Of a stretch of DNA of 36,845 nt, positions 1 through 36,845 are shown one piece after another. The position numbers and the translations under genes are program-made. The stretch comes from Hydrolagus affinis. Taxonomy: Eukaryota. The stretch covers positions 1 to 36,845 of the forward strand of contig JAAILG010005517.1 of assembly GCA_012026655.1 (NCBI GenBank). The letters run 5' to 3'. Position 1 is the stretch's first letter. Every line of letters begins with the position of its first letter. The notes under the pieces were generated by a model that was given only the letters and a program-made list of their open reading frames with translations, was not told the origin of the DNA and searched no databases.

Positions 1-130
1 GAGGGAAGGGGGGGGCAAGGTCGTGAAGGCCTTCAAGGTGAGGACGAAATTCTTGAGTTCGATACTCTGGGACAAAGGAGAGCCAATGGAACTGGGCGAG
101 ATTTGGTTTGATGTGTTCGTGGAGCCTGGT
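1..130 (-). mobile_element. L2 LINE fragment (RT C-terminal region), decayed
   Basis: Resembles 20690-20800, whose minus strand encodes RLHWLP..RIEFKILVLTFKALHGLAPP. Shared text: ggggcaagg.cgtg.aaggcctt.aaggtgaggacga. Confidence 0.7.
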
Positions 131-284
131 GCAGGGGAAATGTGCAAAATAAGATATTAAGTTTATTTACTTGAAACGCTTCTATTTTCAACTTTCGAAT
201 AGAAAAATAGAATTTCGCAGCAGATGAGGAGTTCAAACATCTATCATTCCTCTATGAGAATCGTAGCAACTTGCCGATTGACCG

Positions 285-450
285 GACAAGATAAACCAGT
301 TAGTCTGACGTCAGTTGCAGGAAACATTTGAGTCCTTAATAAACGACGTAGCTATGGCATACTATGATGACCATAAAAAGATTAGGCAGAGTCAACGTAG
401 CTTTGCAAAAGGGAAGTCATGGTTGACCAACGTTTTTGAGGAAGTATCAG
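285..450 (+). mobile_element. CR1 LINE reverse-transcriptase fragment
   Basis: Reads as a decayed (Y)KPVSLTSVAG..ESLINDV...KIRQSQRSFAKGKSWLTNVFE. This is the same segment as the ORF at 3821-4195 (YRPVNLTSVVGKILESLNKD...SQHGF). Confidence 0.75.
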
Positions 451-885
451 CAGGTTGGATAAACTGTGAAAAGCAGCTATATCAAACGCAAGGATTATTA
501 TTATTAATCTATCATTTACCATTTAATACTGATTGAGTTCAGATGGTATGCATTCTAACACATACACAATTTCCATTCCATATTTTCACCAAACGCTTTA
601 AAGGACCTTTAACAGCTGTCTTCAACGTCTGTTGAAATTTGCCGAAGCTTTCTCCATGGACTGCTGGGAATTGAATCCAATTCAGCCACTTGTGTGCTCT
701 GTGCTGCAACAATTGAGTTACAGGCCTTAAACAGGGAGAATGAGCGAAACTCGTTAAAAGTCAATCACTATACCCTGGGCCTCAATTATATCATCTCACA
801 TGAGAGGCTCTTCAGAAATTCTTCTGTTGGTTTTAGTTGTTTTTTCCTTTATTTTGCAGTTAAATGTTATTTCCCTTTTATGCAG

Positions 886-921
886 GGACGTTTGTGTGGT
901 TTCTGTGTTATATCCGCGAAG
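886..921 (+). other. Possible orphan 36-nt signal-peptide mini-exon
   Basis: Pyrimidine tract + TATGCAG | 36 nt ending GAAG | GTT, the same length and flanks as 6161-6196. Phase-1 reading is xTFVWFLCYIRE. The donor GTTGCT is weak and no partner exon was found. Confidence 0.3.
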
Positions 922-1546
922 GTTGCTAAGCTACCAAAGCAGTCGTTGAATTCAATTGAATTCGAATTGAAATGTTATTGACTCTAACACCTGGAGAATC
1001 TCTGATCAAATACGAGGAATATTATTATTAACAAAAAAAGAGATTGGAATTTAAAAGCGACTGTCTGTGGCTGTGAAACTCCTCTTCAGAAATTCTGCTG
1101 TTGTGTTCAGTTATTTTATTTCCTTTAACCTTCAAATATTTCTGCCCTGTTTGCTCAGAGTTTTGTGTGTGGTTCTCTATATACAGTATCCGGTAATTGT
1201 GCAATGGTAACACAGTGCTTCAGCTACATGTCAGCCTTTGCAATTTGAGATCAAGTGCAATGTTAACCCTTTCATGCAGCTTGAATTGAGCTAAGATCTG
1301 GAGAAACTCACTTAGCGTGAAGGAGTCATCAACTTCTGACATGAACGCAGCACAAAATGGAGCACAAAGTAACATTTCACGCGAGCTCTTCAGGGAATAA
1401 GTGAGAGAAACCAATGGGGAGGAAAATATCAAGTGACATAGAGTCTTGGTCTGTTACTGTGTGTGTCAGAAAGAGCGCGACTAACAGTTTGAGAGACACA
1501 ATTTAAGAGAGAGTGAAAAGAGAGTGTGTGAGAGGTACAGTGTGCG

Positions 1547-1725
1547 NNNNNNNNNNNNNNNNNNNNNNNNNNNNNNNNNNNNNNNNNNNNNNNNNNNNNN
1601 NNNNNNNNNNNNNNNNNNNNNNNNNNNNNNNNNNNNNNNNNNNNNNNNNNNNNNNNNNNNNNNNNNNNNNNNNNNNNNNNNNNNNNNNNNNNNNNNNNNN
1701 NNNNNNNNNNNNNNNNNNNNNNNNN
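1547..1725. other. Assembly gap
   Basis: Run of N flanked by GA/GT simple repeats on the left. Confidence 1.
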
Positions 1726-1944
1726 AAAGGCCTGCAATGAAAATGACATCAGAATACATTGTACAATTTTTGTAGCTTGTATTCAAAAGCTGTGATGATG
1801 TGCTGATGGAAACATCATGTTGTTTACATACAGGGAAACCACAAAGATCGCCTTTCACAACCCATTTCCATTATTTCTTCACTTCCTCTTTCAGCTTCTC
1901 ACGGCTTTTTCTGTTTTCATTATGTCGCTTTTTTACTTTCCACG

Positions 1945-2030
1945 GATGCAACAACAACAAAAACAACAAGAACCAAATTGCATTTCTAGAGCGCCTTTCA
2001 CGTCGGGAGGGTGTCCTAAGGCGGTAGTAA
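1945..2030 (-). mobile_element. L2/SINE 3' tail with (CAA)n microsatellite
   Basis: caacaacaac...gcatttctagagcgcctttcacgtcgggagggtgtcctaaggcg. The same tail recurs near 8700, 11555, 14500, 20320 and 25760. Confidence 0.7.
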
Positions 2031-2314
2031 CCGAGAAGGTGAACTGACAGTTGGGTTCCAATTGTGGGTTCCAATTGTGAGATTCAGATTTAGGATTTAG
2101 GGTCGGGATTAGGGTTGGCGGTGAGATGAAAAGTGGTTTTATTTGGGGATTGAAGCGTATCTAGATGATTCTCAGGGCAATGAGATATGGGATACTAGGC
2201 CACCCATCGTGGGTAATTGGCTGCCTCGTTTCTCTCACATGAATTCATTCAATTTACTTTAGAGTATATTGTGCGAAGCGCTTTCGGACATCTAATAGCG
2301 CTCTATGAGCATGT

Positions 2315-2600
2315 AAGGTTTAGGAGAGGACCATTTGGCCACTCGAGCCTACCGCATAATTCTATAAGCTCATGGCTGATTTTCTAATCTAACTCTACCT
2401 GTCCGAGCCTTATCTCCGCATCCCTCAATCCCTTTATCCACAAGAAATATGAAAGCTGAGTCTTGAAAATATTCAAGGAATGAGCAATTACAGAAAATTT
2501 TGGTAGAGAATTCCTTAAATGCACCATCTTCTTAGTGAATTAGTTTTTCCTCAACTCAGTTCGAAAGGGCTGACGCCTAATTTTAAGACTGGGACACTGG
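2315..2600 (-). mobile_element. CR1 LINE 3' fragment
   Basis: Paralogous to 2610-2900 and 24825-25140 (ggccc/actcgag...gatcatggct...tcttgaaaat...tagagaattcc...ttcctcaactc). Confidence 0.7.
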
Positions 2601-4400
2601 TTATAAGAACATAAGAATTAGCAGCAGGAGTAGGTCAATCGGCCCCTCGAGACGGCCCGCCATTTGATAAGATCATGGCTAATATTCTGACCTAACTCTA
2701 GTGACGTGCCCGTGCCACAAATCCCCTAATCCTTCTATTCTCAAAAAAAATCTATCAGTCTCAGCCTTGAAAATGTTAAAGGACTGAGCATCTGCACCCT
2801 TTTGTAGTAGAGAAATCCATAAATTTACGAGTCGCTGCGTGAAGAATTGCTTCCTCAACTCTGTTCTAAAAGGCTGACCCTTAATTTTAAACCCTAGTTA
2901 TAGATTCTCTACCAGGCAAACAGTCGCTCAGTGTCTACTTTATCCAGCCCTTTAATAAACTGATATGATCCAATAAGATCTCCCCTAATTGTTCTGTATT
3001 CTAGAGAGTACAGCCTGAGCTTATTCAATCTATCGTCACAGGTTAGTCTCCTCATCCCTGGAAACAAGCTCGTGAATCTACGCTGCCACCCTCCAAGGCA
3101 AGTATGTCCTTTATTAAATAAGGAAACCAAAACTGCGCACAATACTCTAGGTGCGGTCTCTCCAAGGCCCAATACAGATGCAGCAAGTTCCCTACACTGG
3201 TACTCTATATCTTTTGCAATGAACGCTACCTTGCCGATTGCATTCTTAGTTGCTTGCTGCATCTGCAAACTATCTTTTTGAAACTGGTGTACAAGGACAA
3301 TTTGTACATTGACATTATCTATGCTATCCACGTCTAGAAAATAATTCCTTTTTTTATTTTTGATACCTAGTTGAATAATTTCACACTTCCTCACGTTAAA
3401 TTCTATCTGCCACCTACTCGCCCATTCCCCCAGCACATCTATATGCCGAGGCAATCTTTTCGCATCACCCTCACAGCTGACTCTCCTACCAAGTTTGGTG
3501 TCATCTGCGAATTTAAACACCCATACATTCAATATCCTCGTCTGGATCATTGATGCAAATTGTATATAGCTGACACCCAAGCACTGGTCCTTGTGGCACT
3601 CCACTAGTTACATCCTGCCGCTTCGAGAATGACCCATTTATCCCTACTCACTTTTTTCTACCCATTAGCTACTCTCCTATCCATGTTAATGTCTTCCCAT
3701 TACGCCCGTGTGACTTGACATTGTGCAAGCCTGTAGTGTGGCACTTTAACACATGCCTACTTAAAATCTAACTATACCACATCTACTTGGCCCCCCCTAA
3801 CCAACGTGCTTGATACATCCTCAAAAAACTCCAAGATTAGATAAACATGACATCCATTTTGTAAAGCCATGCTGACTCTGCCTAATCTTGTTAAAATCTT
3901 CCAGGTATTCCATAACGACGTCTTTATTTAAGGACTCAAGTATTTTCCCTACCACTGATGTCAGATTAACCGGTCTATACTTCCCCATGTTTTCTCTTCC
4001 ATCCATCTTAAATAGTTGAGTTACGTTTGCAATCCTCCAACCAATAGTAAAATTTCCTTTATGCAGAGAATTTTGAAACATGAGAGACAAGCCATCCACC
4101 ATTTCAGCAGTTATCTCCTTTAAAGCTTTAAGATGCAAGCCATCAAGTCCAGGGGATTTATCGGTTATAAGACCTGAAAATTTACCGAAAACCATGTCTT
4201 TACCAATATTAATCTCCCTAAGTTGCTCGTTAGCATTGTCTTCTTGGTTACCCTATATTCTTGGTAGGTTTGTATTGTTTCCTATATTGAAGACATTAGC
4301 AAACTACTTGTTTAACAATTCGACCATGTCCTTCCCCCCCTTATAATTCTCACTGTCTCTGCCTGTAACGGACCCACATTCATCCTTGATAGCCTTTACC
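2601..4400 (-). mobile_element. CR1 LINE, 5'-truncated, about 1.8 kb, frameshifted ORF2
   Basis: ORF 3821-4195 has KSPGLDGLH, ANVTQLFK, YRPVNLTSVVGK and SQHGF. ORF 2909-3604 has KFADDTKLG, WQIEFNVRKC and LYSLEYR.IRGDLI. The CR1 3' UTR follows toward 2610. Confidence 0.92.
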
Positions 4401-4429
4401 CCTTTACTTATTTGTGGAAAACCTTCGAG

Positions 4430-4585
4430 TTCCTAAAACACCCATAGTTTCTCCAACCAGGGTAAACAGACTCGAACTACCCACTCTGTCGCGCCCTTAA
4501 TAGTCTTACAGGTTTCCTTAAGATCTTCTCTGATTCTTCTATATTCCAGAACATATAGGCCCAGATTGCTCAACCGATCCTACAT
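4430..4585 (-). mobile_element. CR1 LINE fragment (ORF2 C-terminus)
   Basis: Minus strand reads ..RLSNLGLYVLEYRRIREDLKETCKTIKG.., matching the CR1 LEYRR.RGDL motif. Confidence 0.7.
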
Positions 4586-5046
4586 CAAATGCAAGGTTCA
4601 CTATTATTCATATACTTAATAGATTTGAGGTGACTGTTGGTCTTTAATGCACTAAAGCCACAACGATTGTCCAGTGTGACAAATATTGGGCAACCATTGT
4701 TTATCCGGTTCACACAGTCCCTCCCTTCAGGGTTCATAAAGTTAGAGAAAATTGCAGAATCACAGTAGGCGGGGTGTGTGCATGTGACAGTCGTTGTAGT
4801 ATATGACAACACCAGATGTGCTGCTGTCCTGTGGTCAGTGTAGACAGAGAGAGAGAGAGACTGAGTCTCAGTGTGTGTGTGTCACAATGAAGTAGGTGTT
4901 TGATGATCACAGACATGAGCGGTCTTAGCGGAAGCCGTTCCTGAGATCTCCACCGTGTGTCTTTTCTCCAATGAAGTGGAGTTCCCACCAGATTGAGCCA
5001 CTCGCTTCCAGTACCTGATCCTCCTCAGCTCCTCCACGTCTTCAAG

Positions 5047-5071
5047 ATGAAGCTGGTATTTTTCCTCTTCG
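5047..5071 (+). CDS. Signal peptide exon 1 (MKLVFFLF, phase 1)
   Basis: aagATG AAG CTG GTA TTT TTC CTC TTC G | GTGAGT. It has an A at -3 and a consensus donor. Confidence 0.75.
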
Positions 5072-5801
5072 GTGAGTACTGATTTACACAATATCACCGA
5101 GACGCTCCCATGGAATCTTGCTGGACACTCAATTCCCCCAAATTCTGCTCCGTGACCTGCTCCAACTTTCAGAACCAACGCATTACCCGCCCCTCCGTTA
5201 TGAGACTTCCGTTCAGCCTTTCTGTCACAAACATCTGGATTTCCATCCCACATTAACTCCGCCTCACTCACAACCTTGTTTCCTTCAAAGCCACGTTTGA
5301 TGTCACCAGCGCAAACGCCCATGCCCTCCATCCGCACTGATCACTACTGCCAGTTTGGGTATATATCCTTTACTATCCGCTTTGAAAATTCCCCCTGTTG
5401 TGAAATGCGCTTGTAATATGTATTTGGTGCTGTTGTCCAGGACAGAGAGGGTGGGAGAGAGGCGAGGATAAATGGATGAGAGTAGAAAGGAGAATCTGTA
5501 GACTAGACAGTATCGGTATTCAGAGGGATTTGGGTTTCCGTGTACACCTGTCACAAAACTTTAGTATGCAGGTACAACAAGCAACTAGGAAGGTTAATGG
5601 CATGTTGACGATCATTGCAAAATATGTAGAGCAAAAGATTAAGGAAGTCTTGCTGCAATTGTTTAGTTCCTTGGTGAGACCGCACCTAGAATTTTTTGTG
5701 CAGGTTTTGTCTCATTATTTATTGTTGTTCTTCTCGGAGTGACGAATCACAAACACAAGCAAGCCCCGTACAGAAACTGGCCATTCAGACAATCTATATA
5801 G

Positions 5802-5864
<63 letters not shown>

Positions 5865-8800
5865 TGTGGGTGTGGGTGTGGGTGTGTGCGTGGGTGCGTG
5901 GGTGCGTGGGTGCGTGCGCGCGTGCGTGCGTGCGTGCGTGCGTGCGCGTGCGCGTGCGCGTGCGCGTGTGCGTGTGCGCGTGCGCGTGTGCGTGCGCGTG
6001 CGTGTTCCCCCCCCCCCAATTGGAGCCTTTTCGGTGATGACCTTAAAGGCTGCCCTGTATATAACGTCCATGATGGAGTGAGACAACAGGCAGATGATAT
6101 AACTTATTGTATAAATTACTTATCAATAATTCGTGTTCTGATCTTTTTATTCTTATGCAGTGATGTTCCTGGAGAGATAGCCTGTGGATTCTGAAGGTTA
6201 GTTGCAACTTTATCCGAAGAACACAAAGTAGTTTCTCTCTGTACATTAACTCAAACATGGTAAATAATCTTCTCAGTCACTATCGCAGAATGCTTTTATT
6301 CCTTTCACCCATACTCATTTGTTCGCTTGTGTTCTGAAAGCAATCTGTAACATCTTCTTTGTTTGAGTTTTGTTCTCTTTCTTTTCAATCTTGTTCTGTA
6401 CTCCCAAACAAATGCTCCATTAATGTAGTTTGGCATTTTTATATTATTGCCTTTTTTTTTGGTCTTTCTATACCACTTCCACGTCTTGTTTTTCTCACAG
6501 TGCCTGCCACTGCTTCATATTGCTTCTTCTTTCATATTCTTTTCTCGGTAATTGCTTTAGTGTTCTTTGTTTGATCTCCCTTGATGTTCATGTATCTGTT
6601 TATCTGCGTTTGTCTATTATCCAGCACAACCTGTTTTACTTGCCAGTGTTGGCTCTCCTCATTTCTCCTCCCAAAATGCATCACCTCACATATCTCTACA
6701 TTAACATTCATCTGCCATATAGCTGCCCATTTTACCATTCGGTGTGTATCTTCTTGTAGATGACTACTATCCTCCTCAGTATTAACTATTTTCCCTAACT
6801 TTGTATCATCTGTAAACTTCAAAATGGTACTCCCTATACCCAAATCTAAATTATTAATACTTAATATGAATTACTATAATTGCCCTGATATCTTCCAAGT
6901 TCTCTGTCTCTGTACCCATGGTCTGAATTGTGTGTACAGCCAGGTTAACGCATCTCTCAATATACTGGACACAGTCATCTCTGTTGGTGACTGTCCTTTA
7001 TCATCTGTTCGTCTATTCATGTAGTATAGTAATGCCAAATGTTTTTATTTTGCTCAAAGTTCTTCCACATTTTCTGCAACGTTTCATTGTTCTTTCCACC
7101 CTTGCTTTGTTGGGGAGTATCATCGTGACCATGTTCTGTGTTCTATAACCAACTGTTTTGTGTTTTGGAAATATATTCAGCGCCCACTAATTATGTGGCT
7201 CATTATGATTTATTAAGTCCTGAAGTATTCCATGCCTGGCTAATATTTAGTTACTCTTTGCTATCACGTTGCCTGCAGTTGTGATATTTCATACTGCCTA
7301 TTCGCTATACTTTGTGGTATGGACCTCCATCAATATATATTGTAACAGAAAAAATGTTGTTGTTTTTTCTTGATGCCATGTGTGGTTTCTGAAACTGCAC
7401 CAAAGCTTGATGGCATTCTCTATTTTGATTACATGCAAATGTACCCAAATGTCCTATGAATTTTCATATTCCCAATGGGTTTGTTTTAATATTTTCCCTT
7501 ATATATAATCTTCCTAAACTAATCAAGTTTTAGCTTTCCTTTTTAGTCAATGTATAATTTNNNNNNNNNNNNNNNNNNNNNNNNNNNNNNNNNNNNNNNN
7601 NNNNNNNNNNNNNNNNNNNNNNNNNNNNNNNNNNNNNNNNNNNNNNNNNNNNNNNNNNNNAGAGGGTTTGAGTGGGGTATGTGGCGGAATGTGTTTTATT
7701 TACCTGAGTGGCCTGTGTCTGTAGTTGTTGTCCTCTGATGGGGTTTTGTTTTCTTTGGTGTTGATTTGGTTCCTGCAGTTGATATGCCTTCAGGTTGGCT
7801 GTATCCAATAGGAGTGGCTGCTGTTCGCTGCGTTGTCTATGGGGGACGGCAGAGATGTGTTAGCGGATATGTTTGTGACATGGGCTGTGACAGTGCCTGT
7901 GAAAATGTGCTCTGGTGACGGAGGATACTGTGCGTCTGCTTTAGAGGGAACTGCCCTACAGTCAATCGTAGTCTGTGACTGTGACGTGTGGCTGCTGCTG
8001 GAGATGTGTGTTGAGGAGCTTGTGACATTGGTGGATAGGTGTTCTTGGTAAATATCGGTGTCCTAGGATTGATAATCTTCCTGGGGGTATCTTTGACTCG
8101 TGTGCTGAGCTTATTGATCAGTTGCCCGGAGGGCGAGAGGGGCGCAATGTGCGTTGCATCTGTTTTCTGGGGTGGATTGGCTGTAAATGGTGGCAGTGGT
8201 TATGGCTGGGGGCGTGTCACTGGGGTGTTGATCTATACATGAGCAGTCGGCCTAATCCCTGTGGTAGGGATTCGGTTTCTGGGATTTGGGATGGTCGGTG
8301 TGCGTACTTATATATGTTTAACCCGTGCTGATTCTGTGCTCCAGTGGGAATGTGCTAGTGTTGGGTGGGAAGACACTGTACCTGGAAGACCTGGATGCCA
8401 CTGGGTGTAGGTTTTGCTAGCAGGGACACTATGTCTTGGCAGTAAGGCTGCACATTGGAGAGTAGCTTCTGTGAAATGGTGGACCGGCGGGGACAGCTGG
8501 GGTCTATGAATTATGGATTTTGCATCTATGGCTCTTTCGTAGGGTAGTCCCTGTGCCTGGATTGAATGTCTGTTACCTGGCGGGCGTGGGTTTGTTGCTC
8601 TGTGGGGTGTGTGTCTCTTGTGGGTGTCTGTTCCTGGGGAGCTCTGTAGGAGGGTGGTGTTTGAATGTCGCTGGTTGTGCCCAAAGGGTGGGTCTACACA
8701 GAGCCTAGGGACATCCTCTGGACATGAAAGGCGCTATATCAATGTGTTGTTTTATTGATTGATTGAGAAATTCCCAAGCTCAGTGATGAATGGAATTGCA

Positions 8801-11800
8801 AAGAACTCACCTGATATTACCCCATGTATTTCAACCTGGGGATGTCCCAAAATATGAAGGTGTCCAGCTTTTGTAAAGTACCTGGGTCTGTGAACGAAGT
8901 AAGAGGATGGTCGACCTTAAGCATGGTGAAACGTTTCGATCTTGGGACGAACGTAGAATGAGTGGAAAGTGGGAGCGAATCAGGGAATCATTTGTTTGCA
9001 TTGAGAAAAGGCAGAATGGATGTAAACTTGATCCCAATATTAAATGGATGGGGGGATGTGGGTTGGTGACGCTGCAGGGAGGGCGAGGTAGGCGAAGTTG
9101 ATCGTAAGTGAGATGTTGAGGTGGTGTGATGACTCATCGTTTGGTAAAATGGGGAAGTGGTACAGTGGATAAAATTACGGGTGAGTAACAGTGTCTTGAT
9201 CATAATCCACTGGAGGCTCACAGCTCATTTTCCCAACTTTATCTGGTTAGAACAGCAAGGAAAACACTCTACGGATTTCAAATCAAGCCTCGGGAAGTTC
9301 AGTCTCTCTGTGGACAGGATAAGTACAGGACTTTTATTTTATATCATATCCAACAAACATATCTGTCATTATTCGGTCCATCAGAACTGCACTGGAGCGT
9401 CAGCCTGGTCGTTGAGAACAAACCATCTGATCTGTGGCTTGAATACAGAAACATAATCCGAGACTCAGACACAGATCCAGATTGAAACACATCTCTGAGA
9501 GAACATTATTAACAGCTGTTGAAAACTCAACTGAGTGACAGTACGCTCTGCTTCCTCATCGTACATCTCAAAGAGAAACAGTCTCAGATGCTGCGTTTGG
9601 CGTCATTGTCAATACTGATGTTGACTGTCGCAAGAACGAACAGGTCGAGTGTTTGTGAAATTATCTTTCCTTTGTTTTGATTCCAGATCCATTCCAGAAA
9701 ACTACCATTTCCCTGAAGCCAGATTTCCGTGTGTTTGTGAAAGGGGAAAGCGCTGAGATCTCGTGTGCTGGAAATTATCCTGGCAGCACATTCTCTTTAT
9801 ACAGAGACGGCGTGTTTATCAAATCACAACCAGCTCCAGAGAATAACAACACGACTACATTCACCACATTGTCGATCAGAGCAGGAAATTACTGGTGCAG
9901 ATATATCAAACAGATAGAAAGCCAAGTGTATACATCACCAGACAGCGAGCCAGTGGGAAACACTGTCATAGGTAAGTGCACTGTACAACCTCACCCAATA
10001 TCATTTTTGTCTTTATACATAATCTCGATAAGTAGAATACCTCCTTTTGATATCACGCTATTGTTTAATGCACCTCAATGTGCCAAATACAACACTTTAT
10101 TAATTGTATATTTTGTGGGCTAAACTTCAATCGAATACAAGCAGGGTTCCTACTTAATTTGAGGTAAACACGACCACGCTGAATGAGAACTGAAACCTAA
10201 GGTTTCTTCCGACCGTCGAATTTAACCCGTGCCCTCTCATTTGGGAGCGCTCGCAATGTTAGTAGCTGTTTAATTTGCCTCGATCAGGAAAGACAATTTC
10301 TTCAAATCGGTGCCTCGCATAAGGAAAATAACAATAGTAATCATAAAGATGTCAGAAACACGTCGAAAACCATTTCCAAAATGTAGAGATTATCATTCCG
10401 TGCAAACACAAGAGTGAATTTAGCGACAAAAACTTCCTACACACAGTGGTGATATCAATTCCAATTAAATTCTAATTGTCAATACACAATGCGTTTCAAC
10501 TGGGAGGTGGAACAAGCCGTGTAACTGACAGGCTTGGCAATCCACCTGCAATGGAACAAAGTGGCGGGAAAGAAGACATAAAGCATGGTCAAAATGCGAG
10601 GTCATCAAATTGGATCTGGAAAGAGGGAAAGCATTGAGCGTTTCAGGGATGCAGATACATAGAGAAGAGGCAGAATGGCTGAAATCCTGATCCCGATGTT
10701 ACTGGCGTTGGAGGTCAAGTTGATGATGGTGGGAGGAGTGGGTGGTGAAGCAGATTTTGTTGTGTGGGCTGGGAATGTGAATTTGATTGTGTGGAGGGAG
10801 GAGAGAAGGTGAGCGGAATCTGATAATTGCGGTGAGGTATAGCGAGCGGAGGCTGAATTTTTTTTTGGAAGGTTGGGTGTGAGCAGGTTATAAAGCTGCT
10901 GCTTGAGGATGCCACATATGTAGCTTCTGGAGATACTGTTGAAAGAATAGAAGGTGAGAACTACCATCTTGATCATGAAACAGTGTATTCTGATAGCACA
11001 AGTTTCCAACTGTCTGGTGATTGGATATTCAGGGCAGCTATAAAAAGACGATAGCGTGAGATTTGGAGTCAGACTTATAACCAATCCGAAAGAGAAAGTT
11101 ATTAAGAACTGCTGATCAACTGCGTTAATAACAGTTTACAGTTGTGCCATGATCTAAAATTCAACTAAACAATCTCATGAAGTTTTTCACAGATCATAGC
11201 ACATAATTGTGAGAATACCTCTCGTGGGTTTTATTTTGATATCCACTTGAAAAACCCTCTATTTCCGTGAACCAATTCTCTGGTGTGTTTGTAAAAGGAG
11301 AAAGCGCTGAGATCAATCAATCCGTCNNNNNNNNNNNNNNNNNNNNNNNNNNNNNNNNNNNNNNNNNNNNNNNNNNNNNNNNNNNNNNNNNNNNNNNNNN
11401 NNNNNNNNNNNNNNNNNNNNNNNNNNNNNNNNNNNNNNNNNNNNNNNNNNNNNNNNNNNNNNNNNNNNNNNNNNNNNNNNNNNNNNNNNNNNNNNNNNNN
11501 CCAACCAATCAAACAATCAAACAATCAACCAACCAATCAAGCAAGCAAGCAATTAAAACTTACATTTATATAGCGCCTTTCACGTCGAGAGGACGTCCCA
11601 AGGCGCTGATCCATTGTTCTGGGTATCATCCTGACAGCAAATTCTCTTTATGGTATTTTTCGGCAGAAAAAATCAAAAACTGATATACTGGGTGCTTGCA
11701 CCGTACGATTTACGATAAATGAGATCACACCAGGATTTTACATCTGTATATATTCCCAAAACTTATCCGGACGATATTTCGCATCACCACGGAGTGAAGC

Positions 11801-14800
11801 AGTGCAAATCTCTGTACAAAGTAAGAGCGTGAGTTTGGATACTCCCACCAATCCTTAAAATGTCACATAACAACAATCACTTTTGTGACCAGTTACAGAC
11901 GGACAATTTTACTATTACTATTTACATTTGATAGAACCGGAGACGTCTTAAATGGCTTTACAGAACATATTATAGAGTAAATTGATTGCATATGCTGTGT
12001 GTGAAAGACCAATCGAATTAAAACCCAGTTTCTACTCATTTCGAGGTTACAGAAGTTGGTGAAGTCAGCAAATTTGCCAAATGTTTCTTCCCACCCAGAA
12101 ATCAAATGCATGCACTCACACCTGCTTTTGGGCGCGGATAACAAAATTCCTATCAACTTTGGCTTCGATCAAGAAACACAAAATTTCTAAAACAATGCCT
12201 CACAGAATAGTAATTAAAATAAACCAAATAAACCTTGACGGCAGGTGTACAAGACATCTCAAGGATTGAAAGTGCAGTCACTGTTATTTTATGGCAACCA
12301 CAACGTCCGATTTACACAACCCAATTTCCCACAAACATTGCTGACATAATCTGCAATACAACAGTAATTGCCATTACACAGTGCCTTTCAAATTGGGAAA
12401 TGCTAGGACGTGTTAATGTCCAGGCTAGCCACCCTTGTCGTGGGGTCCGAGTAGCGGATGAAGGGAAGCAGGGGGAGATTTTATCGAGACGAATAAGGCC
12501 TGATCTAGGGATGGGGGTGTTTGTGAGTTGTGATAATGACTCAAAGCAATCGATCTCAGAGAGAAACTTTGTAGAGATTACTGGGGATGATAACAGTACA
12601 TGGATCTGCTCATCTTAAATCAGAATCTCACAGCTGTCACTGGGGTTATTGTCGATCCTGGTGTTCAATGTCGTGCGCAGATTAGAGGGAGCGTTTGTCA
12701 TGTTTGTTTAAATGTTGCTTTATTTCCAGATCCTCCACGGAAAGCCACTATTAAACTGCAGCCAGATTTTCGGGTGTTTGTGAGAGGCGAATCTCCTGAA
12801 ATCTCGTGCTATGGGAACTATCGTGGCAGCAAATTCTCGTTATACAGAGACGGCGTGACGATCAAATCAAAAACTGCTCTAGGATATTATTACAGTGCAA
12901 TATTTGAACCATTCGTGATCATGACAGGAAGTTATTGGTGTATTTATACCAAAGCAATGGACGGGCGAGACCTCAAGTCACCAGAAAGCGAGCGAGTGAA
13001 AATCGCTGTGTGGGGTAAGAGCGAGAGGGTGGACTCTCACCAATCTGCAACAACTCATAAAATAACCTGTTTCTCTTCCGACCAGTTACAGGCAGCCAAT
13101 AAAATTAATACTTCCTTTGATACCATAATGTTAGACGACCACAATTGTTGTAGATAAAGTATTGTAAATAGTTTTGATTCCTCATTTTGTCATCAAACGC
13201 CATTCGCCTAATGACTGTTTTCCGACTTGTTGTTGGTTATACAAACGGCGGTGTGGGGTGTTAGAGTCAGGGAAGCTGGATAAGGTTTCTCCTCAGCCGT
13301 AAATTTGAATATATTACTCTTAGTTGAAAGGCGAGGGCTCACAAAGAGGAGAAATTGGATTTTTTCTTCGATTACGAAAATATAATTACTTCACAACAAT
13401 GTCAAAATAACAGCTACTTTAAAACATAACAGTGATAATGGTAGCATTAATGTCCAAATCATGTCTGAAACCCTTTCGAAGTGCAGCCTGTTATTTCACG
13501 CAAAGCACAACATCCAATTTTCTCACAGCAATATCCAACAAACTGTAAGATGTAAAGTGAATTTCAGTACTCGGTGACAATACATAGGACCTTTTAGTTG
13601 GGGATGTGCCAAGTAGTTCTAGTTTGAGTCTCCATTTGGGGTGAGGTCCGGGGAACGATGATGCTAATTCCTACAGTGCATTTGGTCGTTTTTGAGAGGG
13701 GCGTTCAACGAGGCGCGAGGGAGTGAGTCAGTGGGTGTCTGTTGTGCAGTTCCAGAGAAAACTGGCGTAATGTCAATTGAATTTTATTCTTCTTACTTGC
13801 CAGTCAAGAGCTTGCGTTAAAGAGAACTGGAATGTTTGTTTAGATTAAGCAAGATAATCGCTTTAATTGTCTCGTACAATAATCCCACTAATTGTAGTGT
13901 CAGAATCACGGTTGAAACCCCTTTGAAGTGCAGCCTATTATTTCATGGCAAGCACATCATCCTATTGACTCACAGCAGCAACAAGAACTTCGATTCAAAA
14001 AGCATTAAAAGAGTGCCCAGCAAACAATGGTAAGGTGAATTGCAATTCAATAATAGCTGATATTAGGCAGGAAATTTGAGCGCCGGAATGTGTTGAATAG
14101 TCCAAGTTTGACTCTCTAGCTGTGGTGGGATCCGAAGGAAAGGAATACCCAAAAGTGCAGAGCATGGGGACATTTTTGAGAGGGATCTTCAACGGGGGAA
14201 GAGTGGGCCGATCAGGGTGCGTCTGGGATGCTGATCGAAAGAAAACTGGGAAACTGGCTGAAAGGCCGACTTTCATGTTGGTGACCGTTGGAAATTGAGA
14301 TTCTGTGTGGAGAAATATGAAACGATTCACATTGGAACAAAAAAAGACATGGAAAAGATAAAGGAATTGGAAATCGTGATTAGCAACATATTGGAGCACC
14401 AACAGCAATTCTCTTTGACATTAAGTAAAGCAAGCCAAATGATCTTATGTATCAAAAGAATAATATCTATCAATGAATCGATCATTCAATCAAAACTTAC
14501 ATTTATGTAGCGCCTTTCATGTTGAGAGGACTTCCCAAGTCGTTGTGCAGTCAGGTACGCACATGATAAGGGGAGCACGATGACGGAGATTTGTATATTT
14601 TTGAGCGAAACGCAGCAGCCAAACTGCGCAGAGTAGTGTCCCACAAACAGTCATGGAGGTGTGATTAGGGCAGAAAAGTGAAAAATAGAGTAAGGCTATT
14701 ATTTGTTGGTGAATCTAACATCGAATTGATGCACAGCAATGTACATAAAATGTATATATTTCTCTTGGGGATTTTCATCACATGTAACATCCCAGGCTTG

Positions 14801-17019
14801 ACACACGATCTGGTGATTGAAACCGAGCTGGAGAAGGTGTGTACTGAGCTGGGGATGGGGGATGATCTTGGGTGAACGCCTAAAATGTGGTTGGATGCTG
14901 AGCTGGTCGTGGGGATGGAGTTGTTGCTGGGGCTTGAGCTGGGAGGTGAACTGAAGTGGGATTGAGAGCTGAACTAGATATAGGAACTGAGATTTGGGTG
15001 TGTTTCAGGTGATTGCAGGATCCGATCGAAGGGTGCGGTCTGCACTTGGGATGGGGCTTAGACGGTGTTGTGTCTTAGCTGATTCCAGGCAATGAGTCCC
15101 AGCATCTCACTCCACGCTGTGTGCAGCAGCTGCTCCTGAATTTCCGGTTTAATTCGCTGCCGGACATCTTATAGAGAAACATCTGCACATCATCAGAGAG
15201 GTTCAGGCTCTAGGTCCTGCCCTAGTGTTACTCTTGTCTCGCTATCCAACCTCAACAGCCGTGTCCAAGCCGTCGCGCCACCTCTCTCTGTGTAAAGAAC
15301 AACTCGCTGCGGTCAGCCACTCAATCCCCCCACTCCCTCCACTCCAGTCTGTGATATAAGCGAATGGTCACTTTTACTCTGATCGGAACCGCGTCTGTGG
15401 CACAGAGTGAGTGTTTGTGATATTAACGTTATTGTGTTTCCATTTCAGATCCTCTCCAGAAACCCAACATTTCCCTAAAAAGTGATTCCCCTGGGATCAT
15501 CGGAGGAGATAACGCTGAGATCTCGTGTTCTGGGAATTATCCTGGCAGCACATTCTCTTTCTGCAGAGACGGCGTTTTTGTCACATCACAACAAGCTCCA
15601 GAGAATAACAAATCTGCTGCAATCATCTCGACGAACATCACTGCAGGAAATTACTGGTGCAAATATACTGCACAGATAGGCGGCCGGGAGTTCACATCAC
15701 CAGAGAGTGATCGAGTGGGAAATTATGTGCGGGGTGGGAGATGAGTAAACTCTCACACAATAGCATGTTTGACTTTTATACCTGCTCCTCTTGCCATTGT
15801 TTACGCCAGTCGATCATATTTGCTTGTTGTATTCTGGTGTCAGCAGGAGTGTTTGTCCCGGACAGAAACATATCCATTCGGTAAAACAGTTTAGATACCC
15901 TACTCCCAAATGATAGTGACACAGCAATAATTGTGTCTTTATCTCCCCTGCCACTCTTTTCTACACTGTCCCTCCCACCCACTACCTGGTCTCTTCTCCC
16001 AACTCCTAGACTTGTCTCTACTGTCATCTCCGCCAAATGCCTATCTCGCTCTCCCCAATACACCAATGCTGCCCTCCCTTCTCGCCTTTCTCCCAGCCTC
16101 CCCGTTTTCAACAAATCTACCTTACCCGCTTCAATTATTTCATATGCCCCGCCTCCCCCTATTAACTATTCTCTTACCATACCCCACTATCTTCTCCCTC
16201 TCACGCACTCCTCCCTCTCCCACCATTTAGCCCTCTCCTCTCGATCCACCCTGCCTCTTCACGCTCTCTCCCCATCTTTACCTCTTCTTCAGTCCGCCTC
16301 CCCGATTTTCTCCCTCTCACTATACTCAAACTTCTCTAGAAGCTACTCTCTCTCTACTCTCTCGCATTCTCCGCCATATTCATCCGGCCGCTCCCAACTC
16401 TACCCTCTCCGCCTCACAGTTCTCTGTACACACTACCTCCTCTCGCCTCCCCGTCTCTCCCTTATACGCACCACTAACTGGCTGCATCCTCTTTCGCTCC
16501 ACCTCCACCACTCACTCCAACTTACCGCCCACTATCTCTCAGTTTTTCAAGCCCATGTTCCACTATCTTCTCTTTGGGAAGTATTTCCGACGTCAAAGGC
16601 GCACTGAAATAAAATGATGTTGTCGATGTTTCCGTGCTATGCCTTCTAAACAACGTCAAATCCATTTCACTGCACAATGGAGTATTCAGATGTGTCGCTA
16701 TGAAACTTGATTGAATATATTTAAACACGCTGATGGGTTGGGACGCCGTTCGGCGAGGAGTGCGGTATACAAATCGAAGTTGTTAGTTTTCCATTTTGTT
16801 GGACACCCAGCTGACAAGTGTAGTCATGAATAATTGACTAATCATGTCTATCTCACAGGTTCCTGGAATAGGATGGAAATTATCAACAGTGTCCGGATCA
16901 GCCTGGCCATCGTAGTGTTGCTGGCTAGTATTCTGGTGCTGGTGGTCGAATGCCGACCAATGAAACCAGACAAGAGTCAAGAAACGGTTACTGAAGAATC
17001 GCGCCAACCTCTCCACTGA
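5047..17019 (+). CDS. LRC-type (LILR/GP6/FCAR/NCR1/CHIR-like) activating Ig-superfamily receptor gene; multi-exon; possibly a null allele or recent pseudogene in this assembly
   Basis: Exons: 5047-5071, 6161-6196, 9687-9971, [dead 11241-11820], 12730-13014, 15449-15733, 16859-17019. All junctions are phase 1 with AG/GT ends. Skipping the dead exon gives 1077 nt (359 codons), with one in-frame TAG at codon 15. The Ig domains have the C-x-G-x-Y-x-G-S-x-F-x-L-Y-R-D-G ... G-x-Y-W-C ... S-P-x-S-E-x-V pattern and the TM has an N-terminal Arg. Confidence 0.85.
5510..5720 (+). mobile_element. CR1 LINE fragment in intron 1
   Basis: ORF 5476-5742: QRDLGFRVH...QVQQATRKVNGML...EVLLQLFSSLVRPHLEFFVQ. Confidence 0.85.
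5802..6005. repeat. Compound microsatellite (TG)n / (GGTGTG)n / (CGTG)n / (CGCGTG)n
   Basis: Directly visible, mostly alternating purine-pyrimidine. It produces several low-complexity ORFs in the track. Confidence 0.95.
6161..6196 (+). CDS. Signal peptide exon 2: 36-nt mini-exon with in-frame TAG (6178-6180)
   Basis: ttcttatgcag | TG ATG TTC CTG GAG AGA TAG CCT GTG GAT TCT GAA G | GTTAGT. Phase 1 at both ends; all three frames contain a stop. Confidence 0.7.
6650..6845 (-). mobile_element. CR1 LINE RT fragment
   Basis: ORF 6532-6843: ILKFTDDTKLGKIVN...LQED...WQMNVNVEICEVMHFGRRN. Confidence 0.85.
7561..7660. other. Assembly gap (100 N; true size probably unknown)
   Basis: Run of exactly 100 N, lying between the mini-exon and the first Ig exon. 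Confidence 1.
8700..8765 (+). mobile_element. L2/SINE 3' tail ending in (ATTG)n
   Basis: gagcctagggacatcctctggacatgaaaggcgctatatcaatg...attgattgattg. Confidence 0.7.
9687..9971 (+). CDS. Ig C2 domain exon D1 (285 nt, open)
   Basis: ttccag | (D)PFQKTTISLKPDFRVFVKGESAEISCAGNYPGSTFSLYRDGVFIKSQPAPENNNTTTFTTLSIRAGNYWCRYIKQIESQVYTSPDSEPVGNTVI | GTAAGT. Confidence 0.92.
10600..11050 (-). mobile_element. Decayed L2 LINE ORF2 fragment (between endonuclease and RT)
   Basis: ORF 10605-11084 resembles the L2 linker region (..SARYTS..HLLSSL..PAHTTK..). The similarity is weak. Confidence 0.45.
11241..11820 (+). pseudogene. Ig C2 domain pseudo-exon D2 (disrupted)
   Basis: PLEKPSISVNQFSGVFVKGESAEI (11241-11314), then the insertion, then HCSGYHPDSKFSLWYFSAEKIK, a frameshift, and TDILGACTVRFTINEITPGFYICIYSQNLSGRYFASPRSEAVQISVQ | GTAAGA. 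The acceptor reads ttttgat with no AG. Confidence 0.85.
11315..11607 (-). mobile_element. 5'-truncated L2/SINE tail with (CAAT/CAAC/CAAG)n microsatellite, inserted in D2; includes N-gap 11327-11500
   Basis: aaaacttacatttatatagcgcctttcacgtcgagaggacgtcccaaggcgct at about 11555-11607. GATC flanks both sides (11311-11314 and 11608-11611). Confidence 0.8.
12730..13014 (+). CDS. Ig C2 domain exon D3 (285 nt, open)
   Basis: tttccag | (D)PPRKATIKLQPDFRVFVRGESPEISCYGNYRGSKFSLYRDGVTIKSKTALGYYYSAIFEPFVIMTGSYWCIYTKAMDGRDLKSPESERVKIAVW | GTAAGA. Confidence 0.92.
14495..14665 (-). mobile_element. SINE fragment (Deu-like core + L2 tail)
   Basis: Reverse complement of ctgtttgtgggacactactctgcgcagtttggctgctgcgttt ... 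tgaaaggcgctacataaatgtaag. Confidence 0.7.
15449..15733 (+). CDS. Ig C2 domain exon D4 (285 nt, open; absent from the ORF track because it has no early start codon)
   Basis: catttcag | (D)PLQKPNISLKSDSPGIIGGDNAEISCSGNYPGSTFSFCRDGVFVTSQQAPENNKSAAIISTNITAGNYWCKYTAQIGGREFTSPESDRVGNYVR | GTGGGA (weak donor). Confidence 0.9.
15930..16625 (+). mobile_element. Decayed L2 3' end with long pyrimidine-rich tract and L2-like tail
   Basis: CT-rich tract at about 16130-16570, ending in gacgtcaaaggcgcactgaaataaaatgatgttg, which resembles the L2 tail. Confidence 0.5.
16859..17019 (+). CDS. Stalk/transmembrane/short cytoplasmic exon with TM arginine
   Basis: tctcacag | (G)SWNRMEIINSVRISLAIVVLLASILVLVVECRPMKPDKSQETVTEESRQPLH*. 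The Arg codon is at 16894-16896 and the tail has no Tyr. A candidate AATAAA lies at 17443-17448. Confidence 0.88.
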
Positions 17020-17479
17020 TCTCCTCTCAAACATCAGAATCCAGCCCGTCTCCATTTTATCCTCTATGTCAGTCCATGGCATCTTTCTCTTACTCTTGCT
17101 ATAACTTCCCGCCTTTGCCTTTGCTCGCACGCTTTTATCCACTCATTTCCAAATTCTCTGTCTGTCTCCTGTGACGTGTGATGTGGATTTGACCGCTTGA
17201 AGGCTGAGCGGCTACATGCACCAGAAAATTGCAAGTACAGTAATAACTGTCACGTTTTATTTTGCAGCGTTCGCTTCAGTAAAATGTTTCAAATCACTTT
17301 ATTAATGTTGACGGGAAAGTAGATGTTCTTTTAGGAAGCGATGGTAACATATATTTGTAACTATTTTTTAGAAATGAACATTTCTAAATGTTTAATGTTG
17401 CTTTGGTGTGTATTTTCCATGTAACAAATATGAACTATCACAAATAAATTAGTTCATAAATCTGTAAACCTTTGTGATG

Positions 17480-17720
17480 AAAATATTTGGGCGGTACGGA
17501 GTTTCCTTACTCCACACAGCTAATAATAAACCGTCCCCATAACCCCACAGTAATAAAATTGGTCATTTAAATCCACGACTGTTTGTGGGGACGCTGCTCT
17601 GCGTAATTCGGTGCCTCGATTCGCCCACAAAATATACAGGTAATTTACTTGACAGCATATTCTGCGAAGCGCTTTGAGACTTCGAATAAGATTTGAAAAG
17701 CAACGTGTCAAATGCAAGAA
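17480..17720 (+). mobile_element. SINE (headless), Deu-like core + L2 tail
   Basis: Paralogous to 18380-18620 (gtttccttactccacac...aatccacgactg...cacaaaatatacagg...gaagcgc.ttgagac). Confidence 0.75.
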
Positions 17721-18309
17721 TATTTTTATTATGAAACAGACAGTTATTTCGCCATATAACGGTTTCTCTGATCTCACGTTTGGCATCGAGGTAGTTTTGA
17801 AGAGTTTAAGGTTCCAAAGATTGATTTAAATAAATATCTATATTTATTTTCTGTGCTGTTTGCGAGGATAAAGAATGTAATACGACATGACTTGCATGAA
17901 AAATGTACGAAAACAAGCAAATGTTTTGGTTGTTGATAAGACATGACCTGTGATGTGGAGTTGGGGTTGGAGGGATATGAAAACTAGCTGTGGTCCCCTA
18001 CTGCTCTTGTTTTTACTGATATTGTTCCAGTAGTGAAGGAATTATTTTGATGAGATGGTCTTCGTACTGCATTGTGGTAAAGTAATTCATTGTAAAGGTT
18101 AGAGGGTTGAGCATGAAGATCAGGCAAATGCTGTAGTGTGTTTTGCTCACTCAATGGCATCAAGCTGAACATTCTCCAGAGGGAAGAAGAAGGCAATAGA
18201 TACAGATTAGCAACGCTACCTTTCTTTAAATGCTCGTGATTAAATAAAAGTTACAATCATACAGTACCACCAGCCTATGTCAATTTGATTATCTCTGAGT
18301 TCGAACTCT

Positions 18310-18620
18310 GAAAGCTGTAGCTCCTGCCGCTCAGTGGTTAGAGCACTCGCCTTATACGCATGATACATGCGTGCAGACCTTGTGCAAGTTTCCTTACTCC
18401 ACACACACACACGCCAAATAATAAACCGTCGAAAATAAAACAATAATAATGTAATACAATTAGTCATTTCAATCCACGACTGGTGTTGGGACACTGCGGT
18501 GCGGAAATGGCTTGCCAAATTTTGACCACAAAATATACAGGCAATTCAGTTTACAATTTATTCTCTGAAGCGCCTTGAGACGTCGTTAATGTGTGAAATG
18601 CTCCAATAGCAATGCAAGGA
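18310..18620 (+). mobile_element. tRNA-headed SINE, near full length
   Basis: Head gctcagtggttagagcactcgcc (A-box-like), body as at 17480-17720, tail gaagcgccttgagacgt. Confidence 0.8.
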
Positions 18621-20319
18621 TTATCACTATTATTACAATAGGTTTGTTTTATTCACGTAATTGGCAGTGATTTAATTTACAGTTCATATCATATTCGAAC
18701 ATTTGCAGTCAACAGCAGTGCAGACCTATCCGTCAGCCAGCCGGGCTGGTCTGTCATCAGCATTCTATAGAGTCGCATCTAAATGTCTGTGTCAGGACAA
18801 GATAACAACAACAAATCGCAAGTATACAGTAACTTTTGTTCTTTGGATACAACGTCCCAAGTGACTGCACAGTGTGGGGTTTGTATCTGAGCTGGTGATT
18901 GCTCTTGGTGGGGCTCTTGGTGCTCTTGTGTGTGTTGGGGAGGGGGAGGTGGGGGGACTAGTGATGATATTTCAAATAGGAACGTTTTGAGTTAGGCCTG
19001 AAAGTCAGAATGTGACATGGGAATCCAATGTGAATCTAGGATGGAGTTACTGAATTTGGGAGAGAATAGGGTGATAGCCCATTTGTCAATTCTGGTTTTG
19101 GAAGTGCCGGGGACATGAAACATACTTAAAGGGGGGACGAGATTAAGAGTCATCGTTATATTAATAATAACAACATTATTCTTTCAATTTGGTTTGGAGC
19201 TTCTCACGTCGTCTTGGCATCCCATGGCTCCTCACAGCATATACACTAACTTGTATATGAACTGCGACAACCAGTTTCACACAGCAGTGTCCCACACACA
19301 GTCCTGAATTAACATGACCAATGTAATGTTGGATATCTTAGGCATTGTTTTCAGTGGTGTGCGGATAGGAAGCTTTATACTCTCTGCAATTGGTTAGTTA
19401 GAATGCATTTTTTCCATTGAGAGGGAGAGCACATTCCATTCGAATAGATGAGATATCCCATGTTTAGGTGAATTGCACAGAATTAGCAGGGATTTGTTTG
19501 GATTCTCTAAATATTTTGAGGTCCAATAGAATACACAGTTGAGCACAATGTAAAACAGTTGATAGTTACATACACTGCGTGTAAATATTGAAGATTGAGA
19601 TGGCTAGCAAGAAGGCGAGAATGGGGAGAAGCTGGTTGTGTTGTGTGAGCATGCTGAGCGGATAAATGTAGGGGTGGCTGTACCTACGATGCTCTCCCCA
19701 TTCATTCTGACCTAGCGTCAGACTTCACAACTGTGTCGAGCTCTGACGCACTACTCATTTGCAGCAGTGCTGTCTAAGTATATGCTGTTGTTGCTGTAAT
19801 TCAAAATACACAGGAGCAATTCAAACACAGAGCGCGCTGATGAGAATGACAAATATGTGCTGACAGCAGGGATAAAATTAGGTATTTAAAATTCCGCAGA
19901 GCACCTTAATACCAGTTTCCTGACTCACCCAATAACTGAAAGCAATAAGGCACTGAAAGGGGGTGGGTGGTAGGGGTGGGGCGGATGGGTTGTGGGGGTG
20001 TGGAGAGAGAATGCAATATTCCTCAAGTCCACGAAGACAGGCATTGACATGAAGGTCTGTAGTACAACCATATGTACAACAGTTGGCGGTGTTGCACTGT
20101 ATCCACATCTTGTGTTCACAAAAAAATAACTGCCCAGTGGCTGAATGCGGTAATACAGCTCCGATTGCACTCAATTCAGATATTATTCATATTTCAAGAA
20201 CAAAGCGCAAACAGTATGGGTTTGTTCATCACCGATTAAGTAAGATCATGTTTTGAGTTACTCCTCAGTGTTCTATTGTAAAGGTTCAATACTTCTTCAT
20301 TAGTTATCACAACACCAAC

Positions 20320-21130
20320 AACAACTTAAACTTCTAAAGCGCCTTACACGTAGGGAGGACGTCCCAAGGCGCTGCACAGGAGGCGTGTGACCCGAGCTGG
20401 GAGAGGAGTGTTCGGGAAGGGGTGAAGCACGTAAGGGAGGTCAAAAAATTCGGGTGGAACAAAAAGGCACCGTCGAAGAGGAAAGTCTTCAAACCAGCCT
20501 TGAAAGAGAAAAGGGAGGAAACAAAACGGAGCGATTGGGGGATGGAATTCCACAGGATGGGAGCGGAGAAACTGAAGGCCCGGCCTCCGATGGTGGGGCG
20601 GTTCGGGCGGGGGGCTTGGAGAAGGCCAATTCCTGCTGAATGATGGGTCCGGTTGGGCTTATATGGGGAGAGTCAATTGGTTAAGTAGGGCGGGGCAAGG
20701 CCGTGTAAGGCCTTGAAGGTGAGGACGAGGATCTTGAACTCGATCCTCTGGAGGATGGGGAGCCAGTGGAGACGGGCGAGGGTGGGAGGTATTTGGTCGC
20801 GGAGGCGTGTGCGGGATAATACATGGTCTGCAGAGTTTTGGATGATCTGCAGCCTGTGAATGGAGGAGCTGGGTAGGCCGACGAGGAGATAGTTTCCGTA
20901 GTCCAGCCGTGAGGTGATGTAAGTGAGCACGAGTGTTTCTGCAGCGTGGGGGGTGAGATAGTTGCGGAGCCTGGCAATGTTGTGTAGGTGGAAATAAGCG
21001 GTGCCGGTCAAGGCACGGATGTGGGGACGGAAGGAGAGTTTATGGTCGAACGTAATGCCGAGGTTCCTGACTGGCTTTGTGAGGTGGAGAGTACAGCCTT
21101 GGATGTTGAATTTGCCAATCTCTGGTCTGA
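20320..21130 (-). mobile_element. L2 LINE, 5'-truncated, about 0.8 kb, relatively young
   Basis: Open 153-aa ORF 20673-21134 (VRNLGITFD..LSFRPHI...SRLDYGN..LVGLP...RLHWLP..QRIEFKILVLTFKALHGLAPPYL). After a frameshift it continues GGRAFSFSAP.LWNSIP...LKTFLF, followed by the tail at about 20320-20375. Confidence 0.93.
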
Positions 21131-21510
21131 TCACGTGTGTATGTAATTAATAATTTCCCAATTGAATCCCAGGACATTACCTGTATTCATTTTAACAAAA
21201 TTGATGAATTGGTCACTTTCATCCACGAACCTTTGTGGGAATCTCCTGTGTTCAATTCTCTGACAGATTTCACCACAAATGTACGGTTAATTCACTTTAT
21301 AGTAAATTACGTGATCTTCCCACAAGATATGTGGAGTACGTGGAAACAGTTATATGAAATGCAATGATAATTATTATTGCTTTGCGACTCAGGTCAGTTT
21401 AATACTATCAAAATTTAGTGAGACTTAAAGCCGAGAACGGATTTACCTTTTTCTACATCTCCCCTGATATTTTGTGTAGTTATTGTGTGTTCAATTAACG
21501 ATAACAATTC

Positions 21511-21543
21511 TGCAGTACTGCATTACTACCGCCAGATGGTGGC
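21511..21543 (+). promoter_or_regulatory. Predicted CTCF site 1 (upstream motif + core)
   Basis: TGCAGTACT-6 bp-CTA-CCGCCAGATGGTGGC. One core mismatch to CCRSYAGRKGGCR. Confidence 0.6.
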
Positions 21544-21724
21544 GATGTTCAGTGTAACTGCCCACAAGTGAAATCCTTGTTCTCCTTGAGCTGAGAAGAG
21601 AAAGTTTGACCATTGTCAGAATCCTTCATAGTTTCCAACCAAACCCCGCCTCACACTCCCAAACCACGTGCGACAGTCTCTATTCTGATTTCCGATAAAG
21701 ATATTTCAGGTGCACATTTATTTG

Positions 21725-21835
21725 TGGAGTACGGGATTGCACGGTTTTGGGGAGAGAACTAGTGAGTGGGATTGAATTGCTCTTTTCAAAAGGCGGCACC
21801 CACACAATGGACCGAATGGCCTCCTTTTTGTGTGC
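21725..21835 (+). mobile_element. CR1 3' UTR fragment
   Basis: gggagagaactagtgagtgggattga...atggaccgaatggcctcct, similar to 34340-34440. Confidence 0.65.
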
Positions 21836-21853
21836 AAATTAACGCTAATAATA

Positions 21854-21886
21854 TTCAGTACCACTTTACTACAGCGAGATGGCGGC
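21854..21886 (+). promoter_or_regulatory. Predicted CTCF site 2 (upstream motif + core)
   Basis: TTCAGTACC-6 bp-CTA-CAGCGAGATGGCGGC. Same spacing and orientation as site 1; two core mismatches. Confidence 0.5.
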
Positions 21887-22512
21887 GATGCACTGTGTAA
21901 TTTCTCACTAAGTTCTGAGTAAATTCCCTTGTCCTCATTTAGCAGAGAAGAACCCGTATGAGCAGAATTGTTCTGTAGGTGGGTAACACATTGTCAGAAT
22001 TTTTCCCAGTGGTTCCCACTGCTGATGACAACACAGCCCGGCCTGGCTCATCGGCAGGACTTTTGCAGAGCAGATCAGAACGAATCTTCGAATCTTCACG
22101 ATTTCTCCGTTGCCTTTGTCCAGCTATATATTGACCTCCATTCTATTGCCCTGCTTCCTTGGAATCAATCAAGGAGATGTCCTTTACTTTAATGGTTGGA
22201 ACGCTTGCCTGTTAGGAACATGTGAGTTACGTTTCGAGCTGGGAGGACCATTGTGTGTTTTCATCATCCACAAACATGCCTCTGTTATACCAGCTGTAAG
22301 TGTTAACCCTAATGATTGTCGATTGACGAATCAACGTAGCACAAGCCAAAATACAGGAAGTGACATTTCAGTAAAGCCATCACTCAGAATATAGTTATAA
22401 CCTGCACAGCTAAAAGCATTCGACAAATATTCATAAACGCTTGTCAGGATGATTGGATGATTTCCTGTTGCATTCCCCTGACAGATTTTGACTTGACTCA
22501 GCGAGGATAAGA

Positions 22513-22959
22513 ATGAAGCCTTGTTTCACTGCAATACATATTATTCTTAGTTTAATGATTCTGATAATCTGTAAGTAAAGCTCCAGTTTGGACAAACACA
22601 TTCTTGTTTTCCTATTAGCTAAATTTTTGTTGCAGCTTTTTTCCAAGTTTCTTTGCTGGAATGTCCATGACTGTTCCCCCAGGTTTGTTGGCTGAAAACG
22701 AAGTGACACAGAGACCACTGTCCATTACAAAGAATGAAAATGTAAATACATCTATAGAGTGCACCATCACTGCGTCAATCCCAATCTTTCAATGTTACAA
22801 ACAGCATGGAAACGGCTCCATCCAATTACTAGTGTTGGGATGAAGAGAGATGAAGCAGAAGGTGAGGATAAATAATGCTTTGACTGTTGGAAGAAATAGC
22901 ACTTTATCGATCCGAGACGTGCGAGTGTCTGACTCCGCCACTTACTTCTGTGCGGAGAG
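22513..22959 (+). pseudogene. TRAV: TCR alpha/delta V segment V1 (family A), pseudogene
   Basis: Leader 22513-22570 (MKPCFTAIHIILSLMILII | GTAAGT). V exon 22683-22959 reads ENEVTQRP...IECT...FQCYKQHGNGSIQLLVLG*REMKQKVRIN...STLSIRDVRVSDSATYFCAE. In-frame TGA at 22841-22843; the conserved Trp is replaced by Cys. Confidence 0.9.
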
Positions 22960-22998
22960 CACAGTGATGTGGGTATAACAAGGATCTGTAAAAAAAAA
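22960..22998 (+). other. 23-RSS of V1
   Basis: CACAGTG + 23 bp + AAAAAAAAA (degenerate nonamer). Confidence 0.8.
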
Positions 22999-23004
22999 AC
23001 GTGC

Positions 23005-23340
23005 TGGGGTTCCTGCAGCTCAATGGTTAGAGAACCTGCGTTGCAAACTAGAGATCATGAGCTGGAATCGCCGCAGAGTGAAACACTCAGCATTCTGCCT
23101 TACTCCACACACATCTATTTACATTGAAATGTGGAGGAACCCGGTTTGTGATCGATTGACCGAATCGCTTTCCTGGGTNNNNNNNNNNNNNNNNNNNNNN
23201 NNNNNNNNNNNNNNNNNNNNNNNNNNNNNNNNNNNNNNNNNNNNNNNNNNNNNNNNNNNNNNNNNNNNNNNNNNNNNNACACTTGTGGGACGCAGATGTG
23301 CGGAATCGGCTGCCGCATTTAGCAGCAAATAACAATTTAA
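23005..23340 (+). mobile_element. tRNA-headed SINE spanning N-gap 23179-23278
   Basis: cctgcagctcaatggttagag...ccttactccacac...[N]...ttgtgggacgc...aatcggctgccgcattt. Confidence 0.7.
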
Positions 23341-23572
23341 AAGTTTTGTATGAAATTACCTTTAACTCTTCTATATTCCTGAGAAACTACAATTATAGCC
23401 CTAATCCAGGTTTCCTTGATCGAGTGATCACGAGTGTCCCTGTGTAAGATGCAGTTGTACAAGACGCTTCACACCAAAACAGAATATGACCCAGGAGGAG
23501 GAGGAGGAGGAGGGTTGAGGTGGTGTCCAACTCACTTCTGTGGGAGGAGCTTTGCCTGTGACTGGCAGTGAC

Positions 23573-23716
23573 TGCGTGGGCGGGGCCCCTTGTGGGCGAG
23601 GCTATGTTTGGTCGGGGATCCGTGTGCGCGGGTCTCTGTGTGGGCGGGGCTGTGTGTGGGCAGGGCTCTTTGTGGGCGATTCTATGTGTGGGCGGGGCTC
23701 TGTGTGGGCGGAGCAT
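23573..23716. repeat. Minisatellite, 9 x 16 bp, consensus TGTGTGGGCGGGGCTC
   Basis: Units start at 23573, 23589, 23605, 23621, 23637, 23653, 23669, 23685 and 23701. Confidence 0.9.
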
Positions 23717-23786
23717 TGACAATGTGTGCGTGTTTCGAAGTGGGCGGGGCAGTGAGTGAGTGTCTCTGCATTTCATCCACATTCAC

Positions 23787-23794
23787 TATATAAA
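23787..23794 (+). promoter_or_regulatory. TATA box of V2
   Basis: TATATAAA(CAG), 42 bp upstream of the leader ATG at 23836. Confidence 0.6.
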
Positions 23795-23835
23795 CAGCCA
23801 CATGTTGGAGAGTTAATGTCAGACACAGGATTAAA

Positions 23836-24702
23836 ATGCTCCTGTGGGCGAAGTGTGCTGTGCTTACAGTATCTCTCAGCTTACTTTCTCGTATGTAACC
23901 TTCTTATACCTTTACCATTTTCCCATAATATCTGCTAAAGGCTTCAGTAGAGCAAAACTAATAACAATATTAATGATAATTGGGATTCTCTAACGTGTTT
24001 CTTCACAAATTTGAGACGTCTCAACGCACTCCACATTATAATGTAAAGCGAATTGACAATGTATTCTCTGGGTGCATCGTGAGAGTCAATTTCGCTCAAC
24101 AGTGCCCCCAAAATTTTTAACGGATTCAATGACGAAATTATTATTATTTTTATTGGTTTACATATATGAATGATTAGCTCCAGAATAACAATCCACGAAT
24201 TGACTAACATTTGGATTTCTATTTCCTAGTAGTCTCACAAAGCCATGCGGAGTAAAGAATTTTAGCTGAGGTATTGCACTGCTCAGGAATCGAATCTGGC
24301 TCTACTCTCTTATGTGGCTAGTTTTGTAACCATCGAGCAGCAGGATCCCTATGTAATTCAATCTTGATTCTCAAAAACCTTGTTGATTTCAATCACAGGA
24401 AGCAGCTTGCAGGAAATGGGGAAACAATCGATGACTGAAAGATCGATTCTAGAGGCACAAGATGTGAAATTGTCCTGCAGCTTCAAGAAAATCATTAATG
24501 CGTATGCTCTCTTCTGGTACAGACAAGCTTCCAGCCACGCTCCTGTGTATCTATTGCGGGGAACAGCGACTAACGTTCAAAGGAACCCCGACTTCCCAGC
24601 TCGATTTTCCTCCACTGTCAATAAATCGAGTGAAGATTTCGTACTGAGGATTGGCACAGTCCTGATCAGGGACATTCCTGTGTATTACTGTGCCATGGAG
24701 CC
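23836..24702 (+). CDS. TRAV: TCR alpha/delta V segment V2 (family B), open reading frame
   Basis: Leader 23836-23890 (MLLWAKCAVLTVSLSLLS | GTATGT). V exon 24399-24702 reads SSLQEMGKQ...VKLSCSF...LFWYRQ...PARFSS...DIPVYYCAME with no stops. Confidence 0.88.
24240..24350 (-). mobile_element. SINE head in the V2 leader intron
   Basis: Reverse complement reads gggatcctgctgctcgatggttac...gattcgattcctgagc...tctttactccgc. Confidence 0.55.
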
Positions 24703-24741
24703 CACACTGCTGCTGTGCTATGGGGGCTCTGTACAAAAACA
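24703..24741 (+). other. 23-RSS of V2
   Basis: CACACTG + 23 bp + ACAAAAACA. Confidence 0.92.
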
Positions 24742-24824
24742 TCAACTGGTTATTTAGCTGCTAAACGGCGAGGGGGCATCATTGCTTCAAGAAAAAATAA
24801 GCAGCGTTTATACATGTTTGAATA

Positions 24825-25140
24825 CAAGAATATAAGAATAAGAAGCAGGAATAGGCCATTCGACCACACGAGCCCGTTCCGCCATTCAAAGGGTTATAGC
24901 TGGTCTTCAAATCTTACTCCAGTTGCTACTACCTTATCCCCATGTCGCTGAATCCATGTATGTATTAATAAATCTACAAATTTCAGTCTCGAATATGCGC
25001 AAGCACTAAGCATCTACAGCTATTTTTCGTGGAAGTGGTCAAGTATTCCATAAATTCACTACCGTGTGAGTAAAGAAGAGTTTCCTCATCTCTGTGCGAA
25101 AATGCTGACCCCTAATCTTAAACCACTGACCCCCTAGTTA
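24825..25140 (-). mobile_element. CR1 LINE 3' fragment
   Basis: agaatataagaataagaagcaggaataggccattcg...ttcctcatctctg, paralogous to 2605-2900. Confidence 0.8.
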
Positions 25141-26074
25141 CCGCAGCAATAAATAGGAAACTTATTGTATTTGGATTGCTGAATCGCTTTTCTGGGCGTA
25201 ACAATTAGTTCAAAAATAATAAAAAAAATAAGAACAAAGGGGAATTTCATCCAATTATACTGTTTGTGGTAGACTGGTGTGAGCAAGTATCTTGCAGATT
25301 TCGCCCTCAAGATATATGGGAAACTCACTCTAGAATATATCCAGTGAAGCGCTTCGAGTCCCGAAGAAGACATGATACGGCAGAAAATCAGATGCACTTA
25401 TTCCGATTGTCACGATCTTTATCGAAAATTTAGTCTTTGTATGTGGATATTTCTACAGAGTCTCTTTCACTCAATGTTTCAGGAATCCTTTCTCTAATAC
25501 AGATGACAGATAGTCAGAAAAATGCTAATCTGTGTACACAGAGTTAAGGTTAATTTAACTTAAAGGTGAGTGTCGTTCATTGACGTAGTCAGTCTTGCTC
25601 TATTTACAGTGCATTTGCCTCTGAGTCAGATGATAGTGGGTTCAAACACTAATTCTTGAATTGGAACTCATAGCATTTAATGTAATCCCCCAAAAGTATT
25701 CCCAATAACGAGCATAATTATTTGGATATGCCTCTCGTCTGGTACGACATCATCAAACAACAACAACTTTGCGTTTATAGAGCGATTTTCATGTCGCGCA
25801 GGACGTCCCAAGGAGATACTTCAAACAGAGGCGGTTTCTGTCCATCATGTGGTTGGTAAACATCTAATGTCACTTTCACAGAAGAGAAGATGAAACAGAT
25901 AAAACTGTTCATTTAAATTTATTCGTCTCGGTTTCTGGGAAAATGTTGTGAACTGCAAAAAAATAAACATTTTTATTAAAAACAAAAAGTCCTAAATCAA
26001 TATTAGACCTAAAGTGACATTTCATTTAAACAGGACATTTCTGTTGATTCAAATGAATACCTTTATAACATGAA

Positions 26075-26162
26075 ACAAAACTACATTGGTACCGTTATTT
26101 TCACGTCAGGTGTTCTCCTGAGTTCTCCTGACGTGAAAGTAACGGTACCAATGTAGTTTTGT
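26075..26162. repeat. Near-perfect inverted repeat (36-bp arms, 1 mismatch, 16-bp loop)
   Basis: ACAAAACTACATTGGTACCGTTATTTTCACGTCAGG (26075-26110) pairs with CCTGACGTGAAAGTAACGGTACCAATGTAGTTTTGT (26127-26162). Confidence 0.95.
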
Positions 26163-26249
26163 CCCAATTTGCTGAACATTCTGGTATTTGGGCAAGAGCT
26201 GATGGTCACATTGGGGAGGAAGGAGGGCTGTGAGAACATTTTGGTTAAC

Positions 26250-26340
26250 AATGGTCCAGTCGAAGAGGAAGGTTTTGAGACGTGCTTTCAACGTGGCAAG
26301 TGGATGAGGCAAGGAGAGGAGGCAAGGGGAGGCGGAGTTA
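26250..26340 (-). mobile_element. L2 ORF2 C-terminal fragment
   Basis: Minus-strand LKARLKTFLFD, matching the L2 terminal motif also seen near 20480. Confidence 0.55.
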
Positions 26341-26531
26341 CTCTAAACACAATGGAAAGTGATAGGAGGATTTGTAAATGTCACCAACAATGAACACAGA
26401 CAAGGTAACGACGCATGTCTAATTATCGACTCCTCGAATGAACACATATTTATAATCGAGGCACTGACTTGTAGCTGATTGGTCGTTGCATTTCGAACAA
26501 TCGCTTAATCTTGAGTCGACGCCTGTTGAGA

Positions 26532-26990
26532 ATGATGCAGCATTTCACTGCAATATACGCTGTTATTAATTTCTTTGTATTATTTTTGTGTAAGTGCGTT
26601 ATGTGTTTGAAAAAAACAGCACTTTCACGTTCCACTGCTGATTATGTAGAAATTAGCTTTACCGATATCATTCGAATTTCATTCAAAGATTGTTCATTTC
26701 TATTCCCCAGGTGTCTTAGCTGAACGTGATGTGTCACAGAATCCTCAGGCGCTGACAGAGAATGCAAATGGAAATGTGTCTATGGAGTGCAGAACCACTG
26801 GATACGTCGAATACTTTCATTGGTACAAACAGTATGGAAATGGTTCCATCCAGTACTTGGTGATGGGAACCAGAGAGATGAAGGAAGGGCCGAGGATAAG
26901 TGCCTTGGCTGACACAAACGAGAAAAACAGCACACTATCAATCAAAGACGTGCGAGTGACAGACACCGCCATTTACTTCTGTGAAACAAG
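26532..26990 (+). CDS. TRAV: TCR alpha/delta V segment V3 (family A), open reading frame
   Basis: Leader 26532-26589 (MMQHFTAIYAVINFFVLFL | GTAAGT). V exon 26711-26990 reads VLAERDVSQNPQ...MECRTTGYVEYFHWYKQYGNGSIQYL...STLSIKDVRVTDTAIYFCET. Confidence 0.92.
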
Positions 26991-27029
26991 CACAGTGCTC
27001 CGTGTCTCAGAGGAGCCTGTACAAAAGCA
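26991..27029 (+). other. 23-RSS of V3
   Basis: CACAGTG + 23 bp + ACAAAAGCA. Confidence 0.93.
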
Positions 27030-28156
27030 GAATGAGGACCCAGTAGATATTTGTGTAAATAACTCATCTCGCAAACAAGTAGAGCTGGATTTCGATTCTT
27101 GGATATTGTGCGATTTTCCTTATTCCACATGCCTCTGCTAATAGTAGTAGTTTGTAGGTATCTGTTTCGCCGTTGATCGAGGGATCACTAACCTGAGGGT
27201 CATAATGCCTTTTAAAAAATACAAACGTTCACTTCAATTCACGACTGTTTGTAAGACGCTGATCTGCTGCAATTTGCCCAACATTTCAGTTAATTTCAGT
27301 TCACAGCAGAACTCTGAATAATGAATCAGGCAAAATTAAAATTACAAGGTTTATTATTACACTAATGCAGAGCATTATGTAGGAAACCGGCTGCTAGTCG
27401 ACTGGCCGATAGCCTTTCCTGGGTCAACACTCCAATAACAAAATGGATGACTTTCCATTACGTTTTGCTAGACAAGGCTGTGTGAATTTGGCTACCGTGT
27501 ATTTTATTCAGAAGATATATGAACGCTACCAATGGCAGTTCTTCTTGTGAAGAGATTAGAGATGTTTTGAAGATGCGACAAGATGCTACATCAAACACAA
27601 TAATATTTCTTGGCACTCCAATTTTGATTCTTACACTCGCAAGCATGAGACGTGTTCTTCACATGTTTACATTCTGGTTAGTAAAATACACAATGTCATT
27701 CAGCGAAACAAAACAAATTTTGGCGAATAATTATGCTAAAAGATAGTTGTGTTTTGTACACAAACGGCTGTAACCCAGAAGCCTGGAGAAGAAATGGGGC
27801 ACGAAGGAAAACTTCAGGTAACTAGGGCAGAGACATCAGAGAAATTGGTGATGTAACGTGTCTCCTGCCCATTGGCTCTGAACCCTCTCATTGACCTGTT
27901 TCAGCTCTTTACCATAGTGATGGAAGAGAACCAATGGGGGAGCGAGTTGGCAGAACTGAGTGAGTGATGCAAACTGGCAGTGACATAAGTGTTGTGAATA
28001 ACTTTCAGACCTGCTCATTCGCAGCCTGTGGCAAATTCTCCATGTCACATATTGTTCTGCCCTCCACACTGCAGCTAACTGCCTCCCAGCCAGCGGTTTG
28101 GAACTCCACCATCAACGCTACCTCAACACCACATGCCACTAAACACACATATCACA

Positions 28157-28992
28157 ATGTATATTTACCTGGCAGCAGGCATCGTAATCTTCGTTGGTAA
28201 GCCGCAAATTCATATCATATATTCATGCACATATTACCCAATGTGTATTTTTTCTTATTGCATGAATTATCCAATAAATTGCAGGGCTTGAAAAGCGGTA
28301 GCGTCCTGTAGCTCAGTGAGTAGGGAGGGAGAATCTCCAGGTAAGTTTACTTGCGCCACAAACAAGTCCATGTTTCAGTAAGCTTAAATAGGAACCCTAC
28401 TGTAGGTAAACTTACTGATCGCGTCTCTGAAGCATGTAATTTCAAAAAGTTAGTCGTATATAAATCACTCAATTAACTAGTTTTTTTTTTTGACTGATAT
28501 GCGCAATTGGTTCTGATGTTTTGCCCAGAAAATTTGCTTAATTAATATTTCGTGAAGCCATTTGAGGTGTCGCCGATACGGGCTACATCGCTGTATGGAA
28601 TGTAAGGATTACTAATATCAATATTGTTTTTATTATTATCATTCCTATTTATATTATTATTACTGATTTATTTAATTTCTAGGATTTTGTGATGGAGACG
28701 CTGTGACACAGCTCCAATCCAATGTGACAGCAGATCAAGGGGAAGATGCAATAATGCAGTGCAATTATACAGCAGCAATGGACACCAATATATATCTGTT
28801 CTGGTACCGTCACTGTCCCAACTCAGCTCCAGAATATATCCTAAGCACATCCGTCAGGAACAATCCACAATACACAGACTTTGCCAAAGGACATTTCTCA
28901 GCAACAGTGGATAAAGTGGGGAGAACCGTCCCATTAAATATATCCCAAGTGAGAGTCACAGACACGGCGGTGTATTAATGTGCACTGAGCCC
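28157..28992 (+). pseudogene. TRAV: TCR alpha/delta V segment V4 (family C), pseudogene by a single nonsense change
   Basis: Leader 28157-28196 (MYIYLAAGIVIFV | GTAAGC). V exon from 28683 reads FCDGDAVTQ...MQCNY...LFWYRH...TVPLNISQVRVTDTAVY*CALS. TAA at 28976-28978 replaces a Tyr codon. Confidence 0.92.
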
Positions 28993-29031
28993 CACAGAGA
29001 CACAGATCAACGTTACCGCCCTACAAAAACT
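28993..29031 (+). other. 23-RSS of V4
   Basis: CACAGAG + 23 bp + ACAAAAACT. Confidence 0.9.
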
Positions 29032-29032
29032 A

Positions 29033-29385
29033 CCATGTGGAGCTCAGTGGTTACAGACTCGCCTCACAGGCAAGATACAAGGGTTTGAATTCACGGCTGA
29101 GCGAAATGTGGGTCAAGTTTTCTTACCCCATGCATATGTAGCTGTTTACATGGCAGTAAGTCGGAACTTTGTTGTTAGCGGATTAGGGATTCGCTATTCC
29201 GGGCGTAATAATTCCTTCAGAATATTGATGATATTAATAAATTGGTCATTCATTCCAATGGATCTCTGATGTGCAAACTTGGCTTTCGCGTTTCTCCCAC
29301 GCAAAAAGAAGTCAAAGCGTTTATATTACATTCTGTAAAGCGCTATGTTGCACCTCTAATATATGATATGGTGATATATCACAGC
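29033..29385 (+). mobile_element. tRNA-headed SINE, near full length
   Basis: agctcagtggttac...gggtttgaattc...caagttttcttacccc...gtaaagcgct tail. Confidence 0.7.
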
Positions 29386-29636
29386 CAAATATATATCAAA
29401 GGAATATTGATTTTTAAAAATTAAATACGGTATTGTCACAGAGATAGCCTCAACGTTCTTGCCTTGTGGGGAGACGTTTACCATATATAAATGTTTTTCT
29501 GTGCTGTTCTAGTCGATTGTTGAACATTTTAAAAAGTAAATAAATCAATAGCTTGCGTTTATACAGCGCCATTCATAAAGGGATTGTTGAGCGTGGCTCG
29601 AAACCATTTCCTATGAAATGTCTCCAGTTGTGCACG

Positions 29637-29669
29637 TTCTGTACCTGCAATCCACCGGCAGATGGCGCA
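29637..29669 (+). promoter_or_regulatory. Predicted CTCF site 3 (upstream motif + core)
   Basis: TTCTGTACC-6 bp-CCA-CCGGCAGATGGCGCA. The core matches the consensus fully. Confidence 0.65.
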
Positions 29670-30618
29670 CTAAGCACATACAGTATCTAACATGAGCAGC
29701 AACTTGCCTGGTTCCTTTGTGTAACTAACTTACTTGTCAGCTATTGCAGGTGCTTCCTGTTACAGTTGGTGTTGGAGCTTCATACACACTATGGCCTCCG
29801 CAGCTGAAAAGTGCTAATGTTTGTTTGCCTAAATATGTTATTGTTGTTCCAGAATCAATTGGCGTATCACGTTTTCTATCTTATCGTCTTACCCCCAATA
29901 TAATCAACCTCTATTGAGTAATTTTCACTCTGGTCTTCAACATGTTAGGTTTTCTCAATGGATATATGGGCATTTTCTTTGGTAAATTGGGGGAAGGAGA
30001 ATACAATTTTTCAGTTTAATTTTAAATTGCACAATTAAAGCTATTCTTAATTTGGGCCATCCTGCCTTGGATTCAGTTCCAAACAGGACTGCAAAGCGAT
30101 AAAAGTTATAAGAGTTCCAGCCTTGTACAACATGCCTTCAAGCAGGAGTTGCAAATAAAGCGTTCATTATGAATAATTAAAAAATATATGTCTGCACTTT
30201 GAAGACAAATACAATCGGCAATTTGACTCACCCAGAAATATTCACGAATTGTGGCTCCATCTAAGTTTTCTTGATAATATACCCTTGACGCAGTCATGAA
30301 TTAGAATTTCAGTCCAGACCATCATCTCAATGTAAAGTCTTGAACCTTGAACCAAAAGCCTCCCGACTCATTAGGTGCACTACCAGCAACACAGGCAGTT
30401 TGTCAACTTGATTACAGGAAGTAAATCTTTGTTTGTGCACGAAACATACCCCTATTCCTTCCATTCTAGAGCTGATCACTTGTAGCCAATCATCAGCTGA
30501 TTAAGGCGAAGATACATTGGTTATTGTGGAACGCCTACAATATTCTTGAATAACCCACTGCCTGCACACATCACATAAGCCGCTGCCTCACTACTTGTAT
30601 CTGAAGCAGCCGAACAGA

Positions 30619-30626
30619 TATATAAA
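30619..30626 (+). promoter_or_regulatory. TATA box of V5
   Basis: TATATAAA(CAG), 43 bp upstream of the leader ATG at 30669. An ETS-like ACAGGAAGT (about 30415) and CCAAT/CAGCTG (about 30486-30499) lie further upstream. Confidence 0.6.
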
Positions 30627-30668
30627 CAGGAAGAGATTCCACTATCTGCCCTCACCTCAGCAGCCAGC

Positions 30669-31538
30669 ATGACAGGTCAATGTCATTTACTGATAGCAAT
30701 CCTCACCATAGCCAGTAAGTAAGTGTGGACATGCCCAGTGCATGTGATTTGGTATTACAAGATGTGAAAAGCGCTATATCACATGCCCGTATCATTATTA
30801 TATAATATTCGGTAGTGTAGCAATTAGAGCACTCCAATGAAAAAGAAAATACCTCAGCGTAACTCACGGCAGGGCTAATTGTTGGACAATTTGCTCTACA
30901 CCAACACACGACTTTGTGAGTCTACCAGTAATTAGGAACTGTATTCAACTTCCAGCTCGAGTCTTCTCTCCAAAAATTATTGAAATACCAATATTTTGAG
31001 CGCTCACTCTCGAACTGTTTATTGAACACTGTTGTGCACAAATAGCTGTGAGGTTCGTCTGAAAAGGCGATTGGAGGCAATTCATTTGATATTATATTCA
31101 TTGGGTATTTTGTATATATTTTTGTAACGTCTCATTATTGTGAAAATTCGAGCACAAACACTCGATATTAGTTGGTATTATTCGAATTGCACATTAATCT
31201 TTGCCTTACCTACTGAAAAACAAGTTGTTTTTTTATTGCAGAAGTTATGGGGAAAGATGTAATATACCAATATCCTCCTGAGATAAGGGAGTTTGAAGGA
31301 AAAGACGTGAGAATAAACTGCAATTATTCCGCAATCTATGCTGCCTTCTGGTACAGGCAATATCCAGATGGAGGTCTTCAGTACTTGCTGAAGATTTATA
31401 ACTCGGGAAAGGTAGACAAAGCTCCTGATATTCCGTCCGCTTCACTGCCAAGCTGGACAAGGAGAATAATGTATTTAACTTGCAAATACTCAGGGCTGAT
31501 GTGGGTGACGGCGACATGTATTACTGTGCACTGGAGCC
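30669..31538 (+). pseudogene. TRAV: TCR alpha/delta V segment V5 (family D), frameshifted pseudogene
   Basis: Leader 30669-30714 (MTGQCHLLIAILTIA | GTAAGT). V exon 31242-31538 reads VMGKDVIYQYP...INCNYS...FWYRQYPDGGLQYLL...PDIP, then a 1-nt frameshift near 31433-31440, then RFTAKLDKENNVFNLQILRADVGDGDMYYCALE. Confidence 0.9.
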
Positions 31539-31577
31539 CACATTGTGACAGGAGGACAGATACACTGTACAAAAACT
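31539..31577 (+). other. 23-RSS of V5
   Basis: CACATTG + 23 bp + ACAAAAACT. Confidence 0.9.
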
Positions 31578-31679
31578 CAGCAGACAATCGTGACTTCCTC
31601 TCACGCATTCAACTTGGTGCTGCCAACACACTGAGGTGGCTACACTAATATAACAGGGAGGGCGGTGTACAGAGGCTGT

Positions 31680-32040
31680 GGAGTCCTGTAGTGCAGAGGT
31701 TGCAGTACTCGCCTTGCTCTCGAGTGGACCTGGCTTTGAATCCCAGGCGTTGGGAATCCTTAGGCATTGTTCCATAATCTGGAGGAGCATACAGCTTTGC
31801 TGAGCGGTTAGTAAAAACTCAGTAAACCTTCTTGTTCTGCCCAGAACATTCTTGTTAGTCCATGGGTGAATCGCTTTCCCTGGGTTTATATTCCGTTAAA
31901 TAAACACAATAACATAAATGTAATCACTCTACCGACGAATGTTTTGGGACACTGCTTTTCCCACACGCACTGTCAAGACACATTACAGGAAATTATGCGA
32001 AACACGTTGAGACGTGAGAAAAATGTCGCTTAATCAAATC
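31680..32040 (+). mobile_element. Decayed tRNA-headed SINE
   Basis: gtcctgtagtgcagaggtt...tttgaatccc...gaatcgctttcc...tttgggacactgc...ttgagacgtgag. Confidence 0.6.
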
Positions 32041-32927
32041 CAACGATATTTTAAAAATATTGTTGCAGTACCATATAACAATAATCAAACTACCTTTATA
32101 TTTTATATTTTATTTTCCAATTAATACACTCAGAAACGACTTAAATGCTGTGTATGATATATTAGATTCTTGACTGATGTATTGAGCTGGCACTCCAGTG
32201 CAAGTCTGGGGGTGTCTAGAAATGTCAGAGAAGCTGTCTTTGTGTTGAACTACCAAATAGAGGTCCAGTCGGTTTGTAACAAAGGTCGGTAATGATCCCA
32301 TGTACCTGCTAGAGCAATACCAGGGTTTCTCCTGATGATTAGGCAGACGATCCATCAGCACAATTGTTTGTTCACTTCACAGATGATTGAGGGAACATTG
32401 TTTTAAATAAATTAGCCGATGACGTTGCCAAACACAGAATCTCTGCCCTCGAGAGAAAAGCCTGTGTGGACCTACAGGAATCTTCCATGAATTGATTTGA
32501 TAAGGATGTATGCAAAATGATGTTAAACCTAAATAACTGCTTGAAGGCATATTTCTTCCGATAGTGAATTCCCTTAGAAACTTATAATAATTATGTTAAC
32601 AACAGTAACAGCTGTATTTGACTGAATTCGATGTAGACAGATTATTTCATTCACCTGATTCAAAGTGATTGAACGAATATACTGCAAAGTGCTGTAACTT
32701 ACTATCTTGTGGGCTTCATGAACGCTGTTGGTCGCCGATTGGGGAATGAATGTCTTACCAGCAAATATACAGGAAATGAGACGTCAGTGGAGGCGTCACC
32801 GAGAGTATAGTTATAACCAACACAGTTAGCGGCACTCGATAAACATGCATGAACGTTTATCAGCAGTCAGCTGGTGTCTACTTGCGTTTCACCTGAAGTT
32901 TCTAATATGAATCGACGAGGATTGAGA

Positions 32928-33371
32928 ATGAAACTAAGTTACCAAGCAACGTGTATTATTTAAAATTGCATGCTGTCGCTCTTCTGTAAGTAGAGTGCGA
33001 GTTTGCAAAAGACATCTTTGTTTCCTCTTAAACAATTATAAGTTTTGTTGGAGATATTTTCCGAATGTCTTTCCAAGAATGTTCGTGTCTATTCCCCTGG
33101 TATCTTGGCTGAAAGAGAAGTGTCACAGAGACCTCAGTTGCTGACAGGGAATGAAAATGGAAATGTATATATAGAGTGCAACACCACGTTGTACAACTCA
33201 ACTTTTCTATGGTACAAACATTATGGAAACGGCTCCATCCATTTGCTGTTGAAGGGAAGCAGAGTGATCAAGATGGTGTAGAGGATAAGTGCTTTGGCTG
33301 ATACAAAGGAGAAGAACAATCAGAGACGTGCGAGTGACAGACAAAACCACTTACTTCTGTGCAGCAGAGAA
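32928..33371 (+). pseudogene. TRAV: TCR alpha/delta V segment V6 (family A), multiply disabled pseudogene
   Basis: Leader 32928-32985 has TAA at 32961-32963. The acceptor is mutated to TG (33098-33099). The V exon 33100-33371 has TAG at 33279-33281 and an 11-nt deletion in FR3 relative to V3, and ends ..TYFCAAE. Confidence 0.9.
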
Positions 33372-33410
33372 CACAGTGCTGCGTGTCTGAGAGGAGCCTA
33401 TACACAAAGA
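33372..33410 (+). other. 23-RSS of V6
   Basis: CACAGTG + 23 bp + ACACAAAGA. Confidence 0.85.
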
Positions 33411-33994
33411 TACTGCTGTATGTTACTGTAGCTCACAGGATATATCACTCGCCTTTTCAATCCATGAGCGTTTGTGGAAAACTGCTGCGTGCAATTGGCT
33501 GTCACATACAGCTGGCACCATATACAGTTACCTCACTACACAGAAGAACAAGTAAAGTGCTTTGTTATGTCTTAAAGACTTCACAAATTGCTACACATTA
33601 TTCAAGTGTGATTACCATTCTTTCTGTGCCGAGCAGTAAGTTGGATCCCGGTTGACAGAGGTTTGGTGGAGCGCATTCCAGCGTATAATAATCCGTTAAA
33701 CAGAAAATAGTGCCTCGATCAATCACTGTTTCTGAGTCAATTCTTTAAGTAAGTCTCTGTCACACAATGCAATAACATTACACTTTACAGCATATCATTT
33801 GATGCATTTGGAGGTGTTTTGAAGACAGGATACTGTGCTATATCAAAATGAAGGATTATCGCAACACACAGCTTCATGTAGAATTTCACAACTATTTCGA
33901 TGGATTTCCCAATGTTTCAGACCAACAGTTTACAAATATGATATGTTTTATGTGAAGCCCAGTTCATTTAAATAAATTAAATTAACGAGACTGA

Positions 33995-34460
33995 TACCAG
34001 GAATGGGTAACGTTAGCTATGAGGACAGGTTTGAGAAGTTAGGACATTTCCCATTAGAGCAGATAAGGTTATGCGGGGACTTGATGGGGGTCTTCAAGAT
34101 TATGATAGGTTTCGACAGGCTACATAGGGAAAAACTGTGTCCGCTGGTAGGTGTGTCAGCGACCCATCGTCACAATCTTAAGATATCTACAAAAAGAAGC
34201 AGAGGGGAGCTGGTTGCAATTTTTTTTTTACTCAGCGAGTTGTTCGAATTTGGAGTTATCTGCCTCAAAGGGTAGTGAGGTCCGATTCGATAGCAGCTTT
34301 TAAGCAGGAACTAGATAGGTATCTGGGGAAGACGTGGTTGCAGGGCTGTGGGGATAAAGCTGGTGATTGGTGTTAATGAAAGTGACTTGCGCGGTCAAAG
34401 AGCCGGTTGAATGGGCCGAATGGCCTCCTTCCTTGCCGTAACATTCTATGATTCTATGAT
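33995..34460 (+). mobile_element. CR1 LINE 3' end with terminal (ATTCTATG)n
   Basis: ORF 34003-34275 (SYEDRFEKLGHFPLEQIRLCGDLMGVFKIM.GFDR). The 3' UTR has gggccgaatggcctcct and ends attctatgattctatgat. Confidence 0.9.
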
Positions 34461-35503
34461 ATCTTGCAGGCATGAGTTATCCTAGAAAAAGGTGTGTTTA
34501 TTGCCCAAACTCCTGTAAACCAGAAGCCTGGAGAGGAAACCGGGCAGGAAGAAAACTTTCAACCAACTGGGGCAGAGACGTCTGAGAAAATGATGACGCC
34601 ACGTGGCTTCTCCTCTTTGGCTTTGAAACACTCTCCATGGCTTGTTTCACCTCGATACCCAATTGCCAGCTGCCCCAGGAAATGTGAAGCCAACACACAT
34701 TAGGCCATTGTCTAGCCCCGTGTACATACTCAGTGGCTTCCACTGAATACCTCGGCCTATCTTGTGAGGTCACTAGTCGCTTCATAGACTACACTGTACA
34801 ATGTAGTGACTCGGTGATTTGCAGGCGAAAACAGGCAGCCAATTGTGCACAGCAATGTCACACAAACAGTGGTGGATTCAATTGCATATTCTATATGGGA
34901 TAATTAACAGTGGAAACCAACCAGATAAATTGATATATAGATAAACTGCTACTTATTAATGGGTAAACAGAAGTGGGAGGGTAGAGTAAGGAAAATTATC
35001 CAACATATCGCCCTACCTGGAGCAAACACAGGCACGTTGCCTGTGAGGCAACATGAAGCGCTCTGAGACTCCGTCCGGCGTGAAGTGTGCTACATAAATC
35101 GAAGCTGTTTTTTTTTCTTGTTAGTGGGGTGAGAATTGATACCATTAAGTTATAGGAATCCAGATAGAACAGATAAGTGAATAACGTGTATGTGTTTGGA
35201 CGATTAGTAACAGGATTATTGGTGTAAGTTGCTACACGTGTCAGACACATTGTTGATCAAACACATGTCAGGGTTGGAGGAGAACCAATGGAGGAGCGAG
35301 ATGGTAGAGCAGAGTAAATGACGCTGAATGACACTGACAAATGTGGTTATACATAAACCTCAGACCAGCTCCCTCACAGTGTATGGCAACTTCTGTCTGT
35401 CATTCACTGTTCAGCACTCCTCAAGAGGCCTTTCTGCCTCCTAGACAACATACTCCAACTACACTATCAACGCTCTCACTGCAAACAGTGCAATTAAATA
35501 CAC

Positions 35504-36213
35504 ATGGCAATGTGTATCTATGTGGCAGCAGCCATCATCACCTTGTCAGGTAACCATTCTATCTTTATTTGTTTCCAAAATTATTATTCAATGCCTATGC
35601 TTTATCGCTAACGATACATAATAATACAGAAAGAGATTGAAGAGTTGGAGTGTCCATTTTTTCATTGTTTATAACACTGGCTTCACAGCCGAGTGAATCG
35701 TGCTGTATCTCACAATCCGAGAGGATTCCCTGACAGGACAGGCCGAAACATTACACTAACTATATTGTTTTTTGCTAATACTATTCTGTGAATTGAATGG
35801 AGACGTATCAACGATTTAATAAAGCGCCGTACGAAACACTGATTGGAATTGTTGCTGTTGTAATGAATGTAATGAATGATGATGTGTTTCTGTTTTCTAG
35901 GGCTTTGTGCAGGAGATTCTGTGACACAGCTCCAATCTACTGTGACAGTGAGTGAAGGAGAATATGCCTATCTGCTGTGTAATTATACAGCTACAAGCGG
36001 CGGCAATCCATACATATCCTGGTACCGTCACTATACCAACACAGCTCCAGAATATATCCTTAAGTTACTCATCAGCAGCAACAAGGAATATCCTGCAGAA
36101 TTTGCAAAAGAACGTTTCTCAACTAATTTGGATAAAGCGCGGCAAACCGTGCCATTGAATATATCCCTAGTGACAGTGACAGACTCTGCTGTGTATTACT
36201 GTGCGCAGAGCAC
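35504..36213 (+). CDS. TRAV: TCR alpha/delta V segment V7 (family C), open reading frame
   Basis: Leader 35504-35549 (MAMCIYVAAAIITLS | GTAACC). V exon 35901-36213 reads LCAGDSVTQLQSTVTVSEGE...LLCNY...ISWYRH...ERFS...TVPLNISLVTVTDSAVYYCAQS. Confidence 0.93.
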
Positions 36214-36252
36214 CACAGAGGCACAGATCAGTGTTCCTGCCGTACAAATACC
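36214..36252 (+). other. 23-RSS of V7
   Basis: CACAGAG + 23 bp + ACAAATACC. Confidence 0.9.
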
Positions 36253-36261
36253 CACATGCTG

Positions 36262-36480
36262 AGGCCTGCAGCTCAGTGGTTAGAGCATTCGCTTTGCAAG
36301 CGAGAGCACCTGGGTTCCATTCATTGCCCAGCAAACCGTTCTGTACTGTACACAAACCTTCTTTATTTTACCCACACGCCTCTGTTTGCGTAGCGGTAAA
36401 TAGTAACCTGCTTAATAATTCTCAGAGTTCATTATGCCTTAATAATCATCCCTTATGCGCGGGGTTGAATTGCCTGCTCC
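36262..36480 (+). mobile_element. tRNA-headed SINE (5' part)
   Basis: ggcctgcagctcagtggttagagcattcgctttgcaagcgagag...cctgggttcc...cccacacgcctctgttt. Confidence 0.75.
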
Positions 36481-36845
36481 TGTTCTCATTAATCCTATTT
36501 CGTGCGGGGCCGTGCTCTACAGTAAATAACCGTGACGGAGCTTGGTCCAGAACTGTTTGGTGACAAGAGGAACTGTAATTTAGGTTCATTGTCAGTGCGA
36601 ATGTGAGGAGAGATATGTGGGTCTGAGTGTTGGTTTGGCAAGAGGGATGGATTTAGTCAGAAATTTGCAAAGCATAGGGCCCAGTTTTATTCAGTTACAA
36701 AAAACATGCATAGCTTCAAGGCTTGCTGTATCTATTACTGTAGCATGACTGTGACACGGAAACACATTGAAGTTCAATGCTCTGCGTTCTGTCCGAAATA
36801 TGAGATTCAGAATTTTCTCATTATAAGGCGTGGATTACTGATTAA

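Follow-up and report, generated by a model that had tools for sequence, protein, structure and literature searches.

Structure of the locus and state of the leader

The window, by which we mean the whole 36,845-nt stretch of DNA analysed here, holds an immunoglobulin (Ig)-like receptor gene, the sole gene of its kind within the 36.8 kb, with five antigen-receptor V segments downstream of it and retroelement fragments in the flanks. All parts of the gene lie on the forward (+) strand. It begins with a promoter and 5′UTR region (4790–5046) that has been kept between the window and a Callorhinchus milii paralogue on the locus L001: positions 4790–5102 align with L001 19179–19499 at 67% identity, and at 73% across 182 nt 5′ of the ATG (blastn). 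The leader is split between exon 1 (E1, 5047–5071), which contributes 25 nt from the ATG (M-K-L-V-F-F-L-F plus one base; donor gtgagt), and a 36-nt mini-exon 2 (E2, 6161–6196), which runs from phase 1 to phase 1 and is flanked by ag and gttagt. Further downstream lie three readable Ig exons, D1 (9687–9971), D3 (12730–13014) and the membrane-proximal D4 (15449–15733), each of 285 nt, in phase 1 and bounded by AG/GT; the C-strand motif is FSLYRDG in D1 and D3 and FSFCRDG in D4, and all three end in S-P-x-S-E/D-x-V. The terminal exon (16859–17019) encodes a short stalk, a transmembrane (TM) segment, INSVRISLAIVVLLASILVLVVE, in which N-S-V-R is followed by 17 mostly hydrophobic residues and then E, and a 22-residue tail without Tyr, ending in TGA. 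The 3′UTR region (17020–17300) is kept in C. milii paralogues, and 16845–17300 is 69% identical to L001 36938–37396.

The original prediction had described the split leader, the three phase-1 Ig exons with their unusual C strands and the TM exon with its short Tyr-free tail, and each of these parts is present, the two leader exons with their splice signals. It had also called the gene complete; here it missed an in-frame stop codon in the leader mini-exon and a fourth, decayed Ig exon, D2. The stop, as it reads in the assembly, is a TAG (6178–6180, +) in place of a Lys codon conserved in the family (AAG in C. milii), from which it differs by one A-to-T change. Read in the frame of E1, the mini-exon gives V-M-F-L-E-R-stop-P-V-D-S-E, a peptide that resembles the family leaders V-I-F-L-E-R/G-K-T..., and its length and boundaries are those of L001 21584–21619. 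E1, in turn, aligns with its counterpart in the C. milii P0160 gene (exon 1, 28 nt from the ATG, with the same donor, GTGAGTA). Other open mini-exons of 36 nt or similar length between E1 and D1 were rejected, because 6161–6196 is homologous to exon 2 of the family.

D2 (about 11243–11822, +) has lost its acceptor (AG to AT) and the Trp ahead of the second Cys, and it contains a (CAAT)n and SINE insertion and a 2-nt deletion. An assembly gap (11327–11500) lies inside the insertion; the D2 halves on either side of it are in the correct order and orientation, and the frame is broken irrespective of the gap. The SINE piece at 11560–11608 is highly repeated. Loss of D2 would not by itself kill the gene, because the dead exon would be skipped in splicing. 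A precedent is pseudoexon 3 of human KIR2DL1-3, a decayed Ig exon within the gene that is skipped in this way, although KIR2DL is otherwise intact, whereas in the window gene the leader is broken as well.

As assembled, the window copy is predicted to be unable to make a secreted or membrane protein; the likeliest reading is a null allele or a pseudogene of recent origin. We consider it unlikely that the gene is intact and encodes a functional three-domain activating receptor, with the TAG due to a miscalled base or a misassembly, or else representing a rare allele. Such a reading could draw on the gapped assembly, and it would fit the rest of the gene, in that D1, D3, D4 and the TM exon each have an open frame and canonical splice sites, and the three domains keep both Cys and six family-invariant positions. 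The sequence around the TAG is, however, clean and unambiguous, and the mini-exon retains both of its splice sites; the leader contains no downstream ATG, and skipping of the mini-exon would give a leader of only 8 residues. In addition, D1 and D4 depart from the family at several nearly invariant positions. Reads were compared across 11501–17300, downstream of the TAG. No sequencing runs from the same species were found; the matches were genomic contigs of relatives, 90–96% alike, and, on D4, a handful of single-cell RNA reads (~95% identity), and no splice joints were seen in reads across 11501–17300. The changes listed for the TM exon in these related species, which also speak for an intact gene, are all conservative, with none listed at N, R or E.

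Relatives in Callorhinchus milii

That this is a cartilaginous-fish gene, as had been predicted, is borne out by its closest relatives, of which 28 out of 28 at E ≤ 1e-20 come from C. milii. In the family search, 19 proteins scored above 120 bits per domain, every species-named one being from C. milii, and the next tier, with sharks, rays and coelacanth, reached at most 45 bits. The Ig exons of the window match one another at E-values of 1e-20 to 1e-33, and the close C. milii relatives are 55–71% identical per domain; as judged from the alignments, both kinds of match are far above chance. D1 is up to 71% identical to one C. milii domain, D3 shares 60 of 92 residues with a domain of P0172, and the D4 exon aligns together with its intron flanks to the C. 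milii locus L003. The family is already annotated in the elephant shark, under machine names such as IGSF1-like, A1BG-like, OSCAR and DMBT1-like, but unstudied, and the window gene is a further member.

Homology of the leader, Ig and TM exons matches the window gene to a holocephalan SRCR/Ig paired-receptor family. In most of the C. milii relatives the TM is uncharged and the tail carries ITIM-like tyrosine motifs; a few relatives share the window's TM exon. Many members have one or more SRCR exons between the leader and the Ig exons; P0006 and P0172 are without SRCR. P0160 (XP_007909116, ‘DMBT1-like’), encoded on L001, has a homologous promoter, exon 1 and 36-nt exon 2, but combines two SRCR exons with one Ig exon, whereas the window has no readable SRCR exon (no match by tblastn with 19 family proteins). 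SRCR exons may nevertheless hide in a second assembly gap (7561–7660, unstranded), which starts 1.37 kb past the mini-exon, a distance like the 1.43 kb between the mini-exon and the first SRCR exon of the L001 gene. No reading frame spans this gap, because it falls within intron 2. The assembly has several gaps and is below finished quality.

Some of the C. milii relatives are intact genes that share both the 36-nt mini-exon and the TM exon (with Arg or His). P0160, P0180 (‘IGSF1-like’) and P0172/P0174 (‘IGSF1-like’/‘OSCAR isoform X2’) have this TM exon, with N-x-x-R/H, ...V-E-C-R-P... and a short tail, and P0172/P0174 are intact proteins of 362 aa composed of leader, three Ig domains and TM. 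In contrast to these open genes, the window copy has the TAG in exon 2 and the dead D2. More distant are multi-Ig proteins of the same superfamily in the sharks Heterodontus (XP_067878191, ‘DM43-like’), Mustelus (XP_078059674, ‘FCRL5’) and Carcharodon (XP_041036023, ‘PECAM-like’). Like the window gene, all three have a TM with one outer-face Arg and a distal Glu, followed by a short tail, but against the window profile they reach only ≤45 bits per domain. In the gene model from Heterodontus there is no 36-nt mini-exon, and stalk, TM and tail lie on separate exons, unlike in the window gene; in FCAR, TM and tail are on a single last exon, as in the window gene.

It is fairly probable, in our view, that the window contains one locus of a multigene family of paired Ig-like receptors, expanded in holocephalans, that leans towards the leukocyte receptor complex (LRC), this copy being a probable pseudogene or null allele. 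Since the copy is probably non-functional, its value lies mainly in pointing to the family.

LRC and FcR-like affinities of the Ig domains

Domain matches place the gene within the KIR/LILR/FcR-like superfamily, and its ectodomain consists of C2 Ig domains resembling those of LILR, NKp46 and OSCAR. Within it, D1 looks LRC-type by family profile and by fold ranking. Searched against the PDB, the D1 family profile found PIR-B (1.8e-17), LILRB2 (3e-11), NKp46 (4e-9) and OSCAR (8e-7), and on the FcR side Fc-epsilon-RI alpha (3e-6) and Fc-gamma-RII (4e-3). The AF2 models have a pLDDT of 92.8 for D1 and 86 for D4. In a Foldseek search of Swiss-Prot, the best 28 matches to D1 were for the most part proteins encoded in the LRC, or IGSF1 and A1BG, which are related to these (HIDE1 and Allergin-1 also appeared), the FcR family first appearing at rank 29. 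The fold matches of D4, by comparison, mix FCRL5, FCRL3, FCRL2, FCRL1 and FCRL6 with NCR1, HIDE1, VSTM1 and IGSF1, and for this modelled domain the FCRL matches are about as good as the LRC ones. The LRC membership originally proposed finds support in D1, for which LRC proteins come first by family profile and fold ranking, but the matches of D4 are mixed between LRC and FCRL, and small profiles favour Fc-epsilon-RI alpha. Pfam assigned generic Ig families, with a further, sub-threshold match to Ig_C19orf38 (HIDE1).

The mammalian FcR-gamma-coupled LRC receptors (LILRA2, PIR-A, NKp46/NCR1, OSCAR, GPVI and Fc-alpha-R) likewise have a 36-nt second leader exon, C2 Ig domains without a C-strand Trp on phase-1 exons and a TM in which N-x-x-R is followed distally by an acidic residue, with a short tail behind it, and they provide the best fold match to D1. 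They differ in that LRC proteins are only 20–28% identical to the window domains, D4 is not clearly LRC-type and the window shows no LRC-like synteny, 36.8 kb being too short to speak against synteny on a larger scale. A second leader exon of 36 nt is the rule in LRC genes (KIR, LILR and FCAR). In FCRL genes, the rule is a second leader exon of 21 nt (30/21) (PMC2413239), which the 25- and 36-nt leader exons of the window do not follow.

The family may, instead, not be LRC proper and belong to the FCRL lineage, or it may have split off before LRC and FcR separated, the LRC-like traits being ancestral; we regard this as possible but rather doubtful. Fc-epsilon-RI alpha is the best PDB match of D1 alone and of a three-sequence (three-domain) profile, FCRL5 reaches 2.7e-9 with the family profile, and the window is without an LRC framework gene. 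Together with the FCRL proteins among the D4 fold matches and the name FCRL5 given by NCBI to some shark relatives, these results point away from the LRC. Set against them are the 36-nt second leader exon and the first place of LRC proteins for D1 in three partly interdependent searches. Moreover, in the fold comparison FcR domains align over 10–12 residues fewer, and the machine names of the relatives are mostly LRC-related (IGSF1, A1BG, DM43, LILRA6 and OSCAR). The TM exon cannot separate LRC from FcR-like genes, because Xenopus FcR-like (XFL) genes also have an NxxR TM (PMC2413239); this favours a non-LRC origin, and the ‘three independent hallmarks’ put forward for an LRC-family receptor do not independently prove LRC membership. 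XFL TM1 receptors and the Xenopus LRC genes, all four of which are NxxR-type (PMC6557307), are likewise non-mammalian paired receptors with such TMs; a fraction of the XFL genes follow the 30/21-bp leader rule, as compared with 25/36 in the window gene.

The transmembrane exon and the origin of adaptor pairing

By its residue pattern, the TM exon of the window gene is of the activating-receptor type. The terminal exon shares 27 of 52 residues (52%) with the C-terminal end of C. milii P0180 and is homologous to those of P0160 and P0172. If intact, a copy would encode a type I glycoprotein at the cell surface. The Arg in its TM would associate with the Asp in the TM of a dimeric ITAM adaptor, either FcR-gamma or one of its relatives (CD3-zeta, for example), and the binding of a ligand would set off signalling through Syk-family kinases. 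Coupling to FcR-gamma itself we infer by analogy: NxxR TMs bind FcR-gamma in both Xenopus and mammals, and XFL TM1 receptors associate with it (PMC2413239).

It is conceivable, and we give this some weight without favouring it, that the TM exon relies on an adaptor other than FcR-gamma, such as CD3-zeta or a DAP12-like protein, or on no adaptor at all, Arg/His and Glu serving for oligomerisation or membrane positioning. The key position, Arg in the window, is His in two C. milii homologues (P0172/P0174 and P0180); FcR-gamma has been reported missing from cartilaginous fish (2014 survey, PMC4016189); and the window TM peptide scores only ~42–45 against reptile NxxR TMs, not above unrelated TMs. 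The position of N-x-x-R, the acidic residue 18 positions on (+18) and the short tail free of Tyr are, however, the pattern of FcR-gamma-coupled LILRA, NKp46, GPVI, OSCAR and Xenopus TM1, and in sharks, too, there are relatives whose R...E TM is followed by a short tail. Database searches with the TM regions of C. milii and turtle alone returned only the queries, the peptides being too short for an E-value against 5.8 billion sequences.

How LRC and FcR-like paired receptors arose, and how they came to be paired with ITAM adaptors, is an unsettled question. For cartilaginous fish, the 2014 genome survey (PMC4016189) reported no genes of the LRC, FcRL or FcR-gamma kind, and a 2019 analysis (PMC6557307) still described the situation in fish as uncertain. 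In the literature on sharks, including the elephant shark, our search for LRC, LILR, NxxR, FCER1G or DAP12 yielded nothing besides the 2014 survey. It is possible, if somewhat improbable, that the chimaera family represents a genuine early offshoot of the LRC lineage. If so, LRC-type domains, a 36-nt leader exon and an adaptor-coupling NxxR TM would already have been assembled in the jawed-vertebrate ancestor, both in ITIM-bearing and in activating members of a paired set, some of them with SRCR domains fused on; in the window, such a gene lies beside a T-cell-receptor V array. The published account, which places the origin of LRC/FcR-like receptors and of FcR-gamma with the bony fish, would then no longer stand. 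The question can be tested with intact genes, because the C. milii relatives are publicly annotated, though misleadingly machine-named. Together with these intact relatives, the locus reveals a sizeable chimaera family with LRC-like domains, a 36-nt leader exon and both ITIM-tailed and NxxR/H TM members.

Exon structure and lesions of the window gene

What the original prediction observed was largely right: a scripted check of frames and splice sites, beside direct reading of the sequence, bore out the exons that it had placed. On the + strand, the leader is split between a 25-nt exon with an initial ATG and the donor gtgagt (E1, 5047-5071) and a 36-nt mini-exon bounded by ag and gttagt (E2, 6161-6196); three 285-nt, phase 1 Ig exons with AG/GT borders follow (D1, 9687-9971; D3, 12730-13014; D4, 15449-15733), and the last exon, which encodes the transmembrane segment (TM, 16859-17019), ends in TGA. 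Every quoted Ig motif was found (FSLYRDG, FSFCRDG and S-P-x-S-E/D-x-V), as were the N-S-V-R and distal E claimed for the TM segment and its Tyr-free tail. D1, D3 and D4 match each other pairwise (E 1e-20 to 1e-33), and an intra-window comparison returned no further copies of this type of Ig exon elsewhere within the window.

The exception is the description of the gene as complete, which is wrong, as there is a stop codon in the leader mini-exon and a fourth Ig exon (D2) is dead. In the frame fixed by E1, E2 reads V-M-F-L-E-R-stop-P-V-D-S-E, with the TAG at 6178-6180. Despite this stop, 6161-6196 is judged to be the correct mini-exon by its match to leaders of the Callorhinchus milii family (V-I-F-L-E-R/G-K-T...) and to exon 2 of the annotated C. 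milii P0160 gene (genomic locus L001), which also has 36 nt and identical boundaries. In the P0160 gene, the codon at the position of the TAG is AAG (Lys), so the stop corresponds to one A-to-T change at a conserved codon. The leader contains no ATG downstream of the stop and would, if the mini-exon were skipped, be reduced to eight residues only; given the TAG, a functional product from this copy is unlikely. D2 (about 11243-11822) has lost its acceptor (AG to AT), is split by a (CAAT)n and SINE insertion, is shifted in frame by a 2-nt deletion and lacks the Trp preceding the second Cys. The repeat insertion contains an assembly gap (11327-11500), but the D2 halves stand in the right order on either side, so the reading of D2 is unaffected. 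The SINE-like element, one copy of which is the insertion splitting D2, is seen at 11560-11608 and 14411-14798, is very abundant in all four sequencing runs (summed contig depth up to millions), and copies of it in C. milii loci match it at 90-92%.

The other gap (7561-7660) falls inside intron 2 and is therefore crossed by no reading frame. Single C. milii genes match the window gene at both ends, with the promoter, E1 and E2 on one side and the TM exon and 3'UTR on the other, which supports one gene spanning this gap. The gap lies 1.37 kb behind E2, and the first SRCR exon of L001 lies 1.43 kb behind its exon 2; no SRCR exon is present in the readable window sequence, the gap itself being unreadable, and the introns do not align with those of L001. 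Directly right of the gap is a G-rich, strongly GC-skewed block (7661-8700, skew +0.34), unlike the T-rich sequence to its left. Intron 1 contains a long (GT)n run grading into (GCGT)n-like repeats (5800-6000).

The Callorhinchus milii family and its shark relatives

Pfam assigned the window Ig domains to generic Ig families only. A D1, D3 and D4 profile searched against 1.84 billion representative proteins gave 535 matches, including 19 proteins above 120 bits per domain, every species-named one of which is from C. milii. Below these, scores drop to 45 bits or less per domain, first with proteins of sharks, rays and coelacanth and then with LILR/IGSF1-like proteins of reptiles. When a C. milii member served as query instead, 28 relatives were retrieved at E <= 1e-20, all 28 from C. 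milii, with the machine names A1BG-like, IGSF1-like, OSCAR, M130-like and DMBT1-like. These matches trace the window to a holocephalan or a very close relative. On sequence grounds, the window gene is a member of this publicly annotated receptor family, no description of which was found in the literature, and the object of interest is the family and not the broken copy.

In most C. milii members the TM is uncharged and the tail has ITIM-like motifs, and many members carry N-terminal SRCR domains. The window-type TM exon is common to a minority, with the motif N-V-A-R in P0160 and P0047, N-I-V-H in P0180 (27/52 identical to the window TM peptide over its whole length) and N-V-L-H in P0172 and P0174, the last two being intact 362-aa proteins composed of a leader, three Ig domains and a TM. 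In P0176, P0002, P0010 and P0042, family Ig domains are fused to SRCR domains and followed by ITIM-like tails. One NCBI model in the C. milii set, named 'TRIM17-like', has PRY/SPRY domains in addition, which points either to a gene model joined in error or to an unusual combination of domains.

More distant shark relatives have R...E TMs and short tails. An R...E TM is also present in the Heterodontus francisci P0084 gene (L002 3001-24648), but this gene model is without the 36-nt mini-exon, its one-exon leader continuing into the first Ig exon, its Ig exons have 312 nt rather than 285 nt, and stalk, TM and tail are on three separate exons. The chimaera architecture is thus not common to this shark gene model.

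LRC-type or FcR-like affinity

Three hallmarks had been taken to place the gene in the LRC family. FCRL genes have, by rule, a second leader exon of 21 nt (PMC2413239), so the 36-nt E2 counts against FCRL; the NxxR TM is not discriminating, because Xenopus FcR-like TM1 receptors also carry it and bind FcR-gamma (PMC2413239). When D1 alone or a 3-sequence profile was searched against PDB, Fc-epsilon-RI alpha was marginally the best match. Against PDB, a family profile of 35 domains gave PIR-B (1.8e-17), LILRB2 (3e-11) and FCRL5 (2.7e-9) at the top, then LILRB1 and NKp46 (about 4e-9), OSCAR (8e-7), Fc-epsilon-RI alpha (3e-6), KIR3DL1 (1e-5) and Fc-gamma-RII (4e-3).

AF2 models of D1 (pLDDT 92.8) and D4 (pLDDT 86) were compared using Foldseek. 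Against Swiss-Prot, the best 28 matches of D1 are mostly LRC-encoded proteins or relatives (including VSTM1, NCR1, IGSF1, LAIR1/2, LILRs, A1BG, GP6, OSCAR and TARM1, and also HIDE1 and Allergin-1), and the first FcR-family match is at rank 29; against PDB, NKp46, LILRA5, LILRB4, CHIR-AB1 and LAIR1 come first and Fc-epsilon-RI alpha is at rank 35. For D4 against Swiss-Prot, HIDE1, VSTM1, NCR1, TARM1 and IGSF1 are intermixed with FCRL5, 3, 2, 1 and 6. For D1 and the leader, an LRC type is plausible, but it is not established. We read the gene as a member of the KIR-like/FcR-like superfamily for which the evidence leans towards, without proving, an LRC type.

Proposed adaptor pairing, reads from relatives and genomic surroundings

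Sequence shows how the domains are arranged, what pattern the TM has and that the family is one of paired receptors. Adaptor pairing is proposed on the model of LILRA2, NKp46, GPVI, OSCAR, Fc-alpha-R and Xenopus TM1: the partner of the TM Arg would be the Asp of a dimeric ITAM adaptor. FcR-gamma coupling of a window-type receptor, part of the original prediction, is conjecture. Two C. milii genes with His in place of Arg call for caution on this pairing. A 2014 survey reported no FcR-gamma in cartilaginous fish (PMC4016189), and no newer literature on this point was found.

Run searches found no sequencing run of the same species. In relatives, reads over 11501-17300 gave genomic contigs 90-96% alike to the window gene over introns and exons, and no splice joints. 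The differences listed for the TM exon spare N, R and E: they consist of an R-to-M change in the stalk, L-to-V, M-to-I and a single silent substitution. Over 16739-16932, at the start of the TM exon, the contig depth summed in run X17 of one relative reaches about 930, compared with about 20-100 for the neighbouring bins, and one contig (depth about 415) has G-to-T at 16871. That species may carry several copies of the TM exon or of the flank upstream of it.

Reverse-transcriptase-like ORF fragments of LINE type, with an F-A-D-D motif, lie on both sides of the gene (2909-4195 and 20673-21134, both on the - strand), and their copies in L001 are 71-77% alike. Further downstream, five + strand V-domain ORFs with W-Y-R/K-Q and Y-Y/F-C motifs (24380-24757, 26731-27141, 28703-28978, 31247-31648 and 35876-36262) make up an antigen-receptor V array about 7 kb from the receptor gene. 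One of them contains a CACAGTG heptamer at 26991, and the best single-domain PDB matches of the ORF at 35876-36262 are TCR alpha and V-delta-1.

Follow-up and report, generated by a model that had tools for sequence, protein, structure and literature searches.

An activating-type paired-family receptor gene just upstream of a TCR alpha/delta-type V array in a chimaera contig, probably a lineage-specific arrangement

In mammals, olfactory receptor genes at 14q11.2 flank the TRA/TRD locus on its V side, an unrelated gene immediately preceding the first V segment. The activating receptors of the LRC (LILRA, PIR-A, OSCAR, GPVI, FcaRI, NKp46 and chicken CHIR-A) carry tandem C2-type Ig domains encoded by phase-1 exons, a transmembrane (TM) helix with Asn-x-x-Arg close to the outer end and a tail that is short and lacks a signalling motif, and they have ITIM-bearing inhibitory paralogues within one family. 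The second leader exon of the split signal peptide is 36 bp in LRC receptors and 21 bp in the FcR family, and the TM helix of classical activating FcRs contains Asp instead of Arg. In cartilaginous fish, a survey of 2014 reported FcRL and LRC homologues to be absent from sharks (PMC4016189), and a study of elasmobranchs describes an antigen receptor complex (AgRC) comprising IgH, IgL, UrIg2 and PSMB5 (Flajnik et al., 2025; PMC12227049). Here we describe one window, i.e., a whole stretch of 36,845 nt of Hydrolagus affinis contig JAAILG010005517.1 (forward strand), in which a receptor gene precedes an array of V segments. As at the mammalian TRA/TRD border, an unrelated gene precedes the first V in the window, and the region that holds this gene lacks V segments; in the chimaera it encodes an immune Ig-superfamily receptor, in mammals an olfactory receptor, and the outer border in the chimaera is putative. 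Like the AgRC (PMC12227049), the window places TCR alpha/delta-type V segments near other immune Ig-superfamily genes, but an FcR/LRC-like receptor such as that of the chimaera goes unmentioned in the paper, which deals with elasmobranchs. The receptor gene is made up of the following features:

9683–9967, + strand: Ig C2-type domain exon D1, phase 1-1 (Pfam Ig_3, 5e-5)
11243–11816, + strand: second Ig domain exon region, split by the N gap 11327–11500, its two sides out of register
12723–13016, + strand: Ig domain exon D3, phase 1-1
15449–15733, + strand: Ig domain exon D4, phase 1, with acceptor AG at 15447–15448 and donor GT at 15734–15735
16859–17019, + strand: last coding exon, with stalk, TM helix containing NxxR (NSVR), 21-residue tail and stop codon TGA at 17017–17019; paralogue TM exons occur in loci L001 and L002
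17020–17460, + strand: probable 3′ UTR, homologous until about 17300 to sequence 3′ of paralogue P0176, with AATAAA at 17443

The last coding exon follows an AG acceptor at 16857–16858 and begins at 16859 in phase 1, with the translation (G)SWNRMEIINSVRISLAIVVLLASILVLVVECRPMKPDKSQETVTEESRQPLH; since D4 ends in phase 1, the two join in frame. The 21-residue tail contains neither an ITIM nor an ITAM, and a search of the window for an SRCR exon found none. A candidate first leader exon begins with the ATG at 5047 (MKLVFFLFG, donor gtgagt). The receptor forms a separate transcription unit: its Ig exons are in phase 1, its TM exon carries the NxxR arginine, its tail is short, and a polyA signal lies at 17443. 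Judged by LILRA, OSCAR, GPVI and FcaRI, the receptor would signal via an ITAM adaptor.

The receptor belongs to a large, paired family that includes ITIM-tailed forms and forms with an NxxR TM helix, some of them with SRCR domains; the paralogues have tails with VxYATV, IIYANL or PVYATV, or an NVAR TM helix. The receptor exons in the window are 55–72% identical to those of paralogues, 72% being the highest identity of any retrieved protein to the window, and all close copies so far come from Callorhinchus milii. A profile of the receptor domains built from the window scored C. milii domains at 120–150 bits and every domain from elasmobranchs or other sources at 20–46 bits. The identities of 55–72% thus indicate that the family expanded recently when set against the chimaera-shark split. 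Relatives of the family exist in sharks and rays, with models in catshark (XP_038639212.1), Pristis, Stegostoma, Heptranchias and Narcine; NCBI has automatically named relatives A1BG-like, IGSF1-like and OSCAR-like, and shark relatives FCRL5. As FcRL and LRC homologues in sharks are reported absent in PMC4016189, genes of this family are undescribed there. The catshark family gene spans 108 kb.

A sequence-only reading of the window had called the receptor LRC-type; the data place its family in the FcR/LRC superfamily without favouring either side. Its NSVR motif and 21-residue tail, together with ITIM tails or NVAR in the paralogues, reproduce the activating/inhibitory pairing within one family seen among LRC receptors, and the tandem C2-type Ig domains on phase-1 exons are likewise shared with them. 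The Ig domains themselves, however, match FcR/FCRL proteins about equally well. Against the PDB, the profile built from the window alone (A1) matched FceRI-alpha best (7e-5), followed by LILRB2 (0.012) and PIR-B (0.017), and the family profile (A2) matched FCRL5 best, along with PIR-B, LILRB1/A6/B2/B3 and FcgRII/FceRI-alpha, at about 14–23 bits per domain in both the LRC and the FcR/FCRL groups. These top matches connect the family to FcR/FCRL proteins, a group considered here together with the teleost LITRs, although the Arg in the TM helix sets the receptor apart from classical activating FcRs. It also differs from LRC receptors in that many family members carry N-terminal SRCR domains, which LRC receptors lack, and in that no framework gene of the human 19q13.4 LRC was found near it, either in the window or at the paralogue loci, viewed with 10-kb flanks.

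Downstream of the receptor, seven V segments were annotated:

22513–22570, + strand: V1 leader exon MKPCFTAIHIILSLMILII, ATG at 22513, donor gtaagt
22683–22959, + strand: V1 V exon, a pseudogene of the family that includes V3 and V6, with TGA at 22841–22843 and with TGT (Cys) replacing the conserved FR2 Trp
22960–22998, + strand: V1 RSS, heptamer CACAGTG at 22960, 23-nt spacer and A9 nonamer at 22990–22998
24380–24741, + strand: V2 V exon with 23-RSS (heptamer 24703), open frame, TCR-alpha-like
26511–27029, + strand: V3 with leader and 23-RSS (heptamer 26991), open frame
28676–29031, + strand: V4 with 23-RSS (heptamer 28993), a pseudogene in which TAA replaces the Tyr that precedes the second Cys
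31226–31577, + strand: V5 with 23-RSS (heptamer 31539), a pseudogene by frameshift
33045–33410, + strand: V6 with 23-RSS (heptamer 33372), with a stop and a frameshift, its leader also having a stop
35876–36252, + strand: V7 V exon with 23-RSS (heptamer 36214), open frame, TCR-alpha-like, in a large C. milii V family

All seven show the V architecture of a leader and a V exon with YxC at its end, after which come heptamer, 23-nt spacer and nonamer; they lie on the same strand at a spacing of 1.8–2.8 kb. V1, the segment adjoining the receptor, is a pseudogene, which was missed in the first reading of the window. The V segments had been assigned to TCR alpha/delta, and this is clear for V2 and V7, which are TCR-alpha-like, but less so for the family of V1, V3 and V6. 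Typing was done by half-domain PDB queries, as the query with the whole of V7 was swamped by two-domain scFv antibodies. The best PDB matches of the FR1-FR2 halves of V2 and V7 were mostly TCR alpha chains, though antibodies far outnumber TCRs in the PDB; V4 shares 57% identity with V7. The family of V1, V3 and V6 combines a kappa-VL-like N-terminal half with a TCR-alpha-like C-terminal half and is thus mixed, which fits the V domains intermediate between TCR and Ig that the AgRC paper describes (PMC12227049). An ESM Atlas search did not tell the V types apart, and a word-index search for V relatives returned only C. milii entries without names.

The array had further been suggested to start here, at the edge of the locus. 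The 22.5 kb preceding V1 yielded no V segment, and the array therefore starts or is interrupted at this point; the window, which ends at 36845, contains no J or C segment and no DAD1 to mark it as TRA/TRD. The V orientation predicts J-C on the right; in that case the receptor would occupy the side kept after deletional V-to-J joining, and such rearrangements would thus not remove it.

The receptor stop at 17019 and the first V leader at 22513 are, as originally read, 5.5 kb apart and both on the + strand, and the absence of another gene from the interval was also borne out. Ten ORFs between or beside the receptor and the V array gave no Pfam match of note, and besides the likely receptor 3′ UTR the interval contained only repeats:

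17500–17732, no strand assigned: SINE-like interspersed repeat, at very high depth in all read runs, with many copies in paralogue locus L001
18377–18635, no strand assigned: second copy of the same SINE-like repeat
20309–21134, − strand: LINE 3′ end fragment, its ORF 20673–21134 containing the tail of a LINE ORF2

A scan from the receptor to V1 for the CTCF core consensus found no site. N runs in the window were confined to 1547–1725, 7561–7660, 11327–11500 and 23179–23278, and the stretch 11501–23178, claimed to be gap-free, indeed contains zero N. The unique parts of the interval 17019–22513 were recovered throughout, at 95–99% identity, as short contigs of independent public read runs. The best of these runs contained no more than 0.20 of the sampled words; their contigs, of 100–400 nt, differ from the window by 1–5%, may come from a relative or from another individual and, being short, carry no long-range information.

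These observations bear on two explanations in which the receptor would not adjoin a working TRA/TRD locus. A receptor contig and a V contig could have been wrongly fused at an interspersed repeat between 17500 and 21134, and the interval does contain high-copy repeats (depths of 10^4–10^6 in bins 17482–17675, 18258–18451 and 20198–21167), in a window with four N gaps and with no long-range support from reads. The elephant shark assembly has been described as ‘particularly poorly assembled’ (PMC5002281), which would count here only if the window belonged to that assembly. We regard such a misjoin as unlikely, given that 11501–23178 has no N, that every repeat in the interval is shorter than 0.9 kb with unique sequence on both sides, that independent runs yield the unique parts all along it, and that no contradicting joint was seen outside the repeats. 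It is also conceivable, although rather doubtful, that the V segments are an orphon or decaying cluster, i.e., a displaced, pseudogene-rich copy unlinked to any J-C. As assembled, V1, V4, V5 and V6 (4/7) have stops or frameshifts, the V1 nonamer is degenerate and the window is without J or C, all of which would fit such a cluster; working V arrays, however, show pseudogene fractions of this size, the frames of V2, V3 and V7 are open and their 23-RSSs good, and the orientation and spacing are regular and translocon-like.

As one of two possible origins, the sequence-only reading had proposed an ancestral linkage that mammals lost. In a fuller form of this proposal, paired innate Ig receptors of FcR/LRC descent would have belonged to a primordial antigen-receptor complex, an arrangement kept in the chimaera and lost in bony vertebrates. 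The tight (5.5 kb), same-strand arrangement and the presence of receptor-family relatives in sharks and rays are consistent with this, as are other old linkages kept in cartilaginous fish, namely those of IgH, IgL, TCR alpha/delta, PSMB5 and UrIg2 (PMC12227049). The paralogue loci, however, lend it no support: at four of them in C. milii, all on other scaffolds, and at one skate homologue, for which no neighbours were shown, no V segment was found within 10 kb. The paralogues lie on at least four other scaffolds, and one adjoins a GBP gene, the sole non-family neighbour seen in 10-kb flanks. Their flanks were read to 10 kb only, and linkage at 50 kb to 1 Mb lies beyond that scope. The paralogue scaffolds are unplaced, and it is conceivable that all of them come from a single region close to the TCR locus. 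The adjacent receptor gene moreover is the product of a recent expansion, observed in C. milii alone, and the silence of the AgRC paper on such genes also speaks against the linkage. We therefore judge an ancestral linkage quite improbable, and it is more improbable still that the FcR/LRC-like paired family is a conserved resident of the AgRC, with paired and rearranging genes neighbours in the first jawed vertebrates and their junction preserved here.

Together, these data show that the adjacency is real in the assembly and suggest that it is probably lineage-specific, an activating paired-family receptor lying just upstream of a TCR alpha/delta-type V array. A lineage-specific relocation, the other origin proposed by the sequence-only reading, is favoured by the restriction of close copies to C. 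milii and by the lack of V segments near paralogues, though this last point extends only to 10-kb flanks. Under such a relocation, a fast-evolving multigene receptor family would duplicate and disperse, and one copy would end up in a repeat-rich immune gene region beside the V array; the juxtaposition would then be an outcome of family dispersal and not the relic of an ancestral LRC-TCR linkage. For a single adjacency a chance statistic would be without meaning, and our literature search found no paper reporting a receptor next to the V array.

As the evidence stands, we regard the adjacency as a modest curiosity that says nothing on ancestry. A linkage that did prove conserved would connect the origin of the FcR/LRC paired innate receptors with the part of the genome in which rearranging receptors arose, and the antigen-receptor-complex and proto-MHC models would be extended by it. 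Even if the arrangement is local, the window marks one point at which a chimaera TCR V array stops or is interrupted, and it reveals a sizeable FcR/LRC-like paired family in cartilaginous fish, where the 2014 survey had reported such receptors absent (PMC4016189).

To assess the proposed neighborhood of the Ig-superfamily receptor gene and the V segments, we mapped the runs of N in the window (n = 4; 1547-1725, 7561-7660, 11327-11500 and 23179-23278), and since all of them fall outside 11501-23178, this stretch is gap-free. Together with the exon and V coordinates, the map confirmed the claim of the sequence-only reading that receptor and V1 adjoin on gap-free sequence and on the same strand. 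The Ig-domain exons of the receptor each have an AG acceptor, a GT donor and phase 1, and share 45-57% pairwise identity:

9683-9967, + strand, Ig-domain exon
11243-11816, + strand, Ig-domain exon, interrupted by an N gap
12723-13016, + strand, Ig-domain exon
15449-15733, + strand, Ig-domain exon (D4)

The second domain (11243-11816) loses register across the N gap, with the pre-gap piece covering strands A-B and the post-gap piece restarting at strand B behind unrelated sequence; this may reflect two exons or an assembly fault. The last coding exon begins at 16859 after tctcacag, is in frame with D4 and closes with a TGA stop at 17017-17019. Its peptide, (G)SWNRMEIINSVRISLAIVVLLASILVLVVECRPMKPDKSQETVTEESRQPLH, comprises a transmembrane (TM) helix with an Asn-x-x-Arg motif at the outer end and a 21-residue tail in which no ITIM or ITAM was found. 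Past the stop, the sequence is homologous to a paralogue's 3′ flank as far as ~17300, AATAAA lies at 17443, and the transcript end is probably near 17460. At 5047-5075, 4.6 kb ahead of the first Ig exon, a candidate for the first leader exon (ATG, MKLVFFLFG, then gtgagt), which may belong to the receptor, sits amid LINE reverse-transcriptase fragments at 2909-4195, 5476-5742 and 6532-6843. No SRCR exon was found in the window.

The interval between receptor and V1 (17020-22512) contains repeats, and ten ORFs in or beside it gave no meaningful Pfam match, in agreement with the earlier statement that no other gene was recognised there. The repeats include:

17500-17732, strand not given, SINE-like repeat, copy 1
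18377-18635, strand not given, SINE-like repeat, copy 2
20309-21134, - strand, LINE 3′ fragment

More fragments of the same SINE-like repeat occur in the interval, whose repeats have many copies in an unrelated Callorhinchus milii locus and reach a depth of 10^4-10^6 in public runs; interspersed repeats matched a C. milii scaffold at 70-92%. The bin 21750-21943 had raised, repeat-like depth in all four runs, and the CTCF core consensus, allowing one mismatch, matched nowhere in 21500-21985. Our literature search found no report of such a receptor adjoining a V array.

The public runs mapped to 16900-22700 yielded contigs of just 100-400 nt. Unique parts throughout this stretch were recovered from them at 95-99% identity, and all listed contig joints have an end within a repeat bin of high depth. 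We consider a misjoin at a repeat between receptor and V1 rather unlikely, though by no means negligible. The public runs contain at most 0.20 of the sampled words, and four of them differ from the window by 1-5% with several differences in common; they may represent a close relative or another population. Differences in the TM exon (16933, 16985, 16991 and others) were common to all four; thus, the runs do not derive from the assembled individual, and perhaps not from its species. The recovered unique parts and the position of the joints are consistent with real sequence, the short contigs giving no long-range proof. The elephant shark assembly has itself been described as poorly assembled (PMC5002281).

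A profile built from the three intact window domains matched 535 proteins. Per domain, C. milii members scored 120-150 bits and all others 20-46 bits, and because of this split the close family has been seen in C. milii only; its more distant relatives occur in sharks, rays and elsewhere. All protein relatives more than 50% identical came from C. milii, and given that no database protein was more than 72% identical to the window, the window's own genes are unannotated in the sources searched. The distant relatives are automatically named IGSF1-like, A1BG-like, OSCAR-like or FCRL5. The C. milii family is paired, with many members carrying ITIM-like tails (VTYATV, IIYANL, PVYATV) and others (e.g., P0059/P0176 and the gene at locus L002) an Arg-bearing TM helix resembling that of the window. 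It is also large (e.g., proteins P0016, P0024, P0059/P0176 and P0165; loci L001 and L004). Several members have N-terminal SRCR domains ahead of the FcR/LRC-like Ig domains, and no publication on such a paired family in C. milii was found in the literature search. Against solved structures, the window-only profile matched FceRI-alpha best (7e-5), followed by LILRB2, PIR-B, LILRA2, NKp46 and OSCAR; a broader family profile matched FCRL5, PIR-B, LILRB1/A6/B2/B3, FCRL4, FcgRII, FceRI-alpha and OSCAR, with per-domain scores alike. Because both profiles match FcR/FCRL as well as LRC (leukocyte receptor complex) structures, the receptor is, on sequence grounds, a member of the FcR/LRC superfamily. 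The narrower label "LRC-type" is at most a candidate: the NxxR helix would work as in activating LRC-type receptors, but FcR/FCRL and LRC scores were similar and LRC synteny was not encountered in the sequence viewed. Sharks have been stated to lack FcRL, FcR-gamma and C2-only LRC homologues (PMC4016189), which is contradicted by the automatic annotations and by the window.

To the right of the receptor, seven V segments spaced 1.8-2.8 kb apart each carry a heptamer, 23-nt spacer and nonamer at the expected position:

V1: leader 22513-22570, V exon 22683-22959, RSS 22960-22998, + strand, pseudogene
V2: 24380-24741, + strand, open frame
V3: 26511-27029, + strand, open frame
V4: 28676-29031, + strand, pseudogene, TAA replacing the Tyr that precedes the second Cys
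V5: 31226-31577, + strand, frameshift
V6: 33045-33410, + strand, stop and frameshift, with a stop in the leader also
V7: 35876-36252, + strand, open frame

V1 carries TGA at 22841-22843, a position occupied by ACC in V3, and its FR2 Trp codon is replaced by TGT (Cys). Whole-domain searches did not separate V types; typing was done with half-domain queries against PDB. When V7 and V2 were queried by their FR1-FR2 halves, nearly all best matches were TCR alpha chains, although antibodies far outnumber TCRs in PDB. V7 is 57% identical to V4 and is a member of a large V family in C. milii. A second family was closest to kappa light-chain V in its N-terminal half (FR1-FR2) and to TCR alpha in its C-terminal half (FR3), and shares the regularly spaced 23-RSS array:

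22683-22959, + strand, V1, mixed family
26710-26990, + strand, V3, mixed family
33099-33372, + strand, V6, mixed family

This family may fit the V domains intermediate between TCR and Ig that a study on cartilaginous fish describes (PMC12227049). The typing of V7 and V2, together with the array, supports the proposed TCR alpha/delta-type label at the sequence level, with the mixed V1/V3/V6 family as a qualification. No J, C or DAD1 was found in the window, and the array is therefore at most a candidate working locus or outer edge. Since no V-like exon or convincing RSS was found anywhere in 1-22512, the array begins or is interrupted at V1, and the suggested locus edge is one of two readings that fit.

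The interpretation in the sequence-only reading was supported in part. It had offered either an ancestral linkage between paired innate Ig receptors and a rearranging antigen-receptor locus or a lineage-specific relocation. Four C. milii paralogue loci (GCA_018977255.1; scaffolds of 690 kb, 132 kb, 1.5 Mb and 409 kb) contained no V segment, 10-kb flanks included, nor did a skate homologue (55-kb gene plus flanks). One of these four C. milii loci, with a paralogue cluster (L003, 20458-27427), adjoins a guanylate-binding protein (GBP) gene. The window receptor is part of a recent expansion that has been observed in C. milii alone, and the paper on the antigen receptor complex (AgRC; PMC12227049) does not mention such receptor genes beside TCR alpha/delta. 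Together, these data favor a lineage-specific juxtaposition and speak against ancestral linkage. Because the flanks are short and the paralogue scaffolds unplaced, receptor and V segments may still be linked at scales beyond the flanks examined.

The receptor is an independent gene. Under the mechanism we propose, its protein, judging from the motif, would pair through the membrane arginine with an ITAM adaptor and lead to cell activation, and ITIM-bearing paralogues would, likewise by motif, counteract it. The V segments would be joined by RAG to J or D-J expected downstream, rightward. Being located upstream of V1 and oriented the same way, the receptor would therefore be retained when these V segments undergo deletional joining. 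If further V segments exist to the left of the receptor, T cells that use them would lose the receptor gene.

What the first reader, a model, noticed from the sequence alone, without database searches (positions are those of the whole stretch)
21500..21985. Tandem CTCF pair with upstream motif between the innate receptor and the first V: candidate locus boundary
Seen: a duplicated unit of about 130 bp (21500-21620 and 21843-21985). Each copy has T(G/T)CAGTAC(T/C), then exactly 18 bp from motif start to core start, then CCGCCAGATGGTGGC or CAGCGAGATGGCGGC. Both are on the + strand, 0.6-1.0 kb before the V1 ATG. Established: CTCF zinc fingers 9-11 read a TGCAGTACC-like motif 5-6 bp upstream of the core; forward motifs loop to downstream convergent sites; and CTCF sites organise mammalian Tcra/Tcrd V-to-J contacts. 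Inference: an insulator or loop anchor that separates the receptor gene from the RAG-scanned domain and points into the V array.
Basis: partly seen in the sequence, partly recalled or inferred. Interest (0 to 1): 0.7.

Follow-up and report, generated by a model that had tools for sequence, protein, structure and literature searches.

The report
CTCF-type sites before TCR V segments
A chimaera-type fish carries textbook two-part binding motifs for the genome-folding protein CTCF in front of its T-cell-receptor V segments, all pointing into the array as in mouse, which suggests (from sequence alone) that this way of organising receptor genes is very old; nothing shows the pair is a special locus boundary.

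Summary
Two diverged copies of a 160-195 bp unit (21483-21640 and 21826-22020, 71-73% identical) each carry a TGCAGTNCC-like motif exactly 18 nt before a CTCF-like core, on the + strand, 985 and 642 nt before the V1 start codon.

The copies differ in quality. Copy 1 has a good core (p about 2e-6, upstream motif 7/8). Copy 2 is weak here (p about 5e-5). The letters that spoil it are not carried by most homologous contigs from related species. With the homologues' two core letters the core scores p about 1.5e-7.

Four such two-part matches were seen against 0.08 expected, and none of 1000 shuffles gave three or more. The unit is not a high-copy transposon. The 81 nt around copy 1 keeps far more exact 31-mers in two other organisms than its surroundings do.

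Best reading: forward-facing CTCF sites that belong to the V cassettes, as in mouse Tcra/Tcrd. The "locus boundary" claim is unsupported, and V1 is a pseudogene. No occupancy data exist.

The parts
21483..21640 (+). Unit copy 1 of the duplicated element
   Evidence: blastn/MAFFT against copy 2: 71-73% identity, E 1e-12 to 1e-18. Baseline depth in four DNA runs, so not a high-copy repeat.
21511..21544 (+). Copy 1 two-part CTCF-type motif: upstream TGCAGTACT (21511-21519), 6-nt spacer, 19-nt core matrix window 21526-21544 (15-mer CCGCCAGATGGTGGC at 21529-21543)
   Evidence: Core 15.7 bits, p 1.9e-6; upstream motif 7/8 at offset 18. The 81 nt around it hold 3/5 sampled 31-mers in organism B and 2/5 in organism C, against 0.07 for the surrounding 1.2 kb.
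21826..22020 (+). Unit copy 2 of the duplicated element
   Evidence: Collinear contigs of another species span both copies (X7 record 25, 21488-21943).
21854..21887 (+). Copy 2 two-part motif, weakened in this window: TTCAGTACC (21854-21862) and core CAGCGAGATGGCGGC (21872-21886). It also reads as a YY1-like GAGATGGCGGC.
   Evidence: Core 9.2 bits, p 4.8e-5. Homologous contigs carry G at 21855, C at 21873 and C at 21876. With the two core letters the core scores 19.6 bits, p 1.5e-7. YY1 consensus: 1 mismatch, 1 match against 0.31 expected.
20058..20091 (+). Copy 0: decayed third homologous copy (TGTAGTACA, then core CAACAGTTGGCGGTG at offset 18), on the far side of the LINE fragment
   Evidence: Core 9.6 bits, upstream motif 6/8. 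75.6% identity to copy 2 over 41 nt reaching past the core, E 4e-4.
29637..29670 (+). Apparently independent two-part CTCF-type site between V4 and V5: TTCTGTACC (29637-29645), core CCGGCAGATGGCGCA (29655-29669)
   Evidence: Best core in the window, 17.2 bits, p 7.5e-7. Upstream motif 6/8 at offset 18, the best offset between 10 and 30. Flanks are not detectably homologous to the unit.
22514..22999 (+). V1, a TCR alpha/delta-type V pseudogene: leader exon from ATG 22514, V exon about 22683-22959, heptamer CACAGTG at 22960, 23-nt spacer, A-run nonamer
   Evidence: In-frame TGA at 22841-22843 and FQCYKQ in place of the conserved W. RSS found. V-family relatives in Callorhinchus milii. TCR alpha V chains are prominent among the solved-structure matches, alongside antibody light and heavy-chain V domains.
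20673..21134 (-). LINE reverse-transcriptase fragment lying between copy 0 and copy 1
   Evidence: ORF translation. Depth about 1e5 against a baseline of about 50 in run X1.
21718..21803 (.). Moderately repeated element between copy 1 and copy 2. A second stretch of similarly raised depth at 21202-21373 shares only a 14-mer with it.
   Evidence: Depth 2-4e3 against a baseline of about 50 in X1. Shared A[T/A]TTGTGGAGTACG 14-mer.

Best explanation
The stretch holds CTCF-binding elements of the vertebrate two-part type: an upstream motif read by zinc fingers 9-11, a 6-nt spacer, and a core read by fingers 3-7. They belong to a T-cell-receptor alpha/delta V cassette.

A unit carrying such a site was duplicated locally at least twice, giving copies at 20058, 21511 and 21854. 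In this genome only the middle copy (21511-21544) keeps a strong motif. The other two have decayed, and the V segment behind them is a pseudogene. An apparently independent site of the same kind and strand lies at 29637-29670, inside the array.

All sites face the same way as the V segments, that is, towards where J and C should lie. The inferred mechanism is that bound CTCF, with its N-terminus facing downstream, halts cohesin extruding from the J-C side. That would tether nearby V segments to the recombination centre and partition the array, as the V-upstream CTCF sites of mouse Tcra/Tcrd do.

Shown here: the motif, spacing, strand, duplication, low copy number and a local conservation signal. 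Inferred: occupancy, cohesin stalling and any effect on recombination. Because it is the most upstream intact site in this window it may act as the edge in practice, but nothing marks it as a dedicated boundary.
For: Motif statistics: copy 1 core p 1.9e-6 and site 3 p 7.5e-7 are the two best cores in 36.8 kb. Four two-part matches were found, all + strand and all at offset 18, against 0.078 expected. Two or more occurred in 0.2% of 1000 shuffles and three or more in none. Offset 18 is the best of offsets 10-30 at every site.

Layout: it equals the 35-bp MA1930 architecture of 10 + 6 + 19, with the upstream consensus CTGCAGTTCC and a linker of about 8 nt to the 15-mer core. The two-part motif is shared from lamprey to human.

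Between copy 2 and site 3, identity is 8/9 in the upstream motif, 10/15 in the core and only 2/9 in the linker (read). Similarity therefore follows the motif, not descent.

Homologues in related genomes carry the consensus letters at the three spoiled positions of copy 2. In organism B this holds for 4, 4 and 3 of about 4 contigs; in X1-X3 roughly a third to all of the depth. With the two core letters, the core scores p 1.5e-7.

Not a high-copy repeat: the unit sits at baseline depth, while the LINE is about 1e5. No tRNA or Rfam family matches.

Conservation: the 81 nt around copy 1 hold 3/5 sampled 31-mers in organism B and 2/5 in organism C. The 1.2-kb stretch scored 0.07 in organism B, and organism C was not listed at all.

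Mouse precedent: 144 bound sites in the Tcra/d V region, many upstream of V promoters, 129 of 144 pointing towards J-C.
Against: There are no binding or contact data for any cartilaginous fish locus.

The core matrix was recalled from memory, and copy 1 has two sub-optimal letters (G for A after CC, T for C after GG). By plain consensus it is not significant.

Three of the four matches are one family by descent, so only two are independent events, and the 4/4 strand agreement carries little weight.

Copy 2 and copy 0 have decayed at about the neutral rate, and V1 is dead. Constraint on this particular cassette may therefore be relaxed.

The 31-mer conservation signal rests on only 5 sampled, overlapping words, and several paralogues raise the chance of a match.

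Five of the seven V segments in the window have no such site nearby.
Confidence: 0.6

Rival explanations
1. Dedicated locus boundary. The tandem pair would be an insulator placed specifically between the innate receptor gene and the first V, separating the receptor gene from the RAG-scanned domain.
For: These are the most upstream CTCF-type motifs of the V region in the window, and no strong motif lies in the receptor gene region. The forward orientation fits a left-hand anchor. Tandem sites strengthen insulation in reporter assays. The ancestral unit probably had two or three good sites in a row.
Against: Only one of the three copies is intact here. The stretch with V1 has about 4-8 collinear homologues in related genomes, so the unit is part of a V cassette rather than a unique edge element. 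An equal site lies inside the array. The neighbouring receptor gene was judged probably dead by an earlier, unchecked note, and V1 is dead, so there is little to insulate. Other pieces of this genome reportedly also place non-TCR receptor genes beside V segments (unchecked), so this need not be the end of the array.
Confidence: 0.15
2. Neutral relic. The motifs are sequence-competent but unoccupied leftovers, copied along with a V cassette and now decaying, with no present function in this genome.
For: Copy 0 and copy 2 have lost key core letters. The three well-supported window-specific changes in copy 2 all hit motif positions, at roughly the neutral density of change. V1 has a stop codon and has lost the conserved Trp. 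A LINE and other repeats have been inserted between the copies.
Against: Copy 1 keeps a strong motif. Its 81-nt surroundings keep many more exact 31-mers in two other organisms than the flanks do. An apparently independent site with the same layout exists at 29637-29670.
Confidence: 0.2
3. A site for another factor. The conserved block would be a YY1 site (AAGATGGCGGC-like) or a CAGATG E-box, acting as a promoter or enhancer element of the V cassette rather than through CTCF.
For: Copy 2 reads GAGATGGCGGC, one mismatch from the YY1 consensus. Copy 1, site 3 and (inferred from the letters) the homologues' copy 2 contain CAGATGG. YY1 and E-proteins are known regulators of antigen-receptor loci (background knowledge; YY1 is named in PMC6746451).
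Against: The YY1-like match is not significant (1 match against 0.31 expected; 29% of shuffles reach it). Copy 1, the conserved copy, has ATGGTG, which weakens the YY1 core. Neither factor explains the TGCAGTNCC-like motif at a fixed 18-nt offset in the unrelated site 3.
Confidence: 0.05

Closest known systems
V-associated CTCF-binding elements of the mouse Tcra/Tcrd locus (Shih/Krangel and Feeney laboratories; PMC5859386)
   Same: A CTCF motif lies several hundred bases upstream of V segments of a TCR alpha/delta-type array. The orientation is towards J-C, as for 129 of 144 bound sites in mouse. Some V segments have a site and some do not.
   Different: This is motif prediction only, in a holocephalan, with no ChIP. 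The array is very compact, with one V about every 2.2 kb. The site sits in a locally triplicated unit of which two copies have decayed. The V behind it is a pseudogene.
Vertebrate two-part CTCF site (core plus upstream or M2 motif; JASPAR MA1930; Nakahashi 2013 and Schmidt 2012 as cited in PMC5504073 and PMC12885311)
   Same: A TGCAGTNCC-like 9-mer is followed by a 6-nt spacer and a 19-nt core on the same strand. The core keeps CC..CAG.TGG.G.
   Different: After CC the core has G instead of A, in both copy 1 and site 3. The extended matrix itself was not available, so the upstream part was scored by consensus only.
Clustered tandem CTCF sites at strong boundaries (for example the Igh 3' CBE array, or the IL3 and alpha-globin insulators)
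   Same: Several same-strand sites lie within about 1.8 kb, and the ancestral form was probably two or three good sites. Multiple copies increase insulation in reporter assays.
   Different: Only one intact site remains here. No evidence of a domain border exists.
Transposon-borne CTCF sites (for example SINE B2 in mouse; Schmidt 2012)
   Same: The motif spread by duplication of the DNA that carries it.
   Different: The carrier is a low-copy segment (about 4-8 homologues) that is collinear with a V segment. It is not a high-copy retroelement and has no tRNA or Rfam match.

Membership tests
Vertebrate two-part CTCF-binding site | Core motif matching the CTCF matrix at a stringent threshold (FIMO p<1e-5 to 1e-6) | tested here: met
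   Copy 1 p 1.9e-6 and site 3 p 7.5e-7. Copy 2 (4.8e-5) and copy 0 (4.0e-5) pass only p<1e-4. The matrix was recalled from memory, though its column sums are consistent.
Vertebrate two-part CTCF-binding site | Upstream TGCAGTNCC-type motif on the same strand, 5-6 nt before the 19-nt core | tested here: met
   Scores of 7/8, 7/8, 6/8 and 6/8, all with a 6-nt spacer (offset 18). No shuffle of 1000 gave three or more such sites. Layout as described.
Vertebrate two-part CTCF-binding site | Occupancy by CTCF in vivo or binding in vitro | not testable with these tools
   No ChIP, CUT&Tag or EMSA data are available for this organism.
V-associated CTCF sites of antigen-receptor loci | Location within a rearranging V array, near V segments, oriented towards J-C | tested here: met
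   There are seven + strand V segments, three of them with 23-spacer RSS found by the scan. All sites are on the + strand, upstream of V1 and between V4 and V5. The position of J-C is inferred from V orientation, not seen.
V-associated CTCF sites of antigen-receptor loci | Recurrence with V cassettes across paralogues and species | tested here: inconclusive
   Collinear homologues (about 4-8 per genome) carry both units ahead of a V1-like leader, and there is a local 31-mer excess at copy 1. Full homologous sequences could not be fetched.
Insulator / contact-domain boundary | A contact-domain border or enhancer-blocking activity at the site | not testable with these tools
   No Hi-C or reporter data. 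Indirect evidence argues against a unique boundary element.
Insulator / contact-domain boundary | Cluster of several strong same-orientation sites | tested here: not met
   Only one of the three clustered copies is strong in this window.
Transposon-derived CTCF site | Carrier sequence is a high-copy dispersed repeat | tested here: not met
   Units sit at baseline depth (about 45-55 in X1), against 1e5 for the adjacent LINE and 2-4e3 for neighbouring repeats. There are only three copies in the window.
YY1 site | Significant match to AAGATGGCGGC in the conserved copy | tested here: not met
   Only copy 2 matches with up to 1 mismatch, and 29% of shuffles do as well. Copy 1 has ATGGTG.

The most novel reading that the evidence does not exclude
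[quoted passage not shown] If so, control of V(D)J recombination by loop extrusion would be as old as the rearranging receptors themselves. The cassette upstream of V1 would preserve an ancestral tandem 'double lock' of two or three such sites that spread by cassette duplication.
Probability: 0.3. Interest if true: 0.65.

Novelty: new member of a known kind. Interest (0 to 1): 0.4.

Why it matters
Work on CTCF and cohesin in V(D)J recombination comes mostly from mouse and human. Searches of the held paper library found nothing on CTCF sites in cartilaginous-fish antigen-receptor loci.

A compact chimaera V array, with one V about every 2.2 kb, carrying canonical two-part sites that point towards J-C would make a question testable: is the CTCF-guided architecture of receptor loci ancestral to jawed vertebrates, or was it added later as loci grew?

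It also gives a small natural experiment. Three sister copies of one site are in different states of decay, which allows binding and insulation assays on near-identical sequences.

On its own, a predicted CTCF site is ordinary. The value lies in the lineage and in the orientation and position pattern.

Tried and rejected
- High-copy transposon or SINE origin of the unit: rejected. The unit sits at baseline depth in four DNA runs while adjacent repeats are 50 to 2000 times higher. No Rfam or tRNA match. No further copies in the window.
- A larger perfect tandem repeat of about 380 nt: rejected. Only the 160-195 nt units align, and the DNA between them includes an unrelated repeat.
- The unit recurring before the other V segments of the window: not found.
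- YY1 as the main reading: not significant.
- A minus-strand CTCF reading of the near-palindromic copy 1: 9.3 bits against 15.7 on the + strand, and it lacks the invariant AG.
- Coding exon or small RNA: by eye, only 10-11 codon ORFs start at the ATGG of the core. Nothing relevant in Rfam; the only hit (snoRNA GlsR14, 22425-22484, E 0.77, far below its gathering score) lies outside the units.
- CpG retention as a proxy for germline hypomethylation: the numbers are too small to say anything.
- Fetching orthologous or paralogous cassettes failed. The closest V proteins are UniRef-only Callorhinchus milii entries with no contig on record, and a metagenome scan for the unit found nothing.
- The upstream part could be scored only by consensus, because the extended JASPAR matrices were not available to me.

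Full report
**Setting**

The window is vertebrate DNA. Earlier unchecked notes call it a chimaera-type cartilaginous fish. My protein search agrees: the only relatives of the V3 exon are four Callorhinchus milii Ig-like proteins at 56-64% identity.

Seven V segments lie on the + strand, at 22682-22975, 24380-24709, 26689-27027, 28676-29053, 31223-31545, 33081-33387 and 35876-36220. Where the simple scan finds an RSS it has a 23-nt spacer. TCR alpha V domains are prominent among the solved-structure matches, together with antibody light- and heavy-chain V domains. A same-strand translocon array with 23-spacer signals fits TCR alpha/delta.

V1, the segment behind the finding, is a pseudogene. 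It has an in-frame TGA at 22841-22843 and Cys in place of the conserved Trp of WYKQ. Upstream lie a LINE reverse-transcriptase fragment at 20673-21134 on the minus strand and, further left, the LRC-like receptor gene described in earlier notes.

**Observation**

- Copy 1: TGCAGTACT at 21511-21519 and CCGCCAGATGGTGGC at 21529-21543.
- Copy 2: TTCAGTACC at 21854-21862 and CAGCGAGATGGCGGC at 21872-21886.
- The offset from motif start to core start is 18 nt in both, both are on the + strand, and they lie 985 and 642 nt before the ATG at 22514.

The two stretches are truly homologous: 21483-21640 against 21826-22020, 71-73% identity, E 1e-12 to 1e-18, with two indels. Because they are homologous, the shared spacing is inherited and counts once.

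**Motif quality**

I scored the window with the JASPAR MA0139.1 count matrix. The matrix was recalled from memory, but its column sums of 908-913 are self-consistent, and the result agrees with a plain consensus search.

| Site | Matrix window | Core score (bits) | p |
|---|---|---|---|
| Copy 1 | 21526-21544 | 15.7 | 1.9e-6 |
| Copy 2 | 21869-21887 | 9.2 | 4.8e-5 |
| Site 3 | 29652-29670 | 17.2 | 7.5e-7 |

Copy 1 is the second best site in 73,654 tested positions. Copy 2 has A in place of the nearly invariant second C, and G where C/T is required. The window holds 15 hits at that level, against 7.4 expected from the threshold and 8.9 in shuffles. On the minus strand the near-palindromic copy 1 scores only 9.3.

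**Two-part layout**

According to the literature held here:

- The upstream motif resembles CTGCAGTTCC and is read by zinc fingers 9-11.
- It is separated from the 15-nt core by a linker of about 8 nt, which includes a TGG-like triplet (PMC12885311).
- The 35-bp JASPAR matrix MA1930 is built as 10 upstream + 6 spacer + 19 core (PMC12081859).
- The two-part motif is shared by lamprey, chicken and human (PMC5504073).

Here the T of TGCAGT lies 15 nt before the 19-nt matrix window, which gives exactly a 6-nt spacer.

I scanned both strands for a core of at least 7.45 bits together with at least 6/8 of TGCAGTNCC at offset 17 or 18. This gave four hits, all on the + strand and all at offset 18:

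| Site | Matrix start | Core (bits) | Upstream match |
|---|---|---|---|
| Copy 0 | 20073 | 9.6 | 6/8 |
| Copy 1 | 21526 | 15.7 | 7/8 |
| Copy 2 | 21869 | 9.2 | 7/8 |
| Site 3 | 29652 | 17.2 | 6/8 |

One thousand dinucleotide-preserving shuffles gave a mean of 0.078 such hits. Two or more occurred in 0.2% of shuffles and three or more in none. At each site, offset 18 gives the best upstream match of all offsets from 10 to 30.

**How many independent events**

The hit at 20073 is a third, decayed copy of the same unit. It is 75.6% identical to copy 2 over 41 nt that run past the core into the flank, with E 4e-4. It is separated from copy 1 by the LINE fragment and another repeat.

Site 3 shows no detectable flank homology to the unit. 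Compared letter by letter with copy 2, it shares 8/9 letters of the upstream motif, 10/15 of the core and only 2/9 of the linker (read). The similarity therefore follows the CTCF motif and not common descent.

Conservatively there are two independent events, which the shuffles give a probability of about 0.002.

**Is the unit a transposon?**

I laid Logan contigs of four DNA runs, at 80% likeness or more, on 20600-23170. In run X1 the depths were:

- LINE fragment: about 1e5.
- 21202-21373 and 21718-21803: 2-4e3.
- Both CTCF-bearing units: 45-55, the same baseline as V1 itself, from some 4-8 contigs per position.

Long pieces are collinear with the window across both units and on into the V1 leader. 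Examples from X7 are record 25 (21488-21943), record 28 (21917-22677) and record 24 (21271-21612), at roughly 85-88% identity.

The unit is therefore a low-copy segment that travels with a V cassette. It is not a dispersed repeat. Rfam and ARAGORN find nothing relevant.

**State of copy 2 elsewhere**

Within the copy 2 motif, the only well-supported differences between the window and the laid contigs are 21855 T>G, 21873 A>C and 21876 G>C. In organism B they appear in 4, 4 and 3 of about 4 contigs. In the closer runs X1-X3 they account for between about a third and all of the depth, depending on run and position.

These are exactly the three letters that spoil the motif, and copy 1 has G, C, C at the corresponding places. 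With the two core letters restored for scoring only, the core reads CTACCGCCAGATGGCGGCG and scores 19.6 bits, p 1.5e-7. With G at 21855 the upstream motif becomes a perfect TGCAGTACC.

The ancestral cassette therefore most likely carried two strong two-part sites about 340 nt apart, and perhaps three. This window's copy 2 has decayed, in keeping with the dead V1 behind it. One caveat applies: the tool lists only the best-supported differences, so I cannot exclude other, rarer changes in the homologues.

**Conservation of copy 1**

For the 1201-nt stretch 21300-22500, organism B (X7-X10) holds 0.07 of the sampled 31-mers. The closest runs hold 0.13-0.18.

For the 81 nt around copy 1 (21490-21570), organism B and runs X4-X6 hold 3 of 5 sampled words and X3 holds 2 of 5. 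A further organism C (X13) also holds 2 of 5, although it was not listed at all for the long stretch.

With a per-word background of 0.07, three of five has a probability of about 3e-3 if the words were independent. They overlap, and several paralogues exist, so a fair estimate is nearer 1e-2. This points to constraint centred on copy 1, but it rests on five words.

**Interpretation**

Copy 1 and site 3 are sequence-competent CTCF sites of the high-affinity two-part class, and they face the same way as the V segments.

[quoted passage not shown] The chimaera sites reproduce that position and orientation.

By the convergent rule (established knowledge, also stated), a forward site blocks cohesin arriving from its 3' side. 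It would therefore pair with reverse sites near J-C or the enhancer, which are outside this window. Occupancy, cohesin stalling and any effect on recombination are inferred, not shown.

**The boundary claim**

Several results argue against a dedicated locus boundary:

- Only one of the three clustered copies is intact.
- The unit belongs to a cassette present several times per genome.
- An equal site lies inside the array.
- V1 is dead, and an earlier unchecked note judged the neighbouring receptor gene probably dead.
- Earlier unchecked notes report other non-TCR receptor genes abutting TCR V segments on other pieces of this fragmented genome, so "first V" is uncertain.

The site may still be the outermost anchor in practice. 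Only contact maps and a contiguous assembly can tell.

**Rival explanations**

- YY1: copy 2 reads GAGATGGCGGC, one mismatch from the consensus, but 29% of shuffles give such a match. The conserved copy 1 has ATGGTG.
- E-box: a CAGATG E-box is far too common to carry weight.
- Neither YY1 nor an E-box explains the fixed upstream motif at site 3.
- Neutral relic: this reading remains a serious possibility for this particular cassette (about 0.2), given the decay of two copies.

**Novelty**

CTCF sites at TCR V segments are known in mammals. I found no paper in the held library dealing with CTCF in cartilaginous-fish antigen-receptor loci.

This is therefore a new, predicted member of a known kind. 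It is moderately interesting because it makes the antiquity of CTCF-guided receptor-locus architecture testable, and because it offers three sister sites in graded states of decay.

Noticed in passing
window 29637-29670: The best CTCF core in the window (p 7.5e-7), with an upstream-type motif at the canonical offset. It is on the + strand between V4 and V5 and was not part of the finding. It shows no detectable homology to the duplicated unit.
   Followed up: partly
window 22514-22999: V1 is a pseudogene. It has an in-frame TGA at 22841-22843 and TGT (Cys) at 22793-22795 in place of the conserved Trp of WYKQ. Its RSS looks intact (CACAGTG, 23-nt spacer, A-run).
   Followed up: yes
window 31223-31545: V5 seems to lose its frame after about FWYRQYPDGGLQYLLKIYNSGKVDKAPDIP. 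The ORF translation runs into unrelated residues instead of the usual ...YYCA end, so it is probably another pseudogene.
   Followed up: no
window 21202-21373 and 21718-21803: Two short stretches have 50-80 times the baseline depth in all four DNA runs. They share the 14-mer A[T/A]TTGTGGAGTACG. This is a moderately repeated element of unknown type, flanking the CTCF units.
   Followed up: partly
window 23000-23093: Directly behind the V1 RSS nonamer the depth rises several-fold and the sequence looks like a tRNA-derived SINE head (GGTTCCTGCAGCTCAATGGTTAGAG...). ARAGORN calls no tRNA.
   Followed up: no
window 21478-21833: The table of best-supported differences from the laid contigs lists none in these 356 nt, which cover copy 1 and the spacer. 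The flanks show about one per 10-30 nt. This could be real conservation or a result of how the table ranks and truncates entries. I could not resolve it.
   Followed up: no
window 5700-6100: A long (TG/CA)n-type microsatellite produces several spurious ORFs on both strands.
   Followed up: no
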